Part shown: piece by piece, positions 1 to 64,000 of the stretch | Layout of the letters: every line of letters starts with the position of its first letter | Numbering within the stretch: position 1 is the stretch's first letter | Assembly (NCBI GenBank): GCA_022828125.1 | Contig: JAJEJD010000030.1 | Location: 26,176-90,175, forward strand | Origin: a bacterium | Lineage (GTDB): Bacteria; UBA8248 | Direction of reading: 5' to 3' | Length of the DNA: 64,000 bases | Program-made: the position numbers and the translations under genes | The notes under the pieces: model-generated | What the model was told of the DNA's origin: nothing | Database searches by the model: none | Seen by the model: only the letters and a program-made list of their open reading frames with translations

Positions 1-1374
1 GGCCGTCTGGAAGGAGCGCTCGGAGAGAAGGGATGCCGCGCGCCCCTTTTCATCATGACGTCAAACGGCGGGATGCTCGACGCGGAGCGGGCGGCGCGGT
101 TTCCCGTGCGCACGATACTCTCCGGTCCCGCGGGCGGCGTCGTGGGCGGGGTGTCGGTCGCCGAGTCGCTGGGTCTCGACCACCTCATCACCTACGACAT
201 GGGCGGCACCAGCACGGACGTTTGCCTCATCCGCGACCGCAGGCCCGTCGTGAGTACGGAGAACGTCATCGGCGCCTATCCGCTCAAGACCTCGCAGCTT
301 CAGATCAACACGGTGGGCGCGGGCGGGGGGAGCATCGCCTGGCGCGATGAGGACGGCGCGCTGCACGTGGGTCCCAGGAGCGCGGGCGCGCGTCCGGGGC
401 CTGCCTGCTACGGGTTCGGGGGCGGGGAGCCGACCGTGACGGACGCGAACGTCGCCCTCTCGCGCATCGGCCCCCGCACCCGGCTGGCCGGGGGACTCGA
501 ACTCCACCCCGAGAAGGCGGAGCGCGCCCTCGCGTCGCTGGCCGGGAAGCTGGGAATTCCCGACGCGGTCTCGATGGCGCGCGGGGTGGTCGACCTCGCC
601 GTCATGCGGATGGTGAGTTCGATCCGCGAGATTTCCATCGAGCGCGGCTTCGACCCGAGAGAGCACACCCTCCTCGCATACGGGGGCGCGGGGCCGCTGC
701 ACGCCGCCCTGATCGCGGGGGAACTCTCCATGACGAGCATCGTCGTGCCGCGCTTTCCGGGGAATTTCTCCGCCGTCGGCCTCTTGATGGCGGACGCCGT
801 GCAGGAAAACGCCGGGACATGCTTCGTCGCTTTGGAGGATGCGCAGGAAAGCGCATTGGAGCGCATTTTCGAGAATTTGACGACCCCCTGCGCCGGGCAG
901 TTGCGCGGAGCAGGCTTGAATGAAATCGAGACGCTCCGTTACGCGGACGTCCGCTACGTGGGACAGGCGTTCGAACTCACGATTCCGGTTCCGGAAACGA
1001 AGGGCTGGCTGAAAACGCTGGGCGGCGAATTCCATGCCCGCTACGAGGCGCGCTACGGGCATTGCCATCCCGGCGATCCGCTCGAGATCGTGAACCTGCG
1101 GGTGCGGGTATCCGGGGTGGTGGACAAGCTGGGGTGGGTGAAGGTGGAGAATACCGGGGGCGGGCTTGATGATGCGCTCGTGGAGCGAAGAAGCGTCGTG
1201 TTCGAAGAGGAAGTCCTCGACTGTCCCGTCTACGGGCGCGATTCCCTGCCCGTGGACCTGGAAATCAGCGGGCCTGCGATAATCGAGGAATACGGCTCGA
1301 ATACGCTCGTGCCTCCCGGCTGGACGGCGAGGCGGGACCCTCTCGGGCATCTTCACTTGAGCGCATCGGGCTGA
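1..1374 (+). CDS. Hydantoinase/oxoprolinase family protein (HyuA-like; N-methylhydantoinase A / acetone carboxylase beta type), 5' end outside window
   Basis: Frame 1 is open from base 1 (GRLEGALGEKGCRAPLFIMTSNGG...). Motifs SGPAGGV and DMGGTSTD are typical of hydantoinase A. The ORF-track entry 55..1374 is the in-window part. Confidence 0.85.
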   Translation, partial: GRLEGALGEKGCRAPLFIMTSNGGMLDAERAARFPVRTILSGPAGGVVGGVSVAESLGLDHLITYDMGGTSTDVCLIRDRRPVVSTENVIGAYPLKTSQLQINTVGAGGGSIAWRDEDGALHVGPRSAGARPGPACYGFGGGEPTVTDANVALSRIGPRTRLAGGLELHPEKAERALASLAGKLGIPDAVSMARGVVDLAVMRMVSSIREISIERGFDPREHTLLAYGGAGPLHAALIAGELSMTSIVVPRFPGNFSAVGLLMADAVQENAGTCFVALEDAQESALERIFENLTTPCAGQLRGAGLNEIETLRYADVRYVGQAFELTIPVPETKGWLKTLGGEFHARYEARYGHCHPGDPLEIVNLRVRVSGVVDKLGWVKVENTGGGLDDALVERRSVVFEEEVLDCPVYGRDSLPVDLEISGPAIIEEYGSNTLVPPGWTARRDPLGHLHLSASG

Positions 1375-1392
1375 TTTATATTAAGGGAATAT

Positions 1393-2358
1393 ATGAGCGA
1401 GGCGGTGAAATACGGATACGGCTACGGGATGCAGCCGGGCGATCCTCCCTCCCACGTGGATTTCCTTGCGTTCATCGAAAAAGTCGAAAGAGCGGGCTTC
1501 GATTCTTTCTGGCTCGATGATCACATCGTCTTTCGAGGCAATTTTTTGGAGAGCTTAGCCGCTCTCGCCGCCGCAGCGGCCAGAACCAAGCGCATCACCC
1601 TGGGCAGCCTCGTCTACCTGCTGCCCTTGAGACGCCCCGCCATCGCGGCGAAGGCGGCGGCCACGGTGGATTACCTGAGCGGCGGCGGGCGCTTCATCTT
1701 CGGCGTGGGCGTAGGCGGCGAGGAGGCGCGGGAGTTCGAGGTTTGCGGCGTGCCCAAGGCCGAGCGCGGCGCGCGGACGGATGAGGCCATTGAAGTCATG
1801 CGCAAGCTGTGGTCGGGAGAGGCGGTGAGTCACGAGGGGCGATTCTTTCGCTTCTCGGATGCGCGGCAAAGCCCCGCGCCCTTGACCCCGGGCGGCCCGC
1901 CGATCTGGGTGGGCGGCAGGAGCGAGGCCGCGCAAAGGCGCGCCGCTCTTCTGGCGGACGGCTACGCGCCCTATCTGTTCTCTCCCTCTCGCTACGAGAA
2001 GGCCTTGGAGCAGGTTCGCCGATATGCGGACGAGGCGGGACGCGCGCTCGATGATCCCCAAAAGCCATGGACGCCCGCGCTTCACCTGTTCGTGAACTTG
2101 CGGGAAAACGAGAATGATGCGCTCGACAATGGTGCGGAAAATCTTTGCGTAAGGTATGGAATGGATATGCGCGATGCGGCGAGGAGATACCTGCTGCGCG
2201 GCTCGGTTGCGCGTTGCGCCGAGCGAATCGAGGCATACTGGAAGGCGGGCGTTCGGCACTTCATCTTCAAGGCGGCCGCGCCCGCCGGTGAGGAGGCGGA
2301 GCACATGACGCGGCTGGCCGAAGAACTCCTGCCCGAGGCGAGGCGCCATGTCGGCTGA
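1393..2358 (+). CDS. LLM-class (luciferase-like) flavin/F420-dependent oxidoreductase
   Basis: 321 aa, ATG start. FWLDDHI, GGRFIFGVGVGG and PPIWVGG segments are typical of the luciferase-like monooxygenase family. Confidence 0.8.
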   Translation: MSEAVKYGYGYGMQPGDPPSHVDFLAFIEKVERAGFDSFWLDDHIVFRGNFLESLAALAAAAARTKRITLGSLVYLLPLRRPAIAAKAAATVDYLSGGGRFIFGVGVGGEEAREFEVCGVPKAERGARTDEAIEVMRKLWSGEAVSHEGRFFRFSDARQSPAPLTPGGPPIWVGGRSEAAQRRAALLADGYAPYLFSPSRYEKALEQVRRYADEAGRALDDPQKPWTPALHLFVNLRENENDALDNGAENLCVRYGMDMRDAARRYLLRGSVARCAERIEAYWKAGVRHFIFKAAAPAGEEAEHMTRLAEELLPEARRHVG

Positions 2359-4018
2359 GGCGAGCGGTCACGTCGATACGTTCGCCCGGGATAATCTGCC
2401 GCCTGAATCCCTGTGGCCGGAGATGGACTACGGCGTTCTTCCGGAGTTGGCCGCCTATCCGGCGCGGATCAACGCGGGCGCCGAGTTGATAGACAAGATA
2501 GCTCAAGGCGCGCAGTCCGAGCGGCCCGCGGTTTATTACGGTGAAGTGCTTTGGAGCTACCGCGACCTTTTGGAGAACGCGAACCGCATCGCCTCGGTGA
2601 TGACCGAGCGCTTCGGCCTCGTACCCGGAAACCGCGTGCTCCTTCGCTCATCGAACCATCCCACCCTCGTGGCCGCGTGCCTTGCGGTTCTAAAGGCGGG
2701 CGGGGTGGTGATCCCGACCATGCCGGTGATGCGCGAGCGCGAGCTGGCCTATGTGATCGAAAAAGCGCGAGTGGGTTTCGCGATTTGCGACGATAGACTG
2801 AGCGCGGATTTACTGGCCGCGGCGAAGTCTTCCGAATCGCTCGAAAACGTCGTTTGCTTCGGGGGCGACGAACCGGGCGGCCTCGAAGCCCTGATGGCCG
2901 AAGCCTCGCCCGAATTCCGAAACGCGGATACGGCGGCGGACGACGTGGCCCTCATCGGCTTCACCTCGGGTTCGACGGGCACGCCCAAGGGCACGGTGCA
3001 TTTCCACCGCGACCTGCTCGCCGTCGCGGACACGTTTCCCAAGTACCTCTTCGGTCTGGGGCCGGATGACGTCGTTTGCGGCAGCCCGCAGATCGCCTTT
3101 TTGTACGGGTTTTGCGCCTTCGTCACCGACGCCTTGCGCTTCGGCGCGTCCTCCGTTCTGCTCGAGAGGGGGACGCCGCGCGATCTGCTCGAAGCTATCG
3201 ACAGATACCAGGGCACGGTGTGCTTCAGCACGCCATCGGGCTACAAGCAGATGCTCGACGTCGCGGAAGGATACGACCTCCGCAGCCTGCGCGCCTGCAT
3301 CGCGGGGGGAGAGCCGCTGGAACCCTTCGTGTTCCGCGAATGGAAGGAGCGAACAGGCGTCTCGATTATCAACGGCTTGGGCATCTCGGAGCTATTGCAC
3401 ATCTTCATCTCGGCGAGCGGGAAGGACATCCGCCCCGGAAAGATTGGCCGGGCGGTGCCGGGCTACGAGGTGCGCGTGGTGGATGAGGAGATGCGCGACA
3501 CGCCCCCCGGAGAGGTGGGGCAGATGATCGTGAAAGGCCCCACCGGCTGTCGCTATCTCGACGACCTGGAGCGGCAGCGGAACTACGTGCGGGAGGGCTG
3601 GAACATGACGGGCGACCTCTGCCGGGTCGACCCGGAGGGGTATATCTCCTTCGAGGCGCGAACCGACGACATGATCAACACCGGGGGGTACAACGTCTCG
3701 GGCCTCGAAGTCGAAGCCGTGCTGCTCGAACACCCCGAGGTGCGCGAGTGCGCGGTGGTCGGCTCGCCGAACGCAGAGCGCGGGGAGATCGTGAAGGCGT
3801 TCGTCGTTCTCTCGGGAGACGCCGGAGCAGACACAGATGAAGCGGCGGACGCGCTGGTCCGGGAGCTTCAGGATTTCGTGAAGGCGCAGCTTGCGCCTTA
3901 TAAATACCCGCGAGCGGTGGAGTTCCTGGAAAGCCTGCCCTTGACGGCCACAGGCAAGATACAACGAGGCGCTCTTCGGAAGCTGGAGAAAGAGCGCGCG
4001 GGGGACGGGGCGGACTGA
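2348..4018 (+). CDS. AMP-dependent acyl/aryl-CoA synthetase-ligase (benzoate/2-aminobenzoate-CoA ligase-like)
   Basis: 556 aa. AMP-binding signature FTSGSTGTPKG and C-terminal PLTATGKIQR. Its start overlaps the upstream stop by 11 nt. Confidence 0.85.
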   Translation: MSAEASGHVDTFARDNLPPESLWPEMDYGVLPELAAYPARINAGAELIDKIAQGAQSERPAVYYGEVLWSYRDLLENANRIASVMTERFGLVPGNRVLLRSSNHPTLVAACLAVLKAGGVVIPTMPVMRERELAYVIEKARVGFAICDDRLSADLLAAAKSSESLENVVCFGGDEPGGLEALMAEASPEFRNADTAADDVALIGFTSGSTGTPKGTVHFHRDLLAVADTFPKYLFGLGPDDVVCGSPQIAFLYGFCAFVTDALRFGASSVLLERGTPRDLLEAIDRYQGTVCFSTPSGYKQMLDVAEGYDLRSLRACIAGGEPLEPFVFREWKERTGVSIINGLGISELLHIFISASGKDIRPGKIGRAVPGYEVRVVDEEMRDTPPGEVGQMIVKGPTGCRYLDDLERQRNYVREGWNMTGDLCRVDPEGYISFEARTDDMINTGGYNVSGLEVEAVLLEHPEVRECAVVGSPNAERGEIVKAFVVLSGDAGADTDEAADALVRELQDFVKAQLAPYKYPRAVEFLESLPLTATGKIQRGALRKLEKERAGDGAD

Positions 4019-4200
4019 CGTATCGCGCAGGCTTAACCGCCGGAGCCGGTTGCGCGCGGTGGTTTTTCGCTCATCCGGGGAAATTCCGGCGGCGTCTCAC
4101 TTTGAAAACGGGAACGTCACGAAGGCGGGATATGAGTCTCATCAGAAGGTGTCAAGACTGTATTTGAATGAATAGTTAATTATCCTTTGCCCACCAAGAG

Positions 4201-4450
4201 GATGTTGAAAAAGTCATCCTCCTCAGGAGATAAAGGCAACCCCCCCTACCCCCCCCCTTGACAGGGGGGCAAGAAAAAGCAAAACCCCCTCATCCCAGCG
4301 GGGACGCATTGCCTTTTTATACCCCCCTGTCAAGGGGGGGGTAGGGGGGGTTGGTTTTCAAGGCGAGAGCCTGCGCCGCCGCCCGGTTTCGGGTTTTCGC
4401 CGGAATGACGGTGGTGGTCAATTCCGACCGAGGATGACTTTCTCAACAAC
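4201..4450. repeat. Composite MITE-like element: T-type inverted ends enclosing an R1 poly-C/poly-G palindrome and a partial R3 arm
   Basis: Ends are GTTGAAAAAGTCATCCTC (4204-4221) and GAGGATGACTTTCTCAAC (4429-4446), which are inverted repeats. R1 arms span 4229-4353. TTCGCCGGAATGACGG (4395-4410) matches the R3 arm at 29561-29573. Confidence 0.65.
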
Positions 4451-4472
4451 CCCTTTCCCGTCTTGCGGCGGT

Positions 4473-4501
4473 TTTGATAAACATGGTATTCTCTTTCATT
4501 A
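4473..4501 (+). promoter_or_regulatory. Candidate sigma70-type promoter upstream of the NitT/TauT ABC operon
   Basis: TTGATA (4473-4478), 17-nt spacer, CATTAT (4496-4501), in an AT-rich stretch about 170 nt upstream of the GTG start at 4673. Confidence 0.3.
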
Positions 4502-4672
4502 TATTCATCATCAAATTATCCAATGCTCTTTCGGTATCACTGTGTTCATTGTGCAGAGGGATAGAAAGAGAACCTCACTTTCTCAATACATAGTGTGCGC
4601 CCCGTCTCGGGGCGTTGGATGAGTTCATGACGCAAGCCGCGCAACCTGCGGCCCAGAGGGGAGGCTGAAATC

Positions 4673-5719
4673 GTGGATAACAGAACGAACGTACGGGGTC
4701 TCATCTTCAAATCGGTTTTGGCGGTCATCCTGGGAGTGGCGCTCGTCTTCACCGCCGCCACGCCTTCGGAGTCGGCCGTCAAGCGGGTCGTCATCACCCA
4801 GGCGGTCGAGAGTCTCGCCTTCGTCAGCAACTACGTGGCGCGCGCGAACGGCTACTTCGCCGAGGAGGGTCTGGCGGCCGAGGTCATCTCCACGCGGGGC
4901 GGCGGGCCGGACATCAAGGCCAACCTCGCGGGTCAGGCGGATTTCTCCATCGCGGCGGGCACCTACCAGATCAACGCCGTGAAGGCGGGCGGCGCCCTCG
5001 TGGCCGTGATGAGCTGCCTCAACCGCAGCATCGTCAACTCCGCCATCCGCAAGGACGTCGCCAAGAGGCTCGGCATCACCGCCAAGACGCCCTACAAGGA
5101 AAAGCTCAAGAAGATGAAGGGCCTGACCGTGGGCGCCACGCGCCCCGGCGCGCTCACCTACAACCAGGGTGAATACTGGATCCGCCAGGCCGGCTACACG
5201 CCCAACAAAGAGGTGAAGCTCATCGGCGCGGGCGCAGGTCCGGTGCTCGTCGCAGCGCTGCAGCGCAACAAGATTCAGATAGCGATCCAGACGATTCCCG
5301 TGCCGGAGACGGCCATATTCAAGGGCATCGGCATTCCCTTCGTCACGAACTCCGCGGGTGATGACCCGGAGATGGACCAGTTCATGATGGAGGTCCTGCT
5401 CGTGCGGCCCGATTACGCGAAGAAAAACCCCGAGACCGTCCGCAAGGTGGTCCGGGCGCTTCTCAAGGCCAACAACTGGATCGCCAAGCACAGCGCGGAG
5501 GATATTCGCAAGAAGATACAGCTCTACTTCGCCAAGACCGACAAGAACCTGCTGCGCGTGAGCATCGAGGCGGTGAAGACGGCCGTCTCGCTCGACGGGA
5601 AAATCACCCAGCGCGCGGTGGACATCACCCAGAACCTGCTCATCGCCGCGGGCAAGCTCAAAAAGGCGTTCCCCAGGAGCACCCTGGTGACGGACGAGTA
5701 TCTGCCCGGCAAGATGTGA
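4673..5719 (+). CDS. ABC transporter substrate-binding protein, NitT/TauT (NMT1/SsuA-like) family
   Basis: 348 aa. GTG start preceded by AGAGGGGAGG. N-terminal signal-like hydrophobic segment. It sits next to the matching ATPase and permease. Confidence 0.75.
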   Translation: MDNRTNVRGLIFKSVLAVILGVALVFTAATPSESAVKRVVITQAVESLAFVSNYVARANGYFAEEGLAAEVISTRGGGPDIKANLAGQADFSIAAGTYQINAVKAGGALVAVMSCLNRSIVNSAIRKDVAKRLGITAKTPYKEKLKKMKGLTVGATRPGALTYNQGEYWIRQAGYTPNKEVKLIGAGAGPVLVAALQRNKIQIAIQTIPVPETAIFKGIGIPFVTNSAGDDPEMDQFMMEVLLVRPDYAKKNPETVRKVVRALLKANNWIAKHSAEDIRKKIQLYFAKTDKNLLRVSIEAVKTAVSLDGKITQRAVDITQNLLIAAGKLKKAFPRSTLVTDEYLPGKM

Positions 5720-5743
5720 GCGATAACTTCCGACTCTGACAAA

Positions 5744-5781
5744 CCGCCGGGGAGAGGCTGCTTTCGGCTCTTCCCCGGCGG
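5744..5781 (+). terminator. Imperfect GC-rich stem-loop directly after the binding-protein gene
   Basis: CCGCCGGGGAGAGGC ... GGCTCTTCCCCGGCGG. No clear T tract follows, so it is more likely an attenuator or 3'-end stabiliser than a full terminator. Confidence 0.35.
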
Positions 5782-5797
5782 CGGAGATTCATACGCC

Positions 5798-6601
5798 GTG
5801 CCTCCAATTCTCTCTATCAAGAACCTGCAAAAAGAATTCTTCTCGCGTGGAAACCGCGTACTCGCCGTCGAGGATTTGAGCCTCGACATCGAAGAGGGCG
5901 AGTTCCTCACCATCGTGGGGCCGAGCGGCTGCGGGAAGTCCACGCTGCTGAACTGCATCATCGGGCTGGTGCACCCCACCTCGGGCGTCATCACCTACAA
6001 GGACAAGAAGCTGCACGGCATCAACACCGATATCGGCTACGTTCCGCAGTCGGACTATCTCTACCAATGGCGCACGCTCATCAACAACGTCGCCTTTCCG
6101 CTGGAGATGCGGGGAGTCGATCAAAAAACCAGGCACGAAAAGGCGCGCGAGTTGATCCAGCGCGTCGGTCTGGCGGGATTCGAGGATCACTACCCCCACG
6201 AGCTCTCGGGCGGGATGCGCCAGCGGGCCAACATCATACGCACTCTTATCTATGACCCCGATGTCATCCTGATGGACGAACCCTTCGGGCCCCTGGACGC
6301 CCAGACGCGGATCATCCTTCAGGACCAGCTTCTGAAACTCTGGCGCGAGGCCAGAAAAACCGTCATATTCATCACGCACGACCTCGTGGAGGCCATTGCG
6401 CTTGCCGATCGGGTCGTCGTCATGACGAGCCGGCCCGGCAACTTGAGGAGCGTGGCCGAAGTGGACATCCCGCGTCCGCGCGACGTGTTCACCATCCACA
6501 GCCAGGAGGCGTTCCGCAAAACCTACGATCAGCTGTGGCAGGAATTGCGCGAGGAGGTCCAGCGCAGTGAGGATTGGATGAAAAACGGGTCCGCGGGTTA
6601 A
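5798..6601 (+). CDS. ABC transporter ATP-binding protein, NitT/TauT family
   Basis: 267 aa. Walker A GPSGCGKST, signature LSGGMRQR, Walker B ILMDEP. GTG start. Confidence 0.9.
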   Translation: MPPILSIKNLQKEFFSRGNRVLAVEDLSLDIEEGEFLTIVGPSGCGKSTLLNCIIGLVHPTSGVITYKDKKLHGINTDIGYVPQSDYLYQWRTLINNVAFPLEMRGVDQKTRHEKARELIQRVGLAGFEDHYPHELSGGMRQRANIIRTLIYDPDVILMDEPFGPLDAQTRIILQDQLLKLWREARKTVIFITHDLVEAIALADRVVVMTSRPGNLRSVAEVDIPRPRDVFTIHSQEAFRKTYDQLWQELREEVQRSEDWMKNGSAG

Positions 6602-6627
6602 AGCGAGCGGATGAGAGGAGGGTCCCC

Positions 6628-7725
6628 ATGGTCGACATGATCGATAAAGAGGCGAGTGAGGACAAGGGAGCGAGTGAGCCGGAACAGAGCGCTCAGGAGG
6701 CTCCCGCCCGCGTCAGGCTGCCCAAGCTGGGCGAGATCCTCCTGACGATTCCCCTGCCAGGCGTACCGCAACTCTGGCGGGGCGATTACCTGATTGGCGC
6801 GCTCCTGCTGGGCCTCACCGCGGCCGGCTACATGATGTGCTCGGTCACGGGCATGTTCTTCCACGCCATCGCGTTCGTTGACGTCTCCATCACGCACACT
6901 GGCCGCATCATCAAGAACTCACGCCTGCGCATGTTCGCCTACCGGGCCTCTTTCGCGGGCGGCTTTCTGGCGATGTGGGAGCTCAGCGCATGGGAACTTG
7001 GCCCCAAGCAGTGGCTCTGCGTGGATCCGTTCTGGTTCGGTTCGCCCCTGCGCGTCATGGACTATATGGTGGAGATAACCCTATCGGGCAGCCTCTTCGT
7101 CGATACCTGGACGACGATGTACGAGGCCTTCCTGGGCTACGTCCTGGGCGCGGCTCTCGGCATTGCCCTGGGCTTCATCCTGGCGCGGCTGGAGACACTG
7201 GCCGAGATACTCGACCCCTTTATCGTCGCGGTGAACGGCATTCCGCGCGTGGCGATGGCGCCGATTCTCATCATCTGGTTCGGCATCGGGGTGGAGTCGA
7301 AGATCGTGCTGGCGGTGAGCCTCGTGCTCTTCCTGACCTTCATGAACACCTACTCGGGCCTCCGGGGCGTGGACCCCAACCTCAAGAACCTCGCCCAGGT
7401 GATGGGCGCGAACGAGATGCAGGTTCTCTGGAAGGTCACGCTGCCCGCCGCGATGCCCTGGATACTCACGGGCCTGAAAATTGGCGTTCCGTTCGCCATC
7501 ATCGGGGCCATCCTGGGCGAGTTCATGGCGGCGAGCAAGGGTCTGGGCTTCATGATCCAGCACACGAGCAACCTGTTCAACATCGCGGGTTCGTTCGCGG
7601 GCCTCATCCTGCTCATGTTCATCGTGCTCATAGCCAACGCGGCGGTGAACTGGCTGGAGCGCTATCTCCTGCGCTGGCGGCCCAAGCAGCAGGCCGCCGG
7701 CGAGAGCGCGACGGATGTGTATTAG
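6628..7725 (+). CDS. ABC transporter permease, NitT/TauT family, with about 100 aa N-terminal extension
   Basis: I prefer the ATG at 6628 (GAGAGGAGG upstream) over the track start at 6574. Multiple TM segments. The C-terminal half resembles SsuC/TauC-type permeases. Confidence 0.85.
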   Translation: MVDMIDKEASEDKGASEPEQSAQEAPARVRLPKLGEILLTIPLPGVPQLWRGDYLIGALLLGLTAAGYMMCSVTGMFFHAIAFVDVSITHTGRIIKNSRLRMFAYRASFAGGFLAMWELSAWELGPKQWLCVDPFWFGSPLRVMDYMVEITLSGSLFVDTWTTMYEAFLGYVLGAALGIALGFILARLETLAEILDPFIVAVNGIPRVAMAPILIIWFGIGVESKIVLAVSLVLFLTFMNTYSGLRGVDPNLKNLAQVMGANEMQVLWKVTLPAAMPWILTGLKIGVPFAIIGAILGEFMAASKGLGFMIQHTSNLFNIAGSFAGLILLMFIVLIANAAVNWLERYLLRWRPKQQAAGESATDVY

Positions 7726-7756
7726 GGTTTCGGGCTCGTATTCTATCTGATTGGTC

Positions 7757-7830
7757 GCAGGGACGGACCACGAGCCGCCCCTGCAATTCCGTTGCGGGTC
7801 TCGTAAGGACAGGTCGCGACCTGTCCCTAC
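7757..7830. repeat. Two R2-type GC hairpin repeats
   Basis: GCAGGGACGGACCACGAGCCGCCCCTGC (7757-7784) and GTAAGGACAGGTCGCGACCTGTCCCTAC (7803-7830). The second is nearly identical to 42431-42458. Confidence 0.7.
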
Positions 7831-7926
7831 AACACCTTCATGCGCCTTTGTCCGGCGAGAAGTTGACGTTCTCTTCACCAAACCCTAGTATCATTTCAAT
7901 TCGCCCCTTGGCAGTACGCTGTGCTC

Positions 7927-8748
7927 CTAGCGATCATGAGCGCAGCCGATCCCTGGGGGCTTTTTTACGTCCGGCGGCCAGGGGGTGACGCCGATTTCCC
8001 CGCGCAGGAGGCGGCGGAACGCGGCCCGCCGCCGGATATCGCGCGAGACGGCGCTCACGACGCGCCGCCACGTCACCGAGATGACGCCCTCTGCGCGCTT
8101 GTGTTCGGCGCGCGCGAGTCTGCGGTCGCGCTCTATCTGGGAATCGTCCTGCTCGTCGTGCGAGACGACGGGCGGGTCGACGTAGAACACGTTCAGCCCG
8201 TTCTCCCAGAACCGGGAGAGCGCCTGGTCGATTTCGCGCATCATCTTCGGCGTGTTCTCGATGAAGTGCCGCGCCGCATCGCGCGTGATGACGTAGCCCT
8301 CGCTGCCGTAGTCGTGGTAGCGCACCCGGCCGACGCGGTGCCCCGTCTCGAGTCGTTCGCACGGAATGAAGGTTCTGCGCGAGCGCCGGTTCAGCTTCAC
8401 GACGTCGAAGGCGAACGGCCTGCGCTCCAGGGCGTCGAGCACCTCGGGCAGGTCCGCCGACAGTCCGGCGTCGTCTTCAAAGACGCCCGCGGTTTCCGGG
8501 CCGTTCTCCGCGATTTCGTTCATAATCTGGTAATGACTTAACCAACAACCGATTTCCGTATCCGCCTGGGGCCAAAGGCCCAGCCGCCGCCTGGTTTCCC
8601 TGTCGACCATAGAGTAAGTCTCTTGGGTAAAATCCCGAATGTCGGCGGCGGGGTGAAACGCCGCTTTCAGAGCAAGAGAGGCGAACTGCTCCTCCATCCG
8701 GCGGCGGCGCTCCTCGGCCCTTTCGAGATTGATGACGAACACTTTCAT
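7927..8748 (-). CDS. Glycosyltransferase family 25 (LOS/LPS beta-1,4-galactosyltransferase-like)
   Basis: Start chosen at MKVFVINLERAEERRRRM, the canonical GT25 N-terminus. The track ORF extends to 8826. Confidence 0.8.
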   Translation of the reverse strand: MKVFVINLERAEERRRRMEEQFASLALKAAFHPAADIRDFTQETYSMVDRETRRRLGLWPQADTEIGCWLSHYQIMNEIAENGPETAGVFEDDAGLSADLPEVLDALERRPFAFDVVKLNRRSRRTFIPCERLETGHRVGRVRYHDYGSEGYVITRDAARHFIENTPKMMREIDQALSRFWENGLNVFYVDPPVVSHDEQDDSQIERDRRLARAEHKRAEGVISVTWRRVVSAVSRDIRRRAAFRRLLRGEIGVTPWPPDVKKPPGIGCAHDR

Positions 8749-8822
8749 GGTCGGGTCCCCTCGTGTCGGCGATTCTTTCTCGTCTGCCGCCGGAGGATTC
8801 TGACGCATATCCTCCCGAATTA

Positions 8823-10019
8823 TCAAAGCGCTTGGCGAGCGCGGCGCTCGCGCATCAGGCCGAGAATCAGGCGCTCGTAATTATCGATCGAGACGTCGAA
8901 GGAGAACTCTCGCGCCCTGGCAAGCAACGTGTCCTTCTCCGGCGGGGAATCGAGAACGCGCTCCATGGCCGCGGCAAGAGCGGAATCGTCCCCGACCGGA
9001 ACGAGCGGGCCGAATCGGCCGTTATCCAGAATCTCCGACGGGCCGGCAGGGCAGTTCGTGCTCACGCAGGGGCAGCCGCACGCCATCGCCTCTATCAGGA
9101 CAGTGGGCAGACCTTCAAGCTTCGATGATAGAACGAACAACGATGCGCGGCTCATGAAGGCATAGGGGTTCGAGACCCAGCCGGGCAGGGACACTTTTTC
9201 CTGAAGCCCCAGTTTGCGGATCATCTTCTCCAGTCGTCCCCGCCAGTTTCCTTCCCCCAGAATCATCAGGCGGACATCGCGATTCCGGGAGACCCGCCGG
9301 AACGCCCGCAGCAGCGTCGGAAAATCCTTAGCCCGTGCCAAGCGTCCGGCAGCCAGTAAGATCGGGGGGCCATCGTCGGACATCCAGGGATGCTCGGGAA
9401 CGGCGCGGGCCAACTCGGCGATTTCTTTCGTGACGACGGGATTGTAGATTCGGAAAATTTTTTCACGGGGGAAGTTAATTTTGAGAGCAATGCTGTCCGC
9501 GACGCCGTCCGATACGGCGACGACCTGATCCGCAACCGGAAAGAGAATCGGATAAAGTTTGCGAAACCTCCGCTTCGTGTGCATGAGGACGATATGCACA
9601 GTCGGGATTACCACCGGGTTCAGCTTGGTGAAACAAAGCGCCAGCAGCGTCGTCGATTTCGCTCTTGGAAGCGAGGGGAGAACGCAGTCCGGGCGTTCTT
9701 CGTCGATATAGGCGGCTATTGAGCGGGCGTCTTTCAGCAAGTCCGTCCGCAGATTTTTCAGTATTCGGAAACCGAAACGCCTCGCGAGATGCACGCGGTC
9801 GCGAGTGCTATGGATTCCTTTCTGCTTCAATATGAACTGGCACGCGTCGGGAGGAATTTCATCTTTAAGCGTGTCTATTTTTTCAAACACGAGGAGGTCT
9901 ACGCGGTACCCACGTTCAAGCAACCCGCGCGCCAGCCTTAATACAATACGCTCCGCCCCGCCGCCGCCCAGATGGGGAATGACGAGGGCGATTCGCAGGG
10001 GCTTTTCAGGTTCTTTCAT
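8823..10019 (-). CDS. Glycosyltransferase family 4 (GT-B, group 1)
   Basis: RIALVIPHLGGGGAERIV N-terminus and EGLPTVLIEAMACGCPCVST C-terminal motif. I prefer the ATG at 10019 over the GTG at 10094. Confidence 0.85.
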   Translation of the reverse strand: MKEPEKPLRIALVIPHLGGGGAERIVLRLARGLLERGYRVDLLVFEKIDTLKDEIPPDACQFILKQKGIHSTRDRVHLARRFGFRILKNLRTDLLKDARSIAAYIDEERPDCVLPSLPRAKSTTLLALCFTKLNPVVIPTVHIVLMHTKRRFRKLYPILFPVADQVVAVSDGVADSIALKINFPREKIFRIYNPVVTKEIAELARAVPEHPWMSDDGPPILLAAGRLARAKDFPTLLRAFRRVSRNRDVRLMILGEGNWRGRLEKMIRKLGLQEKVSLPGWVSNPYAFMSRASLFVLSSKLEGLPTVLIEAMACGCPCVSTNCPAGPSEILDNGRFGPLVPVGDDSALAAAMERVLDSPPEKDTLLARAREFSFDVSIDNYERLILGLMRERRARQAL

Positions 10020-10110
10020 TTTTTTAATCGTCCTATGCTGATAAGCTATGATTTTCGAGGAGCCGATCGTCGTCACTTCAAAGCCTTGAATCACTTCGTC
10101 TCAGATTTGT

Positions 10111-10959
10111 TCATACCGAATCGCCGCCGTTCCTTGCGCTGCGAACCTTGCGGGAAAAATATACACGCTTGAGCGCCTCTTCCCTGAGATTGCTGAGCGC
10201 GCGGCGTCCCAGTTTCCACAAGTTCCGGCTCGGCCGGGAATCCACCGCCTCCTGAAGGAAAGAATGGCCGCCCGCCTCGTTTCCATCGGATACTACGGGC
10301 GTTTCCAGGGAGAAGACGTTCAACCCGTTTTCCCAGTATGCGTGCAGCGCATGATCGGCTTGGTAAACAATTTTCGGACAGTTCTGCAGAAAGCGGCTCG
10401 CCCCTTTTTTCGAGACCATATAACCTTGCAGCCCCCAGTCCGAAAACCTTGTGATGCCCAACCGGATGCTCTCGTCGACACTTTTGAGCGGCGCGAAGGT
10501 TTTGTCCTTCCGATTGCGATGCAGAAAAACGAGGTCGAATTCCCAACCCGAGGCGTAGAAGCGCTCAAGGGTTTGGAGTACGCCGCCGATTTCAGGCGCA
10601 AGCGTTACGTCGTCCTCGAAGACGGCTACCAGTTCGTCATCGCCCGCTGCAACGCTTTCCAGCGCCTTTCTGTGGCTCAGGTGGCAGGCGATCATGCCGT
10701 CAGAAAGCGGGCGGCGGCCCTCCATGTCGCGGGTATTCCTGTCCACGAGGGCCCAATCTTCTTCGCCCAGCTCGCGCCAGTCCGTGGCGTCGAAAATCTC
10801 GAATTTCATGTCGAGAGCGTCGAACTGCCTGCGCATCGCCTCGCGCCGGGCTTCAGCGCGCGGCAGGTTGATGACGATGCACTTCATGGCGCGCTGCGAA
10901 TTATCCAACAATTTATCCCTTTTCTCCGGTTTATTTACCGGTTTCGCGCGGAAATTCAT
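10111..10959 (-). CDS. Glycosyltransferase family 25, second paralogue
   Basis: The GT25 core starts at MKCIVINLPRAEARREAM (alternative start 10887). The ATG at 10959 lies just downstream of the duplicated leader element. Confidence 0.8.
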   Translation of the reverse strand: MNFRAKPVNKPEKRDKLLDNSQRAMKCIVINLPRAEARREAMRRQFDALDMKFEIFDATDWRELGEEDWALVDRNTRDMEGRRPLSDGMIACHLSHRKALESVAAGDDELVAVFEDDVTLAPEIGGVLQTLERFYASGWEFDLVFLHRNRKDKTFAPLKSVDESIRLGITRFSDWGLQGYMVSKKGASRFLQNCPKIVYQADHALHAYWENGLNVFSLETPVVSDGNEAGGHSFLQEAVDSRPSRNLWKLGRRALSNLREEALKRVYFSRKVRSARNGGDSV

Positions 10960-10974
10960 GGAATTTTTCCGTCA

Positions 10975-11043
10975 TTTCCCATCGACCGGCTCCATTCCAT
11001 CTCCGTGGGCGATGGTAGCATTTCTTCGCGGATTGGGTAACGA
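10975..11043 (-). promoter_or_regulatory. Duplicated ~67-bp leader element, copy 1 (upstream of GT25 paralogue 2)
   Basis: The core CGACCGGCTCCATTCCATCTC..GGCGAT.GTAGCATTTCT (10983-11025) is repeated at 11861-11903 with a few mismatches. Confidence 0.5.
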
Positions 11044-11149
11044 GGCAGGCAGGGAATCGTCAGGCGGCGCTATTTTTGTGCCGGAACCTGAACAAGCGCA
11101 TTCGTGACAACGTACGGGGCCATCATCACATTGTTAAGTCCGGCTCCGA

Positions 11150-11845
11150 TCAATGCCAGGACAGGTTGATGCAGGGCCGTTCGATACTTCGGGCTTTTTC
11201 GTAGAGCGTGTTGACCCGCGGCTTGTGAGCCGGGATACGCTTTTCGTGCGTTTCCGCAAAAATGTAGTCGATGCGCGCCAGGACGTCCGGCTTCTCGAAC
11301 AAGGATTCGAGCAAATCGACTTCGGCGCCTTCGATATCGATTTTCAGTATCCCGATATCTTCACCGAGACCCTCGAGATAGCGGATGAAATCTATCTGTC
11401 TGACTTCAACGGCATTCTCTTGGGAGATATTCCGCTTGTCGGAGATGATCGTACTTGCTTCCGAATGCGAGGCGGGATTGTTCTCGAAGAGGGGGTGCCG
11501 GTAGAGAAGAGCCTTCTTCTCACAAGCTCCTGCCGCCGCGTTCTCTATCTTGACATTGTCGAGATCCGCAATGTTGGCCCGAAGCTCGGCAAAGGCCCAC
11601 GGGTCCGGTTCAAAGGCGATTACCTGTTTGGCCCCCATCGCCATCTTTCTGGTGTACGAGCCGACGTTGGCGCCTAAGTCGATACACGTCATGCCTTCGG
11701 AGCGGCGGAGCGCTTCGTCAAATGCCGCCCGAGTCTGCAGCCATAAAAATTTATGCTGGTAAACGCGTCCCCATTCTCCCGGCAACTTGCGCAGAAGGTT
11801 GTATTGATAATACTTGTAGGCTCGAATAAGGTCCGATATTTTCAT
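11150..11845 (-). CDS. FkbM-family methyltransferase
   Basis: CIDLGANVGSYT, VIAFEPDP and LKIDIEGAE motifs. ATG at 11845 with AGGGAG upstream. The track ORF extends to 11935. Confidence 0.85.
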   Translation of the reverse strand: MKISDLIRAYKYYQYNLLRKLPGEWGRVYQHKFLWLQTRAAFDEALRRSEGMTCIDLGANVGSYTRKMAMGAKQVIAFEPDPWAFAELRANIADLDNVKIENAAAGACEKKALLYRHPLFENNPASHSEASTIISDKRNISQENAVEVRQIDFIRYLEGLGEDIGILKIDIEGAEVDLLESLFEKPDVLARIDYIFAETHEKRIPAHKPRVNTLYEKARSIERPCINLSWH

Positions 11846-11853
11846 CGTCTCCC

Positions 11854-11921
11854 TTCCCTTCGACCGGCTCCATTCCATCTCAGCCGGCGATAGTAGCATT
11901 TCTCCATGGATGGCGTAACGA
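11854..11921 (-). promoter_or_regulatory. Duplicated ~67-bp leader element, copy 2 (upstream of the FkbM methyltransferase)
   Basis: Same core as 10983-11025, at a similar distance from the start codon and in the same orientation. Confidence 0.5.
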
Positions 11922-12136
11922 TTCTTGAGTTGCATCCTCTCCTACTCGGCTAGGTTCGACACGCATTTCCCCGCATTCGGCGTTACCGGGTTTGCGCCCG
12001 CGCGGGGCAGAATCGCGCGCGCGAACATGGAGGAATTCCGATGGACCTGGGAGGAGAAAAGCAAATGGACAAGGCGACCCACGTTCCACCGGCGACGGAA
12101 CCGGTGCTTTCCGCGCGATCGGAATTACCGAAAAAT

Positions 12137-12176
12137 TCGATAAATATCGATAAATTCACGGGGTTTTTCGATAAAA
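12137..12176. promoter_or_regulatory. Three phased TCGATAAA(T/A) direct repeats in a divergent AT-rich intergenic region
   Basis: Copies at 12137, 12147 and 12168, spaced 10 and 21 bp apart (about one and two helical turns), between the GT/FkbM cluster and tctC. Confidence 0.3.
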
Positions 12177-12506
12177 AACCGTATGGGAAAATCATTGAAA
12201 GTTATTGTAATATAAAGAAAATAGACACATATCTGAGTATGCGCCGCTCAAATAAAGCCGCAAAAAATTTCAAGCCTCCGCATTTGCCCGCATTTACGGT
12301 GAATGGCGCGCGACTCGGCGCATTTCCCCGCAAGTTCTCCATAGTCCGCATCCCCTGAGAGGCCCGAGGCCGCGTCCCGAAAATCCGGGATGGATTCTCG
12401 CGCCGAAATGAGGGATAATGCGCACATCCAACGTCAGGAACGATAATGTCGCCTCCCGGCTCCATGAGGCGAGAGGCATATCCATTCCAATCCAGGAGGT
12501 AAGCAG

Positions 12507-13481
12507 ATGAGAACATGTCGTACCTTGTGCTTCATTCTGATAGCTGTGTTTGCCGTTGCATTGCCGTTGCAGTCTGCTTCGGCCGCGTTTCCCGAAAAGC
12601 CGATTCAGTTCATCATTCCCTTCGGCGCGGGTGGTGGAGCGGACATCGAGGGGCGCCTGCTCGCCAAAGGTATGGCGAAAGAACTCGGCGTTCCCGTGGT
12701 GGCCATCAACAAGCCGGGCGCGGGCGGCGCCGTCACTTACACTTTCGTCAAGAACTCCAAGCCGGACGGCTATATCGTGGCCTGGAACTCCACCTCCGTC
12801 CTCACCTCCACGAACATCGGCAACGTGCCGTGGGGCTACCAGGAACTCGACCATATCGGGCGGGTGCACTTCCAGCCTCTGGTGGTGGCGGTGAACGCCA
12901 AGTCGAAATGGAAGACGGTCAAAGACTTCGTGGCGGATTGCAAGAAAAAGCCGAACACGCTCAAAATCGGCCACGCGGGCACCGGCAGCACCACGCACCT
13001 CACGGCCGTCATTTTCACGAACATGACGGGCTGTAAGGCCATTCTCGTTCCCCTGGGCGTGAAGCGGCGCAACGCAGCGCTTCTGAGCGGCGAGGTCGAC
13101 GCCATGGGGGCGCCTCTCACGGGGGCGATTCGCCTGGCGAAAGCGAACAAGTTCCGCATCATCACCCACATCACGGGCAAGCGGAACCCGGCGATTCCCG
13201 ACGTGCCCACCATGAAGGAAATGGGCCACGACATCGATTTCGACCATTTCCGGGGCTTGAGCGTGCCGAAGGGAACGCCCGCGGCCGTGAAGGCGAAGCT
13301 CGTCGACGCCATGACGAAGGCCGCCAACTCGGACGCCTTCAAGAAGCTGGCCAAGACGAAGGGCTTCACGATTGACCCGAGCGGGCCTGAAGAGTTCGGT
13401 AAAATGCTCGCCAAGCGCGACAAGATTGTCGCCGACATCATGAAGGCCACGGGCGTATACAAGTCCAAGGTGAAGAAATAA
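12507..13481 (+). CDS. tctC: Tripartite tricarboxylate transporter substrate-binding protein (TctC/Bug family), locus 1
   Basis: 324 aa. AGGAGG RBS and signal peptide. FPEKPIQFIIPFGAGGGADI is typical of the Bug/TctC family. Confidence 0.9.
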   Translation: MRTCRTLCFILIAVFAVALPLQSASAAFPEKPIQFIIPFGAGGGADIEGRLLAKGMAKELGVPVVAINKPGAGGAVTYTFVKNSKPDGYIVAWNSTSVLTSTNIGNVPWGYQELDHIGRVHFQPLVVAVNAKSKWKTVKDFVADCKKKPNTLKIGHAGTGSTTHLTAVIFTNMTGCKAILVPLGVKRRNAALLSGEVDAMGAPLTGAIRLAKANKFRIITHITGKRNPAIPDVPTMKEMGHDIDFDHFRGLSVPKGTPAAVKAKLVDAMTKAANSDAFKKLAKTKGFTIDPSGPEEFGKMLAKRDKIVADIMKATGVYKSKVKK

Positions 13482-13505
13482 CCGCGCAGGTCGCGTGACA
13501 GACGG

Positions 13506-13560
13506 AGGCCGCCTCTTCCAGGGAGGGGGCGGCCTTCGTTTTCGAGTCGTTTTCTTTTCG
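13506..13560 (+). terminator. Intrinsic terminator/attenuator-like hairpin after tctC
   Basis: Perfect 8-bp stem AGGCCGCC/GGCGGCCT (13506-13535) followed by a T-rich tail, TTCGTTTTCGAGTCGTTTTCTTTTCG. Confidence 0.5.
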
Positions 13561-13575
13561 TGGGGCTGATTCGTA

Positions 13576-14058
13576 ATGGGTCTTCGAAACATTGTCGGCG
13601 GGGTGGTCATTCTCGGCTTTACGCTCTACTACGGTGGCCTCGCCACCCTGCTGCCGAAACGCACTACGACAGACGCGCCGGGGCCCCATTTTTTCCCGTA
13701 TCTGATCACCGTCTCGATACTCTTCCTCAGCGCTGTGCTGATTCTGCAGGGGGTGAGGGGCCTGAAAGGCTCGGGCGGCCTCGCCGACCTGAGGCCTGAA
13801 AGACCTTCGGCGAACGAGAATTTCAGCATCGCCCGCGCAGCGGCCGGCCTGCTGCTCACGGGGCTCTATTTCTCTGCGCTTTCGACCTTCGGGTTCTTCT
13901 GGTCCACGCCCGTCTTTTTCGCCGCTCTCATGTGGACCTCGGGCGAGCGCCGTCCGCATATTCTCCTCACTCTGGCGATTATCGTTCCCATGTTCCTGTT
14001 CTTTTTGTTCCGCGACCTTTTTCAGCTTCCCCTTCCAAGGGGAAGTTTTTTTGGATGA
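13576..14058 (+). CDS. tctB: Tripartite tricarboxylate transporter small membrane protein (TctB family), locus 1
   Basis: 160 aa with four hydrophobic segments, positioned between tctC and tctA. Confidence 0.75.
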   Translation: MGLRNIVGGVVILGFTLYYGGLATLLPKRTTTDAPGPHFFPYLITVSILFLSAVLILQGVRGLKGSGGLADLRPERPSANENFSIARAAAGLLLTGLYFSALSTFGFFWSTPVFFAALMWTSGERRPHILLTLAIIVPMFLFFLFRDLFQLPLPRGSFFG

Positions 14059-14064
14059 CGCAAG

Positions 14065-15573
14065 ATGAACGGTGATTTGCTCCAGGGGTTCTACCTCGCC
14101 CTCGCGCCGACGAGCATTCTGGCAACGGCCTTGGGCGCGCTGCATGGCCTCGTATGCGGGATGATGCCGGGTCTGACGACGAGCGCGGGCATCATCATCC
14201 TGTTCCCGGTCACCTTCATCCTGGAGCCGACCACCGCCGTGGCGCTCCTGCTCGGCGTCTTCGCGGGCGGAATGACGGGGGGGAGCTTCGCCGCCATTCT
14301 CATCAACATCCCGGGTTCACCCTCGGCATCGGCCACCACGATGGACGGATTCCCCCTCACCCAGAAGGGAGAAGCCGGGCGGGCGCTGGGCGTTTCCATC
14401 GTATCGAGCTTCACCGGCGGTCTTTTCAGCTTCTTCTGCCTCATACTGATCGCTCCGCAACTCACGAAAGTGGCTCTTCAATTCCGGGCGGCCGACCTGT
14501 TCGGGCTGGTCTTTTTCGGCATGTCCGTCATCTCCGCCTTCGCGGCGAAATCGCTCGTCAAGGGTCTCTTGTCCACTTTTCTGGGCCTCATGATCGTGAC
14601 GGTCGGGATGGATCCGCTCGTGGGCACGGCGCGCTTCACCTTCGGGGACGCGAACATGCTCGCGGGAATCCACTTCATCGCCGCCCTCGTGGGCCTGTTC
14701 GCCATTCCGGAGATAGTGGCGAACCTGGCGGAAGGGAACATCCGCTCGGTCGCCTCCAGGTTCGGCCGCGTGTTTCCGAGTTGGGCGGACATCAAGAAGA
14801 TACGGCTTCCGGTGGCCATCGGCTCCATCGTGGGGACTTTCGTCGGTATTCTTCCCGGAGCGGGCGGCCCGATAGCCGTTTTCGTGAGCTACGACTACGC
14901 CCAGAAGGTCAGCAAGGAACCCGAGCAATTCGGAAAGGGCTGCGTGGAGGGCGTGGCCGCGCCCGAATCGGCGAACAGTTCCATCGCCGGCGGGGCGCTC
15001 ATTCCGATGATGACGCTGGGGATTCCGGGCGACCCGATAACCGCCATCCTCATCGGCGCCCTGCTGGTTCACGGCATGGCGCCGGGGCCGCTTCTTTTCG
15101 TGGAGCAGGGGCCTTTCGCTTTTTCCGTACTTTTCTCGTATTTCATCGCAATTTGCAGTACGGCGACGGTCGCGTTCCTGGGCTTGAGGCTTATCGTGAA
15201 ACTGCTGTCCATACCCCGCTCGCTGCTGCTTCCGATTATCGTCTCCCTGTGCGTTCTGGGGACGTACGCGCTCAGGAATTCTTTCTTCGACATCTACGTC
15301 ATGTTCTTTTTCGGCCTCGTGGCGCTTTCCTTCAAGTGGCTCGATATTCCGGTCGTTCCCATGCTGCTCGCGCTCGTGCTGGGGCGGCAGCTCGAGGAGC
15401 ACATGCGGGTCGCCCTCGCCGCATCGAAGGGCGACATCTCGATTTTCTTCACGTCTCCCTGGTGTCTGTTCTTCCTGTGCCTCTCGGTGATCTCCTTCGC
15501 CTGGCCGTTCTTTCTCGAGTGGAGAGTCAAGCAAAGAGCGCTCAAGAAGGCGTCCGCCACTCCCTCCGCCTAG
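14065..15573 (+). CDS. tctA: Tripartite tricarboxylate transporter large permease (TctA family), locus 1
   Basis: 502 aa polytopic protein. Conserved GxxPGxG and LGIPGD segments are shared with the two other TctA paralogues in the window. Confidence 0.9.
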   Translation: MNGDLLQGFYLALAPTSILATALGALHGLVCGMMPGLTTSAGIIILFPVTFILEPTTAVALLLGVFAGGMTGGSFAAILINIPGSPSASATTMDGFPLTQKGEAGRALGVSIVSSFTGGLFSFFCLILIAPQLTKVALQFRAADLFGLVFFGMSVISAFAAKSLVKGLLSTFLGLMIVTVGMDPLVGTARFTFGDANMLAGIHFIAALVGLFAIPEIVANLAEGNIRSVASRFGRVFPSWADIKKIRLPVAIGSIVGTFVGILPGAGGPIAVFVSYDYAQKVSKEPEQFGKGCVEGVAAPESANSSIAGGALIPMMTLGIPGDPITAILIGALLVHGMAPGPLLFVEQGPFAFSVLFSYFIAICSTATVAFLGLRLIVKLLSIPRSLLLPIIVSLCVLGTYALRNSFFDIYVMFFFGLVALSFKWLDIPVVPMLLALVLGRQLEEHMRVALAASKGDISIFFTSPWCLFFLCLSVISFAWPFFLEWRVKQRALKKASATPSA

Positions 15574-15656
15574 AAAACGCACCGGCCGGCCTCTTCGCCG
15601 CTCGTCGGATCGAGGCGGGCCTGTTGAGAAACCTGGCAAGCAACTCCTATGGAAAC

Positions 15657-15715
15657 TCTCACCACCGAGGAGAATTTCAAATTCACTCCCCCCCTTGAGG
15701 GGATTGTTGAAAAAG
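15657..15715. repeat. Solo repeat ends: R4 terminus plus T motif
   Basis: CACCACCGAGGAGAATTTCAAATTCACTCCCCCCTTGAGGGG matches 58273-58307 and the R4 termini. It is followed by GGGGATTGTTGAAAAAGG (T motif). Confidence 0.6.
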
Positions 15716-15925
15716 GCCGAGGCGGGAGGTTTCCGGCGTCTCAGCCTCAGGCGTCTTGTTAGGGATTCGACGCGAAAAACTTGGGCCTTGACCCTGAATC
15801 GAGGCTCATCTAACCTGCTCGCTACATTGAAAACAAATCTGTTCCGGCGTCCGGTTTCCGATCCCGGGCGGGTCTGATTCCGGCTGCTCGGCTCCGTATG
15901 TTTCCATCTTCAAGGGGGATTTCTC

Positions 15926-17146
15926 ATGTCTGGTTTCAGAAAAAAAGCGTTCTTTGCCGGGGCGATCATCCTGGCGGTTGGCTTGTTGAGCGTTTCCACT
16001 TCATTTGCGGCGAAAACCATAAAAATCGGCGTTCTCTCTCCGCTGACGGGCCTGTATTCCATCGTGGGGAAAAGGACGAGTCAGGGCATCAACATGGCCG
16101 TCAAGGAAATCAACGACGCGGGCGGCGTTCTGGGCCACAAGTTCGAGGCGCTGATCCGGGATTCCGAGACCAACCCGGCGAGTTCGGTGCGCACGGCGCG
16201 GCGGCTGATCCTGCGCGACAAGGTCTTCGCCCTTCTCGGCCCCCTGCACGGGGGAGCGGCCATCGCCGTGCTTCAGGAGTCGAAAAAGCTGAAGACGATG
16301 AATTTCCCCTGGGCGGCGACCGAGGAGATCAATACGAAATTCTGCAGCCGCTACACCTGGCGGGTGGGCAGCAGCGCGCAGCAGACCTCCCGCGCGGGCG
16401 CCGTCATCGCCCACCGGCTGGGCCTGAAGAAGTGGGCGACGATATCGTCCGATTTCTCGTACGGCCGCTCCGTCGTCCGGCAGTTCTGGAACTATCTGAA
16501 AGAGCGCGACCCGGGCGCGGAACGCCCCTACGCGGCCTGGCCGAAGCTGGGCGAGAACGATTATTCCGCCTACATCAACAAGATGCAGAAGGCGAAGCCG
16601 GACGCCATCTACGTCGGCCTGTTCGGCGCGGACCTCATCAAGTTCATGAAGCAGGCCCGTTCCTTCGGGATGTACGAGAAGGTGAAGATATTCACCGATT
16701 TCGGCGGCAACCACGTCGTGCTCAAGGCGCTGGGCGACCAGGCGCCGTTCGGGCACTGGGCGAGTTCGCGCTACCTGCACAACTACCCGGTTTCCGCGGC
16801 CAACAAGCGTTTCGTGGACAATTTCCGGAAGGCCTATAACGTCTACCCGGACATGACGGCCGGCGAAGCGTATTCGACCGTCCACGTGATTGCGGAATCC
16901 ATCCGCCGGGCGGGCGCCGTGGACAAGGAGAAGGCGATTGACGCGATGGGCGGCGTCGCATTCAACTCGCCGGAAGGGTGGATCATCATGCGGCCATCCG
17001 ATCACCAGGGCTGGCAGTCGAGCTTCTGGGGCGTGATCTCGAAAAGCAAGAAATACCCTTTCCCGGTCCTCTCGAACATCCAGGTGATCTCTCCCGTCGA
17101 GGGTTCTCACCCCGACGAGAACACGGGCCAGGGCTGCCGGAAATAA
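15926..17146 (+). CDS. ABC transporter substrate-binding protein, HAAT (LivJ/branched-chain amino acid/amide) family
   Basis: 406 aa with a signal peptide. KIGVLSPLTG N-terminus of type I periplasmic binding proteins. The Liv-type permease and ATPase genes lie next to it. Confidence 0.85.
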   Translation: MSGFRKKAFFAGAIILAVGLLSVSTSFAAKTIKIGVLSPLTGLYSIVGKRTSQGINMAVKEINDAGGVLGHKFEALIRDSETNPASSVRTARRLILRDKVFALLGPLHGGAAIAVLQESKKLKTMNFPWAATEEINTKFCSRYTWRVGSSAQQTSRAGAVIAHRLGLKKWATISSDFSYGRSVVRQFWNYLKERDPGAERPYAAWPKLGENDYSAYINKMQKAKPDAIYVGLFGADLIKFMKQARSFGMYEKVKIFTDFGGNHVVLKALGDQAPFGHWASSRYLHNYPVSAANKRFVDNFRKAYNVYPDMTAGEAYSTVHVIAESIRRAGAVDKEKAIDAMGGVAFNSPEGWIIMRPSDHQGWQSSFWGVISKSKKYPFPVLSNIQVISPVEGSHPDENTGQGCRK

Positions 17147-17155
17147 CCATCACGC

Positions 17156-17200
17156 GTGAAGCCGAAAACGCCCCGGGAAGTTTCCGGGGCGCCGCTTCAC
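17156..17200 (+). terminator. Nested GC stem-loop after the HAAT binding-protein gene
   Basis: Outer stem GTGAAGC/GCTTCAC, inner stem CGCCCCGGGAA/TTCCGGGGCG, followed by CCTTTTCC. Confidence 0.45.
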
Positions 17201-17222
17201 CCTTTTCCGGAGGCCCGGACGC

Positions 17223-18104
17223 ATGGAATTGGACGTCAGTTTTTGGTTGACCCAGTTTCTGAACGGGTTGGCCAACGCGATGGTTCTCTTCCTGATCGCA
17301 TCGGGCCTCACGATTCTCCTGGGCGTTTTGGGCGTCCTGAACCTGGCCCACGGCTCGTTCTACATGCTGGGCGCTTTTCTGATTTTCTCGAGTTCGATCA
17401 TCAAGAATCCGAGCTGGTTCTGGGTGGGTCTGCTCTTCGCACCTTTGGTTGTGGCGGGGTTCGGCACCATCATCGAAGCGTTCTGCCTGCGCCCCCTCTA
17501 CGGCCGGGAAAGACTCTACACGTTGCTCCTTACTTATGGCTTCACACTCATTCTCGATGACCTGGTTCTGCTGATCTGGGGCCGGGATTACAAATCCGTT
17601 CCCATCCCCGCGCTGTTCGAAGGGCGATTGACCATCGGGGATTTCAGTTACCCCGTGTATTTTCTCTTCATCATCGCGGTCGGCCCGCTGCTGGGCGTTT
17701 TCCTGTGGTTCATCCTGAACAGGACGAACTTCGGGAAACTCATCCGCGCCGCCGCCACGGACAGCGAGATGCTCGACGCCCTGGGGGTGAACGTGAACCG
17801 GGTATTCACCGGCGTATTCGCCCTGGGCGCCTGGCTCGCGAGCCTGGGCGGCATCCTGGCCGCGCCGATGAGAAGCGTCGAGCCCGGCATGGGGGTGGAG
17901 ATCATCATCGAATCGTTCATCGTCGTCATCATCGGGGGGATGGGGAGTTATCTGGGCGCGTTCGTGGGGGCGGTGCTCATCGGGATGCTCAAGGCGTTCG
18001 GCATCGAGATCCTCGAGAATTTCGCGATGATTTTCATCTACGCGCTCGTGTTGCCGATTCTGATCCTGAGACCCCGCGGCCTGTTTGGCGAGACGACGAT
18101 TTAA
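17223..18104 (+). CDS. HAAT-family ABC permease (LivH-like)
   Basis: 293 aa polytopic protein. LNLAHGSFYMLGAF motif. Confidence 0.9.
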   Translation: MELDVSFWLTQFLNGLANAMVLFLIASGLTILLGVLGVLNLAHGSFYMLGAFLIFSSSIIKNPSWFWVGLLFAPLVVAGFGTIIEAFCLRPLYGRERLYTLLLTYGFTLILDDLVLLIWGRDYKSVPIPALFEGRLTIGDFSYPVYFLFIIAVGPLLGVFLWFILNRTNFGKLIRAAATDSEMLDALGVNVNRVFTGVFALGAWLASLGGILAAPMRSVEPGMGVEIIIESFIVVIIGGMGSYLGAFVGAVLIGMLKAFGIEILENFAMIFIYALVLPILILRPRGLFGETTI

Positions 18105-18125
18105 GAACGGGAGCCTGAAAAACGC

Positions 18126-19154
18126 ATGGAAGGTTCATCGAGCAACAAATTTTCCATAAGACGCCTGACCGGGAGCGTAACCAATCGCTTCGGCGTCACG
18201 GCATTGCTCGCCTTGGCCGTCCTCGCGCCTTTCCTGGTCCAGAACGATTACTATATTCAGCTTTGCACGGAGATCCTCATCGCGAGCCTGCTCGCCATCA
18301 GCCTGAATTTTCTCATCGGCTATACCGGCCTCGTCTCCCTGGGCCATGCGGTGTACCTGGGCGTGGGCGCCTACGCCTTCGCCCTGCTGACGAAGAACGT
18401 CTATCCCTCCATGTGGGCCGGACTGATAGCGGCGGGCGCCTCCTGCGCGCTTTTGGCCTGGTTCATGGGCGTTTTCTGCGTGCGTCTGGCGGGGCTTTAT
18501 TTCGCCATGCTGACGCTCGCGTTCTCTCAAGTCGTCTACACCGTCGCCTACTACTGGCGCGACGTCACCGGCGGGGACGACGGGATGCTCGGCATCCCGA
18601 AACCCGAAATCGGGATTCCGGGCGCCTTCAGCATCTCGCTGGAATCGTTCACGAACTTTTATTACTTCGTGCTCATCATCGTGGCGGCTTTGATATTTCT
18701 CGCGTGGAAAATCGCCAACTCCCCCTTCGGCAGGGTGTTGCAGGCCATCCGGGAAAACCCCGAGCGCGTGGAATTCATCGGACTGCCCGTGCACAGGTAT
18801 AAACTCTACGCCTTCATCATCGCAGGCACCCTCGGCGGTTTCGCCGGGGGTCTTTACTCGACTTTTCAGGGCTATATCTCACCCGATCTGCTCTACTGGA
18901 CCCAATCGGGCGAGATCGTTCTGATGACGATCCTGGGCGGCATGTATTCTTTTCTGGGGCCGGCCTTCGGCGCGGGGATGCTCTTGTTCATCCGGGACAC
19001 GGTGTTGAATTTCATGGAGTACTGGAGAATCGTCGTCGGCGGCATTCTGGTGCTCCTGGTCCTGTTCCTCCCCGGCGGAATCCTGGGATTCTTCGAGGGG
19101 TGGGCCTCCCGATTATCGATTGGTGGAAACGATGGCGACGACGCCCGTTCTTGA
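18126..19154 (+). CDS. HAAT-family ABC permease (LivM-like)
   Basis: 342 aa. GYTGLVSLGHAVYLGVGAY motif. Confidence 0.9.
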   Translation: MEGSSSNKFSIRRLTGSVTNRFGVTALLALAVLAPFLVQNDYYIQLCTEILIASLLAISLNFLIGYTGLVSLGHAVYLGVGAYAFALLTKNVYPSMWAGLIAAGASCALLAWFMGVFCVRLAGLYFAMLTLAFSQVVYTVAYYWRDVTGGDDGMLGIPKPEIGIPGAFSISLESFTNFYYFVLIIVAALIFLAWKIANSPFGRVLQAIRENPERVEFIGLPVHRYKLYAFIIAGTLGGFAGGLYSTFQGYISPDLLYWTQSGEIVLMTILGGMYSFLGPAFGAGMLLFIRDTVLNFMEYWRIVVGGILVLLVLFLPGGILGFFEGWASRLSIGGNDGDDARS

Positions 19155-19884
19155 GACCCGGAGTCTCACCAGGTCGTTCGGTTCGCTTCTGGCGGTCAAC
19201 GAGGTGGACTTTCGGGTCCCGGAGGGAGAGTTGTGCGCCGTCATCGGGCCCAACGGGGCGGGAAAGACCACCTTTTTCAACCTGATCTCAGGGAGGCTCG
19301 AGCCGACCTCGGGCGGCGTATTCTTCGAAGGAGAGGACATTACGGGCTTTCCCCCGCACGCGGTGGTGAAAAAAGGGGTGGGCCGTTCTTTCCAGATCAC
19401 GAACATATTCCCCAGGCTTTCGGTTCTGGACAACGTCCGTATCGCCGTCTTGGCGAGACGGGGAAAAACGCTCGATATGTTCTCCCCCATCGAGAAGCAC
19501 ACCGAAGAACAGGACGAGGCGCTCGTGATCCTCGGCGAGGTGGAACTCGAACACAAGGCGCATCACCCCACCACCGAACTCGGCCACGGGGAGAGAAGAA
19601 ACCTGGAACTCGGCATCACCCTCGCGCTCGAACCGCGGCTGATCCTGTTGGACGAGCCGACGGCCGGCATGTCGATCGAGGAGACGTCGAGCACGATAGC
19701 GCTCGTAAAAAAGATATCCGCGGATAAAACGGTCGTCTTCACCGAGCACGACATGAGCGTGGTTTTCTCGATTGCCGACCGCATCTCCGTCCTGCATCAG
19801 GGGAGCATCATCGCAGAGGGAACGCCGGATGAGATTCGAAACGACGAACTCGTTCGCCTCGCCTACCTGGGGGAAGAGGTTTGA
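19132..19884 (+). CDS. HAAT-family ABC ATP-binding protein (LivG-like)
   Basis: Walker A GPNGAGKTT. I prefer the ATG at 19132 over the TTG at 19120. The start overlaps the end of the LivM-like gene. Confidence 0.9.
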   Translation: MATTPVLETRSLTRSFGSLLAVNEVDFRVPEGELCAVIGPNGAGKTTFFNLISGRLEPTSGGVFFEGEDITGFPPHAVVKKGVGRSFQITNIFPRLSVLDNVRIAVLARRGKTLDMFSPIEKHTEEQDEALVILGEVELEHKAHHPTTELGHGERRNLELGITLALEPRLILLDEPTAGMSIEETSSTIALVKKISADKTVVFTEHDMSVVFSIADRISVLHQGSIIAEGTPDEIRNDELVRLAYLGEEV

Positions 19885-20582
19885 TTCTCACCGTCGAGAA
19901 AATCAATACGTTCTACGGGGACAGCCATATCCTGTTCGACGTGGACTTGACCATCGCCGAAGGGGAGGTGGTGAGCCTCCTCGGCAGGAACGGCGCGGGA
20001 AAGACGACGACGCTGCGCTCCATCATGGGACTGACGCCTCTCCGGGCGGGCAGCGTGCGCTGGCTGGGTGAGGAGGTGCAGCGCCTGAAGCCGCATGAGA
20101 TCGCCAGGAAAGGCGTCGGATTCGTGCCCGAGGACAGGAGGATATTCTCCCGTCTGAGCGTGGAGGAGAACCTGGAGATCGGCGCTTTCAAGCTGGAGGG
20201 GCCGAGCGGCTGGACACTTGAGCGGATATATGGTCTTTTCCCCAAACTTGAGCAATTGAAGGCGCACAAGGGAAACGAGCTCAGTGGCGGTGAACAGCAG
20301 ATGCTCGCCATCGCCCGCGCGTTGATGGGGGCGCCCAGGCTCGTCCTGCTCGATGAACCCTCCGAAGGTCTCGCGCCGGCCATCGTGAAGGACGTGGGCG
20401 AGATGATCGGCACGCTCCGGGACGAGGGAATCGCCGTCTTGCTGGTGGAGCAGAACACCCGCTTCGCCTGCCGGCTCTCCGACCGCGTCTACATCATAGA
20501 CAACGGCAGGGTGCGTTTCGGCGGCACGGTGGCCGAGCTCGAAGCGGACGAGGAGTTGAAGTCGCGCTACCTGGCCGTTTGA
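19881..20582 (+). CDS. HAAT-family ABC ATP-binding protein (LivF-like)
   Basis: Walker A GRNGAGKTT, signature LSGGEQQM. TTG start overlapping the upstream stop. Confidence 0.9.
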   Translation: MILTVEKINTFYGDSHILFDVDLTIAEGEVVSLLGRNGAGKTTTLRSIMGLTPLRAGSVRWLGEEVQRLKPHEIARKGVGFVPEDRRIFSRLSVEENLEIGAFKLEGPSGWTLERIYGLFPKLEQLKAHKGNELSGGEQQMLAIARALMGAPRLVLLDEPSEGLAPAIVKDVGEMIGTLRDEGIAVLLVEQNTRFACRLSDRVYIIDNGRVRFGGTVAELEADEELKSRYLAV

Positions 20583-20621
20583 TTTTTATTTTCCCTTAAG
20601 TGGAAACGAGGAGGACTTTGG

Positions 20622-21629
20622 ATGAACTCCCGCGTTGAATTCGGTTTGATCATGGCCCTGACCATCCGGGGGCTCGCCGTCGGAAACTTCGAGGACATGA
20701 AATCGGTGGCACAGGAGGCGGAGCGGCTGGATTTCGATTCGGTGTGGCTTTGCGACCACTTCCTGACGCTCGACCCGAGTTCGTATGCCAAGGATGCCGG
20801 GTTCGAAGACGAGGGGGAGTCGGAAGGCGTCGGTTCGGGCTCCATCCCCCTGCTCGAAACCTGGACGGCCCTCAGCGCCCTCTCCCAGGTGACGACAAAA
20901 CTCCGCCTGGGAACCAGCGTTCTCAGCAACTCCTACCGCATCCCCTCGGTGCTCGCGAAGATGGGCGCCACGCTGGATCACATCAGCGGCGGGCGGCTCG
21001 ACCTGGGCCTCGGCGCGGGCTGGATGCAGGAGGAGTACGAGGCCTACGGCATTCCCTTCCCGAGGGCTTCGGTCCGCATCGCCCAGATGGAAGAGGCGGT
21101 TCAGTTGATCCGCAAGATCTGGACGGAGCCTGACCCCACGTTCGAGGGAGAGCACTACACGATAAAAGGCGCGGTGTGCGATCCACCGCCGGTTCAGAAG
21201 CCCTCGCCCCCGATATGGATCGGCGGGGAGGGGAAGAAGGTGCTTCGCGCCGCGGCGAGGCATGCGGACGGCTTCAACGTGCGCTGGTGGCCGCCGGAGC
21301 GCTATCTCGAACGAAAAGACGAGATCGACGCCAACTGCGCGGAGGCGGGCCGCGACCCCGAAGCGTTCAGGCGTTCCCTGATGTGCCTGCTTTTGCCGAG
21401 CTATGACCGCGCGCGGGTCGAGGCCGAAAAACAGCGATTTGCCGCCATTCCCGAAACGGGTATAATCGCGGGCGAACCCAAGGAATGCGTGGATAAGATG
21501 ATGGAATACGTCGGCGCGGGTGTCAGGCATTTCCTGTATACGATCCCCGACGTTGCCGACATGGATATGCTTCGCCTCGCGGGAGAGGAGATTCTCCCCG
21601 AGGTCAGGAGTCTGTCGAACGGGGGCTGA
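20622..21629 (+). CDS. LLM-class flavin/F420-dependent oxidoreductase
   Basis: 335 aa. GAGGAGG RBS. FDSVWLCDHF, GGRLDLGLGAGW and PPIWIGG segments. Confidence 0.8.
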   Translation: MNSRVEFGLIMALTIRGLAVGNFEDMKSVAQEAERLDFDSVWLCDHFLTLDPSSYAKDAGFEDEGESEGVGSGSIPLLETWTALSALSQVTTKLRLGTSVLSNSYRIPSVLAKMGATLDHISGGRLDLGLGAGWMQEEYEAYGIPFPRASVRIAQMEEAVQLIRKIWTEPDPTFEGEHYTIKGAVCDPPPVQKPSPPIWIGGEGKKVLRAAARHADGFNVRWWPPERYLERKDEIDANCAEAGRDPEAFRRSLMCLLLPSYDRARVEAEKQRFAAIPETGIIAGEPKECVDKMMEYVGAGVRHFLYTIPDVADMDMLRLAGEEILPEVRSLSNGG

Positions 21630-22348
21630 TGCCCTCTCATGAGCAGGGAGATTTTCCAATGAACGAACACCAGGACATGGCCGATTACCTGAAACCCACC
21701 GAATTCATCGATTCGGACAATCCCGACATCGTGTCGAAGGCGGAGGAACTCACCGACGGCTGCGCGGACGAGAAGGAAAAACTCGGCAACATCTATTATT
21801 TCGTCCGCGATTTCCCCTACGACATTCTCGATTCGTTCCGCTACCTCGCCGAGGGGAAGCGCCAGGCGAGCGACGTGCTGAATAACGGCAAGGCGTTCTG
21901 CATGGGCAAGGCCAGCATGTTCGCCGCCCTCTGCCGGGCGTCGGGCATCCCCTCGCGCATCGGCTTCCAGCAGCTTCACTGCCCGGACAAACCGTTCATG
22001 AACGAGGAGGTCGCCAAGATCTGGGGCGACCGCAAGCTGCCGTGGCACTCGCTCGGAGAGGCGTACCTGGACGGCAAGTGGCTCAAGCTGGACGCCACGA
22101 TAGACAAGGAATTCGCCGCGCGAAAAGGGCGGGTATATTCCCAGGAATTCGACGGCGTAAGCGATATTCCCTCCGTGGAAGGCCCCCTCATCAAGGATCT
22201 TCCCAGCCACACGGACTACCCGAAAGACGTGGCCGACTGGTATGAGCAGGTCGCCAAGGACGTCGTCGCTTCCGTGGAGGAAGACGTCGTTCACAAAGAC
22301 GTCCTGAGTGATGAGGAATGGTCCGGCCCCGAGGCGGGGAAGCTATAG
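21629..22348 (+). CDS. Transglutaminase-like (papain-fold) domain protein
   Basis: The Cys in KAFCMGKASMFAALCRASGIPSRI, followed by WHSLGEAYLDGKWLKLDAT, fits the Cys-His-Asp transglutaminase core. Alternative start at 21659. Confidence 0.7.
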   Translation: MPSHEQGDFPMNEHQDMADYLKPTEFIDSDNPDIVSKAEELTDGCADEKEKLGNIYYFVRDFPYDILDSFRYLAEGKRQASDVLNNGKAFCMGKASMFAALCRASGIPSRIGFQQLHCPDKPFMNEEVAKIWGDRKLPWHSLGEAYLDGKWLKLDATIDKEFAARKGRVYSQEFDGVSDIPSVEGPLIKDLPSHTDYPKDVADWYEQVAKDVVASVEEDVVHKDVLSDEEWSGPEAGKL

Positions 22349-22408
22349 AGCCGGTCACCTCTATGGGGGCGTCTGGTCGATACGTTCTTTCAACCAAAGG
22401 AGCTTTTG

Positions 22409-23917
22409 ATGTCTGGTAGTCTTGTGAAGGTAACCGAGTTTCCGCTCACCCAGGAGGTGGAGCAGCAATTCATCGACGGGAACTGGGTGAAAGGCGAGCG
22501 CGGCGAGCCGATAGACGTGTTCAATCCCTCGAACAACGAGACGATATTCCAGTTGTTCCCGGCATCTGACGCGCAGGTAGACGAGGCCGTCGCCTCCTGC
22601 TGGCGGGCGTTCCGAGATCCGTCATGGAGCAAGATGCCCGCCCTCGAGCGCGGAAAACTGATTACGAAGCTCGCCGGCCTGATGCGCGAGCACGCGGAAA
22701 CCCTCGCGAGGCTGGAAGCCATCAACACGGGCATCCCCATCAAGGAGAGCCGCCTGGAATCCGCCTCCTCCGCGCGCCATTTCGAGTATTTCGCCGGATG
22801 GGCCGGAAAAGTCGAGGGCAGCGCGCAGCCCCTCATGAACGACAGGCTCATGTATTCGACGAGAGAGCCCCTGGGCGTCGTGGCCATCATCGTTCCCTGG
22901 AACACCCCGCTCAAGCTCATGTCCCGGGGGCTGGCCGCCGCGCTCGCCTGCGGCAACACGGTGGTCATCAAGCCCTCCGCCGTCGCCCTGGCCTCGGTGC
23001 TGTATTTTGGAAAACTGGTCGAAGAGGCCGGCTTCCCGCCGGGGGTGATCAACATCGTCGCCGGTTCGGGGCGCTCGACGGGCGCCAAAATCGTGGGCCA
23101 TCCGGATATCCGGAAAATCGTCTTCACGGGCGGCACGGAGGGCGGCCTGGAAGTCTTGGGGCTCGCCGCCACGAACGTGACGCCCGTACTGGCGGAGCTT
23201 GGCGGCAAGGGCCCCATCATCGTTTGTGAAGACGCCGATCTCGATGAGGCCGCCGACGGCGTCATGAGCCAGGTGTTCGCCCGCCAGGGCGAGGTCTGTT
23301 TCGCAGGCACCCGCCTGTTCCTCCCGCCTTCCATACACGATGCGTTCGTCGAGAAGATTAAAGAGCGCGTCGAGGGAATCAACGTGGGCGACGCCATGGA
23401 TGAAGATACCGATATGGGGCCGCTCATCTCCCCCGGTCATCTCGCAGACGTCGTCGGCTACGTCGAATCGGCGGTCGGTGACGGGGCCGGCGTCGCCTGC
23501 GGTGGCGACCGCGCAAAGCCCGAAGGGGGGCCTGAGGGAAATTTCATGCAGCCCACGGTGCTCACGGGCGTGAACCAGGGGATGGAGGCGGCGTGTGAGG
23601 AGATTTTCGGCCCGGTTCTCACCGTCCATGAATACGAATCTCTCGACGACGCGGTTCGCGACGCCAACGCCACGGACTTCGGTCTGGCGAGCTACGTCTG
23701 GACGAGCGACCTGCGCCGGGCGCATCGCCTCGCTCAGGAGCTAGACTGCGGAAACGTGTTCATCAACACCTACCGCTACGGCTCGGAGATTCCTTTCGGC
23801 GGCGTGAAGAAAAGCGGCATCGGCAGGGAGCATGGCGAGGAGGCGCTGCGCGAGTACACCCAGGTGAAAAGCGTCTGCATCGGCCTGTCGAGATGGCATT
23901 CCTGGAATCGGGATTAA
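22409..23917 (+). CDS. NAD(P)-dependent aldehyde dehydrogenase
   Basis: ELGGKGP and catalytic-Cys region GEVCFAGTRLF. ATG at 22409 (the track start 22406 is TTG) with an AAAGGAG RBS. Confidence 0.9.
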   Translation: MSGSLVKVTEFPLTQEVEQQFIDGNWVKGERGEPIDVFNPSNNETIFQLFPASDAQVDEAVASCWRAFRDPSWSKMPALERGKLITKLAGLMREHAETLARLEAINTGIPIKESRLESASSARHFEYFAGWAGKVEGSAQPLMNDRLMYSTREPLGVVAIIVPWNTPLKLMSRGLAAALACGNTVVIKPSAVALASVLYFGKLVEEAGFPPGVINIVAGSGRSTGAKIVGHPDIRKIVFTGGTEGGLEVLGLAATNVTPVLAELGGKGPIIVCEDADLDEAADGVMSQVFARQGEVCFAGTRLFLPPSIHDAFVEKIKERVEGINVGDAMDEDTDMGPLISPGHLADVVGYVESAVGDGAGVACGGDRAKPEGGPEGNFMQPTVLTGVNQGMEAACEEIFGPVLTVHEYESLDDAVRDANATDFGLASYVWTSDLRRAHRLAQELDCGNVFINTYRYGSEIPFGGVKKSGIGREHGEEALREYTQVKSVCIGLSRWHSWNRD

Positions 23918-23982
23918 AACGGCATCATGAATTTCGAGAATTTTCTCAGTGCACTTTAAGCGAATCTTAAGGAGGAAACACC

Positions 23983-24942
23983 ATGAAGAAGTTCTTGCTG
24001 GTTTTCGCACTCGCCTTCGTCGTCGCGGCGGTGTCGGCAGCGCCCGTCTCAGCGGCCTATCCGACGAAGCCCGTCGAGATGACCATCACCTTCAAGGCCG
24101 GCGGGGCGGCGGACATCTCCGGCCGCACCGTGGCGAAAGCGGCCGAGAAAGTGTTCGGGCAGCCCATCGTCGCCGTGAACCGTCCGGGTGCGGGCGGAAC
24201 CATCGGCTTCGCCTACGTCAAGACCGCGCCTGCCGACGGGTACAAGATCGGCTGGCTTTCGGCCTCGATCCTGACCGGCACGACCATGGGGCGCCTGCCC
24301 TATGACTACCGCGCCTGGGATTACGTTTCCCGCCTGGTGTTCGAGGGGACGGCCATCGTCGTCCGGGGCGATTCCCCCTATAAGTCGCTGCCCGATCTCG
24401 TGAAGGCGGCCAAATCGAAGACGCTCAAGATCGGTAGCGCAGGTTCGGGTAGCTTCACGCGGCTCACGGCTTCGGCGCTCTCCCAAAAGGCAGGCTTCAA
24501 GTTTCGTCACGTCCCCCTGGGCAAGCGCCGCGTGCCCAGCCTCCTGGGCGGCGAGGTAGACGCGATTTCCGTCCATCCGCCCGAGGTCCTGGCCCTTCAC
24601 AAGGCGGGCAAGGTCCGCATGCTGGCCGTCTCTTTCCCGAAGCGCCATCCGGCCTATCCCAAGGTTCCCCTGTTCAGCGAGCACGGGTGGGACGTCGGTT
24701 TTTACCAGTTCCGTGGTCTGCACGTTCCCAAGGGAACGCCCAAGGAAGCGGTTCAAGCGCTCCACAAGGCGTTCGCGGCGGCCGCCAAGGATCCGAAAGT
24801 CCTGGCCACCGCCGAGAAGCGGGGTTTCCTGGTCTCCTACATGGGGCCGGACAAGTTCCCGGCCTTCGTGGCTGAGCAGAACGCCCTGATCAAGAAAATC
24901 GTCGTATCCTTGGGTCTGGATAAGAAGAAAAAGAAGAAATAA
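23983..24942 (+). CDS. tctC: TctC/Bug-family substrate-binding protein, locus 2
   Basis: 319 aa. AAGGAGG RBS and signal peptide. YPTKPVEMTITFKAGGAADI. Confidence 0.9.
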   Translation: MKKFLLVFALAFVVAAVSAAPVSAAYPTKPVEMTITFKAGGAADISGRTVAKAAEKVFGQPIVAVNRPGAGGTIGFAYVKTAPADGYKIGWLSASILTGTTMGRLPYDYRAWDYVSRLVFEGTAIVVRGDSPYKSLPDLVKAAKSKTLKIGSAGSGSFTRLTASALSQKAGFKFRHVPLGKRRVPSLLGGEVDAISVHPPEVLALHKAGKVRMLAVSFPKRHPAYPKVPLFSEHGWDVGFYQFRGLHVPKGTPKEAVQALHKAFAAAAKDPKVLATAEKRGFLVSYMGPDKFPAFVAEQNALIKKIVVSLGLDKKKKKK

Positions 24943-24990
24943 ACTTCTGAATCGTGTCGAGGACGAAAAGCCACAAGGGATCGGGTTTTC

Positions 24991-25476
24991 ATGACGGAGG
25001 AGAGTAAAAAAATCAGCCTGAGCATCGGACGCCTCGCCGTTCCGATCCTCCTGGTGGTTTTTTACGTCTGGTACGGTTCGCTGATTCTGGAGTTGCCCCA
25101 GGGGCCTGGAGAAGAAGGTCCCCTGGGGCCTTCTTTTGTCCCCTGGCTCTGGGCATCGCTGCTCATCGTTCTGACAGTGGTTGAAATCGCGACGGGCTAC
25201 CTGGGCAAGGCTCAAGAGAATGCGCACACCTCTATAGAGCGCAAGGGCGTACTCGAAGCCCTGATCCTGTGCCTCCTGCTGGCGGGCTTCGCGATCTTGA
25301 TGCAGTATGTCGGCTTCTCCGCCTCGGTCATCGCGTTTCTCGCCGTCTCCATCTGGTGGAGCGGAATCCGCTCCTGGAAGATCATCATCCCCTACGTCGT
25401 CATCTTCGCCCTGGTGGTGAACTACGTCTTTCACCACGTGCTCAAGGTTCCCCTGCCCCAGGACTGGCTCTTCTAA
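24991..25476 (+). CDS. tctB: TctB-family small membrane protein, locus 2
   Basis: 161 aa hydrophobic protein between tctC and tctA. Confidence 0.7.
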   Translation: MTEESKKISLSIGRLAVPILLVVFYVWYGSLILELPQGPGEEGPLGPSFVPWLWASLLIVLTVVEIATGYLGKAQENAHTSIERKGVLEALILCLLLAGFAILMQYVGFSASVIAFLAVSIWWSGIRSWKIIIPYVVIFALVVNYVFHHVLKVPLPQDWLF

Positions 25477-25477
25477 A

Positions 25478-26968
25478 ATGAACCTCCTGGTGGACGGCCT
25501 CGTCCAGGCCCTGGCGTGGAAGCCTCTTCTGTTCGCCGTTTTGGGCAGCTTTATGGGCATCATCTTTGCGGCCATTCCGGGCCTCACGGTGAGCATGGGC
25601 ATCATTCTCCTGCTGCCCTTCACCTTTCACATGGCGAGCGTCACGTCGATGAGTCTTCTGGTGGGCGTTTTCGTCGGCGGGATGACGGGGGGCAGCATCT
25701 CGTCCATTCTCCTCAACATTCCCGGCAATCCCGCCGCCATCGTCACGAGCCTGGATGGACACCCGCTCGCCCGGAAAGGCCGGGCGGGCGTTGCGCTGGG
25801 CGTGGCTTTTTTCTCGAGCTTTCTGGGCGGGCTGTTCAGCCTTATCTGCCTGATTACCATCGCGCCGCAACTGGCGGAATTCGCACTGAATTTCGGTGCG
25901 CCCGAACTGGCGGCGCTGGTCCTGCTGGGGCTTTGCCTCATCTGCGGATTCGCGCAAACCTCGATGAGCAAGGCGCTCATCTCGGGCGTTTTGGGCTTGA
26001 GTTTTTCCACCGTCGGCATGGACCCCATCGATTCGATACCGCGCTTCACGTTCTCGGTCGTACAGATTCAGCAGGGCGTTTCTTTTCTGCCGGTGATGAT
26101 AGGGCTTTTCGCGGTGCCCGAGATCATCTCGGGCATGCGAGGCTCCGCCGTTTCCCTGCCGGATTTTTCCACGCGTCTGCGCGACCTCTTGCCATCGCCG
26201 GGAACCCTGGCTGGCCTCTGGAAGACGCTCGCGCAATCCTCACTCATCGGGACCACCATCGGATTGCTGCCGGGTACAGGGAGCGCCGTCGCCGCCGTGC
26301 TGAGCTACAACACGGCGCAGCGACGCTCGACTGATCCCGAATCGTTCGGGAAAGGGAAGCTCGAGGGCGTATCCGCGCCCGAGGCCGCCAACAGCGCCAT
26401 GACCGGCGGCGCGATGATCCCGATGCTCACGCTGGGTATCCCCGGCGACCCCGTCACCGCCGTCATGCTCGGCGCGCTCACCATCCAGGGGCTCGCGCCG
26501 GGGCCTCTCCTGTTCGAGAGCCACGGCGGTTTCGTGTTCTCCATATTCGGGTCTTTTTTCATCGCGCTCTTCCTGACCATCGTCATCGCGCTGCTGGGCA
26601 TCCGCCTGTTCGTCCAGGTGCTACGCGTGCCGCCCGGGCTGCTTTTCCCGAGCATCGCGGTGTTCTGCGTCATCGGCGCGTTCGCGCTTCAGAACAGCTT
26701 TTTCGACGTGTTCCTGATGATTGGTTTCGGATTGCTGGGCTATTTCATGCAGAAGTTCGACTATCCCATCATGCCCTTGCTCCTGGCGATCATCCTGGGT
26801 CCGGTGTTCGAGAAAAACGCCCGGATGTCGCTCATCCTCTCGGACGGCGACCCCGGCATCTTCTTCCGAAAGCCGATCAGCCTGGTGTTTCTGGCCCTGG
26901 CCTTGCTCTATCTCATCAGCGTTTTTCTGAAGAGGACTTCCCTTTTTCGAAAACCGGGTTCCGCCTGA
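25478..26968 (+). CDS. tctA: TctA-family large permease, locus 2
   Basis: 496 aa, colinear similarity to 14065-15573 (LNIPG.P, TLGIPGDP). Confidence 0.9.
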   Translation: MNLLVDGLVQALAWKPLLFAVLGSFMGIIFAAIPGLTVSMGIILLLPFTFHMASVTSMSLLVGVFVGGMTGGSISSILLNIPGNPAAIVTSLDGHPLARKGRAGVALGVAFFSSFLGGLFSLICLITIAPQLAEFALNFGAPELAALVLLGLCLICGFAQTSMSKALISGVLGLSFSTVGMDPIDSIPRFTFSVVQIQQGVSFLPVMIGLFAVPEIISGMRGSAVSLPDFSTRLRDLLPSPGTLAGLWKTLAQSSLIGTTIGLLPGTGSAVAAVLSYNTAQRRSTDPESFGKGKLEGVSAPEAANSAMTGGAMIPMLTLGIPGDPVTAVMLGALTIQGLAPGPLLFESHGGFVFSIFGSFFIALFLTIVIALLGIRLFVQVLRVPPGLLFPSIAVFCVIGAFALQNSFFDVFLMIGFGLLGYFMQKFDYPIMPLLLAIILGPVFEKNARMSLILSDGDPGIFFRKPISLVFLALALLYLISVFLKRTSLFRKPGSA

Positions 26969-27298
26969 GCCTCCGTTTCCATTCGGTGCGCGACGGCGGT
27001 AGCGCGATGTTGGTCTGATTGCAAGTATAACTTTCAATATTGCACAATAGATGTATCGCCTGTATCGATGCCGTATTGTATCCTGCCGTTGGTTCCGGTT
27101 TCGTGAAAAGCCCTCCGGGAGGTGCGCCGGGCGGGCGATTGCACGGGCGGGAGGCACGAAGGTTTCGGGACCGCTCGACGGAAATAGAGGATTTGAGCGG
27201 CCTGAAGGCTTTTGCGAGATCCAAAAGGAAACCGTGGAGAAGAAAAACGGGATAAACGCCGGTGAGCCTTATTGAAGGAAAAAGGGGAGCGTCCAACC

Positions 27299-28435
27299 AT
27301 GAAGCGAAGCACGGAGAGAATACTCACGACCCACACGGGGAGCCTGCCGCGTCCCCAGGAGGTAGTCGATTTGCTGCTGGCCCAGGAGGAGGGCGCGGCG
27401 GATTCAGGTGATTTCGATGCCGCCGTGGCGCGCGCCATAGAAGACGTCGTGGAGAAACAGGCGACGGCGGGCGTCGACGTCATCAACGACGGCGAGCAGG
27501 GCCGGCCCGATTACACCTCCCACGTCAAGCACAGGTTGACGGGCTACGATGGGCCGAGTTCGCCCCCGCTCGGCACGGGCGAGGAGGGTTTTCCCGAACT
27601 GTCCGAAATACTCTCTCAATTCGCATCTCCCCTTCAGAACAGACCGGCCTGTTCCGGCCCCGTGGACTGGAAGGACTGGCCCGCCGCCCAGGTGGACATC
27701 GAGCGCGCGCAGAGCGTCCTCGGGCGCGTCGACGCGGAAGAGGCGTTCATGACCTCCCCCTCGCCGGGTCAGATTTCGCGCTATCTCAGGAACCTCTACT
27801 ATGAGACTGAAGAAGAATACATATTCGCGCTCGCGGACGTGATGCGCCGCGAGTACGAGGCGATTGTGGATGCGGGGCTCCTCCTGCAGCTCGACTGCCC
27901 CGACCTCGCACTCAGCCGCCACACCGTGTTTCGCGATTTGAGCCTCGAGGATTTCCGCAAGGAAATCGAGATGCACGTCGAAGCCCTGAACCACGCGGTG
28001 CGGAATATTGCGCCCGATCGCATGCGCATGCACATCTGCTGGGGCAGCACGCTGGGGCCGCACCATGAGGACGTTCCGATCAAGGACATCATCGACATCG
28101 TCTTGAAGGGGAAACCCTGCGCCGTCTCGTTCCCCGGCGCGAACCCCCGCCACGGCCATGAGTGGAAGGTATGGCGCGAAGTCGACTTGCCGGAGGGCAA
28201 GAGCATCATCCCCGGCGTGATCGACTCGACGTCCAACTTCGTGGAGCATCCCGAACTGGTGGCCGAGCGCATCGTGAACTACGCCGAGGCGGTGGGGCGC
28301 GAGAACGTCATCGCCGGCGTCGATTGCGGCTTCGGCACCTTCGCCGGCCGGGTTCAGGTGGACCGCCGCATCGTGTGGATGAAGATGGCCGCCCTCGCCG
28401 AGGGCGCAGCCCTGGCTTCGAAACAGCTCTGGTAG
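27299..28435 (+). CDS. Cobalamin-independent methionine synthase C-terminal-like (MetE/UROD-fold) protein, stand-alone
   Basis: 378 aa from the ATG at 27299 (AAAAGGGGAG RBS). THTGSLPRP N-terminus and CWG...H / DCGF segments. Paralogue of 51867-53000. Confidence 0.75.
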   Translation: MKRSTERILTTHTGSLPRPQEVVDLLLAQEEGAADSGDFDAAVARAIEDVVEKQATAGVDVINDGEQGRPDYTSHVKHRLTGYDGPSSPPLGTGEEGFPELSEILSQFASPLQNRPACSGPVDWKDWPAAQVDIERAQSVLGRVDAEEAFMTSPSPGQISRYLRNLYYETEEEYIFALADVMRREYEAIVDAGLLLQLDCPDLALSRHTVFRDLSLEDFRKEIEMHVEALNHAVRNIAPDRMRMHICWGSTLGPHHEDVPIKDIIDIVLKGKPCAVSFPGANPRHGHEWKVWREVDLPEGKSIIPGVIDSTSNFVEHPELVAERIVNYAEAVGRENVIAGVDCGFGTFAGRVQVDRRIVWMKMAALAEGAALASKQLW

Positions 28436-28687
28436 GGCGGAGAAGCGCGGTCGTTCCCGATAGGTGTTTTATACCTCGGGAACGGCGATTCCCCCTCTTG
28501 ATTCACGCCCGCAAGGGAAGTTGCGTCTTCGTTGCCGAGCTGATGGAAAACGCCATTTTTCTCGAAAATAAGCCGGCTCTATAGATCACCCCCTCCAGCG
28601 AGCCCCCGCTGCACAGAAAATCCTTGCTGCCCAAACGACGTTTGTTGCCAAAAACGCTAATTTTTTCTAAAAAATGCGCATTTTTCG

Positions 28688-28715
28688 TTGACAAAATCAA
28701 AAAATGGCCTATATA
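28688..28715 (+). promoter_or_regulatory. Near-consensus sigma70 promoter for hsp20
   Basis: TTGACA (28688-28693), 16-nt spacer, TATATA (28710-28715), in an AT-rich region about 120 nt upstream of the hsp20 ATG. Confidence 0.45.
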
Positions 28716-28735
28716 TAAAGTGTAATACATATGAT

Positions 28736-28760
28736 TATATGAGTTTAACTAACTCATATA
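28736..28760. promoter_or_regulatory. Perfect 10-bp inverted repeat with a HAIR-like core (TGAGT-N7-ACTCA): candidate HspR-type operator
   Basis: TATATGAGTT-TAACT-AACTCATATA, immediately downstream of the -10 box and upstream of the hsp20 RBS. Confidence 0.4.
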
Positions 28761-28836
28761 TGGAGCAAGCGGCCAACAACATGAATGATGGGGAAAGCAA
28801 GTCCCCGAAATCACTTTCACCACAAGGAGGTTCACA

Positions 28837-29253
28837 ATGCCCAACCTGATGAAACCTGCTTCGATTCACGACGTATTCAACCGCTTTCTGGAAGATTCCT
28901 TCGTCAAGCCTCTCGCCAATGACGGCGAGGAAGGAATCCTGCCCGTCGACATCGCGCAAACCGATACGGAGGTCGTGGTGCGCGCTTCGCTTCCGGGGTA
29001 CAGGAAAGAGGATATCGACCTGCGGATCGAGAAGGGCGTACTCTCCATCAAGGCGACGAAGCAGAAAGAATCGGAAGTCGAGGAAGAGAAGTACTATCGG
29101 CGCGAACGCTTCATGGGTTCCGTGAGCCGCCGCATCGTGCTGCCCGGCATGGTGCGGAACGACGCGTCGAGCGCGGAACTCGCCAACGGCGTCCTCACGC
29201 TTCGCGTGCCCATCGCCGAAGCGAACAAGCCGAAGCAGATCCTGATCCAGTAA
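28837..29253 (+). CDS. Small heat-shock protein, Hsp20/alpha-crystallin family
   Basis: 138 aa. AAGGAGG RBS. Alpha-crystallin domain (VDIAQTD..VVVRASLPG...GVLTLRVP). Confidence 0.9.
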   Translation: MPNLMKPASIHDVFNRFLEDSFVKPLANDGEEGILPVDIAQTDTEVVVRASLPGYRKEDIDLRIEKGVLSIKATKQKESEVEEEKYYRRERFMGSVSRRIVLPGMVRNDASSAELANGVLTLRVPIAEANKPKQILIQ

Positions 29254-29263
29254 GCGAGCCATC

Positions 29264-29304
29264 GAGCCCGGTCCCCGGCGTTGCGTCGGGGGCCGGCTCG
29301 TTTG
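29264..29304 (+). terminator. GC-rich hairpin after hsp20
   Basis: GAGCCCGGTCCCCG ... CGGGGGCCGGCTC followed by GTTTG. The stem is imperfect and the T tract is short. Confidence 0.45.
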
Positions 29305-29387
29305 AACGCTCCCCGCTCCCCGTATTTTCACCGAGTCAACCCTGGATTATCGTCAGGTATCTTGAGAGCGCCGGTTCAGCCCGAGTC

Positions 29388-29790
29388 GATACGGGGCTGT
29401 TGAAAAGGGCCCTCGATGTGGGAAGACCACCGTCATTCCGGCGAAAGCCGGAATCCATTTTCAAGCAGAATGGCAATATTTCGGCTTTTCATCTCCTCGT
29501 CATCAGCGCGAATCGATCAGAAAAGAAAAAACAAAGACAAAGCAAATGGATTCCGGCTTTCGCCGGAATGACGAACAAAACCACACCGCCTCATCCTGAG
29601 TAGCGGCGGAGCCGCGTATCGAAGGATGCCCTTTCACACGCCGGGAGACACTTTCCATCCTTCGATACGGCGCTTTCGCGCCTACTCAGGATGAGGTTTT
29701 GTGGCTACCTGCACGGTAGGAAGGAGGACCGCCGCGTAACATTAAAATCGCCCGCTCCCGAACCAGGACTTTTCCAACAGCCCCGATACC
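29388..29790. repeat. Composite MITE-like element bounded by T-type inverted ends, containing an R3 (dRS3-like) pair and an R5 pair
   Basis: Ends are GGGGCTGTTGAAAAG (29393-29407) and CTTTTCCAACAGCCCC (29769-29784). R3 arms at 29430-29460 and 29544-29573. R5 arms at 29589-29628 and 29656-29696. Confidence 0.7.
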
Positions 29791-29834
29791 TCATGAGTGG
29801 TGCGGTCGATGCCACCTGCTCGGTGGTGTCGGTC

Positions 29835-31223
29835 TTACGCCCCCGCCGCGGTGAGGCGGATGAGTTTTTCCGCTTTCTCCTGTGTCTCCAGAGCGCGGCA
29901 GGTTTCGATGATTTCCCCGTAGCGCGGCTCCGGTATCGGCAGGCCGGGAGCGATGCCGCAGATGCGGTTCACGAGTTCATCGAAGCTGAAGATGAACTCC
30001 CGCCCGGTGGCCTGTCTGGTGAAGACCCCTCTTTCTTTGGTGTGGATGCTCACTCTGGGGGCGAAAAGACCCATCTCGCGGGAGGGGATGATTCTCACGC
30101 GCTCCATCATCTCGAGCACGTCGGACGGGTCGTTCTCGCCGGGCGGGTCGTTCAGGAGCGGATAGCCGCGCTTCACGACGCCGAAAGCCGCGTAATAATG
30201 GGTGCTGCCCGGACTCGGAGCGCCGTCCTCGCGGCGGTTCGCGAAGGCGGGGCTCGGGTACTGCGTCTCCAGCCAGTTCACTTCCGTCTCCACGCGCTCT
30301 ACCTCCTCGATGCGGATGTCGTTCTCCTCGCAGAGGCTCGCCGTCACGTCGATGTGCGCGAGGTTGTAGCCCGAGGTGGAGTAGATGCGGAACAGCGTTT
30401 CGAGGAACAGCCACTCCTCTCCCAGCCCTTTTGTGATGTCGTCGAGGCTCGTCCTCGCCTCGCCCGTGAAGCTGTAGGTGAGGCGGCCCTCGTTGTTTCC
30501 CGCGTAGGCGTGGTAGAAGCCGGCTTCGCCCTCCAGCACCGTCTCCCCGCCGGCGTGGCCCCGCTCGGCCAGAGTTGCAGCCAGGAGGGCGTTTCGCACC
30601 GCGCCGCCCTCTCTGAGCGCCTGCCCCCCGCTGCGCGGGCCTTCCAGGTTTCCGCTCGCGAGACTCGCGCACAGCGCAACCGCGCTGTTCATCTGATCCT
30701 CGCTCAAGCCCATGATCTTCCCGGCGGCGACAGCGGCCCCGAAAATCCCGAAGACGGGCCCCGCGTGAAAACCGCGCGACATCACCGTGGGGATAAAGTC
30801 CGACGCGAGGCGCTCCATGACCTCATAGCCCGCGGCGACGCCCGTCAGAAAATCCGCCCCCGAGGCGCTCCGCGACTCCGCAGCAGCGAGGGCGGCGGGG
30901 ATGATGGAGGTTCCCGGGTGGGTGAGCATGCGGAACGTATCCCACTTGCCGCCCGCCAGAGCCATTTCTGCGTTCGCGAAGGCGGCGCCTCCTTTCGTCG
31001 CTCCCGCCCCGCTCGCCATGATGGTCGCGCCGCGATGAACGCCCGCTTCTTCTTCTGTGATGAGGGCGACGGCCCTTCGCCCGTCTTCGGTTCGAGAACC
31101 CAGAAGAGCGGAGCCGATGGCTTGTAAGGTAACGCCCTTGGCGCGGTCGACGACTTCTCCCGGCAGATCCTCGAAGCGAAGCCCCGCCGCCCACCTTGCG
31201 AGCCGGCGGCTTAGGGACGCCAT
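29835..31223 (-). CDS. MmgE/PrpD-family protein (2-methylcitrate dehydratase-like)
   Basis: 462 aa from the ATG at 31223 (MASLSRRLARWAAGLRFEDLP, the canonical PrpD-family N-terminus). The track ORF extends to 31346. Confidence 0.85.
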   Translation of the reverse strand: MASLSRRLARWAAGLRFEDLPGEVVDRAKGVTLQAIGSALLGSRTEDGRRAVALITEEEAGVHRGATIMASGAGATKGGAAFANAEMALAGGKWDTFRMLTHPGTSIIPAALAAAESRSASGADFLTGVAAGYEVMERLASDFIPTVMSRGFHAGPVFGIFGAAVAAGKIMGLSEDQMNSAVALCASLASGNLEGPRSGGQALREGGAVRNALLAATLAERGHAGGETVLEGEAGFYHAYAGNNEGRLTYSFTGEARTSLDDITKGLGEEWLFLETLFRIYSTSGYNLAHIDVTASLCEENDIRIEEVERVETEVNWLETQYPSPAFANRREDGAPSPGSTHYYAAFGVVKRGYPLLNDPPGENDPSDVLEMMERVRIIPSREMGLFAPRVSIHTKERGVFTRQATGREFIFSFDELVNRICGIAPGLPIPEPRYGEIIETCRALETQEKAEKLIRLTAAGA

Positions 31224-31497
31224 TATTGTGGTCTTCCCGAAGGCGCGGGATGCGCCCCGCGGATGAGTGATCGCCCGGTCTGCGGGGGGTTGATGGCGGG
31301 AAATATGGTCATGAAACCGCGAGCCCTCGAAACATGGTTGAAACAAAACAGAAACGACAATTTAACCGAACCGCAAGATTCCCGTAAAGAAACCTCTCTA
31401 TATTTCCATCCTGTCATCGAAGATTTCCTGTGTTCATTTTGTTTTCAGGCCGGACGAGGCGGCCGCTTTACAGAGATAAGAAGGGGAGATTGAAAGA

Positions 31498-32826
31498 ATG
31501 AAGAGCAAGAAGAAGTTGATCGGAGCAGAAAAGCTGTCCCGGAGGAAGTTCCTGAAGAAAGCGGGAGTGATGGGGCTCGGTGCGGCGGCGATGAGCGCGC
31601 TTCCGTTCCCGAACGTGATTCGGGCGGCCGAACCCGTCAAGATCGGGGTTCTGCACTCTCTGAGCGGGACCATGGCGATCAGCGAGGTTTCGCTGCGCGA
31701 CGTGGTGCTGATGGCCGTGGAGGAGATCAACGCGGCGGGCGGCGTGATGAAGCGGCCCATCAAGCCCGTGGTCGTCGACCCGGCTTCGGACTGGGATTTG
31801 TTCGCCGAGAAGGCGAAGCAGCTTCTCCTGAAGGACAAGGTGGACGTGACTTTCGGCTGCTGGACGTCGGTGAGCCGTAAATCCGTCCTTCCCGTGTACG
31901 AGAAGAACAACGGCCTTCTTTTCTACCCGGTGCAGTACGAGGGCGAGGAGTGCTCGAAGAACGTCTTCTACACGGGCGCGACGCCGAACCAGCAGTTGAT
32001 TCCGGCGGCGGATTACATGATGAGCGAGGACGGCGGGGGGTTCAAGAAGTTCTATCTGCTCGGCACGGACTACGTGTTCCCGCGCACGGCGAACAAGATT
32101 CTCCGGGCCTTCCTGCTGGCGAAGGGCGTGCCGGCTGCGAACATCATGGAAGAGTACACGCCCTTCCACCACCAGGATTACCAGACCATCGTGGGCAAGG
32201 TGAAATCGTTCGCCTCGGGCGGCGACGCCGCCGTGCTCAGCACCATCAACGGCGACAGCAACGTGCCCTTCTACAAGGAGTTCGCGAACCAGGGTCTGCG
32301 CTCCGAAGACGTGCCCATCATGGCGTTCAGCGTGGCCGAGGACGAACTCCGCGGCATGGACTCGAAATCGCTCGTCGGACACCTGGCGGCCTGGAACTAC
32401 TACCAGTCGATCGACACGCCGCAGAACAAGAAGTTCGTCAAGAACTTCAAGACCTACTGCAAGAAGATGGGCCTGCCGGGCGGCGCGAGCCGCGTGACGG
32501 ACGACCCCATCGAAGCGGCCTATCTGGGCGTCTACATCTGGAAGCAGGCTGTCGAGAAAGCGGGAACCACGAAGGTGGACGACGTACGCAAGGCGGCTTA
32601 CGGGATGGGCTTCGAGGCGCCGGGCGGATTCAAGAAGATCGACGAGAAAAACCACCATCTGCACAAGCCCGTGCTCATCGGCGAAATCCTCAAGAACGGG
32701 CAATTCGAAATCGTCTCGCAGACGAAGGGCCTCGTGGCGCCCGAACCCTGGAGCAAGTACACGAGTCCGGACAAGAGCTGTGACTGGGTAAATCACCAGG
32801 GAACGTATAAGAAGTCTGCCACCTAG
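31498..32826 (+). CDS. urtA: Urea ABC transporter substrate-binding protein
   Basis: 442 aa. Tat-like signal SRRKFLKKAGVMGLGAAA. KIGVLHSLSGTMAISE motif. Sits upstream of urtBCDE and the urease genes. Confidence 0.9.
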   Translation: MKSKKKLIGAEKLSRRKFLKKAGVMGLGAAAMSALPFPNVIRAAEPVKIGVLHSLSGTMAISEVSLRDVVLMAVEEINAAGGVMKRPIKPVVVDPASDWDLFAEKAKQLLLKDKVDVTFGCWTSVSRKSVLPVYEKNNGLLFYPVQYEGEECSKNVFYTGATPNQQLIPAADYMMSEDGGGFKKFYLLGTDYVFPRTANKILRAFLLAKGVPAANIMEEYTPFHHQDYQTIVGKVKSFASGGDAAVLSTINGDSNVPFYKEFANQGLRSEDVPIMAFSVAEDELRGMDSKSLVGHLAAWNYYQSIDTPQNKKFVKNFKTYCKKMGLPGGASRVTDDPIEAAYLGVYIWKQAVEKAGTTKVDDVRKAAYGMGFEAPGGFKKIDEKNHHLHKPVLIGEILKNGQFEIVSQTKGLVAPEPWSKYTSPDKSCDWVNHQGTYKKSAT

Positions 32827-32834
32827 TTGCAAGA

Positions 32835-32873
32835 ACCGCCCGGGGGGAGCCGTCTTCGGCTCCCCCATGGGCG
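32835..32873 (+). terminator. Strong stem-loop between urtA and urtB (attenuator / 3'-end stabiliser candidate)
   Basis: Perfect GGGGAGCCG-TCTT-CGGCTCCCC (32843-32864) flanked by CCGCCC/GGGCGG. No T tract follows. Confidence 0.5.
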
Positions 32874-32938
32874 GCCCAAAAGAAAAACATGTGAATCGCA
32901 AATACCGGCGATGTGCCAAATACGGCGAAGGAGGGGGT

Positions 32939-34669
32939 ATGCAGCAAGCCGGCATCAGGGCGATTCCGCGTGGAGCGTCGGCGAGGTCATTCATATCTCG
33001 CGTCCTTATTCTGGTATTCGCGCTCGGCTTTGGTTTGGCCGCAAGGGGAGAAGCGCGAGCCGAATCATTTTCACCGGCCATCCAGGCGGAAATCGCACAG
33101 TTAGGATCGAAGAATCGAAAGAAAAGAAGACGCGCTGCCCTCGGTCTCGCGAAGCGCCTCGAGCCAAAGCTGCTACCCCTTCTTTTGGCGCTTCGCGAGG
33201 GCAGCCTTTTTCGCTGGAAGCCTGATTCGGGCGAGGCCCGGTTCGTCATCGGCGGAGACGCCGTGACGCGCGGGGAGGTGGAATACGTTCCCCTTTTCTC
33301 GATTCACGGGAAAAAACGGCTCACATCTCCGGACGGGAAACCCCTTTTCGTTCCCGATGGAAAGCTCAACAAAATCCGCGCCGGCAGAAGAATCCGCCGC
33401 GCCGTCAAACCCTATCTGAACCAGCTCCAAAGCTCGGCGCAGCTCCATTCCGCCGACCCGAACGTGCGCCGCGCAGCAGCCACGCGGATGGCGCGGGTGG
33501 GGGACAAGAACCTCATCCCGCTGCTCGACAAGGTCCTCGAGAACGAGACCCACTGGCTGGGCCGCCATGCGCTCATCGAGGCGAAGGCGCTGATCCGGCT
33601 GAAATCGCCGAACCCCGATGAGAGGCGCTCCGCCGCCGCCGCCCTCGGCGAGATTCACGGGCTGAACGCCGTCTCGGTGCTCCAGCGCATGGCGGACAAG
33701 GACGCCGACGCTTCCGTGCGCGCGGCGGCGAGCGAGGCCATCGGGGAGATCGAGGACTACCAGAGCTGGACGGCGACGATCGACACCCTGTTCCGGGGCA
33801 TGAGTCTGGGCTCCATCCTGTTGCTGATGGCGCTGGGGCTGGCCATCGTCTTTGGCCTCATGGGCGTCATCAACATGGCGCACGGGGAGTTGATGATGCT
33901 CGGCGCATACGCCACCTTCATCATCCAGGGCGTTTTCATCTCGTATCTGCCGCAAAATTACTTCGACTGGTATTTCTTGCTGGCGCTACCCGTCGCGTTC
34001 CTGGCTTCGGCCCTGATGGGCTGGCTCATGGAGATTTCCATCATCCGCCACCTCTACGGCCGTCCGCTGGAGACGCTGCTGACCACATGGGGGATCAGCC
34101 TGATCCTCCGGCAAGCCGTCCGCCAGGTGTTCGGCGCGCAGAACGTGGACGTGAAATCCCCCGAGTGGCTGAGCGGGGGGTATCACCTGATGGTCGGCGT
34201 CCAGTTTCCCTACAACCGCATGTTCATCATCGCGCTGGCCGTCTTCTGCGTGGCGGGCACGTATCTCTTCCTCTTCCGCACGCGGGCGGGCCTGCGGATT
34301 CGCGCCGTGACCCAGAACCGGGGCATGAGCACCTGTCTGGGCGTTCCCTCCCGCCGCGTGGACGCGGGCACGTTCGCCTTCGGCGCGGGGCTGGCGGGCA
34401 TGGCGGGCGCGGCCCTGAGCCAGGTCGGGAACGTGGGGCCCGATTTGGGGCAGAACTACATCGTGGATTCGTTCATGGTCGTGGTGACGGGCGGCGTGGG
34501 CAAGATTCTGGGAACCATCGTGGCGGGCTTCGGCATCGGCGGCATGAACAAGATGCTCGAACCGGCGATGGGCGCGGTGTTCGGCAAGGTGGTGATCCTG
34601 GTTCTGGTGATCCTCTTCCTGCAGAGAAGGCCGGAAGGGCTGTTCGCCGTCCGCACGAGAGGGGCTTGA
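32939..34669 (+). CDS. urtB: Urea ABC transporter permease with about 280 aa N-terminal HEAT-repeat-like extension
   Basis: ATG at 32939 with a GGAGGGGG RBS. N-terminal signal/TM segment, then repeated helical units (NVRRAAATRMARVGD, ERRSAAAALGEI, SVRAAASEAIGEI), then a LivH-type permease core. Confidence 0.9.
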   Translation: MQQAGIRAIPRGASARSFISRVLILVFALGFGLAARGEARAESFSPAIQAEIAQLGSKNRKKRRRAALGLAKRLEPKLLPLLLALREGSLFRWKPDSGEARFVIGGDAVTRGEVEYVPLFSIHGKKRLTSPDGKPLFVPDGKLNKIRAGRRIRRAVKPYLNQLQSSAQLHSADPNVRRAAATRMARVGDKNLIPLLDKVLENETHWLGRHALIEAKALIRLKSPNPDERRSAAAALGEIHGLNAVSVLQRMADKDADASVRAAASEAIGEIEDYQSWTATIDTLFRGMSLGSILLLMALGLAIVFGLMGVINMAHGELMMLGAYATFIIQGVFISYLPQNYFDWYFLLALPVAFLASALMGWLMEISIIRHLYGRPLETLLTTWGISLILRQAVRQVFGAQNVDVKSPEWLSGGYHLMVGVQFPYNRMFIIALAVFCVAGTYLFLFRTRAGLRIRAVTQNRGMSTCLGVPSRRVDAGTFAFGAGLAGMAGAALSQVGNVGPDLGQNYIVDSFMVVVTGGVGKILGTIVAGFGIGGMNKMLEPAMGAVFGKVVILVLVILFLQRRPEGLFAVRTRGA

Positions 34670-34675
34670 TACGCG

Positions 34676-35842
34676 ATGCCGGGTGAAACTTTGGTGGACA
34701 GGATGGAGAAGAAAGTCGGCGGCGTCGTTCTGGTGATCGCGGCGTTCTGGTTCATCGTCGCGATGCCCTCGCTCAACGCCTTCGGGACGCCGGGGTCGTT
34801 TTTCCACGTTTCTGATTTCACGCTCAACCTGTTCGGAAAATTCCTGGCGTACGCCATCCTGGCGCTGGGCCTCGACCTGATATGGGGCTACACCGGCATC
34901 CTGAGCATGGGCCACGGCGTGTTCTTCGGCCTGGGCGCCTATTGCATGGGCATGTACCTCACGCTCGAGATCGGCGGCGAGGGGGTCTACCAGAGCAAGC
35001 TGCCCGACTTCATGGTCTGGAACCGGGTGAAGGAACTGCCGCTGTTCTGGAAGCCGTTCCATTCGTTCTTCTTCACCACGATCGCGGTGGCGATTGTGCC
35101 CGGTATGCTTGCGGCCGTCTTCGGCTTCCTCGCCTTCAGGACGCGGGTGCGCGGCGTGTACTTCGCCATCATCACGCAGGCGCTGGCGCTCTCCGCCTGG
35201 CTCGTCTTCAACAGGAACGAAATGAACCTGGGCGGGACGAACGGCCTCACCAACTTCAAGAAAATCCTGGGCTTCACGCTCACCGAAGCCTCCACGCAGC
35301 GGGGGCTTTACGTCGCAACCGCGCTCGCGCTTTGCGGCGCGTACCTGCTCTGCCGGTGGATAGTGAAATCACGCGCCGGGAAGATTCTGCTCGCGATTCG
35401 CGACGCGGAGAACCGCGTGCTCTACTCGGGCTATACGCCCGCGAACTACAAGGTGTTCGTCTTCACCGTATCCGCCATGCTGGCGGGGGTCGCCGGCGCG
35501 CTGTACGTGCCCCAGGTGGGCATCATCACCCCCGGGCGGATCGGCGTGCTGCCCTCCATCGAGATGGTCATCTGGGTGGCGGTCGGAGGACGCGGGTCGC
35601 TCATCGGCGCCGTCATCGGCGCTGTCGGGGTGAACTGGGCGCGGAGTTACCTCACGTCGAGTTATCCGGATTACTGGCTCTATTTCCTGGGCGGCATATT
35701 CATCCTCGTGGTCCAGTTCTTCCCGGACGGAATCCTCGGCGTGGTGCGCGACGCGCCCCGGAAGCTGGAGAAGTGGATCCGCCGCACGACTCGCACGGCG
35801 GCCGGGGATGAGAGCCTTGCGCCTGTGCGCAGCGAGGGCTAG
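34676..35842 (+). CDS. urtC: Urea ABC transporter permease
   Basis: 388 aa LivM-type permease (GYTGILSMGHGVFFGLGAY) in the urt operon. Confidence 0.9.
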   Translation: MPGETLVDRMEKKVGGVVLVIAAFWFIVAMPSLNAFGTPGSFFHVSDFTLNLFGKFLAYAILALGLDLIWGYTGILSMGHGVFFGLGAYCMGMYLTLEIGGEGVYQSKLPDFMVWNRVKELPLFWKPFHSFFFTTIAVAIVPGMLAAVFGFLAFRTRVRGVYFAIITQALALSAWLVFNRNEMNLGGTNGLTNFKKILGFTLTEASTQRGLYVATALALCGAYLLCRWIVKSRAGKILLAIRDAENRVLYSGYTPANYKVFVFTVSAMLAGVAGALYVPQVGIITPGRIGVLPSIEMVIWVAVGGRGSLIGAVIGAVGVNWARSYLTSSYPDYWLYFLGGIFILVVQFFPDGILGVVRDAPRKLEKWIRRTTRTAAGDESLAPVRSEG

Positions 35843-35851
35843 GGGGAAAGC

Positions 35852-36619
35852 ATGACGCTGACGTCGAAAAGCATACTCTACATGGAGGACGTGTTCGTCG
35901 TCTTCGACGGCTTCAAGGCATTGAACGCGCTCAACTTCAGCATGGACAGGGGCGAGCTTCGCTGCGTCATCGGCCCGAACGGGGCGGGGAAGACCACGCT
36001 CCTCGACGTCGTGACCGGCAAGGTGAAGCCCGATTCCGGACGGGTGGTCTTCAAGGAGAAAACCAACCTCGCGCGGATGCGCCAGGAGGAGATATCGAAC
36101 GCAGGGATCGGCAGGAAATTCCAGACGCCGACGATTTACGAGAACCTGACGGTGCGTGATAATCTCGAACTCTCCGTGAAGCAGGACAAGAAGGTGACAT
36201 CGCTCCTTTTCGGCGGGGCCTCGCCCGAGGCGCAAGAGCGCGTCGAGGAGACGCTCGACGTCATCGGACTCGCGTCCAAGAGCGGCTGGCGGGCCGGTCT
36301 GCTCGCCCACGGCGAGAAGCAGTGGCTCGAGATCGGCATGGTGGTGGTGCAGGACCCGGATCTTCTGCTCGTCGATGAGCCCGTGGCCGGTATGACGGAG
36401 GGGGAGACGGAGAAGACGGCGGCGCTGTTAAGGCGCATCGCCGAGCATCGCTCGGTCCTCGTCATCGAGCATGACATGAAGTTCGTGCGCGAAATCGCCG
36501 AGCGCGTCACCGTGCTTCACGAGGGCGCCGTGATTTGCGAGGGCTCCATCGACCACGTGCACAAGGACGAGCGGGTGGTCGAACTCTATCTGGGCAGGGG
36601 AAGCGAGGAACATGCTTAA
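35852..36619 (+). CDS. urtD: Urea ABC transporter ATP-binding protein
   Basis: Walker A GPNGAGKTT, Walker B LLLVDEP. Confidence 0.9.
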   Translation: MTLTSKSILYMEDVFVVFDGFKALNALNFSMDRGELRCVIGPNGAGKTTLLDVVTGKVKPDSGRVVFKEKTNLARMRQEEISNAGIGRKFQTPTIYENLTVRDNLELSVKQDKKVTSLLFGGASPEAQERVEETLDVIGLASKSGWRAGLLAHGEKQWLEIGMVVVQDPDLLLVDEPVAGMTEGETEKTAALLRRIAEHRSVLVIEHDMKFVREIAERVTVLHEGAVICEGSIDHVHKDERVVELYLGRGSEEHA

Positions 36620-37307
36620 AGTGGACGGGCTGCACGCCTACTACGGTGAGAGCCATATTCTGCGCGGCCTCGACATCGAGGTGCGCCCCGGCGAAATCGC
36701 GGGCGTCATCGGCAGAAACGGCATGGGCAAGACCACGTTCCTGAAATCCATCGTCGGTCTGCTGAGGCCCAAGCTCGGGAAAATCGAGTTCCTGGAGCGC
36801 GAGATCACCGCGTCGAGGCCCGAGGCGCGCGCGAGGCTGGGCGTCGCCTACGTCCCCCAGGGGCGGGAGATTTTCCCGCAGCTCAGCGTGCACGAAAACC
36901 TCCTGCTGGGGCTGGAAGCCCACCCCGAACGCCCCAGGTATTATGACGAAAGCGTTTTCGAGCTTTTCCCGGTGCTCAAGGAGATGCTCGGACGAAAGGG
37001 AGGCGTGCTGAGCGGCGGCCAGCAGCAGCAACTCGCCATCGCCCGCGCCCTGGTGAGCGAACCAAAGCTCTTGCTGCTCGACGAGCCGACCGAGGGCATC
37101 CAGCCCTCCATCATCATGGACATCGAGAGCGTTCTGTGGAAGATCAAACAGCGCGGCGACATGGGCATCATCCTGGTGGAGCAATACCTGGAGTTCGCCT
37201 GGCGGCTTTCGGATCGATACTACGTGATGGAAAAAGGGGAATTCACGGCCACGGGAGAGGCGCAGGGCGAGTGCGACGTGGCGCTGCTCGACCGCCTGAC
37301 CGCTTAG
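36612..37307 (+). CDS. urtE: Urea ABC transporter ATP-binding protein
   Basis: Walker A GRNGMGKTT, signature LSGGQQQQ. Overlaps the urtD stop. Confidence 0.9.
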   Translation: MLKVDGLHAYYGESHILRGLDIEVRPGEIAGVIGRNGMGKTTFLKSIVGLLRPKLGKIEFLEREITASRPEARARLGVAYVPQGREIFPQLSVHENLLLGLEAHPERPRYYDESVFELFPVLKEMLGRKGGVLSGGQQQQLAIARALVSEPKLLLLDEPTEGIQPSIIMDIESVLWKIKQRGDMGIILVEQYLEFAWRLSDRYYVMEKGEFTATGEAQGECDVALLDRLTA

Positions 37308-37343
37308 GACCGCTCGCAGGAGTTTACCGACAGGAGGCAGACG

Positions 37344-37649
37344 ATGCATCTGACCCCGAGGGAGCAGGAGAAGCTCCTCGTTTTCGTAGCGGCGGAGCTG
37401 GCGCAGAAGCGCCGCGCGCGGGGCCTCAAGCTCAATTACCCCGAAGCCGTCAGCATCATCACGGCCGAGGTGCTCGAAGGCGCGCGCGACGGCAAGTCCG
37501 TCGCCGAGCTGATGCGCTACGGCGCGACGATTCTCACGCGAGACGACGTCATGGAAGGCGTGCCCGAGATGATTCACGAGGTGCAGGTCGAGGGCACGTT
37601 CCCCGACGGCACCAAACTCGTGACGGTGCACGACCCGATACGCGGCTGA
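37344..37649 (+). CDS. ureA: Urease gamma subunit
   Basis: [12 protein letters not shown]..., the canonical UreA N-terminus. 101 aa. Confidence 0.95.
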
Positions 37650-37659
37650 AGGAGAGGGC

Positions 37660-38031
37660 ATGATACCCGGCGAATACATTCTGGCGGACGGCGAGATCGT
37701 CCTGAACGAAGGGCGCGAGACAGCCACGCTCCTCGTGGCGAACCGGGGCGACAGGCCCATACAGGTGGGTTCCCACTTTCATTTCTTTGAAGTCAACCGC
37801 CTGCTCGATTTCGACAGGAAGGCGGCGTTCGGCATGCGGCTGGACATCCCGGCGGGAACGGCGGTGCGCTTCGAGCCGGGTGACGAGAAGGAGGTGACGC
37901 TCGTCGCCTTCGCGGGCGCGCGCACCGCCATGGGGCTGAACGCGCTGACCGAAGGCGCGCTCGATTCCGACGCCGTGCGTGAGGGCGCGATGGAGAAAGC
38001 CCGCGCCGAGGGCTACGGGGGGGCGGACTGA
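37660..38031 (+). CDS. ureB: Urease beta subunit
   Basis: MIPGEY...[17 protein letters not shown], canonical UreB. Confidence 0.95.
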
Positions 38032-39743
38032 TGGCTTTTCGTATGGACAGGCGCGCCTACGCCGACATGTTCGGCCCCACGGTGGGGGACAAGGTGCGCC
38101 TCGCGGACACCGATCTTTTCATCGAGGTCGAAGAAGACCGCACCGTCTACGGAGACGAGTCGAAATTCGGCGGCGGCAAGGTCATCCGGGACGGGATGGG
38201 GCAATCGCCCACCGAGACGCGAGAGGCCGACGCGATCGACCTGCTCATCACGAACGCGCTGATCCTCGACCACTGGGGCGTGGTGAAGGCGGACGTAGGG
38301 ATCAAGGACGGGAAGATCGCCGGAATCGGCAAGTCGGGCAACCCGCATCTCATGGAAGGTGTGGACATGACTATCGGCGCCGCGACGGAAGTCCTGGCGG
38401 GCGAGGGGATGATACTCACCGCGGGCGGCATCGACACCCACATCCACTTCATCTGTCCCCAGCAGATAGACGAGGCGCTCTCCTCGGGCGTCACCACCAT
38501 GTTCGGCGGGGGAACCGGCCCCGCCACGGGCACGAACGCCACCACCTGCACGCCGGGGGCGTGGAACATCGCCCGGATGCTCCAGGCGTCGGAGGCCTAC
38601 CCCATGAACCTGGGCTTCCTGGGCAAGGGGAACGCCTCGCGCCCCGGGCCGCTTGTCGAGCAGATACGCGCGGGCGCCGTGGGGCTCAAGCTCCATGAGG
38701 ACTGGGGAACCACGCCCGCGGCGATCGACTGCTGCCTCGGCGTGGCGGAGGACATGGACGTGCAGGTCTGCATCCACACCGACACGCTCAACGAATCGGG
38801 CTTCGTCGAAACCTCCATCGCCGCTTTCAAGGGCCGGACCATCCACACCTACCACACCGAAGGGGCAGGCGGCGGCCATGCGCCCGACATCATCCGCGTG
38901 TGCGGGGAGGCGGGCGTGCTGCCCTCCTCGACGAACCCCACGCGGCCCTTCACGGTGAACACGGTGGACGAGCATCTCGACATGCTCATGGTGTGCCACC
39001 ACTTGGACAGCAAGATTCCAGAGGACGTGGCCTTCGCCGAGTCGAGAATCCGGGCGGAGACCATCGCGGCGGAAGACATCCTCCACGACATGGGCGCGTT
39101 CAGCATGATGGGTTCGGATTCCCAGGCCATGGGCCGCGTGGGCGAGGTGGTCATCCGCACCTGGCAGACGGCGGACAAGATGAAGCGCCAGCGCGGCGGG
39201 TTGCCTGAGGAAACCGGCGCGAACGACAACTACCGCGCCAAGCGCTACGTGGCCAAGTACACCATCAACCCCGCGATCGCGCACGGCATCTCCGATTACG
39301 TGGGCTCGGTCGAAGTCGGCAAGATGGCCGACCTGGTGCTCTGGAAGCCCGCCTTTTTCGGCGTGAAGCCAGAGGCCGTGGTGAAGGGCGGCTTCATCGC
39401 TCACGCGGCGATGGGCGACCCCAACGCATCCATCCCCACGCCCCAGCCCGTTCTGGGCCGGCCCATGTTCGGCTCGATGGGGAAGGCGGTCGGCCCCACC
39501 TCTTACGCCTTCGTCTCTCAGGCGGCGGCGGAAGCGGGCCTCGGCGACGCGCTGGGTCTCACCAAGATCGTCGCCCCCGTCTCGAACTGCCGCGCCATCG
39601 GCAAGAAGGACATGCGCCTCAACGACGCCCTGCCCGATATCGAGGTCGATCCCGAGACCTACGTGGTGAAGGCGGACGGGGAGACGCTCACGTGTGAGCC
39701 CGCCGAGGTGCTCCCCATGGCGCAGCGGTATTTTCTGTTCTAG
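38031..39743 (+). CDS. ureC: Urease alpha subunit
   Basis: 570 aa. [16 protein letters not shown] and [12 protein letters not shown] motifs. Confidence 0.97.
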
Positions 39744-39752
39744 GAGAGGGCG

Positions 39753-40196
39753 ATGATCCTCGTCGAAGAAATTCGGGGCAGGCTCTCCGCCAATGAGAGC
39801 AGGCGCGTCGAGCGCGTGGCCCTGGGCTGGGAGGACAGGCTCAGGAGCCGCCAGCGCGTGCGCACAGATTCCGGCGCCGAAATCGGCGTTAAACTGCCGA
39901 CCGGACAGCCTCTCAAGGAGGACGACATCCTCTTCGAGGATGAGGAGCGCGTAGTGGTCGTCGCGGCGATTCCCGAAGACGTGCTCGTCCTCTACGCGGA
40001 TTCACCTCTCGAGATGGGCCGCCTCTGCTATCAGGTGGGAAACCGCCACGCGCCGATCTGCGTTCAGGACGGCCGCGTCCTCACGCCCTATGACTCCGTG
40101 CTGGAGGCGTATTTCGTCAAGATGGGCGTCAGGTGCGAGAAGGCGAAAGAGCCCTTCACGCACGATTTCGGCGCCTTTCACTCACACCACCACTAG
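39753..40196 (+). CDS. ureE: Urease accessory protein UreE
   Basis: 147 aa. GNRHAP motif and a short His-rich C-terminus (HSHHH). Consistent with operon position. Confidence 0.85.
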   Translation: MILVEEIRGRLSANESRRVERVALGWEDRLRSRQRVRTDSGAEIGVKLPTGQPLKEDDILFEDEERVVVVAAIPEDVLVLYADSPLEMGRLCYQVGNRHAPICVQDGRVLTPYDSVLEAYFVKMGVRCEKAKEPFTHDFGAFHSHHH

Positions 40197-40199
40197 AAG

Positions 40200-40880
40200 A
40201 TGAGCGCCTACCGGCTCCTGCAGATTTCCGATTCCGCGTTTCCGCGCGGCGCCTTCGCCCATTCCTACGGGCTGGAGACCTATGTAACAGAAGGGCGCAT
40301 CGCCTCTGCCGGAGAGCTCGAGGAATTCATCGCCTCCGTCCTGCGCCACGGCGTGGCGACGCTCGACGGCGTTTATCTGCGCGAGGCGTTTCTGGCGAAA
40401 GGGGAAGACGACCTGCCGAAAGTCCTTGCGCTCGACGCGGCCTATGACGCCGCGCGGCCCGTGAAATCTCTGCGCGATGCGAGCCGGAGCGTGGGCCGTC
40501 AGTTCCTGCGCACGGCGCGGGGCTTCATCGAGGATTCTTTTCTGGACGAGTTGGAAGATGCGGCGAAGCTGGAGCGGACTTCCGGCCATTACCCGATTTC
40601 GCTTGGCTGCGTCGCCGAATCCTTGGGCCTGACTTGTGAAGAGGGCCTCGAATCGCTTTGTTACGGCGCGGTGTCCGGCCTGGTATCCGCCGCGGTGCGG
40701 CTGGTGCCGCTCGGCCAGACGGAAGGCCAGCGCGTCATCTCGAATCTCGAAGACGCGGTACGCGAGGCGGTCGAGACGGCTGCGGCGCTTCCTTTGGAAG
40801 ACGCGCACTCCTGGGGGCCGGGGCACGAGATACGCGCCATGACGCACCGCAGGCTTCACACGCGATTGTTCGTTTCTTGA
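40200..40880 (+). CDS. ureF: Urease accessory protein UreF
   Basis: 226 aa. [21 protein letters not shown] is the canonical UreF N-terminus. Confidence 0.85.
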
Positions 40881-40891
40881 CGAGGAGGACG

Positions 40892-41509
40892 ATGATGGAT
40901 AAGGCGCCCGTAAAGATAGGCGTGGGCGGGCCGGTCGGCTCCGGCAAGACCGCCCTGGTGGACAGGCTTTGCAAGCGGATGCGCGATACATACGCCATCG
41001 CCGTGGTGACGAACGACATCTACACGAAAGAGGACGCGGAGTTCCTGACGCGGAGCGGCGCGCTCTCGCCCGAGCGAATATCGGGCGTGGAGACGGGCGG
41101 GTGTCCGCATACGGCGATCCGCGAGGACATATCCCTGAACCGCGAAGCCATGGAGATACTCGCGCGTGATTTTCATCCGCTGGACATCATTTTCGTGGAA
41201 AGCGGGGGCGACAACCTCGCCGCCACCTTCAGCCCCGAACTCGTGGACGCGTCGATCTACGTCATCGACGTGTCGGCGGGGGACAAGATTCCCCGCAAGG
41301 GCGGCCCCGGCATCACGCGCTCCGAACTCCTGCTGATCAACAAGATAGACCTGGCCCCCCTCGTGGGCGCGAGCTTGGAAGTCATGGACCGCGACGCGCG
41401 CAAGATGCGGGGCGAGCGCCCGTTCCTGTTCACCAACCTCAAAGCCGAGCAGGGCCTGGATGAGGTGATCGGCTGGATCGAGCGCGAACTCCTCTTTGTG
41501 GGGGCCTGA
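40892..41509 (+). CDS. ureG: Urease accessory GTPase UreG
   Basis: ATG at 40892 after GAGGAGG. P-loop [18 protein letters not shown] and NKIDL motifs. The track ORF 40658 start is upstream read-through. Confidence 0.95.
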
Positions 41510-42366
41510 TGCCGCTCGCGAGCGCCTCTGCGCCCTCCCGGGTGGGACGCCACGGCGTCGCGCTCGCGCGTTTCGCGCGCGCGGGTGGGCGGACGTATCT
41601 CGCGGATTCCTTCTTCCGCGTGCCGCTTCAGGTGATGCGCCCCCTCTACCCCGAGGGGGAAACTCCGGCCCACATGACGCTCATCAACCCGACGGGCGGG
41701 CACGTGGGCGGCGACGTTCTGGAACTCGAAATCGCGCTCGATGAGGGCGCGCAAGTCTTGTGGACGACGCAAGGAGCCACCAAGGTCTACAAGAGCTTGG
41801 GCGAACCGGTGGTATCGACGACCAGGATCGAGATGGGCCCGGGGAGCGGCCTCGAACTCCTGCCCGACCCCGTCATCCCCTATGGAAGTTCCATCTACTT
41901 GCAGGAGACGCGAATCTCCATGGCCGAGGGCGCGAAACTCCTCTACGGGGAATCGCTCTATCATGGCCGGGTCGCCTCGGGCGAGCATTTTGATTATTCG
42001 TGCTTGAAGCTGAAACTGCATATCGACTACGCGGGCGCGCCCCTCTTGCGGGACGTGATGGAGGTGAAGCCTGAAGATTCGAACCCCGAGCGGCTGGGCC
42101 TGTTCGAGCCGTATCCTTATCTCGGTTCTTTCTACGTCGGGGGCGGGACAGACGAGGAACTGAACCGCATCGCTGAGCAGGTCGATTCCCTGCTGGCGGG
42201 CGCTTCCGGCCTCGCGGGCGGCTGTACGCGGCTCACCGGCCCCGGCGCGCTGGTCCGCTGGCTGGCGGCTTCGCCTGAAACTTTAAGAAAAACCCACTTC
42301 AAAATCTGGAGCGTCGCCAGAAAAACGCTTTTCGGCCGGGAGGCGACGCCGCTCAGGAAGTTTTAG
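41509..42366 (+). CDS. ureD: Urease accessory protein UreD/UreH
   Basis: 285 aa. TGATG overlap with ureG. INPTGG motif. Last gene of the operon. Confidence 0.85.
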   Translation: MPLASASAPSRVGRHGVALARFARAGGRTYLADSFFRVPLQVMRPLYPEGETPAHMTLINPTGGHVGGDVLELEIALDEGAQVLWTTQGATKVYKSLGEPVVSTTRIEMGPGSGLELLPDPVIPYGSSIYLQETRISMAEGAKLLYGESLYHGRVASGEHFDYSCLKLKLHIDYAGAPLLRDVMEVKPEDSNPERLGLFEPYPYLGSFYVGGGTDEELNRIAEQVDSLLAGASGLAGGCTRLTGPGALVRWLAASPETLRKTHFKIWSVARKTLFGREATPLRKF

Positions 42367-42430
42367 CGGCGCGCGGTCTCGATGAAGCGGATTCGTGAAA
42401 CCTCCTGACGGGTCAAAGCGCGATGGTTCT

Positions 42431-42730
42431 GTAGGGACAGGTCGCGACCTGTCCCTACGGTGGGATCCCGACCGACTCTCGCGGGGCTGTTGAAAAAGCC
42501 TTTCTCAAAAGAGCAACCCCCCCTACCCCCCCTTGACAGGGGGGTAAAAAAGAGCAAAAGCCCCTCAGCCCGGCGGGGGCGCATCGCCTTTTCATACCCC
42601 CCTGACAAGGGGGGGTAGGGGGGGTTGCCTTTCAGGCGTCCCTCGATACGGCCCTTACGGGCCTACTCGGGATGAGGAGGTTTTATATCTTCCTCACCCT
42701 GAGTAGCCGCCGAAGGCGGCGTATCGAAGG
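42431..42730. repeat. Intergenic repeat mosaic: R2 hairpin + T motif + R1 palindrome + R5 pair
   Basis: GTAGGGACAGGTCGCGACCTGTCCCTAC (42431-42458), GGGGCTGTTGAAAAAGCC (42482-42499), R1 at 42511-42629 and R5 at 42642-42730. Confidence 0.75.
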
Positions 42731-42776
42731 GCGCTCATGGATTCGCGAACCGTCCCTACGCCGCCCCGCCGCGCTG

Positions 42777-43799
42777 CTACTCTGCCGTGCGCCGGAAATG
42801 GGGGAGGACTTCCTCCCCGAGCAGGCGGATCGCATTCATGATCTTGGCGTGATCAAGACCCGGGAACTGCATGCGGAAGTGCATCGAGGTCGTTCCGAGT
42901 TCATCCCGGTATCGTTCGATCTGGCGGATGCAGTCATCCGGCGAGCCCAGGATGAAGCGCTGCCTGAGATTTTCGGTGGCCTCGGCGCCCCGCTCCACGG
43001 GCCGGCCCTCGTCGTCCACGAGATGGCCCCAATCGAGATACTCCTGGTAGTTGTAGAGGATGGGTTCGCGCGCCTCCTCCCAGGCCTGTTCGCTCTCTTC
43101 GGCCACGTAGGCTTCTCGCCTTAAGGGAAACTCCACGCCGGACGCGTCCTTACCCGCCTCGGCGAGGGCGTCGAGATAGACCTGTTTTCGCTCCTTGAGC
43201 AGCTTGAGCGGAGTGACCGGGTCGGCGAGCCATGCGTCTCCCATCCGCGCGGCGCGGCGGACGGCGGCGGGCAGCTTGGCCCCCACCCAGATGGGCGGGC
43301 ACGGCTTCTGCTCGGGCCGGGGCATGAGGGTGACGTCCTCCATCGGGAAGCAAGGACCCGGGTGCGTCACGCCCCGCTCCGTCAGCAACCGGCGCACGAG
43401 TCCGAGGGCTTCTTCGAAACGCGCGGCGCGGTCTTCGAAAGGGACGCCAAACGCCGCGAATTCCTCCCGCCTGTAGCCGAGGCCCACCCCCAGCACGAAG
43501 CGGCCCCGCGACATGATGTCCAGCACAGCCGCGTCCTCGGCCACCGCCAGCGGGTGGTAGAAGGGCAGGAGGAGGACGCAGGTGCCGACCCGCATCCTCT
43601 CCGTCCGGGTGGCGATGCCGGCGGCGGTCACCATGTTGGAGGGGAAATAGCCGTTGTCCTCCACCATGTGGTGCTCGCTCGTCGTCACCATGTCGAAGCC
43701 GTAGCTCTCCGCCAGTTCGATCTGCTCCAGCGAATTGTGATAGGCATCCACCCAGTGCCCGGTGCGGGACTGGTAGCTGTAGTGCAAGGCGAACTTCAT
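42777..43799 (-). CDS. LLM-class flavin-dependent oxidoreductase
   Basis: 340 aa from the ATG at 43799 (CAGGAGG RBS). FDMVTTSEHH, GRFVLGVGLGY and PPIWVGA segments. Confidence 0.8.
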   Translation of the reverse strand: MKFALHYSYQSRTGHWVDAYHNSLEQIELAESYGFDMVTTSEHHMVEDNGYFPSNMVTAAGIATRTERMRVGTCVLLLPFYHPLAVAEDAAVLDIMSRGRFVLGVGLGYRREEFAAFGVPFEDRAARFEEALGLVRRLLTERGVTHPGPCFPMEDVTLMPRPEQKPCPPIWVGAKLPAAVRRAARMGDAWLADPVTPLKLLKERKQVYLDALAEAGKDASGVEFPLRREAYVAEESEQAWEEAREPILYNYQEYLDWGHLVDDEGRPVERGAEATENLRQRFILGSPDDCIRQIERYRDELGTTSMHFRMQFPGLDHAKIMNAIRLLGEEVLPHFRRTAE

Positions 43800-43976
43800 G
43801 TTTCGTCCTCCTGAACGCATGCCGTTTCGCCGGAAACGGCTGCGTTCCTGCCATGTGACGCGAAGCCCGGGGGCGGCGATTTCAAGGGCGAACTTCGCTC
43901 TGCGCCCCCGGCCCGCCTCGGGTGCCGGGGCCGGCCGGGGGCCGTTATTCGGCCTCGCGCAACTACCGCGAAGCGG

Positions 43977-44939
43977 TTATTTCTTCTTCACGAGCTTGTC
44001 CACGAGCGCCTTCATGTTCTTGTTTTCCTCCACCATGAAGGATTCGAAGTCCTTCCCGCTCATGTAGATCACCCGCTCGCCCATGCGCTTCACCATGGAC
44101 TGGAAGGATTTGTCCTTCACCCCCTTGTCGAACGCCGCCCGGAGCTGGGCCAGGATGTCCGCGGGCGTCTTCCTGGACGCGAAGACCGTCCGGAACATGG
44201 CGAACTGCACGTCGAAGCCCTGCTCCTTCATGGTGGGCAGGTTCGGAAGCTGGGGCAGCCGGTCCGGCGCCGTGATGGCGAGAACGCGGACATTTCCCTT
44301 GGAGAGCTGGGGCATCACCGTGGAGGCGAAGGCGGGGGCGATGTCGATGTGCCCGCCGAGGAAGGCCTTCCAGGTGGGGCCGCCGCCCTGGAACGGGACG
44401 AATTTCAGCTTGATGCCCGCCTTGAGCGAGAGAAGCTCCATGGGAATCTGGTCCACCCCCAGGCCGGGGACGCCGCCGAAGGAGATCTTGCCCGGCCTGC
44501 GCTTGGCGTCCTCGATCAGGTCGCGCAGGTTCTTCCATGGGGCGTCTTTCTTCACGGTGATGAGAAGCGGGCTGTAGTTGATCCGCCCCACCGGCACGAA
44601 GGACGCCGAGGTGTAGGGAAGGCTCTCGATGAGAGGCTTCACCAGGATGCTCTGCTGATCGCCCAGGATCAGCGTGTGCCCGTCCGCCCGCGCGCGGGCC
44701 ACGAAGCTCGCTCCGATGGAGCCGCCGCCGCCCGCCCGGATGACCGCGAGCATGGGCTGGCCCAGATAGGGTTCCATGACGCTCGCGAAGGCGCGCGCGT
44801 GCGCGTCGTGCGAGCCGCCCGGCGAATAGGGAATAACCAGCCGGACGGGCTTGTTCGGAAACTTCGCTGCCTCCAAGTGGGTCGGCGCCAGCCAAAGGGC
44901 CATGGCCGCGATGAGCAATACTGCCGAGAGTCGTTTCAT
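43977..44939 (-). CDS. tctC: TctC/Bug-family substrate-binding protein, locus 3
   Basis: 320 aa from the ATG at 44939 (CAGGAGGG RBS). Signal peptide. FPNKPVRLVIPYSPGGSHD. Confidence 0.9.
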   Translation of the reverse strand: MKRLSAVLLIAAMALWLAPTHLEAAKFPNKPVRLVIPYSPGGSHDAHARAFASVMEPYLGQPMLAVIRAGGGGSIGASFVARARADGHTLILGDQQSILVKPLIESLPYTSASFVPVGRINYSPLLITVKKDAPWKNLRDLIEDAKRRPGKISFGGVPGLGVDQIPMELLSLKAGIKLKFVPFQGGGPTWKAFLGGHIDIAPAFASTVMPQLSKGNVRVLAITAPDRLPQLPNLPTMKEQGFDVQFAMFRTVFASRKTPADILAQLRAAFDKGVKDKSFQSMVKRMGERVIYMSGKDFESFMVEENKNMKALVDKLVKKK

Positions 44940-45007
44940 GGTGAGTCCCTCCTGTGGGTTGACTTGCCTGCTTTGAAATCGTGCGCCCAGATTCAATGAA
45001 ACCCTCC

Positions 45008-46513
45008 TCATTCATCGCTGCCCAGCGGGGTTCGGCGGCGGGCGCCCCAGACGACGAACCCCGCGGCCAGCAAGAGGAAAACGAGCGATATAGGCCGGCG
45101 GACGAACAGGGAGAGGTCGCCGTCTCCCAGAATGAGCGATTGTCCGAGGGAAGACTCGAACGCCTGCCCCAGAATGAAGGTGATGATCAGGGGCGCGACC
45201 GGGAAATCGAATTTTCTCAGAAAATAGCCCACCGCACCGAATACCAGCATCACCTTCACGTCGAAGAAGCTGTTGTTCAGCGCGTATGTCCCCACCACGC
45301 AGAACGCCGCCACCACGGGGAAGACCGCCCGTTTCGGGAACCGCGCGATCATGGCCACGTAGCGCAGGCTGAAATGCCCGAGGACGAGCATGAGGGCGTT
45401 GCAGAGCAGCATGGCGATCAGGATGCTGTAGACGATCGCGCCGTGCTCCTCGAAGAGGCGCGGCCCCGGGCGGAGCCCCTGCACCATGAAGGCGGCGAAG
45501 AGCACCGCGGTCACGATGTCGCCCGGGATGCCGAAGCTGAGCAGGGGGATGAGGCTCGAACCGTTCACCGCGTTGTTGCCGGTCTCGGCGGCGGCCACCC
45601 CCTCCAGCGATCCCTTCCCGAACCGCTCGGGCTCCTTCGACCTCCGGTGGGCCAGGCCGTAGGAGACGAACGCGGACACCACCTGACCCAGGCCCGGTAT
45701 CGCGCCGATGATCGTGCCGACCACCGCCGAGCGCGAGATCGTCCGGCCGCAGCTCCTGAACTCCTCCAGGGTCAGGGGTTCGTTGCCCTCGGCATCCCAC
45801 GCGGTCACGCGCCTCTCGTCCTCGGCTTTGCGCTCCTCCCGGGTCCTCTCTCCGTAGAGGAAGATCTCGGAGAGCGCGAAGATTCCGATCAGCATCGCGA
45901 TGAAAGAGATTCCCCCGGTCAGGTCCACCGAGCCGAAGGTGAAGCGCCGCACCCCGATCAGGGGGTCGAGTCCGACCGAGCTCAGGAACAGCCCGAGGGC
46001 GGCGGCCATCAGCCCCCGGATCACCGAGCGGCCCGTGACGCAGCTGATGATGGCGAAGCTGAACACGAAAATAGCGAAATATTCCGGCGGCCCCACCAGG
46101 AGGGCGACCGCCGCGATGGCGCCCGCGATGAAGATGGTGACGACATCGCTGAAGGTGTCCCCGATGACGGAGGAATAGAGCGCCATCTCGAGGGCCTTCC
46201 TCGCCTTGCCCTGCTGGGCGAGGGGGTAGCCGTCCAGGACGGTGGCGGCGGCCGCTCCCGTCCCCGGCGTGTTGATGAGAATCGCGGGTATCGATCCGCC
46301 GAATATCGCTCCCTTCGTGATGGCCAGGAGGAAGGGAATCCCCAGAACGGGTTCGACGAAAAAAGAGATCGGCAGCAGAACCGCCACCGCCATGGCGGCC
46401 GTGAGGCCGGGGAGGCCGCCCACCACGATCCCCAGCAGCATCCCGATCACCAGGACCGCGAGCACGTCGAAGCGCAGGCTCAGGAGCAGGCCTTCACCCA
46501 GCTGGGCCCACAT
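45008..46513 (-). CDS. tctA: TctA-family large permease, locus 3
   Basis: 501 aa, colinear with the two other TctA paralogues. Confidence 0.9.
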   Translation of the reverse strand: MWAQLGEGLLLSLRFDVLAVLVIGMLLGIVVGGLPGLTAAMAVAVLLPISFFVEPVLGIPFLLAITKGAIFGGSIPAILINTPGTGAAAATVLDGYPLAQQGKARKALEMALYSSVIGDTFSDVVTIFIAGAIAAVALLVGPPEYFAIFVFSFAIISCVTGRSVIRGLMAAALGLFLSSVGLDPLIGVRRFTFGSVDLTGGISFIAMLIGIFALSEIFLYGERTREERKAEDERRVTAWDAEGNEPLTLEEFRSCGRTISRSAVVGTIIGAIPGLGQVVSAFVSYGLAHRRSKEPERFGKGSLEGVAAAETGNNAVNGSSLIPLLSFGIPGDIVTAVLFAAFMVQGLRPGPRLFEEHGAIVYSILIAMLLCNALMLVLGHFSLRYVAMIARFPKRAVFPVVAAFCVVGTYALNNSFFDVKVMLVFGAVGYFLRKFDFPVAPLIITFILGQAFESSLGQSLILGDGDLSLFVRRPISLVFLLLAAGFVVWGARRRTPLGSDE

Positions 46514-46514
46514 C

Positions 46515-46997
46515 CTAGAAGACCCCGCCGAAAAGCCTGCCTTCCGGCAGAACGACGCCCAGAAAATGTCCGAAGAAGACCCAGATGAACAGCGGGGTGA
46601 GCAAAACGATCAGCGCGAGGGTCCGCCATTCGCGCATCCCGAGCTGACAGGCGAACAGGGCGACCGCGACGGGGGTGGCGGGGAGCATACCGAACCACTC
46701 GACCAGGAGGATGTAGAGGACGAAGGTGGCGAACGGCGCCAGGGCGCGGGCCCGAAGCGGCCCGCCGGGAAGCGGCTCACGCCCGGCGGAGGGGGCGAAC
46801 CAGCTCCGCGCGGTCATCAGGGCGGCCATGAGCGCCAGCAGGGAGAGGGCCAGCGCGGGGAAGGCGCCGGGCGGGAACGGGATGGTCCGCTCCCCCAGCT
46901 TCCGGAGCAGCACCTGGCTGGGTATCAGCGCAAGCCCGGCCAGGCTGAAGGCGAGAACGAAAAGCCCGACCCACGTTTCCCAGTGAAATCGCTTCAT
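46515..46997 (-). CDS. tctB: TctB-family small membrane protein, locus 3
   Basis: 160 aa hydrophobic protein directly upstream of tctA. Gene order here is B-A-C, unlike loci 1 and 2. Confidence 0.7.
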   Translation of the reverse strand: MKRFHWETWVGLFVLAFSLAGLALIPSQVLLRKLGERTIPFPPGAFPALALSLLALMAALMTARSWFAPSAGREPLPGGPLRARALAPFATFVLYILLVEWFGMLPATPVAVALFACQLGMREWRTLALIVLLTPLFIWVFFGHFLGVVLPEGRLFGGVF

Positions 46998-47263
46998 GGT
47001 GCCCGCCCTCCAGCCGAACGCTCATGACTGCGAGGCCGGCTCTCCGAGCAAAGCGCAGCGATGATCGACCTGACGCTCCCCCGCGGAAAACTTCCCGGTG
47101 AAGGGTCACGCTTCCGGCGGTCTTTTGGGGGCCGGGGGAGCCGTCATTTCGATTTCTGCTATGAACGCAGATTACGGGAGGGCGTCTTTCGGGTCAAACG
47201 GAATCGTTTCCCGACCCGCTCCGCCGCCGCTTTTTCACCGGGTGCGCATGGGAACTCTCCCGA

Positions 47264-47701
47264 ATGTTTTACCTTCGCGATTTTGCCTCGGTTGCCACCC
47301 CAAAACCCCTTGTGTAGTGTTGATCGTACCGAAAAGACAGATTCTCTGAATTCCTGCGCGGGGGAGGATGCCATGGCTGCGAAGTCCAGGGTGGATGTCC
47401 TGATCGAGAACGGAACCGTCGTCACCGTGGACCCGCAGCGGCGGGTCATCCGCAAAGGCGCCGTCGCGATTGCGAAGAACCGGATCAAGGACGTGGGGAA
47501 GGCTTCGGCGCTCCGGAAAAAATACGAGGCCAGGCGCACCTACGACGCCACCATGAAGCTCGTCACCCCCGGCCTCATCAACGCGCACATCCACTTCTAC
47601 CACCACATGCACCGGGGCCTCTCGCCCGAGACCCTGGCGGGCATGCCGTGGTCCGACTTCGTCCACCGCAAGGTCGCCACCATCGTGAATGCGGAGGACG
47701 A
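47264..47701. repeat. Direct duplication, copy 1 (amidohydrolase leader plus first 110 codons)
   Basis: Aligns base-for-base with 50342-50779 with scattered substitutions. The encoded peptides differ at 8 of 110 positions. Confidence 0.9.
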
Positions 47702-47702
47702 T
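47373..47702 (+). pseudogene. 5' fragment of a TRZ/ATZ-type amidohydrolase gene, truncated by the AT-rich insertion
   Basis: MAAKSRVDVLIENGTVVTVDP...NAHIHFYHHMH... matches the first 110 residues of 50451-51839. After 47702 the frame runs into unrelated low-GC sequence. Confidence 0.85.
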
Positions 47703-47977
47703 AAAATCAAAGCCAAGAACCAGATCAATAAGAACCCTCAGGGTGCTGCCCCCCCCCGAAGAAAATCATTCCACATATCCCTGGGACACCGGAATAAATC
47801 GCGAAGGCGCTCTTCGACGCCAACGACAAGAGATTCCAGACTCCGGGTTGAGAGCAAGAGTTCTTGTGCCTGCCTTTCCTTGAGGCAGTAGTGCCTTTCT
47901 CAGCCCAGGTCCGGAGAGGAGACTGATAGACCCTTCCACTTGAGATACCTCTCTCCAGGCCGCATGGAGGGTTCATC

Positions 47978-48052
47978 ATGTATGAAATAACTGTATGGGT
48001 TTTTCTGATCAGCGGAATCGTCACGGCCGCAGTTTTTGGCATTTCCATATAA
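47978..48052 (+). CDS. Possible 24-aa hydrophobic micro-ORF (MYEITVWVFLISGIVTAAVFGISI)
   Basis: ATG with GGAGGG about 7 nt upstream and a single predicted TM helix. It lies at the head of the island cassette and is too short for the ORF track. Confidence 0.25.
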   Translation: MYEITVWVFLISGIVTAAVFGISI

Positions 48053-48165
48053 ATTGCAAAATTGGACAATGTATGATATTTTGCGCTCCGATCTCTAAAC
48101 ATTTTCAGAGGGGAACGGTGCCTTTCGAAGGGGCTGTTGCCCTATTTCTGTTTAAGGAGATTTTA

Positions 48166-48438
48166 ATGACACCGCCCGAACCAACAAACATTATCGGACC
48201 GGATGGAACTCCCAGGAAAGCTTACGATGTTCCGATCTTAGAGTCCAACGAAAAAGTTAGCGAAGTAAAGCTTGAAGATGGAACAATTCTTTACGTTAAG
48301 GCATCGCCTATCAGCGTTCTTAGGATAGATGGCGTGTGGGATGCCCACAACAACCCTATGTATTCGGTTCAAAGCAACACGGTAATCGGAGTAAAACACG
48401 CCCCGACTCAGTTAAAGAGGGGGCATGATGATGGCTAA
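48166..48438 (+). CDS. Hypothetical protein (90 aa), island cassette gene 1
   Basis: ATG with AAGGAG 7 nt upstream. The sequence looks beta-rich. No family recognised. Confidence 0.5.
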   Translation: MTPPEPTNIIGPDGTPRKAYDVPILESNEKVSEVKLEDGTILYVKASPISVLRIDGVWDAHNNPMYSVQSNTVIGVKHAPTQLKRGHDDG

Positions 48439-48943
48439 ATTCAGCGCACATGCGATATCGGATACACCACATTTCTCTGCGGGCGAATGGTGGAGTTCTG
48501 GGGTCGTTCAACGTGTTGATGACAGTAAAACCAGAGAGAATCTTCCTACGCAAACAGAGCTCTCCCAGTCTGAAAATTTTTACACTGGAATAGAAAATAT
48601 AATGAATGAGCTTCTCAGGATTAGGGAAGTCGCCAAAGATGAAGGATTCCTTGAACCTTCCGGAATGGTTATTCAGAGCGCAGAAAAAGTGTTAAATAAA
48701 ATTCATGCAATCTATCCTCGGGAATACGATATTTTCCCAACCCCAGATGGGGAAATATCCATTGAGACTCCTATAGGAATCGGCAGCTCACTGTGGTGTA
48801 TTTGCAAACCTTCTGGGCAAGTAATATTCATGGTTTACATTCAAGGAGAAAAACAGCGTCGTAAAGATTATGATGATCTAATGGCCTTTCCCGATGAATT
48901 TGTTATTAAAGCTTTGAACGATCTTAAAGCTCGAATAAACTAA
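48425..48943 (+). CDS. Hypothetical protein (172 aa), island cassette gene 2
   Basis: ATGATGATG start preceded by AGAGGGGG and overlapping the gene 1 stop by 14 nt. No family recognised. An internal start (MNELLRIREV) is possible. Confidence 0.5.
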   Translation: MMMAKFSAHAISDTPHFSAGEWWSSGVVQRVDDSKTRENLPTQTELSQSENFYTGIENIMNELLRIREVAKDEGFLEPSGMVIQSAEKVLNKIHAIYPREYDIFPTPDGEISIETPIGIGSSLWCICKPSGQVIFMVYIQGEKQRRKDYDDLMAFPDEFVIKALNDLKARIN

Positions 48944-48952
48944 TTCCACGCA

Positions 48953-49381
48953 ATGCTTCCAGAAGAATTTTCTCCAGAAGAAAAGCTCGGGCGTTACGTC
49001 ACATCCAAACCCAACGCTGCCGGAAGAATCACCCATCATGTTTTCTTTGACAAGAAACAGGACGCATTATCCGTTGACAGGCTCAGCTATGCCTCTTGTG
49101 ATGAAGCGGCAAAGCTTGGAGATGAATTTGCCGAAAGTATCGGTAGGAATTTTTACGGTTGGGGTGTTGTTTTAGCTGGAGATGCGGAGAAAGATGAACG
49201 TAGTTTATTATACCAGCCCATTCTTCCAGAGAATCCTTACCATAGCCATATAATTCTGCCGGACATATCTGAAAGTGGCAAATATGAACATGCCCATGCA
49301 TTGGCAAAAAAAGCACACTTCAAACCAAAACCCCAAACTGATCCATCCGATTGTTCATCCGCGGAGATAGAAAATGAGTGA
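48953..49381 (+). CDS. Hypothetical protein (142 aa), island cassette gene 3
   Basis: Starts 9 nt after the gene 2 stop. Contains LSVDRLS and ENPYHSHIILP segments. No family recognised. Confidence 0.55.
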   Translation: MLPEEFSPEEKLGRYVTSKPNAAGRITHHVFFDKKQDALSVDRLSYASCDEAAKLGDEFAESIGRNFYGWGVVLAGDAEKDERSLLYQPILPENPYHSHIILPDISESGKYEHAHALAKKAHFKPKPQTDPSDCSSAEIENE

Positions 49382-49721
49382 AGAAGAGATCAAAAAAGGA
49401 TGGGAAGAGTCCAGGGAACCGTTCGACGAAGAGGAAATAAAAAAAGAGCTTGAAGATATCAGGCAAGGGATGACTCAACTTGAAGATTCCATAGGTGGAG
49501 AATTGGTTGCCATTAGGGGTGTTCTTGGCCTGACTTTTCGCTTGGCCTTAATTTTGGCTCCTAATGATACTAGACGTTTATGTATAGAACAGATTAAAGA
49601 TTTGGAGATAGGCCCTGGAAGTGATTTAACAAAGGAAGAATTTAATAGGTTCAAGGAAATATTTATCCAAGAAATCCCTGATAGCTTTACAGAAAATCCG
49701 TCCAACGAACTTTCAGACTGA
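49374..49721 (+). CDS. Hypothetical protein (115 aa), island cassette gene 4
   Basis: The start overlaps the gene 3 stop by 8 nt. Acidic coiled-coil-like N-terminus (EEEIKKGWEESREPFDEEEIKKELEDI), then a hydrophobic stretch. Confidence 0.5.
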   Translation: MSEEEIKKGWEESREPFDEEEIKKELEDIRQGMTQLEDSIGGELVAIRGVLGLTFRLALILAPNDTRRLCIEQIKDLEIGPGSDLTKEEFNRFKEIFIQEIPDSFTENPSNELSD

Positions 49722-49819
49722 TCCACTACCCATTTTTTGCATTATTTCCCCTTCGTCAAAAGAAAAAGCCTCATCTGCACGGCCTTCCTCTCCAGCTCAC
49801 TCCATTTCGTGAGCTCACT

Positions 49820-50220
49820 CTAAGTAAGCCGTTTCCCTTCGAACCCCTGCACCAGCACCTTCATGCCCCGAGGGGCTCCAGTGGCCGCATATTGTGGCGT
49901 CCGACAAACTCGTTCACATAGCGGTGCAGATGCTTGGAGCTCATCTTGTGATAGGTGCCCATGTATCTGCGCTTGTGTAGCGCCTAGAAGGACTCCACCC
50001 GGTGCATGACGGTGTTGGTGCGAACGCTGAAATACTCGCGGCAGTCGGTGCATCAATACGGCATGGGCTTCTCTCTGGGTACGCATGAGATTTTTACGGA
50101 GCCGCAATAGGGGCAGAATTGTCCCTTACCCCAGCGGATATCTTCGAACCATTTCCGTGCGGTTTCTTCATTCGGGAACATATTAAGTAGCTGAATGAGC
50201 GTGATGGCTTCCTGAGTCAT
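49820..50220 (-). mobile_element. Decayed IS1595-family (ISXO2-like) transposase remnant
   Basis: The minus-strand translation starts MTQEAITLIQLLNMFPNEETARKWFEDIRWGKGQFCPYCGS...CTDCREYFSVRTNTVMH (Zn-ribbon N-terminus). It then jumps to GTYHKMSSKHLHRYVNEFVGRHN (C-terminal motif). In-frame TGA at 50053-50055 and TAG at 49984-49986. The central DDE domain is missing. Confidence 0.75.
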
Positions 50221-50341
50221 TTGAAGTCTTCCATTATGTGTGAGGACTTTCCCGAACGGAAATGCTTTCTACAAAGTAGGAGACGAGAAATTATGTTAAG
50301 TTAGATGCACTAAATTATGCCTAGTCAGGTAAGTAAGTCCC

Positions 50342-50779
50342 ATGTTTTACCTTTGCCGTTTCGCCTCGGTTGCCACCTAAAAACCCCTTGTGTAGTGTTG
50401 ATCGAACCGGAAAGACAGATTCTCTGAAATCCTGCGCGGGGGAGGGTGCCATGGCTGCAAAGACCAAGGTGGATGTCCTGATCGAGAACGGAACCGTCGT
50501 CACCGTGGACCCGGAGCGGCGGGTCATCCGCAAGGGCGCGGTCGCCATAGCGAGGAACCGGATCAAGGACGTCGGGAAGGCTTCGACGCTTAAGAAAAAA
50601 TACGAGGCCAGACGGACCTACGACGCCACCATGAAGCTCGTCACCCCCGGCCTCATCAACGCGCACATCCACTTCTACCACCACATGCACCGGGGTCTCT
50701 CGCCCGAGACCCTGGCGGGGATGCCGTGGTCCGACTTCGTCCACCGCAAGGTCGCCACCATCGTGCGTGCGGAGGACGA
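50342..50779. repeat. Direct duplication, copy 2 (leader plus first 110 codons of the intact amidohydrolase)
   Basis: See 47264-47701. Confidence 0.9.
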
Positions 50780-51839
50780 GATATGGGGCGGACTCGGGAT
50801 TCTGGTCGAAACCCTGAAGACCGGCGTGACGACCTTCCTCGAGGCGGGCTCCTACAACATCGGCCCCGTCATCGAGGGCGTCTCCCGCATCGGAATGCGG
50901 GGCCTGATGGGCCGCAGGTCCTTCGACATGGTGAGCCAGGGCCACGACATGCTGGTCGACAGCACCCGGAAGTGCCTGAGCGAGAACGAGAAGTTCATGA
51001 AGGACTACCGGGGCGGGGTGGGGCTCGTGAAGCCCTGCGTCGTCGTCGTCGGGATGGGGCGCTGCTCGGACCGGCTCTACGTCAAGTCCAAGGAGATGGC
51101 CGACAAGTACCGGACCATCCTCCACATGCACCAGGCCAACATGATCGAGAATGTCCAGGAGAGCCTGAGCTTAAACGGCGCCCGCCCCATCGAGCATCTC
51201 TACAACATCGGCGTCCTCGGGAAGAACGTGGCCCTCACCCACATGGTCCACGTGAGCGCGAAGGAGATCGGGCTTCTCGCCGAGACGCGGACGAACGTCC
51301 TGCATTGCCCGAGCACCGCCATGAAGATCAGCTACGGCCTCTCCGCCTTCGGGAAGTTCCCGGAGATGATGGAGGCGGGCGTCAACGTCGCCATCGGCAC
51401 CGACGCGTCCGACTGCTCGAACTTCAACGACATGGTGCGCCTCATGTACCTGGCGGCGGCGACGCCCAAGGACTACCGCTACGACCCGGCCGCGGGGAGC
51501 GCCGAGAAGGCCATCGAGATGGCGACCATCAACGGCGCAAAGGCGATGAACATGGAGCGGGAGATCGGTTCACTGGAACCGGGCAAGAAGGCCGACGTCG
51601 CCATCTTCGACATGAAGCGGCCGGACTGGGTCCCCCTCTACAACGAGCTCCAGAATTTCGTCTATTCGGCCCAGGGGAACAGCTGCGAGAGCGTCATGGT
51701 CGACGGGAAGTTCGTGATGGAGAACCGCGAGGTCAAGACGATAGACGAGGCGGAGATCGTGGAGCGTATCGGGCGCCTCGCGAAAGGGGTCATCAAGCGG
51801 AGCAAGGTGCCGCTCTACAGCCCGTGGAAGTTCATCTAG
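50451..51839 (+). CDS. Amidohydrolase, TRZ/ATZ / cytosine-guanine deaminase-like (metal-dependent hydrolase superfamily)
   Basis: 462 aa from the ATG at 50451 (GGGGGAGGG RBS). HxH motif NAHIHF. Later HMHQ, HCP and GTDA segments fit the amidohydrolase metal ligands. Confidence 0.85.
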   Translation: MAAKTKVDVLIENGTVVTVDPERRVIRKGAVAIARNRIKDVGKASTLKKKYEARRTYDATMKLVTPGLINAHIHFYHHMHRGLSPETLAGMPWSDFVHRKVATIVRAEDEIWGGLGILVETLKTGVTTFLEAGSYNIGPVIEGVSRIGMRGLMGRRSFDMVSQGHDMLVDSTRKCLSENEKFMKDYRGGVGLVKPCVVVVGMGRCSDRLYVKSKEMADKYRTILHMHQANMIENVQESLSLNGARPIEHLYNIGVLGKNVALTHMVHVSAKEIGLLAETRTNVLHCPSTAMKISYGLSAFGKFPEMMEAGVNVAIGTDASDCSNFNDMVRLMYLAAATPKDYRYDPAAGSAEKAIEMATINGAKAMNMEREIGSLEPGKKADVAIFDMKRPDWVPLYNELQNFVYSAQGNSCESVMVDGKFVMENREVKTIDEAEIVERIGRLAKGVIKRSKVPLYSPWKFI

Positions 51840-51866
51840 CCCCGGCCGCCACGAGGAGGAACCCCC

Positions 51867-53000
51867 ATGACGCGCATCGCCACCACCCACGTCGGGTCGC
51901 TTCCCAGAAGCGAGCGGGCGCTCGATTTTCTCTTCGCCCGCGACCGGGAGGAGCCCTACGACGCGGACGAGTTCGCCGCCTGCATGGCGGAGGAATGCGC
52001 GGAGACGGTTCGCAAACAGGTCGAAGCCGGGGTCGACATCGTCTCGGACGGCGAGACTTCCAAGATTTCCTACACCACCTACGTCAAGAACCGCTACACC
52101 GGCTTCTCGGGCAACAGCGCGCGGGCCGTGCCGGGGGACCTCAAGCTCTTCCCGCGCTATCTCGAGCGCCTCGCAAGCCAGGGCGGGACGCCCAAGCTCG
52201 TCCGCCCGCAATGCACCGGGCCGGTCGCACCCAGGGACGACGTGGAACTTACGGCCGACATCGCCAATATGAAGGACGCGATGGCGGCGCACGGTGCGGA
52301 GCGCGGATTCCTGAACGCGGCGTCGCCCGGCGTGGTCGCGCTGTTCATGCCGAATGCCTACTACCCCTCCCGCGAGGCCTATCTCGAGGCCCTCGCCGAC
52401 GCGATGAAGGCGGAGTACGACGCGATACTCGCGGCGGGCTTCGACCTCCAGATCGACTGCCCGGATTTGGGCCTCGCGCGCCACGTGCTCTACGAGGATC
52501 TTTCCGACGCCGAGTTCGGCGGGATCGCGAAGGCCAACGTCGAGATACTGAACCACGCCCTGCGCGACGCCGACCCGGCGCGGGTGCGTGTCCACATCTG
52601 CTGGGGCAACTACGAGGGGCCCCACGTGTGCGACGTGGGGCTGGACCACGTGTTCTCCGCCCTGATGTCCGCCCGCGCGCGCTACGTCCTGTTCGAGAAC
52701 GCGAACCCGAGGCATGAGCACGAGTGGACCGTATTCCGCGACCGGCGCGACGAGATTCCCGGGGAGACGATACTCGTGCCCGGCGTCATCGACACGACGA
52801 GCAACTTCGTGGAGCATCCCGAGCTCATCGCGCAGCGCATCGGGCGCTTCGTGGATATCTTTGGTCCCGAGCGGGTTATCGCCGGAACGGACTGTGGGTT
52901 CGGGACGTTCGCCGGCTTCGGGTCGGTCGATCCCGAGATCGTCTACGTCAAGCTCGCGGCCCTGGCCGAGGGCGCCGCCATCGCGTCCGGGAGAATCTGA
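51867..53000 (+). CDS. MetE C-terminal-like (cobalamin-independent methionine synthase fold) protein, second paralogue
   Basis: 377 aa. THVGSLPRS, ICWGNYEGPH and TDCGFGTFAG. Colinear with 27299-28435. Confidence 0.75.
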   Translation: MTRIATTHVGSLPRSERALDFLFARDREEPYDADEFAACMAEECAETVRKQVEAGVDIVSDGETSKISYTTYVKNRYTGFSGNSARAVPGDLKLFPRYLERLASQGGTPKLVRPQCTGPVAPRDDVELTADIANMKDAMAAHGAERGFLNAASPGVVALFMPNAYYPSREAYLEALADAMKAEYDAILAAGFDLQIDCPDLGLARHVLYEDLSDAEFGGIAKANVEILNHALRDADPARVRVHICWGNYEGPHVCDVGLDHVFSALMSARARYVLFENANPRHEHEWTVFRDRRDEIPGETILVPGVIDTTSNFVEHPELIAQRIGRFVDIFGPERVIAGTDCGFGTFAGFGSVDPEIVYVKLAALAEGAAIASGRI

Positions 53001-53054
53001 GGCGCGCCCGGCCGGGTAACGCCGAGGCGGGGGCGGCTGTCTCGAAGGCGAGAT

Positions 53055-54449
53055 TTACTCCGAGCTTTTGGACGCGGCGCGCGGGACGAACCGGCCGTAG
53101 CCCGGCTCCTGCACGAGTTCCCCGTCTCTCAAGAGCGGCTTTCCGCGCAGGAGGCTGTGCTCCAGTTTGCCTTTGAGCTCCCAACCCTCGAATAGCGAGT
53201 AGTCGGAATTCGTGTGCTGGCCCGCCGCCGTCACGGTTGAGCGGCCTTCGGGGTCGATCACGACGAGGTCGGCGTCGGAGCCGACGAGGAGCGCTCCTTT
53301 CTGCGGGTAGCAGCCCAGGGTGCGCGCGGGGTTCTCGCTCGTGAGCTGCACGAGGCGCTCTTCTGAAATCCGCCCGCGGGCGACGCCCTCGCTGTAGAGA
53401 ACGGGCAGGAGGGTCTCGATGCCGGGCGCGCCGAAGGGCGACTGGGTGAAGGGCGGGTCGTTCTTCTGCGCCTTGGTGTAGGGGGCGTGATCGCTCCCGA
53501 TGAGGCTGATCCATCCCTCCCCGATGCCTTGCCAGAGCGCCGCGATGTCCGCCTCCGCCCGCAGCGGAGGCGCCACCTTGGCCGGGGCGCCCATCTCCCG
53601 GATGGCGTCTCCTGTTAAAGTCAGGTACTGCGGGCAGGTTTCCACGACGATGTCCTTCCCGGCCGTCAGCCCGCGCCGCGCTTCATCCAGGGCCAGCTCC
53701 GCCGTCAGGTGAACGATGTAGAGCGGGCAGCCCGCGAGATCCGCCAGGCGGATCGATTTCGCGACCGACTCGGCTTCCAGCTCCGGCGGGCGCGAGTATT
53801 CCTGGAAGTCGGCGCCGTCCATGCCGGCGTCGAACGCCTTGTTCTCCAGGTAGTCGATGACGGGGCCGTTTTCGGCGTGGACGAGCACGGTGCCCCCGTG
53901 GCGCCCCACGATGTCGAGCGCCGCGTAGAAGTACTCGTCCGGGATGCAGCGGCCGCGGCCCCGCTTCTTGTAGCCCATCATGACCTTGAACGTCGTGACG
54001 CCGCCCTCGATGGCTTTTGGGATCTCGGCGAGGTATTCGAAGTCCTCGAATATCCAGGCGTGCAGCGAAAAATCGACCACGCTCCCCGCCTCGCCCTCCT
54101 CGCGGATGCGGTCCAGCGTGGTGAGCATGGTCTCGTTCTCCTCGCCCGTGGCGAAGACGATCATGGTGGTGACGCCCCCGTGCGCGGCGCTGCGGGCCAC
54201 GTCGGCTAAGGAATCGATGTGGCTGGAGTACGCCCTGCAGTGGACGTGGGGGTCGATGACGCCGGGCATGACGAGCTTGCCCGTCACGTCCAGCACCTCT
54301 TCGGCTGCCGGCATGTTCTCGGGCGCGCCGATACAGGCGACCTTCCCGTCGCGGATGCCGAGAGCGGCCTCCTGGCGGCCCTGGCCGGATACGATCGTGC
54401 CGCCCCTCACGAGCAGGTCGAGCGGTTTCTGCTGGGTGCTGTCTGACAT
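53055..54449 (-). CDS. Dihydropyrimidinase / D-hydantoinase-like cyclic amidohydrolase
   Basis: 464 aa. AGGGAGG RBS. GVIDPHVH HxH motif. The TFKVMMGYK segment fits the carbamylated-Lys region. Confidence 0.85.
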   Translation of the reverse strand: MSDSTQQKPLDLLVRGGTIVSGQGRQEAALGIRDGKVACIGAPENMPAAEEVLDVTGKLVMPGVIDPHVHCRAYSSHIDSLADVARSAAHGGVTTMIVFATGEENETMLTTLDRIREEGEAGSVVDFSLHAWIFEDFEYLAEIPKAIEGGVTTFKVMMGYKKRGRGRCIPDEYFYAALDIVGRHGGTVLVHAENGPVIDYLENKAFDAGMDGADFQEYSRPPELEAESVAKSIRLADLAGCPLYIVHLTAELALDEARRGLTAGKDIVVETCPQYLTLTGDAIREMGAPAKVAPPLRAEADIAALWQGIGEGWISLIGSDHAPYTKAQKNDPPFTQSPFGAPGIETLLPVLYSEGVARGRISEERLVQLTSENPARTLGCYPQKGALLVGSDADLVVIDPEGRSTVTAAGQHTNSDYSLFEGWELKGKLEHSLLRGKPLLRDGELVQEPGYGRFVPRAASKSSE

Positions 54450-54492
54450 GGAAAACCTCCCTTGCGGACGGCCGCCGGCGCCGGAACAAACG

Positions 54493-54528
54493 GTCGTTTC
54501 ACGCCGGTTCCTCCGGTTGTGAAACGAC
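54493..54528. promoter_or_regulatory. Perfect 10-bp inverted repeat upstream of the dihydropyrimidinase-like gene
   Basis: GTCGTTTCAC-N16-GTGAAACGAC, 44-80 nt upstream of the ATG at 54449. Either an operator or a 5'-UTR hairpin. Confidence 0.3.
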
Positions 54529-54653
54529 CCGTCGGCGAAGCGGCAATCGATTATTCATGCTTTCGCTGATGAAGGAGGAGCATACCATAAAACCCGCGCG
54601 GGTTGACTGTTGATGGGGATTGATGAGAAATCGCAGCGGCGGGTCGCATAGAG

Positions 54654-54907
54654 GATAAAGGCAACCCCCCCTACCCCCCCTTGACAGGGGGGTATAAAAA
54701 GGCGACGCCCGCCGCCGGGCTGAGGGGGGTTTGCTTTTTCTTGCCCCCCTGTCAAGGGGGGGTAGGGGGGGTTGGTTTTGTAGGGGCGGGCCTCTGTGCC
54801 CGCCCGTATTGGGAATGTCTATGCCCGCAAGAGGCCTCGGACAGGCACGGAGGCCTGTCCCTACGGCTAACAATCTCGAAGGTCGGATAGACTTTTTCAA
54901 CAACCCC
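54654..54907. repeat. Intergenic repeat mosaic: R1 palindrome + two R2 hairpins + T motif (reverse)
   Basis: R1 at 54654-54779, GTAGGGGCGGGCCTCTGTGCCCGCCC (54780-54805), GGACAGGCACGGAGGCCTGTCCCTAC (54839-54864) and CTTTTTCAACAACCCC (54892-54907). Confidence 0.75.
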
Positions 54908-54908
54908 T

Positions 54909-54971
54909 GTTAAGGGTTGCCCGAAGCGGCGAGACGGCGCAACGGATGTGGACATAGAGGACTACCACTGA
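54909..54971 (+). pseudogene. C-terminal remnant of a HigB (plasmid-killer/RelE-fold) toxin gene
   Basis: The frame ending in TGA at 54969-54971 reads ...RRDGATDVDIEDYH*. The DG-A-DV-I-DYH* ending and the TGATG overlap with higA are typical of HigB. Only about the last 14 codons look HigB-like. Confidence 0.55.
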
Positions 54972-55276
54972 TGATTGAGAGACACCCTTCCATCGACCCG
55001 GCGCATCCGGGAGAAATCCTGCGGGAGGACGTACTGCCCGCCCTGGGCGTCAGCAAGACGGCTGTGGCCGCGGCCCTCGGCATATCCCGGCAGACGCTCT
55101 ACGACATCCTGAACGAGAAGCAGCCGGTCACCGCCGAGATGGCGGTTCGCTTCGGCAAGCTTTTCGGCAACGGCCCGGGCTTCTGGAGCAACCTCCAGCG
55201 CAACTACGATCTGGCACGCGCGGAGCGCATGGTGGACGTAAGCGGAATACCGACGCTCGAAGCGAGGGGCGTTTAG
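54971..55276 (+). CDS. higA: HigA-family antitoxin (XRE-type HTH)
   Basis: 101 aa. HPGEILREDVLPALGVSKTAVAAALGISRQTLYDILNEKQPVTAEMAVRFGKLFG is the canonical HigA/VapI HTH. Confidence 0.85.
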   Translation: MIERHPSIDPAHPGEILREDVLPALGVSKTAVAAALGISRQTLYDILNEKQPVTAEMAVRFGKLFGNGPGFWSNLQRNYDLARAERMVDVSGIPTLEARGV

Positions 55277-55560
55277 GGGGTTGTTGAAAAGCCGCTTCTT
55301 CAGAGGATAAAGGCAACCCCCCCTACCCCCCTTGACAGGGGGGTATGAAAAGGCGACTCCCGCCGCCGGTTGAGGAGCTTTTGTTTTTTCTTGCCCCTCG
55401 TCGATGTAGTAACCCCCCAATCCTTATCAGGGGGCTTTCTTTTTTTACCCCCCTGTCAAGGGGGGGTAGGGGGGGTTGGTTTTGTAGGGACAGGCCTCCG
55501 TGCCTGTCCTGACGAAGGACAACCACGGAGGGCAGGACAACCCCAAAGGGTTGTCCCTAC
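55276..55560. repeat. Intergenic repeat mosaic: T motif + R1 palindrome (expanded centre) + R2 hairpins
   Basis: GGGGGTTGTTGAAAAG (55276-55291), R1 at 55306-55483, GTAGGGACAGGCCTCCGTGCCTGTCC (55484-55509) and 55517-55560. Confidence 0.75.
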
Positions 55561-55605
55561 TACAACCGAGCTGCGCACACCCAACACCCCCGCCTTTGCC
55601 TGTTC

Positions 55606-57918
55606 CTACAGCGGCCCGAAATCGGGAGGCGGGATCCGGCGCTTCGAGGCCGCCTCGTACGTCGAGGCGATCCGGAGCAGTACGTCCTCCCTACCGGGTT
55701 CGGCGCGGAAGACGAGGGAAAACGGCAGGCCCGGCTCCGGGATGGTGGTGGCCTGATCGTTATGCGCGGAGACGAACCGCGTGCCGTCCTCGCTGAGCTC
55801 GAAAACCGGGTCGTAGGTCGTCCGCACGTAGCCCGCGGGCACGAGCATCTCCGTCAGCCCCGCGTTCGGCCCGCTTTGCGATTCGGGCCGGGAGTTCAGC
55901 AGGAGGCCGGGCTGGACCGCCCCGCCGATGATGGCCGGCGGGAACGGCGTGTGCAGCCTTACGAGGGCGTCCAGGTCGTTCTCCAGGATCACCATCATGT
56001 CCACGCGGCGCAAAAGCTCGCGCAGCATGATGCGCTCGTTCACCCCCTGCCTGCCCCCGTGGGGGTTGCGCGGGTCCGCGACCTCCTCCCAGTTTTTGAA
56101 TGCGGCGCGGTGGTCGTCGCCCCAGAATTTGGAGCGCGCGTTCAACTCGGGAAAGCCCGTGATGGTCTCGGTGAAGCCGCGCGCCTCCCAGTCCTCCGCC
56201 CGGCGCGAGAGGTACTGGTGGATGTGGTAGCGGAACGTCATGGCGAGTTCCTGCTGCTGCACGGTGGCGAGGTCGAGGTTCGCGGGCTGCTCGATTCGGC
56301 CCTCGCCCATGGCGAGCATGTAGTCGATGGGCTGCATGTCGCCCGAACCGAAGACGACGCCCGGCGCGAACTCGGTGGGGACGATGGCCTCGGCGAACTC
56401 TCTGAAGAGCGGTTCGCCCTCCGGCGTGAGCCTGAACATGATGTCCGGCATGAAGACGGGGATGAGCCTGGCGAGCGCGCGGCGGAAATCCGTCTTCATG
56501 GTCTCGACTTCGGGGTCGCCCGCCCAGAGCGGGTCGGTCGATTCGAGGAGCTTCGCCCCGAGCTTTTGGCCCAGGACTTCCTTTATCTCCCGGCCCGCCG
56601 CGTTCACGATGGGCTCTTCCGACTTCGAACCCCTGGGATAGACCATCGACTCGCGGATGACGCCGATGCGCACGCCTTCCAGCGCGCCCGCCTCGCCGTT
56701 CCTGCTCACGTGCGAAGCGTAGGGCGTATCCAGAACGGAGGAGCGCGGCACCGTCGTGAACGGGTCGCGCGGGTCGTAGTAGCCGTTCACCGGGTCTTTC
56801 AGCGCGTCGAGCACTTTGGCGCAATCGGCGAGTGATTTCGTGATGACGCCGCTCCTGTCGCAGTAGATGTCCGCCCCGATGGCGCCGCCGTCGAAGCCGA
56901 GCATCGCCTTGTGCGGCAGGATGAGCGCGACGGCGTTGTGGTTCGACGGCCCCCGGCAGGAGGCCCGCGTCTCCTCGCCCAGGCTCGCCATCACCATGTT
57001 CGTGCTCACCGAGAGGGCGGAGCCCGAACTCGAACCCAGAGAGGCCGCCCGCGTGGTGTCGTAGGGGTTCGAGGGGTTCCCGCCCCACGTGCTGCGCTGG
57101 TAGCCCAGGACGGAGGGCAGCACCTTGTCGGGTTCGTGCCGCCCGCCGGGGTCGCCCGCGCGCCCGTTGTATTCGGTGCTCACGGCCTTGGCGAAGATGA
57201 CGGCGCCCTTGTTCCTGAGCTGCTCGACGAGGATGTGGTCGCGCGCGGGGAAATCGATGTCATAGGCCGCGTCGCCCCCGCCGGTGGAGCGCATGTCCTT
57301 CGTGTCGAAGGGGTCCTTGAAGGAGAAGGTGACGCCGTACATCGGCATTTTCTCGAGGTCGGGGTCGGCGCCGTACTCGGCGTCCAGTTCCGCCGCGCGC
57401 TCGAGCGCGTCGGGGTAGTGGCGGAAGACCTCGCACATGGGCGGCGCGCCCGGCGGCAGGGGGCCTTCCGCGGGATGCCGGTCGTAATCGCCCTTGCAGG
57501 TCACGGAGCGCTCGCCGCGGATGTTCAGGGTGGCGAGGGCGTTCACCTGGCCCGCGTTGGGGACCCCGACGATCATGCCGTATTGCTGCTGGACGTCCGG
57601 GTCCGAAGCCGTATCCTCCATGCGGCCGAACTCGAGCGGCGGTCCCTGGTATTTATCCAGATCGGGCAGGTAGTCGGTTGCCTTCACGGTTTCGGTCGGG
57701 AACTCGATCGGCGAGCCGCCGCGCACGACGCCCCTGGCTTCGGGGACGGGCGCGCCGTCTTCGGTGACGAGCATGCTGGCGACGCCGTTGTAGGCGTGGA
57801 TGCGCGCGAGGTAGCGCTCCACGACCTCTACGCACGTCGTGCGGCCGGCGCGAATCGCCGCGTGCATATCCTCGATGCTTGCTTCTTCCAGGCGGAACGC
57901 CCCGCTCTTATCCTCCAT
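55606..57918 (-). CDS. Amidase-signature (AS) family amidase with a long C-terminal extension
   Basis: 770 aa from the ATG at 57918. FSFKDPFDTKDM and GSSSGSALSVSTNMVMASLGEETRASCRGPS fit the AS Ser-cisSer-Lys region. The track ORF extends to 58023. Confidence 0.85.
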   Translation of the reverse strand: MEDKSGAFRLEEASIEDMHAAIRAGRTTCVEVVERYLARIHAYNGVASMLVTEDGAPVPEARGVVRGGSPIEFPTETVKATDYLPDLDKYQGPPLEFGRMEDTASDPDVQQQYGMIVGVPNAGQVNALATLNIRGERSVTCKGDYDRHPAEGPLPPGAPPMCEVFRHYPDALERAAELDAEYGADPDLEKMPMYGVTFSFKDPFDTKDMRSTGGGDAAYDIDFPARDHILVEQLRNKGAVIFAKAVSTEYNGRAGDPGGRHEPDKVLPSVLGYQRSTWGGNPSNPYDTTRAASLGSSSGSALSVSTNMVMASLGEETRASCRGPSNHNAVALILPHKAMLGFDGGAIGADIYCDRSGVITKSLADCAKVLDALKDPVNGYYDPRDPFTTVPRSSVLDTPYASHVSRNGEAGALEGVRIGVIRESMVYPRGSKSEEPIVNAAGREIKEVLGQKLGAKLLESTDPLWAGDPEVETMKTDFRRALARLIPVFMPDIMFRLTPEGEPLFREFAEAIVPTEFAPGVVFGSGDMQPIDYMLAMGEGRIEQPANLDLATVQQQELAMTFRYHIHQYLSRRAEDWEARGFTETITGFPELNARSKFWGDDHRAAFKNWEEVADPRNPHGGRQGVNERIMLRELLRRVDMMVILENDLDALVRLHTPFPPAIIGGAVQPGLLLNSRPESQSGPNAGLTEMLVPAGYVRTTYDPVFELSEDGTRFVSAHNDQATTIPEPGLPFSLVFRAEPGREDVLLRIASTYEAASKRRIPPPDFGPL

Positions 57919-58103
57919 GACGCATCCTTTCTGTTGAACGTGTTCCCGCCCGCCCTCGGCGGGGGAGCTGTTTCCGGTTTCAGGCGATGCGGGAATACTA
58001 GGGGCGGCGCCCGGTTTTGGCAACGGCTTTTCGGGAAAGATGCCGGCCGAATCCGGGCAGGGAGATGGATGTCTTGCCTCCCCGATCGTCCTCTCTCACC
58101 CTG

Positions 58104-58512
58104 AAAACCAACCCCCCCTACCCCCCCTTAACAGGGGGGTCTTTTTTTAATCCCCCCTGTCGGGGGGGATCTTCTTTGTTTTTACCTCTTGTCGGGCGCA
58201 TTGCTTTTTCAGTCGGGGGGCATTGCTTTTTTTTACCCCCCTGTTAAGGGGGGGTAGGGGGGGTTGCTCCCTCCACCGAGGAGAATCCTGAATTCACTCC
58301 CCCCTTTCAGACTTGTTTGCTATTCAGCAGAGAGGATCCACTCCCCCCTTGAGGGGGAGTCAGTGAGCTAAGGGCGCAAGTCCGCAAGCGAACTGGTGGG
58401 GGGAGTTTTTTCTGTGGCATGTCCCCCCACCGAGTCAGCCTTCACCTGTCGGTTCGGCTTCCTCGTCGGGCTTTCCCCTCGGGAAGCCCGACCCTCAAGG
58501 GGGGAGTTGATC
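58104..58512. repeat. Intergenic repeat mosaic: R1 palindrome (58104-58267) + R4 structured element (58334-58512)
   Basis: R1 arms are CCCCCCCTACCCCCCCTTAACAGGGGGG / CCCCCCTGTTAAGGGGGGGTAGGGGGGG. R4 ends are GGATCCACTCCCCCCTTGAGGG / CCCTCAAGGGGGGAGTTGATC. Confidence 0.75.
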
Positions 58513-58582
58513 TTGTTCTTTCATCGGATGAACCAAACCCTCGATGGGGGGGTTGGTTTCGAGACGGCGGGGGATTGCCGAC

Positions 58583-58620
58583 AAAAAAACCGTTTCGCAG
58601 GCTAAACGCGCGCGAAACGG
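58583..58620 (-). terminator. Intrinsic-terminator-like hairpin, best read on the minus strand
   Basis: Perfect 9-bp stem CCGTTTCGC/GCGAAACGG (58590-58620). A7 lies on the plus strand 5' of the stem, which gives a T7 tail on the minus strand. A weaker TTTT lies on the plus side. Confidence 0.4.
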
Positions 58621-59101
58621 CAAATTTTCCGTTCTTGATTCTCTGGATTCCGATAATTTCTATTATCAGACAATACAACACCTCTCAAAACCATGTCAAG
58701 CGCAATTCCGGGGTCCCCGGAGGAGTTTTCGGGCGTCGTTTTTCGTCTTTTTTCGCTCGTTTCCGGCCCAAATGCGCCCCGAAACGGATTTTCCCGCCGA
58801 AAACGGGGCTTCCAGCGTCCCGTAATAGAAATTAGCGGTGGACAGGCCGGGCGCGAGGCGCTCGAAAGATACTCGCCTTTGGAGGCCGGGAAAGGTGGGC
58901 GCATACCGCAAAAATTCGCCTCCCGCGGAACGACCGGCCCGGACGATGCGTCCGCAAGTCCGCCGTATTTCAGGCGGCCCAAAATACGAATCATCGTTTT
59001 GTGAAGACCAGTATATCGAGAAGGAAAGGAGGTTAATCGGAGAAAGCCGGAAACTCACGGAAAATCCCTTTTTCTACTGTGTATTCAGGAGGACTCACTA
59101 A

Positions 59102-60799
59102 ATGACGTTCAAAAACAAGCATATTCACAAGCTCTACGCTTTTGCGCTGGCGGCGGTCTTCGCGCTGACGCTGGCGGGCTGCGGCGGCGGTGGCGGCAGC
59201 GCTGCTGCGCCGGACCCGGAGCCGCCCGCAATGCCGGAACCCACCCCGCAGGAAATGTGCGAGGGTGACGGCGGCCGGTACAACGCGGACGGCTCCTGCA
59301 CCTCCGCCGCGGCTCTGGCCGAAGAGATGGCCCTGAGCGGCGCACAGGAAGCCGCGATGGCCGCTTACATGGCGGCGATGGCCGCCGTGGGCGGCGCGGT
59401 GGACCCCGTGGCGATGGCGAACGCGCAGGCGTACGCGGACATGGCCAAAACCGCGTCCGACGCGGCGGCTGCGGCCACGACTTCGGCGATGGCCATGGAA
59501 TACCAGATGAAGGCCGAGATGTACCGCGACATGGCGATGGAAGCGGGGATGGAAGCAGGTTTGGGCATTACCATGCTCGGGAACCTGCAACTAAACAAAG
59601 CACCAGAAGATTTGCAGGAACAGCCTGACCCGCCGAAACCCATTACGAACGTGAGAAATGTCCACACCGAGATAAATGCTGTTTCTCAGACAACGACTCC
59701 GAATAGTTCCGGGGCTACCGTACCTACGGTCACGGTAACTTACGCCGCAACGGCCACTAAGCCAACATTTACAATTGCCGACTATGAGTCCGGCGAATCA
59801 CCAAAGAGTTTCTCGATGGGTAACTTCATGGGAACCGAATTGGTGAACGTTGAAACCGTAGATTCAGTAAACGGAAGAACGAATGTCGTTCTTTATTCAG
59901 ACAGGGCGCAAACTGAATCTGTAACCAATTATTCCGCCACCGCAACCGGATTCGTTGCTGCTGGCTCTCTGAACACTGCCACTGCCGCAAATCATGTCAC
60001 CTCACTGTCAGAGGGTCAGATTTCAGGAGCTATGGGAGATAAGGTAGAGGGCACATATAATGCGGATTCGAGAGACAATAACCCGGCTCTATCGGGCGCC
60101 TTCTACTGTAATTCAGCTCTATGTACCCTGACAGTAAATTCCAAGGGAATGATAACTGCAAACGTCGGTTATGAATTCCGTCCGGCAGACGGCAAGACAA
60201 CAAAAGATGATTCAAGCTATCTCACCTTGGGCTTCTGGCTTACCGCTCCCACCGCCTTGAGTGCGGCTGGGGAAGCGCCTGGCGGTATCGTGGTAGGCGC
60301 TTTTGGGATGGGGCAAGGAACTGCTGTTGAAATACCGGCCGCGCTAGAAGGAACGGCCACCTATGAAGGTATCGCTACCGGCCTGTATGCAACAAAGGAC
60401 GGTATCAGCTACTTCAGTGGTGACGCCATGCTCGAGGCTAACTTTGGACAGGTAAAGGGCCTGGCTGCTGATGCTACTGATGCTACTCCTGGTTTTCGGG
60501 GAAGTGTAAGCGGAAGCATTTCGAACATCACTGCTGGTGGAATGAAGATGGAAGGTGAGCTCGGCCTGTCTGCTGCGAATATTGCTGGTGATACAACTGG
60601 CACATATTCCGGAAATACAAAAGGCAGCGTAGGAGACAGCAGGTTTGTTGGAAGCTGGAGAGGAACATTCTATGAAGCAGGAAGAGCGTCCACTCCGGCC
60701 GATTCAAGGTATCCAATGTCTACCGCTGGAACGTTTAGTGGTTATGATGAATACAACAACTCCAGCATCTTGGGGGCCTTCGGAGCAAATAAACAATAA
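59102..60799 (+). CDS. Surface-lipoprotein candidate with Met-rich helical N-domain and TbpB/fHbp-like C-terminal beta-barrel
   Basis: 565 aa. Signal peptide plus lipobox LTLAG-C followed by a GGGGGS linker. The C-terminus ...FVGSWRGTFYEAG...TAGTFSG...ILGAFGANKQ fits the transferrin-binding-protein-like solute-binding (Lipoprotein_5-type) barrel ending. Lower GC than the backbone. Confidence 0.75.
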   Translation: MTFKNKHIHKLYAFALAAVFALTLAGCGGGGGSAAAPDPEPPAMPEPTPQEMCEGDGGRYNADGSCTSAAALAEEMALSGAQEAAMAAYMAAMAAVGGAVDPVAMANAQAYADMAKTASDAAAAATTSAMAMEYQMKAEMYRDMAMEAGMEAGLGITMLGNLQLNKAPEDLQEQPDPPKPITNVRNVHTEINAVSQTTTPNSSGATVPTVTVTYAATATKPTFTIADYESGESPKSFSMGNFMGTELVNVETVDSVNGRTNVVLYSDRAQTESVTNYSATATGFVAAGSLNTATAANHVTSLSEGQISGAMGDKVEGTYNADSRDNNPALSGAFYCNSALCTLTVNSKGMITANVGYEFRPADGKTTKDDSSYLTLGFWLTAPTALSAAGEAPGGIVVGAFGMGQGTAVEIPAALEGTATYEGIATGLYATKDGISYFSGDAMLEANFGQVKGLAADATDATPGFRGSVSGSISNITAGGMKMEGELGLSAANIAGDTTGTYSGNTKGSVGDSRFVGSWRGTFYEAGRASTPADSRYPMSTAGTFSGYDEYNNSSILGAFGANKQ

Positions 60800-60818
60800 G
60801 CTGATTTAGCTTTATCCT

Positions 60819-60850
60819 GCCGCCCCCTTCAATCAACAAAGGGGGGCGGC
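60819..60850 (+). terminator. Stem-loop between the two lipoprotein genes
   Basis: GCCGCCCCCTT-CAATCAACA-AAGGGGGGCGGC. No T tract follows. Confidence 0.3.
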
Positions 60851-60862
60851 CAAAGGGGGCGA

Positions 60863-62527
60863 ATGATGAAAATGCTCAGGCATTTGGTTTTGGTCATGTG
60901 CGTAATAAGTTTGATGTCATTCGCCTCCGGCTGTGGCGGTGGGGGAGGGGGAGGGGCAACTACACCACCTGGCGTTACCGAACCCGAACCTACCCAACCA
61001 ACAGAAACACAAAGGATAGCAACTGCAAGGAATACCCTGGCTAATATTGTCTTAAGTGCACGTTCAGCGGCATTGGATGTGCAGAGTTCCGCTTCTTTCA
61101 TAGCAAACAGTCAAGACGCTACAGTTTCGCAAGTAACAAGCGCTGGTGAATATAACAGCGCTGCTCAAAGCGCCTTGGTAGACGTGGAGGCTGCGGAAGA
61201 TTCGGGAATTGCCGCAACCACTCTCGCGCAGATTGAACTTGCGATATCCAGCGCACGATCAGCGGCATCTAGGATAACATCTGCGCGATCATCTATTTCA
61301 ACCATTGAAACTGGTGTTCGAGCCGTTGAAACGCAACGGAGACAAAGGGCGGCGGACGAACTCGCCCAGACGGGCGGCTCCTCGCTCATCGAATACTTGA
61401 GGGATAACAAGAAAGTATCTGATGCGGTTCTAGCCGGCTTGGCGGCCACTTCCCTCCTGGCGGGGCAGACAGGTACTAATACAGGTTCCGCCACTTACCC
61501 ATACCACAAAGGTGACCCCGCAACGCAATTTCCAATACCCAGGAATACAGATAGAGGCGTGCTGGAAGTAACGATATCGGTCGATGGGACAGATGTATCA
61601 TCGAATAGCCAGACGGGCAAAATCTCCGGATCAGGACGTCTTTCCAATGGCTTCGACCTGAAAGACGGCGGCAATTTCGCCACTGTTTACACAGATATTG
61701 AGGTAGCGCAAAGGGTAAGACAAAAAACAGGGAATACTGCCACAGATAGTGCCCTAGAGGACACTACTGTAGGGGAAACAGACGACGGTATAGATCAGAG
61801 GTTTCAGTACGTCGCCGACGATGATTATCTGCTCGCCGGAATCTGGCTCGATGATTCAGCAACTGACGGTTCTGCTCCCGTCCTGAGAGCTTTTGCATTC
61901 GGGAGTCAGCTTCTCGCCGCGACACACGATTTCTGCACCGCTGCTGATGTAACTAACACCAGTTCGCTGTCCAGGGCGTGCGGTAATGCGGACGGTAGAG
62001 CCTTTAACACGATAACCGGATTCGTTGACGTAAATGAGAGCACGGAAGCAACTTACCGTGGGGGTGTGAACGGCGCGTATTTCGCCGGCGGAAAGGCCAG
62101 CCATTTCAAGGCGAATGTATCGCTCACGGCTACGTTTGTGCGCGGAACCGGGACAGATGTTTCGGGTAGCAAGATTTCAGGAGCAATCACGGATATCAGC
62201 GCCGGTGGAAATTCCATCACGGGCAGCATTGATTTGAAGGAACAGGCGCTTACAACAGATGACATAAGCGCCGCTTTTACTGGTGAGGCCGCTGGTGTAA
62301 TAGCGGGTCACGCCTATACCGGCAACTGGAGGGGTCAGTTCTTCGGAATGAGAGCCACGAAGACTTCAGAAACTGCTGATGTTTCAGGCAACGATCCCGA
62401 AAGAACAACAACGACAACCTACACCCCGGACGAACCTAATTCGGTTGCAGGCTCGTTTTATGTCGACAGGCAGACGGTTGGCGAAGGAGACGCCGCCTTC
62501 ATCGGGGCGTTCGGGGCGCACAGGTAA
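60863..62527 (+). CDS. Second surface-lipoprotein candidate with a TbpB/fHbp-like C-terminal beta-barrel
   Basis: 554 aa. Lipobox FASG-C followed by GGGGGGG. The C-terminus ...YTGNWRGQFFGM...SVAGSFYV...FIGAFGAHR has the same barrel ending as 59102-60799. Lower GC than the backbone. Confidence 0.75.
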   Translation: MMKMLRHLVLVMCVISLMSFASGCGGGGGGGATTPPGVTEPEPTQPTETQRIATARNTLANIVLSARSAALDVQSSASFIANSQDATVSQVTSAGEYNSAAQSALVDVEAAEDSGIAATTLAQIELAISSARSAASRITSARSSISTIETGVRAVETQRRQRAADELAQTGGSSLIEYLRDNKKVSDAVLAGLAATSLLAGQTGTNTGSATYPYHKGDPATQFPIPRNTDRGVLEVTISVDGTDVSSNSQTGKISGSGRLSNGFDLKDGGNFATVYTDIEVAQRVRQKTGNTATDSALEDTTVGETDDGIDQRFQYVADDDYLLAGIWLDDSATDGSAPVLRAFAFGSQLLAATHDFCTAADVTNTSSLSRACGNADGRAFNTITGFVDVNESTEATYRGGVNGAYFAGGKASHFKANVSLTATFVRGTGTDVSGSKISGAITDISAGGNSITGSIDLKEQALTTDDISAAFTGEAAGVIAGHAYTGNWRGQFFGMRATKTSETADVSGNDPERTTTTTYTPDEPNSVAGSFYVDRQTVGEGDAAFIGAFGAHR

Positions 62528-62910
62528 GAGAGCAGAGACGCCTTCGGTCCGGGGGTTTCATGTCCTGAGCCTGAGGCGGGCGAAGGAAGAGGAAGAAGAG
62601 TGGAAAAGGGGGTTGCCCGTTGGTTGCTTCCCTCGTGATGAGCAAATTGTACCGCTCCTTGCTGTGAGTTTGAGTCCTCGAGCCGGGAACGGGAACAACG
62701 GGCAGCCCCCACTTTCAGCTTCAAGAAAGCAACCGACACCCCGACTCGGCCTGTGCCTCGGGAATCGTGTCGCAGCAGTTCCCATCTTCAGGGGTTTTTT
62801 CAACCCCTTAAAGCAGTCCTTTGAGGGGTGTCGGCCCTTTCTCTTCCTGAGCGGATGCGCTCGCCTCTTCGCCTTGAAAATAAACTCATCCTACCTTCCC
62901 CTTGACCGGG

Positions 62911-63396
62911 GATAAAGGGACAGCCCCTCCTCGGGGCTGTCCTGCCCCCCCTACCCCCCCTTGTCAGGGGGGTATAAAAAAGCAACCCCCGCAAAGAAGG
63001 ATCAACTCCCCCCTTGAGGGTCGGTCTTTCCCCTCGGGAAGACCGACGAAGAGCTAAGGGCGAAGCCCGCAAGCGATTCGGTGGGGGGACATGCCATGGA
63101 TAAAACTCCCCCCACCACATCGGCCTTCGCACAAACCGCTCGGCCTCTGTCGGGCTTTCCCCTCGGGAAGCCCGACCCCCTCAAGGGGGGAGTTGATTGT
63201 TGAGTGCTCTACAAGGGTCTTTCTTTTTCATGCCCCCCTGTTAAGGGGGGGTAGGGGGGGTTGCTTTTCGAGGCGAGAGCAAACGCTCATTCATCAATCG
63301 CGTTTGACCTTCGATACGGCGCTTACGCGCCTACTCAGGATGAGGAAGGTGAGGGGCGGAGCCCGCCCCGAGCGAAGTCGAGGGGCCGCTACTCAG
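62911..63396. repeat. Nested repeat mosaic: R1 palindrome split by an R4 element, followed by R5
   Basis: R1 left arm at 62911-62990, including an R2-like hairpin at 62918-62942. R4 at 62999-63197. R1 right arm at 63231-63264. R5 at 63309-63396. Confidence 0.75.
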
Positions 63397-63892
63397 GGTG
63401 AGGGGTGCCGGGCGGCGCGGCGGTGCGGCGGATGAGTTCCTTCAGCGCCTCCATGTTCTCGTGATGCTGTTCGCTCTGCTCCCCGCGCAGCGCCTTGAGC
63501 GCCTCCATGTTCTCGTGATGCGTGCGTTCCATCGCGTTCATGGTTTCGCGGTGCTGAGCTTTTTGATCCTCGCGCTGTGCGGCGAGCGCTTCCATGGTTG
63601 CGATGTGCTGTTTGCTTTGCGCCTCGCGCTCGGCGGCGAGCGCCTCCATGTGTTCGCGGTGGCGGCTGTCGAGCGCCTTCATGGTTTCGCGGTGCTGGGC
63701 GTCGCGGTGGCGCGCGGCCTGGCGCATGAAGTAGAGGCCGTAGGCTATCAGGGAGCACTGCGCGGCCCCCACGAGCGCGGCGACCCACACGGAGGCCTGC
63801 TGCGCTACGAGAGACGCTTTCTGGATGGCCAGGGATGATTCCTGTATGGCGAGACTTGCGGCTTCGTATTCCGTCACTTGGTTTTCCCCCAC
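63389..63892 (-). CDS. Membrane-anchored protein with six tandem H-x3-M helical repeats
   Basis: 167 aa, GTG start. TM segment VWVAALVGAAQCSLIAYGLYF. Repeats are HRETMKAL, HREHMEAL, HIATMEAL, HRETMNAM, HHENMEAL and HHENMEAL. The DNA shows the matching ~55-bp periodicity. Confidence 0.6.
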   Translation of the reverse strand: MGENQVTEYEAASLAIQESSLAIQKASLVAQQASVWVAALVGAAQCSLIAYGLYFMRQAARHRDAQHRETMKALDSRHREHMEALAAEREAQSKQHIATMEALAAQREDQKAQHRETMNAMERTHHENMEALKALRGEQSEQHHENMEALKELIRRTAAPPGTPHPE

Positions 63893-63968
63893 GTTAGTGG
63901 GTCCTCAGACACCCGACTCTAAAGCGCCGCCGCGCGTTTCGTCAAGACGGATGCCGGGCGGTGGATAG

Positions 63969-64000
63969 GATAAAGGCAACCCCCCCTACCCCCCCTTAAC
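63969..64000. repeat. R1 palindrome left arm, cut by the window end
   Basis: GATAAAGGCAACCCCCCCTACCCCCCCTTAAC is identical in layout to the other R1 left arms. Confidence 0.7.

Follow-up and report, generated by a model that had tools for sequence, protein, structure and literature searches.

The window analysed here, a 64-kb stretch of DNA from an uncultured marine bacterium, carries a segment of foreign appearance among metabolic genes (urease, TctABC and amidohydrolase genes). The features of this locus are:

47264..47701, plus strand: left, truncated copy of a duplication, comprising the amidohydrolase upstream region and about 110 codons
47702..50341, no strand: inserted AT-rich DNA of 2640 bp, delimited by the GC profile, empty sites and a junction-spanning Logan contig
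47978..48052, plus strand: hydrophobic micro-ORF of 24 codons with GGAGGG upstream, without support as a gene
48166..48438, plus strand: O1, a 90-aa accessory gene of the cassette subtype, with an AAGGAG ribosome binding site and one homologue
48425..48943, plus strand: O2, 172 aa, the proposed neutraliser, related to the genes that immediately precede all O3 homologues
48953..49381, plus strand: O3, 142 aa, the proposed effector, which keeps all family-invariant residues
49374..49721, plus strand: O4, 115 aa and very acidic (pI 4.3), with coding-like codon statistics, a GGAG motif and an 8-nt overlap with O3
49820..50220, minus strand: decayed IS1595-family transposase, reduced to its N-terminal zinc ribbon and a C-terminal segment, with in-frame stops
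50342..50779, plus strand: right copy of the duplication, which runs on into the intact amidohydrolase gene (50451-51839)

A preliminary description of this DNA had reported an AT-rich insertion of about 2.6 kb, a drop in GC content between two copies of the amidohydrolase 5' end, and a foreign origin of the genes in between. All of this is borne out. The GC profile falls from 0.60-0.70 to 0.40-0.48 across about 47.8-50.4 kb, giving the insert a GC content of ∼42% against 65% for the genome, and the site is empty in three related genomes (L091, L092 and L097). The low-GC region is bracketed by a 438-bp direct repeat, the copies of which are 93.2% identical over 438 nt and 91% over the first 300 nt. 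The left copy joins directly onto the TctB side of the chromosome and is collinear with the three empty-site genomes up to their position 6329. The host gene had been described as disrupted, but the right-hand copy continues into a complete amidohydrolase of 462 aa with 93-97% full-length identity to its orthologues. A misassembly can be rejected, because a Logan contig from a separate assembly of the same sample reproduces both junctions, with 100% identity over 47658-50497.

The IS remnant that had been claimed beside the cassette is real. Its zinc ribbon matches Zn_ribbon_IS1595 (PF12760) with an E-value of 2.5e-7, above the curated cut-off, and tblastn aligns the broken pieces with annotated transposases. 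The element thus resembles IS1595-family insertion sequences in its N-terminal zinc ribbon and C-terminal segment. It differs from them in that only ∼75 N-terminal and ∼55 C-terminal residues are left, interrupted by stops, the DDE core is deleted, and a search for terminal inverted repeats found none. For these reasons we regard it as a remnant that is unable to move the cassette now. We propose that the cassette arrived on the 2.6-kb low-GC segment together with the IS1595 element, which would have decayed afterwards. Most simply, a circular molecule with a 438-bp fragment of homology, which may have come from a related lineage, would have integrated into the chromosome by one crossover. Such an event would duplicate the fragment and leave the amidohydrolase gene intact. 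The ∼7% divergence between the repeat copies would point to either an old event or a diverged donor.

The coordinates given earlier for the four ORFs and the micro-ORF were reproduced, as were the ribosome binding sites assigned to O1 and the micro-ORF and the spacing of the genes (a 14-nt overlap between O1 and O2, a 9-nt gap between O2 and O3, and the overlap between O3 and O4). The four longest stop-free stretches sum to 586 codons, more than in any of 2000 Markov-1 simulations of the island, and O1-O4 show the codon-position bias of coding sequence: GC1 exceeds GC2, and first positions are rich in purines. Scans of the region for Rfam families, promoters and terminators gave no signal above chance. 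Each of the four proteins forms a singleton cluster, and none has a match in Pfam, NCBIfam, PADLOC, PHROGs or the PDB. Searching 40-121 members per family in Pfam, NCBIfam, PADLOC and PHROGs likewise returned nothing usable. The earlier statement that the proteins cannot be placed therefore holds for curated libraries, but not in general, since O2 and O3 belong to large unnamed families.

A word-indexed homologue search returned self alone for both O2 and O3. Only an exhaustive HMMER search, which recovered 245 cluster representatives at E<=1e-3, brought the O3 family to light; by profile search, the family comprises at least 672 proteins. Among the matches listed, all O3 homologues are stand-alone proteins of 82-184 aa, and none was found in collections of sequenced plasmids and phages. 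Fourteen residues are invariant (E10, L12, R14, S18, F31, S40, R43, F67, W70, R83, H97, L102, P103 and L117) and D42 is near-invariant. At several near-invariant positions the window protein deviates from the consensus, as with HSHI in place of HADI. Its AlphaFold2 model, a small alpha/beta protein, is confident (pLDDT 84.8, pTM 0.77). The structural comparison that had been suggested earlier gave no fold neighbour in the PDB (best Foldseek E 0.74, TM <=0.22), and searches of the PDB by sequence and profile found no match either. Against BFVD, the best match was an unnamed viral protein with E 0.036 and TM 0.42, which is not interpretable. Its confidently modelled fold and its invariant residues, of which many are polar, make O3 look enzyme-like. 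Two candidate activities were considered and dropped for want of support: for an ADP-ribosyltransferase-like R-S-E arrangement, no ADP-ribosyltransferase occurs among the 50 fold matches listed; for a HEPN Rx4-6H motif, the arginine is missing in the window protein and the fold is alpha/beta.

O2 consists of a variable N-terminus of ∼55 aa, which is probably disordered, followed by a conserved C-terminal domain of ∼115 aa. With a median pI of 4.8 the family is acidic, and its conserved positions are mostly hydrophobic and acidic. A single-sequence structure model reached a pLDDT of just 45, too low to show whether a DNA-binding domain is present. Sequence-profile models of HTH, RHH and AbrB domains gave no meaningful match in 65 family members. 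In the PDB, the window sequence had no match and the family profile a best E of 0.011, which is not meaningful. This value belongs to a match to TRIM21, and the idea of a B-box-like zinc site was dropped, as the second cysteine is missing in the window protein.

The genomic arrangement of the two families is regular. The preliminary description had proposed a search for co-occurrence, and for O2-O3 the outcome is strongly positive. An O2-like gene lies directly upstream of the O3-like gene in all 84 O3-seeded loci (phmmer E 1e-6 to 1e-26 for O2 against these upstream genes), with gene-call overlaps of 1 to 4 nt in 9 loci other than the window; an O3 gene without O2 was not found in any of the 84. 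The loci are spread over Latescibacterota, Chloroflexota, Acidobacteriota, Nitrospirales, Binatia, Alpha- and Gammaproteobacteria, Bdellovibrionales and others. Seeding with O2 instead yields 79 loci, 22 of which lack an intact O3. In 7 of these 22, just an N- or C-terminal O3 stub of 23-32 aa follows an intact O2. This loss of O3 with retention of O2 supports a toxin-antitoxin-like relationship, although the operon-final position alone could make O3 prone to deletion.

By contrast, the four genes of the cassette do not form a conserved unit. O1 has a homologue in one related genome (L018 5195-5461, 75% identity), where it occupies the same place before O2-O3, and none beyond it. The comparison of the two yields a pN of 0.14 against a pS of 0.74, indicating purifying selection, and on these grounds of sequence divergence we consider O1 to be a real gene. 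The related genome OZ244713.1 has its own O1-O2-O3 cassette at another site. A match of O1 to a viral contig, to a 218-aa ORF beside a 688-aa ORF, both unannotated, was short and is considered spurious. O4 has no homologue in any of the 84 family loci, nor did scans of genomes and metagenomes yield one; it is probably coding, an orphan ORF outside the conserved module. The micro-ORF has no counterpart upstream of O1 in L018, the only related cassette, and the idea that it encodes a type I toxin was dropped as it is not conserved. O4 and the micro-ORF may thus be local extras. About half of all other loci carry upstream a different protein of ∼237 aa, here called up2, whose family profile has no meaningful match in the PDB (best E 0.58). 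Profile-profile tests of O1 against up2, O3 against up2, O2 against up2 and O1 against O3 were all negative.

The module shows several marks of mobility. Its GC content is lower than that of the flanks in most loci (median −4 points, with −24 in the window and −23 in L018). IS elements lie near it in L005, L006 and the window, and in L119 copies of IS3 occur on both sides. Moreover, ∼11% of the family loci (L003, L004, L011, L014, L033, L041, L051, L056, L084, L113 and L114) are nested inside operons of Hma, a Type-1 BREX-related system with published antiphage activity (PMC11232893; PMC12839542). There, the SNF2+NOV_C helicase flanks the module on one side and the DUF1156 methylase on the other. 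The junctions can be tight: in L011 the helicase (end 5551) directly abuts O2 (start 5552), and O3 (end 6414) overlaps the methylase (start 6411). In L113 the module adjoins a PtuA-type AAA_15/AAA_21 gene, in L117 and L118 a stand-alone NOV_C gene lies upstream of the gene triple, and further loci are found near PIN_3 or AAA_23/helicase genes. In part of the family, the module thus lies inside or beside defence operons or near IS elements. The locus of the window has metabolic neighbours instead. No defence genes occur within 10 kb on either side of the cassette, SNF2 helicase, DUF1156 methyltransferase and DUF499 ATPase genes included, and the largest ORF in the window encodes 805 aa, compared with ∼930-1190 aa for Hma proteins. 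Most other loci, including L005, L018, L115 and L119, likewise have no Hma genes nearby.

Taken together, we propose that O2-O3 is a translationally coupled toxin-antitoxin-like module made of two undescribed families, with O3 as effector and O2 as neutraliser, a reading to which we assign a probability of roughly 55%. Since neither protein has homology to a known toxin, antitoxin or defence protein, the assignment is drawn entirely from context. In this model, O3 would be a harmful effector with an enzyme-like polar set (R14, S18, S40, R43, R83 and H97, together with D42), and the acidic O2 would bind and neutralise it via its conserved C-terminal domain. The variable N-terminus of O2 would probably dock an exchangeable third partner encoded upstream. 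This partner may be O1 in the present cassette and that of one related genome, with up2 taking its place in about half of the other loci. The module appears to move horizontally among uncultured, apparently sponge- or coral-associated bacteria. Given its frequent lodging in Hma operons, it is most likely an abortive-infection or addiction cassette, and a role in defence is plausible.

The comparison with type II toxin-antitoxin systems illustrates both sides of this proposal. As in these systems, two small, co-oriented genes are translationally coupled, the upstream partner is acidic, the downstream partner never occurs alone and the upstream partner often outlives its loss. Further points of agreement are the patchy horizontal distribution, the occurrence with IS elements and at defence loci and the GC content below that of the flanks, and the optional third upstream gene recalls tripartite variants. 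In contrast, O2 and O3 resemble no known toxin or antitoxin family by sequence, nor O3 any by fold; the putative antitoxin O2 has no recognisable DNA-binding domain of the HTH, RHH or AbrB type, and the putative toxin O3 is not basic (family median pI 6.1, window protein 5.2). These two points count against the toxin-antitoxin reading, as do the lack of plasmid and phage homologues, the absent promoter and terminator signals, the metabolic neighbours and the departures of the window O3 from its consensus. Polymorphic toxin and immunity systems differ as well: there, the toxin domain forms the C-terminus of a large secreted or trafficked protein and the immunity gene follows immediately downstream, whereas O3 is stand-alone and has its partner upstream.

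A more specific version of the proposal, possible but held tentatively, is that O3 represents a new enzymatic toxin fold and that O2-O3 is an unrecognised abortive-infection system triggered by phage through a sensor. The active site would then be formed by S40, R43 and H97 with D42, assisted by R14 and R83. O1 or up2 would act as exchangeable sensors that trigger O3 upon phage infection. The system would be shared horizontally among sponge and coral symbionts from at least 10 phyla, and could be inserted into Hma/BREX-related operons to provide a second layer of defence.

The pairing of O2 and O3 might instead reflect a functional complex that is non-toxic mobile cargo, such as an enzyme that modifies small molecules, paired with its chaperone or regulator, or a factor through which sponge symbionts interact with their host. 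The properties that set the pair apart from known toxins and DNA-binding antitoxins fit this view, as does the near confinement of the family to sponge- and coral-type MAGs, judged by record names. We consider it unlikely, as an obligate complex leaves the loss of O3 with O2 kept (22/79 loci) unexplained, together with the nesting in defence operons and the carriage with IS elements. Somewhat more doubtful still is the idea that O2-O3, alone or together with the upstream partner, are accessory subunits of Hma/BREX-related restriction systems without autonomous function, serving as regulator, sensor or backup effector, the stand-alone copies being stranded fragments. The nested loci, the tight junctions of L011 and the NOV_C gene before the triple in L117 and L118 speak for it, and a survey of BREX-related systems reports auxiliary effectors sited within such loci (PMC12839542). 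Against this, most loci have no Hma genes and yet keep an intact, coupled O2-O3 with all invariant residues, and the same slot can hold unrelated cassettes, namely AAA_15/21 genes and Septu; a hotspot for hitch-hikers therefore fits better than an integral subunit.

The Septu case deserves comparison, as in Halomonas meridiana Septu (PtuAB) is embedded between hmaA and hmaB (PMC11232893), the same helicase-methylase slot that O2-O3 uses. The proteins are unrelated, however: O2 and O3 lack an ATPase domain and any recognisable nuclease domain, and most copies of the module are stand-alone. For the window itself, an improbable reading is that the cassette is inert, a recent, unexpressed remnant that decays with its IS element, O4 and the micro-ORF being chance ORFs. 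The advanced decay of the IS element, the promoter signal at chance level, the lack of homologues of O4 and the micro-ORF and the singleton status of all four proteins would agree with this. Yet O1-O3 are intact and have kept every family-invariant residue and the coupling signals while the repeat copies around them diverged by ∼7%, and O1 has been under purifying selection relative to L018.

If the toxin-antitoxin-like interpretation of O2-O3 is correct, three families (O2, O3 and up2) that lie outside Pfam, NCBIfam, PADLOC, PHROGs and solved structures would make up a toxin-antitoxin or defence module. Screens of cultured isolates would have missed it, because every genome match is a MAG. 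It would also offer a concrete case of a mobile immunity cassette shared across phyla in host-associated marine communities (by record names), and it would mark the helicase-methylase junction of Hma/BREX-related operons as a place where additional cassettes can dock. Owing to its small size, confident model and few invariant polar residues, O3 is a good target for structural biology and enzymology. One further lead comes from a PADLOC-DB v2 scan of 86 family members, in which PDC-M32 protein A was the only library match of any kind. The window O2 and most family members do not match it, and O3 and up2 have no counterpart in that system. Three O2-like proteins do so very weakly (E about 9e-4, 16 bits); in the single match examined in detail (L037), profile positions 254-318 of 375 are covered by the beginning of the conserved O2 domain.

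Across roughly 47.8-50.4 kb of the window, GC content falls from ~0.65 to 0.40-0.48. This drop had been claimed in the preliminary description, whose ORF coordinates, Shine-Dalgarno-like sequences, overlaps and gap all match as well. The features of this AT-rich island are as follows.

47264-47701: left copy of a 438-bp direct repeat bracketing the island
47702-50341: the island
47978-48052: micro-ORF of 24 codons
48166-48438: O1, 90 aa
48425-48943: O2, 172 aa
48953-49381: O3, 142 aa
49374-49721: O4
50342-50779: right copy of the 438-bp direct repeat
Minus strand: IS1595-type transposase remnant (Zn_ribbon_IS1595, E 2.5e-7)

Together, the island's four longest stretches without a stop amount to 586 codons, more than in every one of 2000 Markov-1 simulations, and codon-position composition is of the coding type in all of O1 to O4; the island ORFs thus exceed chance. 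At the left end of the insert, ~260 bp (47702-47960) have an intermediate GC of ~56% and contain no assignable ORF. The decayed insertion sequence reported beside the cassette is borne out by the minus-strand remnant, which matches annotated transposases and consists of N- and C-terminal pieces with stops, the DDE core being gone. The source is a metagenome scaffold (sample SAMN22237338). An independent Logan contig for this sample covers 47658-50497, including both junctions, at 100% identity, which rules out an assembly chimera as the origin of the island.

A word-indexed search with O3 returned only O3 itself. An exhaustive HMMER search gave 245 cluster representatives at E<=1e-3, and a profile search at least 672 proteins of ~130-150 aa without a Pfam domain; the few that bear a source name are all called hypothetical. 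The family consensus reads ...E.LGR.VFS...ISVDRL...FYGWAV...GR.V.ASP...NPYHADI.LP...HAQELAD.S.W., and all 14 invariant residues of the family are kept by the window O3. A confident model of O3 (121 sequences; pLDDT 84.8, pTM 0.77) predicts the topology beta-alpha-beta-alpha-beta-beta-beta-alpha-beta. Foldseek found no neighbour of this model in the PDB (best E 0.74, TM <=0.22), and comparison with viral models gave a single marginal match, unnamed. The model of O2, built from a single sequence only, is unusable (pLDDT 45). Neither the window proteins nor dozens of members per family matched Pfam, NCBIfam, PADLOC or PHROGs, except for three O2-like proteins that match the PADLOC candidate PDC-M32A at a very low score (16 bits); PDB sequence and profile searches gave nothing significant. 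The earlier statement that none of the four proteins could be placed in a family therefore stands for curated libraries and solved structures, but O2 and O3 do belong to large, unnamed families.

The C-terminal ~115 residues of O2 are homologous to the gene directly upstream of every O3 homologue examined. Among O3-seeded loci, an O2-like gene lies immediately upstream on the same strand in 84/84, and the two overlap by 1 to 4 nt in independent gene calls, so that the expected conservation of neighbourhood holds for this pair. In 43 of the 84, a third conserved gene, up2 (~237 aa), precedes a longer O2; it shows no relationship to O1. One Latescibacterota locus (L020; 5531-5980, 5986-6429, 6426-6860) has the order O2-O3-O2', so that the presumed neutraliser is encoded twice.

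The O2/O3 family spans many phyla, every genome hit being a MAG, and has no homologue among sequenced plasmids and phages. Many record names, e.g. Candidatus Entotheonella and 'lac_sponge', point to sponge or coral metagenomes, which suggests such a habitat; some of the bin sets presumably come from sponge studies. GC is lower in the module than in its flanks in most loci (median -4 points), with extremes in the window (-24) and in L018 (-23), a locus from another genome. IS elements lie near the module in L005 and L006, and in L119 the up2-O2-O3 triple is flanked in an arrangement resembling a composite transposon:

2972-4050: IS3-type transposase gene (HTH_Tnp_1 + rve)
6611-7785: IS3-type transposase gene (HTH_Tnp_1 + rve), same orientation as the first
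906-2122: additional IS3-type transposase gene, other strand

An SNF2+NOV_C helicase gene and a DUF1156 methylase gene enclose the module in 11 loci (L003, L004, L011, L014, L033, L041, L051, L056, L084, L113 and L114), and a DUF499 ATPase gene lies further out. This cluster is Hma, also called a Type-1 BREX-related system, whose helicase-nuclease has demonstrated antiphage activity; in Halomonas Hma, an embedded Septu occupies the slot taken here by O2-O3 (PMC11232893; PMC12839542). Two of these loci (L113 2352-4344; L114 1684-3692) also carry an AAA_15/AAA_21 ATPase and a small gene between the helicase and up2-O2-O3, and hence two separate cassettes in one helicase-methylase gap. L117 and L118 (3648-4397) lack the SNF2 helicase and have a stand-alone 249-aa NOV_C (PD-(D/E)XK nuclease) gene ~230 nt upstream of up2-O2-O3, which may be a remnant of the Hma helicase or a separate partner.

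When loci are seeded with the O2 domain, intact O3 follows directly downstream in 57 of 79 and is absent in 22. In 7 of these 22, all that is left of O3, right after full-length O2, is 23-32 residues of its N or C terminus, and no other conserved downstream gene takes the place of O3 in the O3-less loci. O3 was never found without O2, while O2 without intact O3 recurs. Repeated loss of O3 with O2 kept, and never the reverse, is the pattern that a poison-antidote pair predicts, although it may also reflect the exposure of the last gene of an operon to deletion. In such a pair, O3 would act enzymatically as the effector, O2 would neutralise it, and the partner upstream of both would be swappable. 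O2 is acidic (median pI 4.8); O3 is near neutral (median pI 6.1) and in this respect less like a typical toxin. For the O2-O3 core, the proposal of a toxin-antitoxin or defence-like module appears correct in kind, given the invariant pairing, the loss asymmetry and the nesting in Hma; it is wrong as to a four-gene unit, a disrupted gene and a defence-island locus. From sequence, O2-O3 is best described as a conserved, mobile, defence-associated TA-like pair of undescribed families, and a worthwhile experimental lead. In two Dehalococcoidia loci (L120, L121), O2 lies upstream of leuD, as in L005, and O3 is gone (L120) or reduced to its last 26 residues (L121).

The remaining ORFs do not form a conserved four-gene unit with this core. 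O1 has one homologue, in L018, an O1-O2-O3 cassette of ~40% GC. The genome that carries it, OZ244713.1, has 63% GC and is a relative of the window's host, but the cassette occupies a different site there. The two O1 proteins are 75% identical (pN 0.14, pS 0.74), compared with only 28% for O2 and 39% for O3, which argues that O1 is a real, constrained gene restricted to this cassette subtype. In L018, a perfect 9-bp inverted repeat at 5131-5156, CTATTGTCA-N8-TGACAATAG, precedes the O1 homologue by ~40 nt and may be an operator. Neither the 84 loci nor scans of genomes and metagenomes yielded a relative of O4, and the micro-ORF has no counterpart in L018.

At the window locus, the island's neighbours are urease, TctABC, amidohydrolase and amidase genes, so the defence-island setting does not apply here. 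The amidohydrolase protein has close orthologues at 93-97% identity, several from MAGs labelled Nitrospinota. In three of these relatives (L091, L092, L097), the amidohydrolase gene adjoins TctCBA; their 2625-6329 aligns with window 44000-47701 and their 5892-8558 with window 50342-53008, which leaves 2640 extra bases and a 438-bp target duplication in the window. The flanking duplication is a long direct repeat, not a short target-site duplication. Between its copies there are 30 differences (93.2% identity), and each copy is about as distant from the relatives as these are from one another. The right-hand copy continues into a full-length 462-aa amidohydrolase gene, and the host gene is therefore not disrupted, contrary to what had been thought. 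An old duplication is an alternative origin of the two copies; one homologous crossover between the chromosome and a circular DNA that carried a fragment from a related lineage would fit the duplication, the 30 differences and the intact gene, and we infer this as the integration route. Among the host's close relatives, TctCBA has two positions relative to the amidohydrolase, directly upstream and ~2-4 kb downstream (L089, L090, L099, L101, L103 and L108 compared with L091, L092 and L097), which indicates that this neighbourhood has been rearranged between related genomes.

Follow-up and report, generated by a model that had tools for sequence, protein, structure and literature searches.

Slam-dependent surface lipoproteins were defined by Hooda et al. 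2017 (PMC5449769) in a survey that covered Proteobacteria only. The lipoprotein genes A and B analysed here, which lie in a stretch of 64,000 nucleotides from an uncultured bacterium (the window), resemble the Slam-dependent lipoproteins of Neisseria (TbpB, LbpB, HpuA, fHbp, NHBA; hemophilin HphA) in having poly-Gly after the lipobox Cys, a beta handle joined to a small C-terminal barrel, with HpuA, TbpB, fHbp and NHBA as the best structural matches, and a C-terminal motif of the type GxFYG...AG(T/S)F...GAFGA. Additionally, some lineages with A-B carry a Slam gene directly downstream. Unlike the neisserial proteins, A and B lack a significant sequence match to PF01298 or PF08794, carry an extra N-terminal three-helix bundle, and always occur as a pair of diverged paralogues with no TonB receptor partner. 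They occur in uncultured bacteria that carry the labels of Nitrospinota, Nitrospirales and other phyla and apparently live in association with sponges.

The upstream region of the pair is comparable to described promoter switches. In fimS/FimB-FimE of the E. coli type 1 fimbriae, as in the proposed A-B system, a short promoter segment lies between inverted repeats and controls a surface structure, and a tyrosine recombinase gene is adjacent (for the A-B system, at 13 related loci). The A-B-type recombinase is, however, Cre-like rather than FimB-like, and its gene and the lipoprotein genes appear to be served by one promoter in alternate states of the switch. A genome also carries many such switches, no two of which share a repeat core. 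Bacteroidales invertons, which serve capsules, S-layer and outer-surface lipoproteins (PMC4611039, PMC10403206, PMC11602134), share with the proposed A-B system the presence of many invertible promoters for surface molecules in one symbiont genome, mostly OFF at a time. The A-B system differs from them in phylum, in its sponge host, in recombinase and repeat consensus, in its cargo of a TbpB-like lipoprotein family, and in cassettes that bear a conserved 3' structured RNA-like element. The vsa, vsp and mpl loci of Mycoplasma likewise combine a conserved 5' region and signal peptide with variable mature parts across a lipoprotein gene family, and their inversions are driven by a tyrosine recombinase. 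In contrast, the A-B hosts are diderm bacteria, and what flips in the A-B system would be the promoter of each locus, whereas Mycoplasma shifts silent genes into one expression site.

At a probability of roughly 0.7, we propose that A and B form a TbpB-like lipoprotein pair in a cassette with an invertible promoter, a leader and a 3' RNA-like element, which would render the cell surface phase-variable. An open question in the field is how sponge symbionts resist phages and avoid becoming food for a filter-feeding host; the candidate factors to date are mostly eukaryote-like repeat proteins. The TbpB-like lipoprotein family is a different candidate: large, unannotated, present in several phyla, found mainly in sponge metagenomes and, in one lineage, controlled by what appear to be many private invertible promoters. 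The A-B cassettes offer a concrete, testable system of surface variation in an uncultured symbiosis, and their switch repeats, with conserved arms and locus-specific crossover cores, are clean material for the study of recombinase specificity. The 3' element adds an apparently undescribed structured RNA motif. A literature search on invertons of sponge symbionts or Slam in sponges returned nothing relevant. The Slam genes that adjoin the family in Nitrospirales MAGs lie beyond the Proteobacteria, to which the survey of Hooda et al. 2017 (PMC5449769) was confined.

The lipoprotein pair and its fold

Genes A and B lie in tandem:

59102-60799, plus strand: gene A, lipoprotein of 565 aa, Cys27 followed by poly-Gly
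60863-62527, plus strand: gene B, lipoprotein of 554 aa, Cys24 followed by poly-Gly

As an earlier note on this DNA had reported, both ORFs encode a signal peptide, a lipobox Cys and poly-Gly. The lipobox is LAGC in A and ASGC in B, and residues G26/C27 of A and G23/C24 of B are invariant in family alignments. The C-terminal endings described in the same note are also present, namely GSWRGTFY...AGTF...LGAFGA in A and GNWRGQFF...AGSF...IGAFGA in B, and the helical N-domain that it assigned to both proteins takes the form of a three-helix bundle in the AF2 models. Specifically, protein A consists of a Cys53-Cys66 hairpin, a three-helix bundle (~69-150), a beta handle (~211-405) and a C-terminal barrel (~417-564), and protein B of a long three-helix bundle (~48-170), a beta region (~198-375) and a C-terminal barrel (~392-553) that shares homology with the barrel of A.

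A Foldseek search with the AF2 model of A (pLDDT 83.6) retrieves HpuA (5ee4, E 3e-5), TbpB, fHbp and the NHBA C-domain, with E values of 3e-5 to 9e-4, probabilities of 0.84-1.0 and TM scores of 0.59-0.67 relative to the target. The model places the beta handle ahead of the C-terminal barrel, whose predicted eight strands are read from secondary structure rather than counted in three dimensions. With the full-length model of B, Foldseek returned porin noise and nothing significant. Homology between the C-terminal domains of the two proteins (BLASTP 2e-10; hhalign 99.95%, E 5e-38) extends the TbpB/fHbp-like fold to that of B. The C-terminal fold put forward in the earlier note is therefore upheld for A by the predicted structure and for the C-terminal domain of B by homology, though not by the search with full-length B.

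Sequence profiles did not bear out the kinship with TbpB_B_D/Lipoprotein_5-type models that the note had suggested looking for. The window proteins have no match to PF01298 (TbpB_B_D) or PF08794 (FHBP_C) at E<=1, and searches of A, B and the family profiles against Pfam, NCBIfam and PDB sequences yielded nothing significant. Across the family, 2 of 66 members match PF01298 (best E 0.019), and the C-terminal profile weakly matches hemophilin 8gm3 (E 0.009). The same profile matches one protein of 2461 aa three times, and this protein also has a bona fide PF01298 TbpB_B_D domain (60 bits); the sequence link of the family to PF01298 is an indirect one, running via a multidomain protein with both domain types. 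Matches of the C-terminal profile to GH76 mannanases (E ~0.001) were judged compositional because mannanases are all-alpha enzymes, and a weak NCBIfam "invert_tail" match (E 0.012), which covers the signal peptide and lipobox only, was set aside. As modelled, A and B make up a constant tandem of predicted outer-membrane lipoproteins of the TbpB/HpuA/fHbp structural class, and the A-then-B order is retained in ~34 loci. Both are members of a large family, so far unannotated, that occurs mostly in sponge-metagenome runs and in MAGs whose bin names follow a sponge style, the sponge-metagenome origin being seen in public runs.

Putative invertible promoter, leader and 3' element

The earlier note overlooked the putative invertible promoter, the leader and the 3' element, that is, the conserved units of the locus. 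As judged from alignments with related loci, these units are a ~470-nt 5' flank with a putative invertible promoter and a ~110-nt 3' RNA-like element, composed as follows:

58563-58649, no strand: spacer remnant; in paralogous loci, the spacer between the switch and the start of the divergent Cre-like recombinase gene
58650-58669, no strand: IRL, left 20-bp inverted repeat, candidate recombinase core site, CCGATAAT-TTCT-ATTATCAG
58670-58818, minus strand: invertible segment, 149 bp, with sigma-70-like promoter TTGACA (58699-58694), N18, TATTGT (58675-58670)
58819-58838, no strand: IRR, right 20-bp inverted repeat, CCCGTAATAGAAATTAGCGG, with a 12-nt core that is the reverse complement of the IRL core
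58839-59101, plus strand: conserved leader, 263 nt, with RBS AGGAGG at 59087-59092
62604-62714, plus strand: conserved structured 3' element, three-way junction with 33 base pairs and invariant GAGUUUGAGUCCUC, sense to the genes

The inverted repeats were detected as a pair at 58650-58665 and 58823-58838 with 94% complementarity. The promoter of the segment, identified as a consensus match, is the sole promoter-like site in 58500-59150; it lies on the minus strand and is aimed away from gene A. The same layout of repeats and promoter recurs in 26 other loci, giving 27 switches in total, and the 12-nt repeat cores are perfect. The arms of the repeats are conserved across loci, while the central bases are unique to each locus and identical between its two repeats; at least 14 different central sequences occur, all distinct within one genome. 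Wherever an ORF was identified downstream of a switch, it encodes a lipobox.

The promoter faces away from the lipoprotein genes in 24 of the 27 switches. Two switches, L051 and the second one of L045, are flipped, and their breakpoints coincide with the repeats. For L051, public runs contain either orientation: the two junctions of the flipped form are found there with 0 mismatches in the flank, and another run has the MAG orientation. The window switch appears in one orientation only in the runs holding the locus, as seen in Logan contigs, which drop rare variants, and the second paralogous switch tested, L069, showed no flipped form among contigs. The ON reading of the switch rests on the two flipped loci, and the window switch, with its promoter aimed away from A-B, is predicted to be OFF. 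A search of public runs found no RNA run that holds gene A.

In 13 related loci, a gene for a Cre-like recombinase of ~345 aa (PF00589, 65 bits; match to Cre over nearly the full length, E 5e-13) is adjacent to the switch and divergent from it. By tblastn, no tyrosine recombinase gene is present in the window, and the homology of the window to the loci L069, L053, L058 and L045 begins at 58563, the start of their recombinase genes. The adjacent recombinase gene appears to have been lost at the window copy. Flipping here would therefore depend on paralogous recombinases encoded elsewhere, which could act in trans because the repeat arms are conserved across loci.

The full 5' flank is 73-86% identical at the DNA level in at least 25 loci. 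Its proximal leader (59022-59110) is 85-94% identical in 11 loci, and the last ~70 nt match further loci. At the other end of the cassette, the 3' element has 64 plus-strand matches in related loci, a count in which some sites appear twice because loci overlap; the best matches closely follow A-like or B-like genes or other genes with a lipobox. In its alignment, 98.4% of cells are paired and 12 pairs have compensatory changes, a level reached in 0 of 500 shuffles. The element matches no Rfam family and is neither a tRNA nor a tmRNA. Owing to its three-way junction and the many G-U pairs on the sense strand, an RNA fits better than a recombination hairpin, and the alignment points to an undescribed structured RNA motif with good covariation support. 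A diversity-generating retroelement, considered since L002 has a reverse transcriptase gene nearby, was rejected: the C-termini are conserved, and a template/variable repeat pair is lacking.

In the mechanism that we propose, each cassette would begin with a sigma-70-like promoter segment between 20-bp inverted repeats that resemble tyrosine-recombinase core sites, continue through the conserved 263-nt leader into the variable lipoprotein genes, and end with the conserved structured RNA-like element. In one orientation the promoter would read into the Cre-like recombinase gene, and after flipping into the lipoprotein genes. Such a fimS-like ON/OFF switch, replicated over many loci, may produce phase variation of surface lipoproteins.

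Exchange, flanking repeats and probable surface export

The lower GC content of the pair, already remarked on in the earlier note, is pronounced, with GC 55.4% and GC3 0.565 in gene A and GC 52.9% and GC3 0.499 in gene B. The window mean GC is 61.2%, and GC3 in flanking genes is ~0.89 (0.896 in an amidase gene, 0.89 in a TctA gene). The comparison across genomes that the note had called for finds the locus not syntenic in close relatives and its composition unlike the backbone. Across loci, the A proteins are ~45% identical while the flanks keep 73-95% DNA identity, and the coding region and the flanks have discordant relatives. The note's view of an exchanged, variable antigen locus therefore stands on non-synteny, atypical codon usage and this discordance, but its choice of the R1 and R4 repeats as boundaries or agents does not. 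A wider reading, which we put forward tentatively and at rather less than even odds, is a genome-wide self-toggling system: dozens of inverton cassettes with private cores, in which the promoter would alternately drive a Cre-like recombinase or a TbpB-like pair, with a new RNA end and with coding parts exchanged between cassettes and co-hosted phyla. If this is true, the bacteria would be able to vary the surface that they present to sponge cells or phages.

The repeats flanking the pair are:

58104-58297, no strand: R1 left, palindromic REP/MITE-like dispersed repeat, arms 58113-58165 and 58228-58297
58334-58512, no strand: R4 left, second dispersed repeat module, with an inverted copy at 63000-63122
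62911-63294, no strand: R1 right, palindrome, arms 62946-62998 and 63225-63294, with an inverted R4 nested between the arms

These repeats are present close to where the earlier note placed them, but they are not specific to the cassette. The R1 palindrome recurs at about 4-5 other sites in the window (4242-4350, 42509-42636, 54657-54779, 55317-55509), R1/R4-type repeats occupy most of its larger intergenic spacers, as is usual for long spacers of this genome, and R1 and R4 have many copies per 20 kb in most related loci, beside unrelated genes. Flanking by R1/R4 is therefore not a specific bracket; the repeats are genome-wide REP-like elements with no special role at the A-B locus. The earlier note's alternative, in which A-B is horizontally exchanged and R1+R4 set its boundaries or mobility like the ends of a composite or MITE-flanked element, would agree with the presence of both repeats on both sides of the pair, with the mutual inversion of the R4 copies, with several paralogous loci that have R1 either 0.4-0.9 kb past B or shortly ahead of the cassette, and with the atypical GC3 and lack of synteny. 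It is nevertheless very improbable, given that four further intergenic spacers of the window contain R1 and that most related loci have it many times in 20 kb, next to unrelated genes. In addition, homology among paralogous cassettes stops on the left at the recombinase/switch and on the right at the 3' element (~62710; 62910 in five loci), not at R1/R4, and there is no associated transposase. Still harder to sustain is an integron-like array in which the tyrosine recombinase would be the integrase, the 3' element attC, and the lipoprotein genes promoterless cassettes. The divergent recombinase and the conserved folded element behind each gene unit, with two units in series in L058 and L051, have the look of such an array, but the integron-integrase model TIGR02249 reaches 22.6 bits where the cut-off is 265, every first unit brings a flank with a promoter of its own, the 3' element forms a three-way junction that does not resemble attC and in which an R'/R'' box consensus is not evident, and the inversion junctions fall at the upstream repeats.

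Two further alternatives accept the cassette and question its activity or its display, and we regard either as unlikely, though far less remote than an origin through R1/R4 or an integron. The window copy could be a silent, decaying cassette, locked with its promoter facing away and unswitchable after deletion of its recombinase by repeat insertion, as the missing recombinase gene, the stop in homology at 58563 beside R4 and the single orientation in the runs would suggest. However, neither the A nor the B ORF is truncated or disrupted, the repeats agree perfectly in their 12-nt cores, the promoter hexamers are retained, the conserved arms leave room for recombinases of paralogous loci to act in trans, and at least one other switch, L062, likewise lacks an adjacent recombinase gene. 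Alternatively, A and B could be ordinary periplasm-facing outer-membrane lipoproteins in this lineage, with a barrel fold that reflects shared ancestry only and no Slam acting. Compatible with this, no Slam gene was found within the window, as the earlier note had observed, or in the loci fetched from the window's lineage (~150 kb from the closest genome), and no Pfam TbpB-family match rises above threshold. The note was also right that the window shows no TonB receptor, as far as its ten largest other ORFs were scanned, and none is a recurrent neighbour across related loci. Yet in Nitrospirales MAGs a Slam gene (PF04575, 78-84 bits against a cut-off of 22) lies directly 3' of the same A-B pair in L018, L019, L020, L024, L030 and L034, and promoter-inversion phase variation is known mainly for surface structures. 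Moreover, Slam1 of Neisseria is not adjacent to its substrates, and poly-Gly behind the lipid-anchor Cys is typical of neisserial surface lipoproteins. Since Slam directly follows A-B in Nitrospirales, the family is most likely exported to the cell surface. Only Nitrospirales-type proteins appear among the best 120 matches of the Slam-profile homology search, and in an alphaproteobacterial locus (L056) a distant A-like gene is followed, after ~3.7 kb, by the start of a Slam ORF.

A and B are homologous in their C-terminal domain

The two open reading frames that the earlier note had placed side by side are confirmed, both on the forward strand.

59102–60799, + strand: gene A, 565 aa
60863–62527, + strand: gene B, 554 aa

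Both proteins carry a signal peptide, a lipobox Cys and then a Gly run, so the lipoprotein signals of A and B are clear, and both have the C-terminal end motifs that had suggested a TbpB/fHbp-like barrel. The reported drop in GC below the backbone is likewise present and is greatest at third codon positions, where GC3 is 0.565 in A and 0.499 in B; the flanking amidase gene has 0.896 and a TctA gene 0.89. The likeness between A and B is confined to the last ~150–200 residues (BLASTP 2e-10; profile–profile probability 99.95%, E 5e-38) and demonstrates homology of the C-terminal domain. Both proteins belong to large families of unnamed MAG proteins, with relatives in MAGs labelled Nitrospinota, Nitrospirales, Binatia, Alphaproteobacteria or just "bacterium"; the runs in which the window sequence occurs are sponge metagenomes.

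At the N-terminus, A has a module in common, at 52–80% identity, with other lipoproteins that are unrelated to A in their mature parts. This module consists of a signal peptide, lipobox, poly-Gly, Pro-rich linker and Cys-x12-Cys hairpin (MCEGDGGRYNADGSC), and is seen over the first ~100 codons of the gene at ~10001 in the related loci L041, L045, L050, L053, L058, L062, L066 and others.

Neither A and B nor their family profiles significantly match Pfam, NCBIfam or PDB sequences. AlphaFold predicts both structures confidently (pLDDT 83.6 for A, 90.6 for B). In each model, the lipid anchor is followed by a disordered linker and then by a three-helix bundle; the middle is beta-rich, and an antiparallel barrel forms the C-terminal part. 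Structural matches to the model of A are HpuA (E 3e-5), TbpB, fHbp and the NHBA C-domain, which assign A, as modelled, to the handle-plus-barrel fold class. TbpB, LbpB, HpuA and fHbp define the Slam-dependent members of this class (Hooda et al. 2017, PMC5449769). The TbpB/fHbp-like fold proposed in the earlier note is borne out by the predicted structure for A and fails in Pfam sequence searches; for B, the full-length model gives no significant match in a structural search, and the proposal extends to its C-terminal domain through the homology to A. A profile of the shared C-terminal domain retrieves 2132 cluster representatives, and in many of these the domain occurs several times. The profile weakly matches hemophilin in the PDB, a Slam-dependent haemophore (PMC8560813), and matches three times a single 2461-aa protein that also has a bona fide PF01298 TbpB_B_D domain. 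A and B probably belong, as distant members, to the Slam-dependent TbpB-like lipoproteins and would work like them. They do not pass the Pfam sequence test, however, and are set apart by an additional helical domain and by their obligate A–B pairing.

A scan of species-representative genomes yielded 67 loci, from which ORFs were extracted, clustered and profile-searched. In about 34 of the 67, A and B form a fixed module, in that order and on one strand, and a Slam homologue is the next gene after A–B in six Nitrospirales loci. One alphaproteobacterial locus also has a Slam ORF, which begins ~3.7 kb downstream of a distant A-like gene.

L018, L019, L020, L024, L030 and L034 (Nitrospirales loci), about 13450–15230 in most: Slam homologues, PF04575
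L056 (alphaproteobacterial locus), 15211–17568: Slam ORF

These homologues score 78–84 bits on PF04575 (cut-off 22) and have the Slam TPR region, which establishes Slam adjacency in other lineages. The 2017 Slam paper surveyed Proteobacteria (PMC5449769), and the homologues in Nitrospirales MAGs fall outside that survey. No Slam is found within the window, as the earlier note had said, nor in any fetched locus of its own lineage. The A and B proteins would be expected to reach the cell surface.

In L018 and L020, two B–Slam units face each other. A Slam profile search returns 1028 related proteins, of which one, in a Latescibacteria MAG, is named DUF560. Reverse-transcriptase-related ORFs adjoin two family loci: in L056, one that has a group II intron maturase domain continues into the Slam frame, and in L002 there is an RVT_1 gene (8118–8846).

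A probable invertible promoter segment upstream of A

In two related loci, the middle of the flank upstream of A matches in reverse while its sides match directly. In the window, this segment is delimited by a 16-nt inverted repeat.

58650–58665: left arm
58823–58838: right arm

Between the arms, on the minus strand, is the only sigma-70-like promoter in 58500–59150: TTGACA-N18-TATTGT, which abuts the left repeat. The two hexamers would act as the promoter.

A census of such switches gave 27, all with perfect 12-nt cores, TAAT-NNNN-ATTA, inside conserved arms. The central bases vary between loci (at least 14 variants, all distinct within each genome) and always match between the two repeats of one locus, such that each repeat pair has a private core. 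Tyrosine recombinases need identical crossover regions in partner sites, and private cores would also prevent recombination between different loci. In 24 switches the promoter faces away from the lipoprotein genes; in two it faces them. All ORFs identified downstream of switches have a lipobox. An A–B pair follows the switch in about eleven cases, and other lipoproteins follow in the rest.

Inversion at the repeats is observed at one paralogous locus, L051, in whose MAG the promoter faces the lipoprotein genes. Specifically, in contigs of two public runs the left flank continues into the opposite strand of the segment at its far end, and the fourteen letters that fit both sides of the joint are the repeat itself. 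The reciprocal junction is also present, with one contig showing 0 mismatches to the flank, and a third public run carries the MAG orientation. The switches of the window and of a further locus, L069, each appear in one orientation only in assembled contigs, which drop minor variants. Judged by its promoter, the window copy may currently be off, and the flipped state would turn A–B on and the recombinase off.

A divergent recombinase gene adjoins the switch in 13 related loci and, in those examined in detail, starts within about 100 nt of the left repeat. Its product matches PF00589, and Cre over nearly the whole length (E 5e-13), but exceeds the threshold of no named family. A promoter in the common orientation reads into this gene. 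The window lacks the recombinase gene, and homology there stops at 58563, beside R4; paralogous recombinases may act in trans on this orphan switch. The switch would work like fimS and the Bacteroidales invertons, but differs from them on three counts: the recombinase is Cre-like, the promoter appears to serve recombinase and cargo in alternation, and the repeat cores are private. A literature search found no paper on such a system in sponge symbionts.

Flanks, repeats and the 3' element

Across paralogous loci, the non-coding flanks are far better conserved than the genes. About 470 nt upstream of A retain 73–86% DNA identity in at least 25 loci and about 110 nt downstream of B retain 86–95% in more than 40, whereas the A proteins of flank-sharing loci are only about 45% identical. 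The comparison across relatives called for by the earlier note finds no synteny, since the closest A orthologues (84–88% identity) sit in entirely different neighbourhoods. The coding part of the window is closest to loci with a different, AT-rich upstream flank, and the loci nearest to its flanks have distant A proteins. These discordant closest relatives indicate that parts of the cassette have been reshuffled.

The AT-rich 5' flank type (L003 9300–10000; also L001, L004, L005, L025, L049 and L054) precedes A–B pairs in the genome with the highest protein identity to the window. This flank has no match to the window switch region, and the two flank types share only the last ~70–90 nt ahead of the start codon.

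The R1 and R4 repeats do lie on either side of A–B, at the positions given in the earlier note, but not as the cassette-specific bracket that had been proposed.

4242–4350, 42509–42636, 54657–54779, 55317–55509, 58104–58297 and 62946–63294: R1, G/C-run palindrome

The R1 palindrome also occupies four other intergenic spacers of the window, and R1 and R4 both recur many times per 20 kb in most related loci, so the "bracket" is the look of any long spacer here. The right-hand R4 is nested within the R1 palindrome, inverted relative to the left copy. R1, with the core CCCCCCTACCCCCCCTTGACAGGGGGG, fills most of the window's larger intergenic spacers and is found again in many related MAGs; R4 is also highly repeated, as is another module at about 63280–63400. 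These modules are a REP/MITE-like repeat family of the lineage, whose elements are sometimes nested in one another.

Downstream of B lies a conserved structured element.

62604–62714, sense strand: 3' element, three-way junction of 33 base pairs

Across 39 copies, 98.4% of cells are paired and 12 pairs show compensatory changes, which none of 500 shuffles reaches; slid controls fall to 37–62% paired. A covariance model gives exactly one match in the window and 64 plus-strand matches in related loci (some overlap, so some sites are counted twice), the best of them just downstream of A-like, B-like or other lipobox genes. Many of the pairs are G-U on the sense strand, and the matched sites score 114–122 bits on that strand versus about 31 bits on the reverse. 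The element matches no Rfam family and is not a tRNA; the simplest guess is an mRNA element for the 3' end, stability or termination.

Elsewhere in the window, a low-GC island (47264–50641; 43–45% versus about 62%) lies between 300-nt direct repeats (47264–47563 and 50342–50641, 91% identical), which duplicate the 5' end of the amidohydrolase gene 50370–51839. Its four small ORFs (147, 172, 142 and 115 aa) lack Pfam matches, and the island resembles an insertion by which the start of the gene was split or duplicated. An Rfam match to the 5' ureB antisense sRNA (38210–38472, minus strand, 94 bits) falls in the urease alpha-subunit gene 38031–39743 and probably reflects urease coding conservation rather than a real sRNA. 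A 167-aa ORF without a Pfam match (63389–63892, minus strand) contains HRETM.A(L/M)-type repeat units; the DNA that encodes them is a 116-nt direct repeat at 141 nt spacing (63444–63559 and 63585–63700, 74% identical). Finally, 32867–34669 (+ strand) encodes an unusual architecture, in which N-terminal HEAT repeats are joined to a branched-chain amino-acid ABC permease domain (PF02653).
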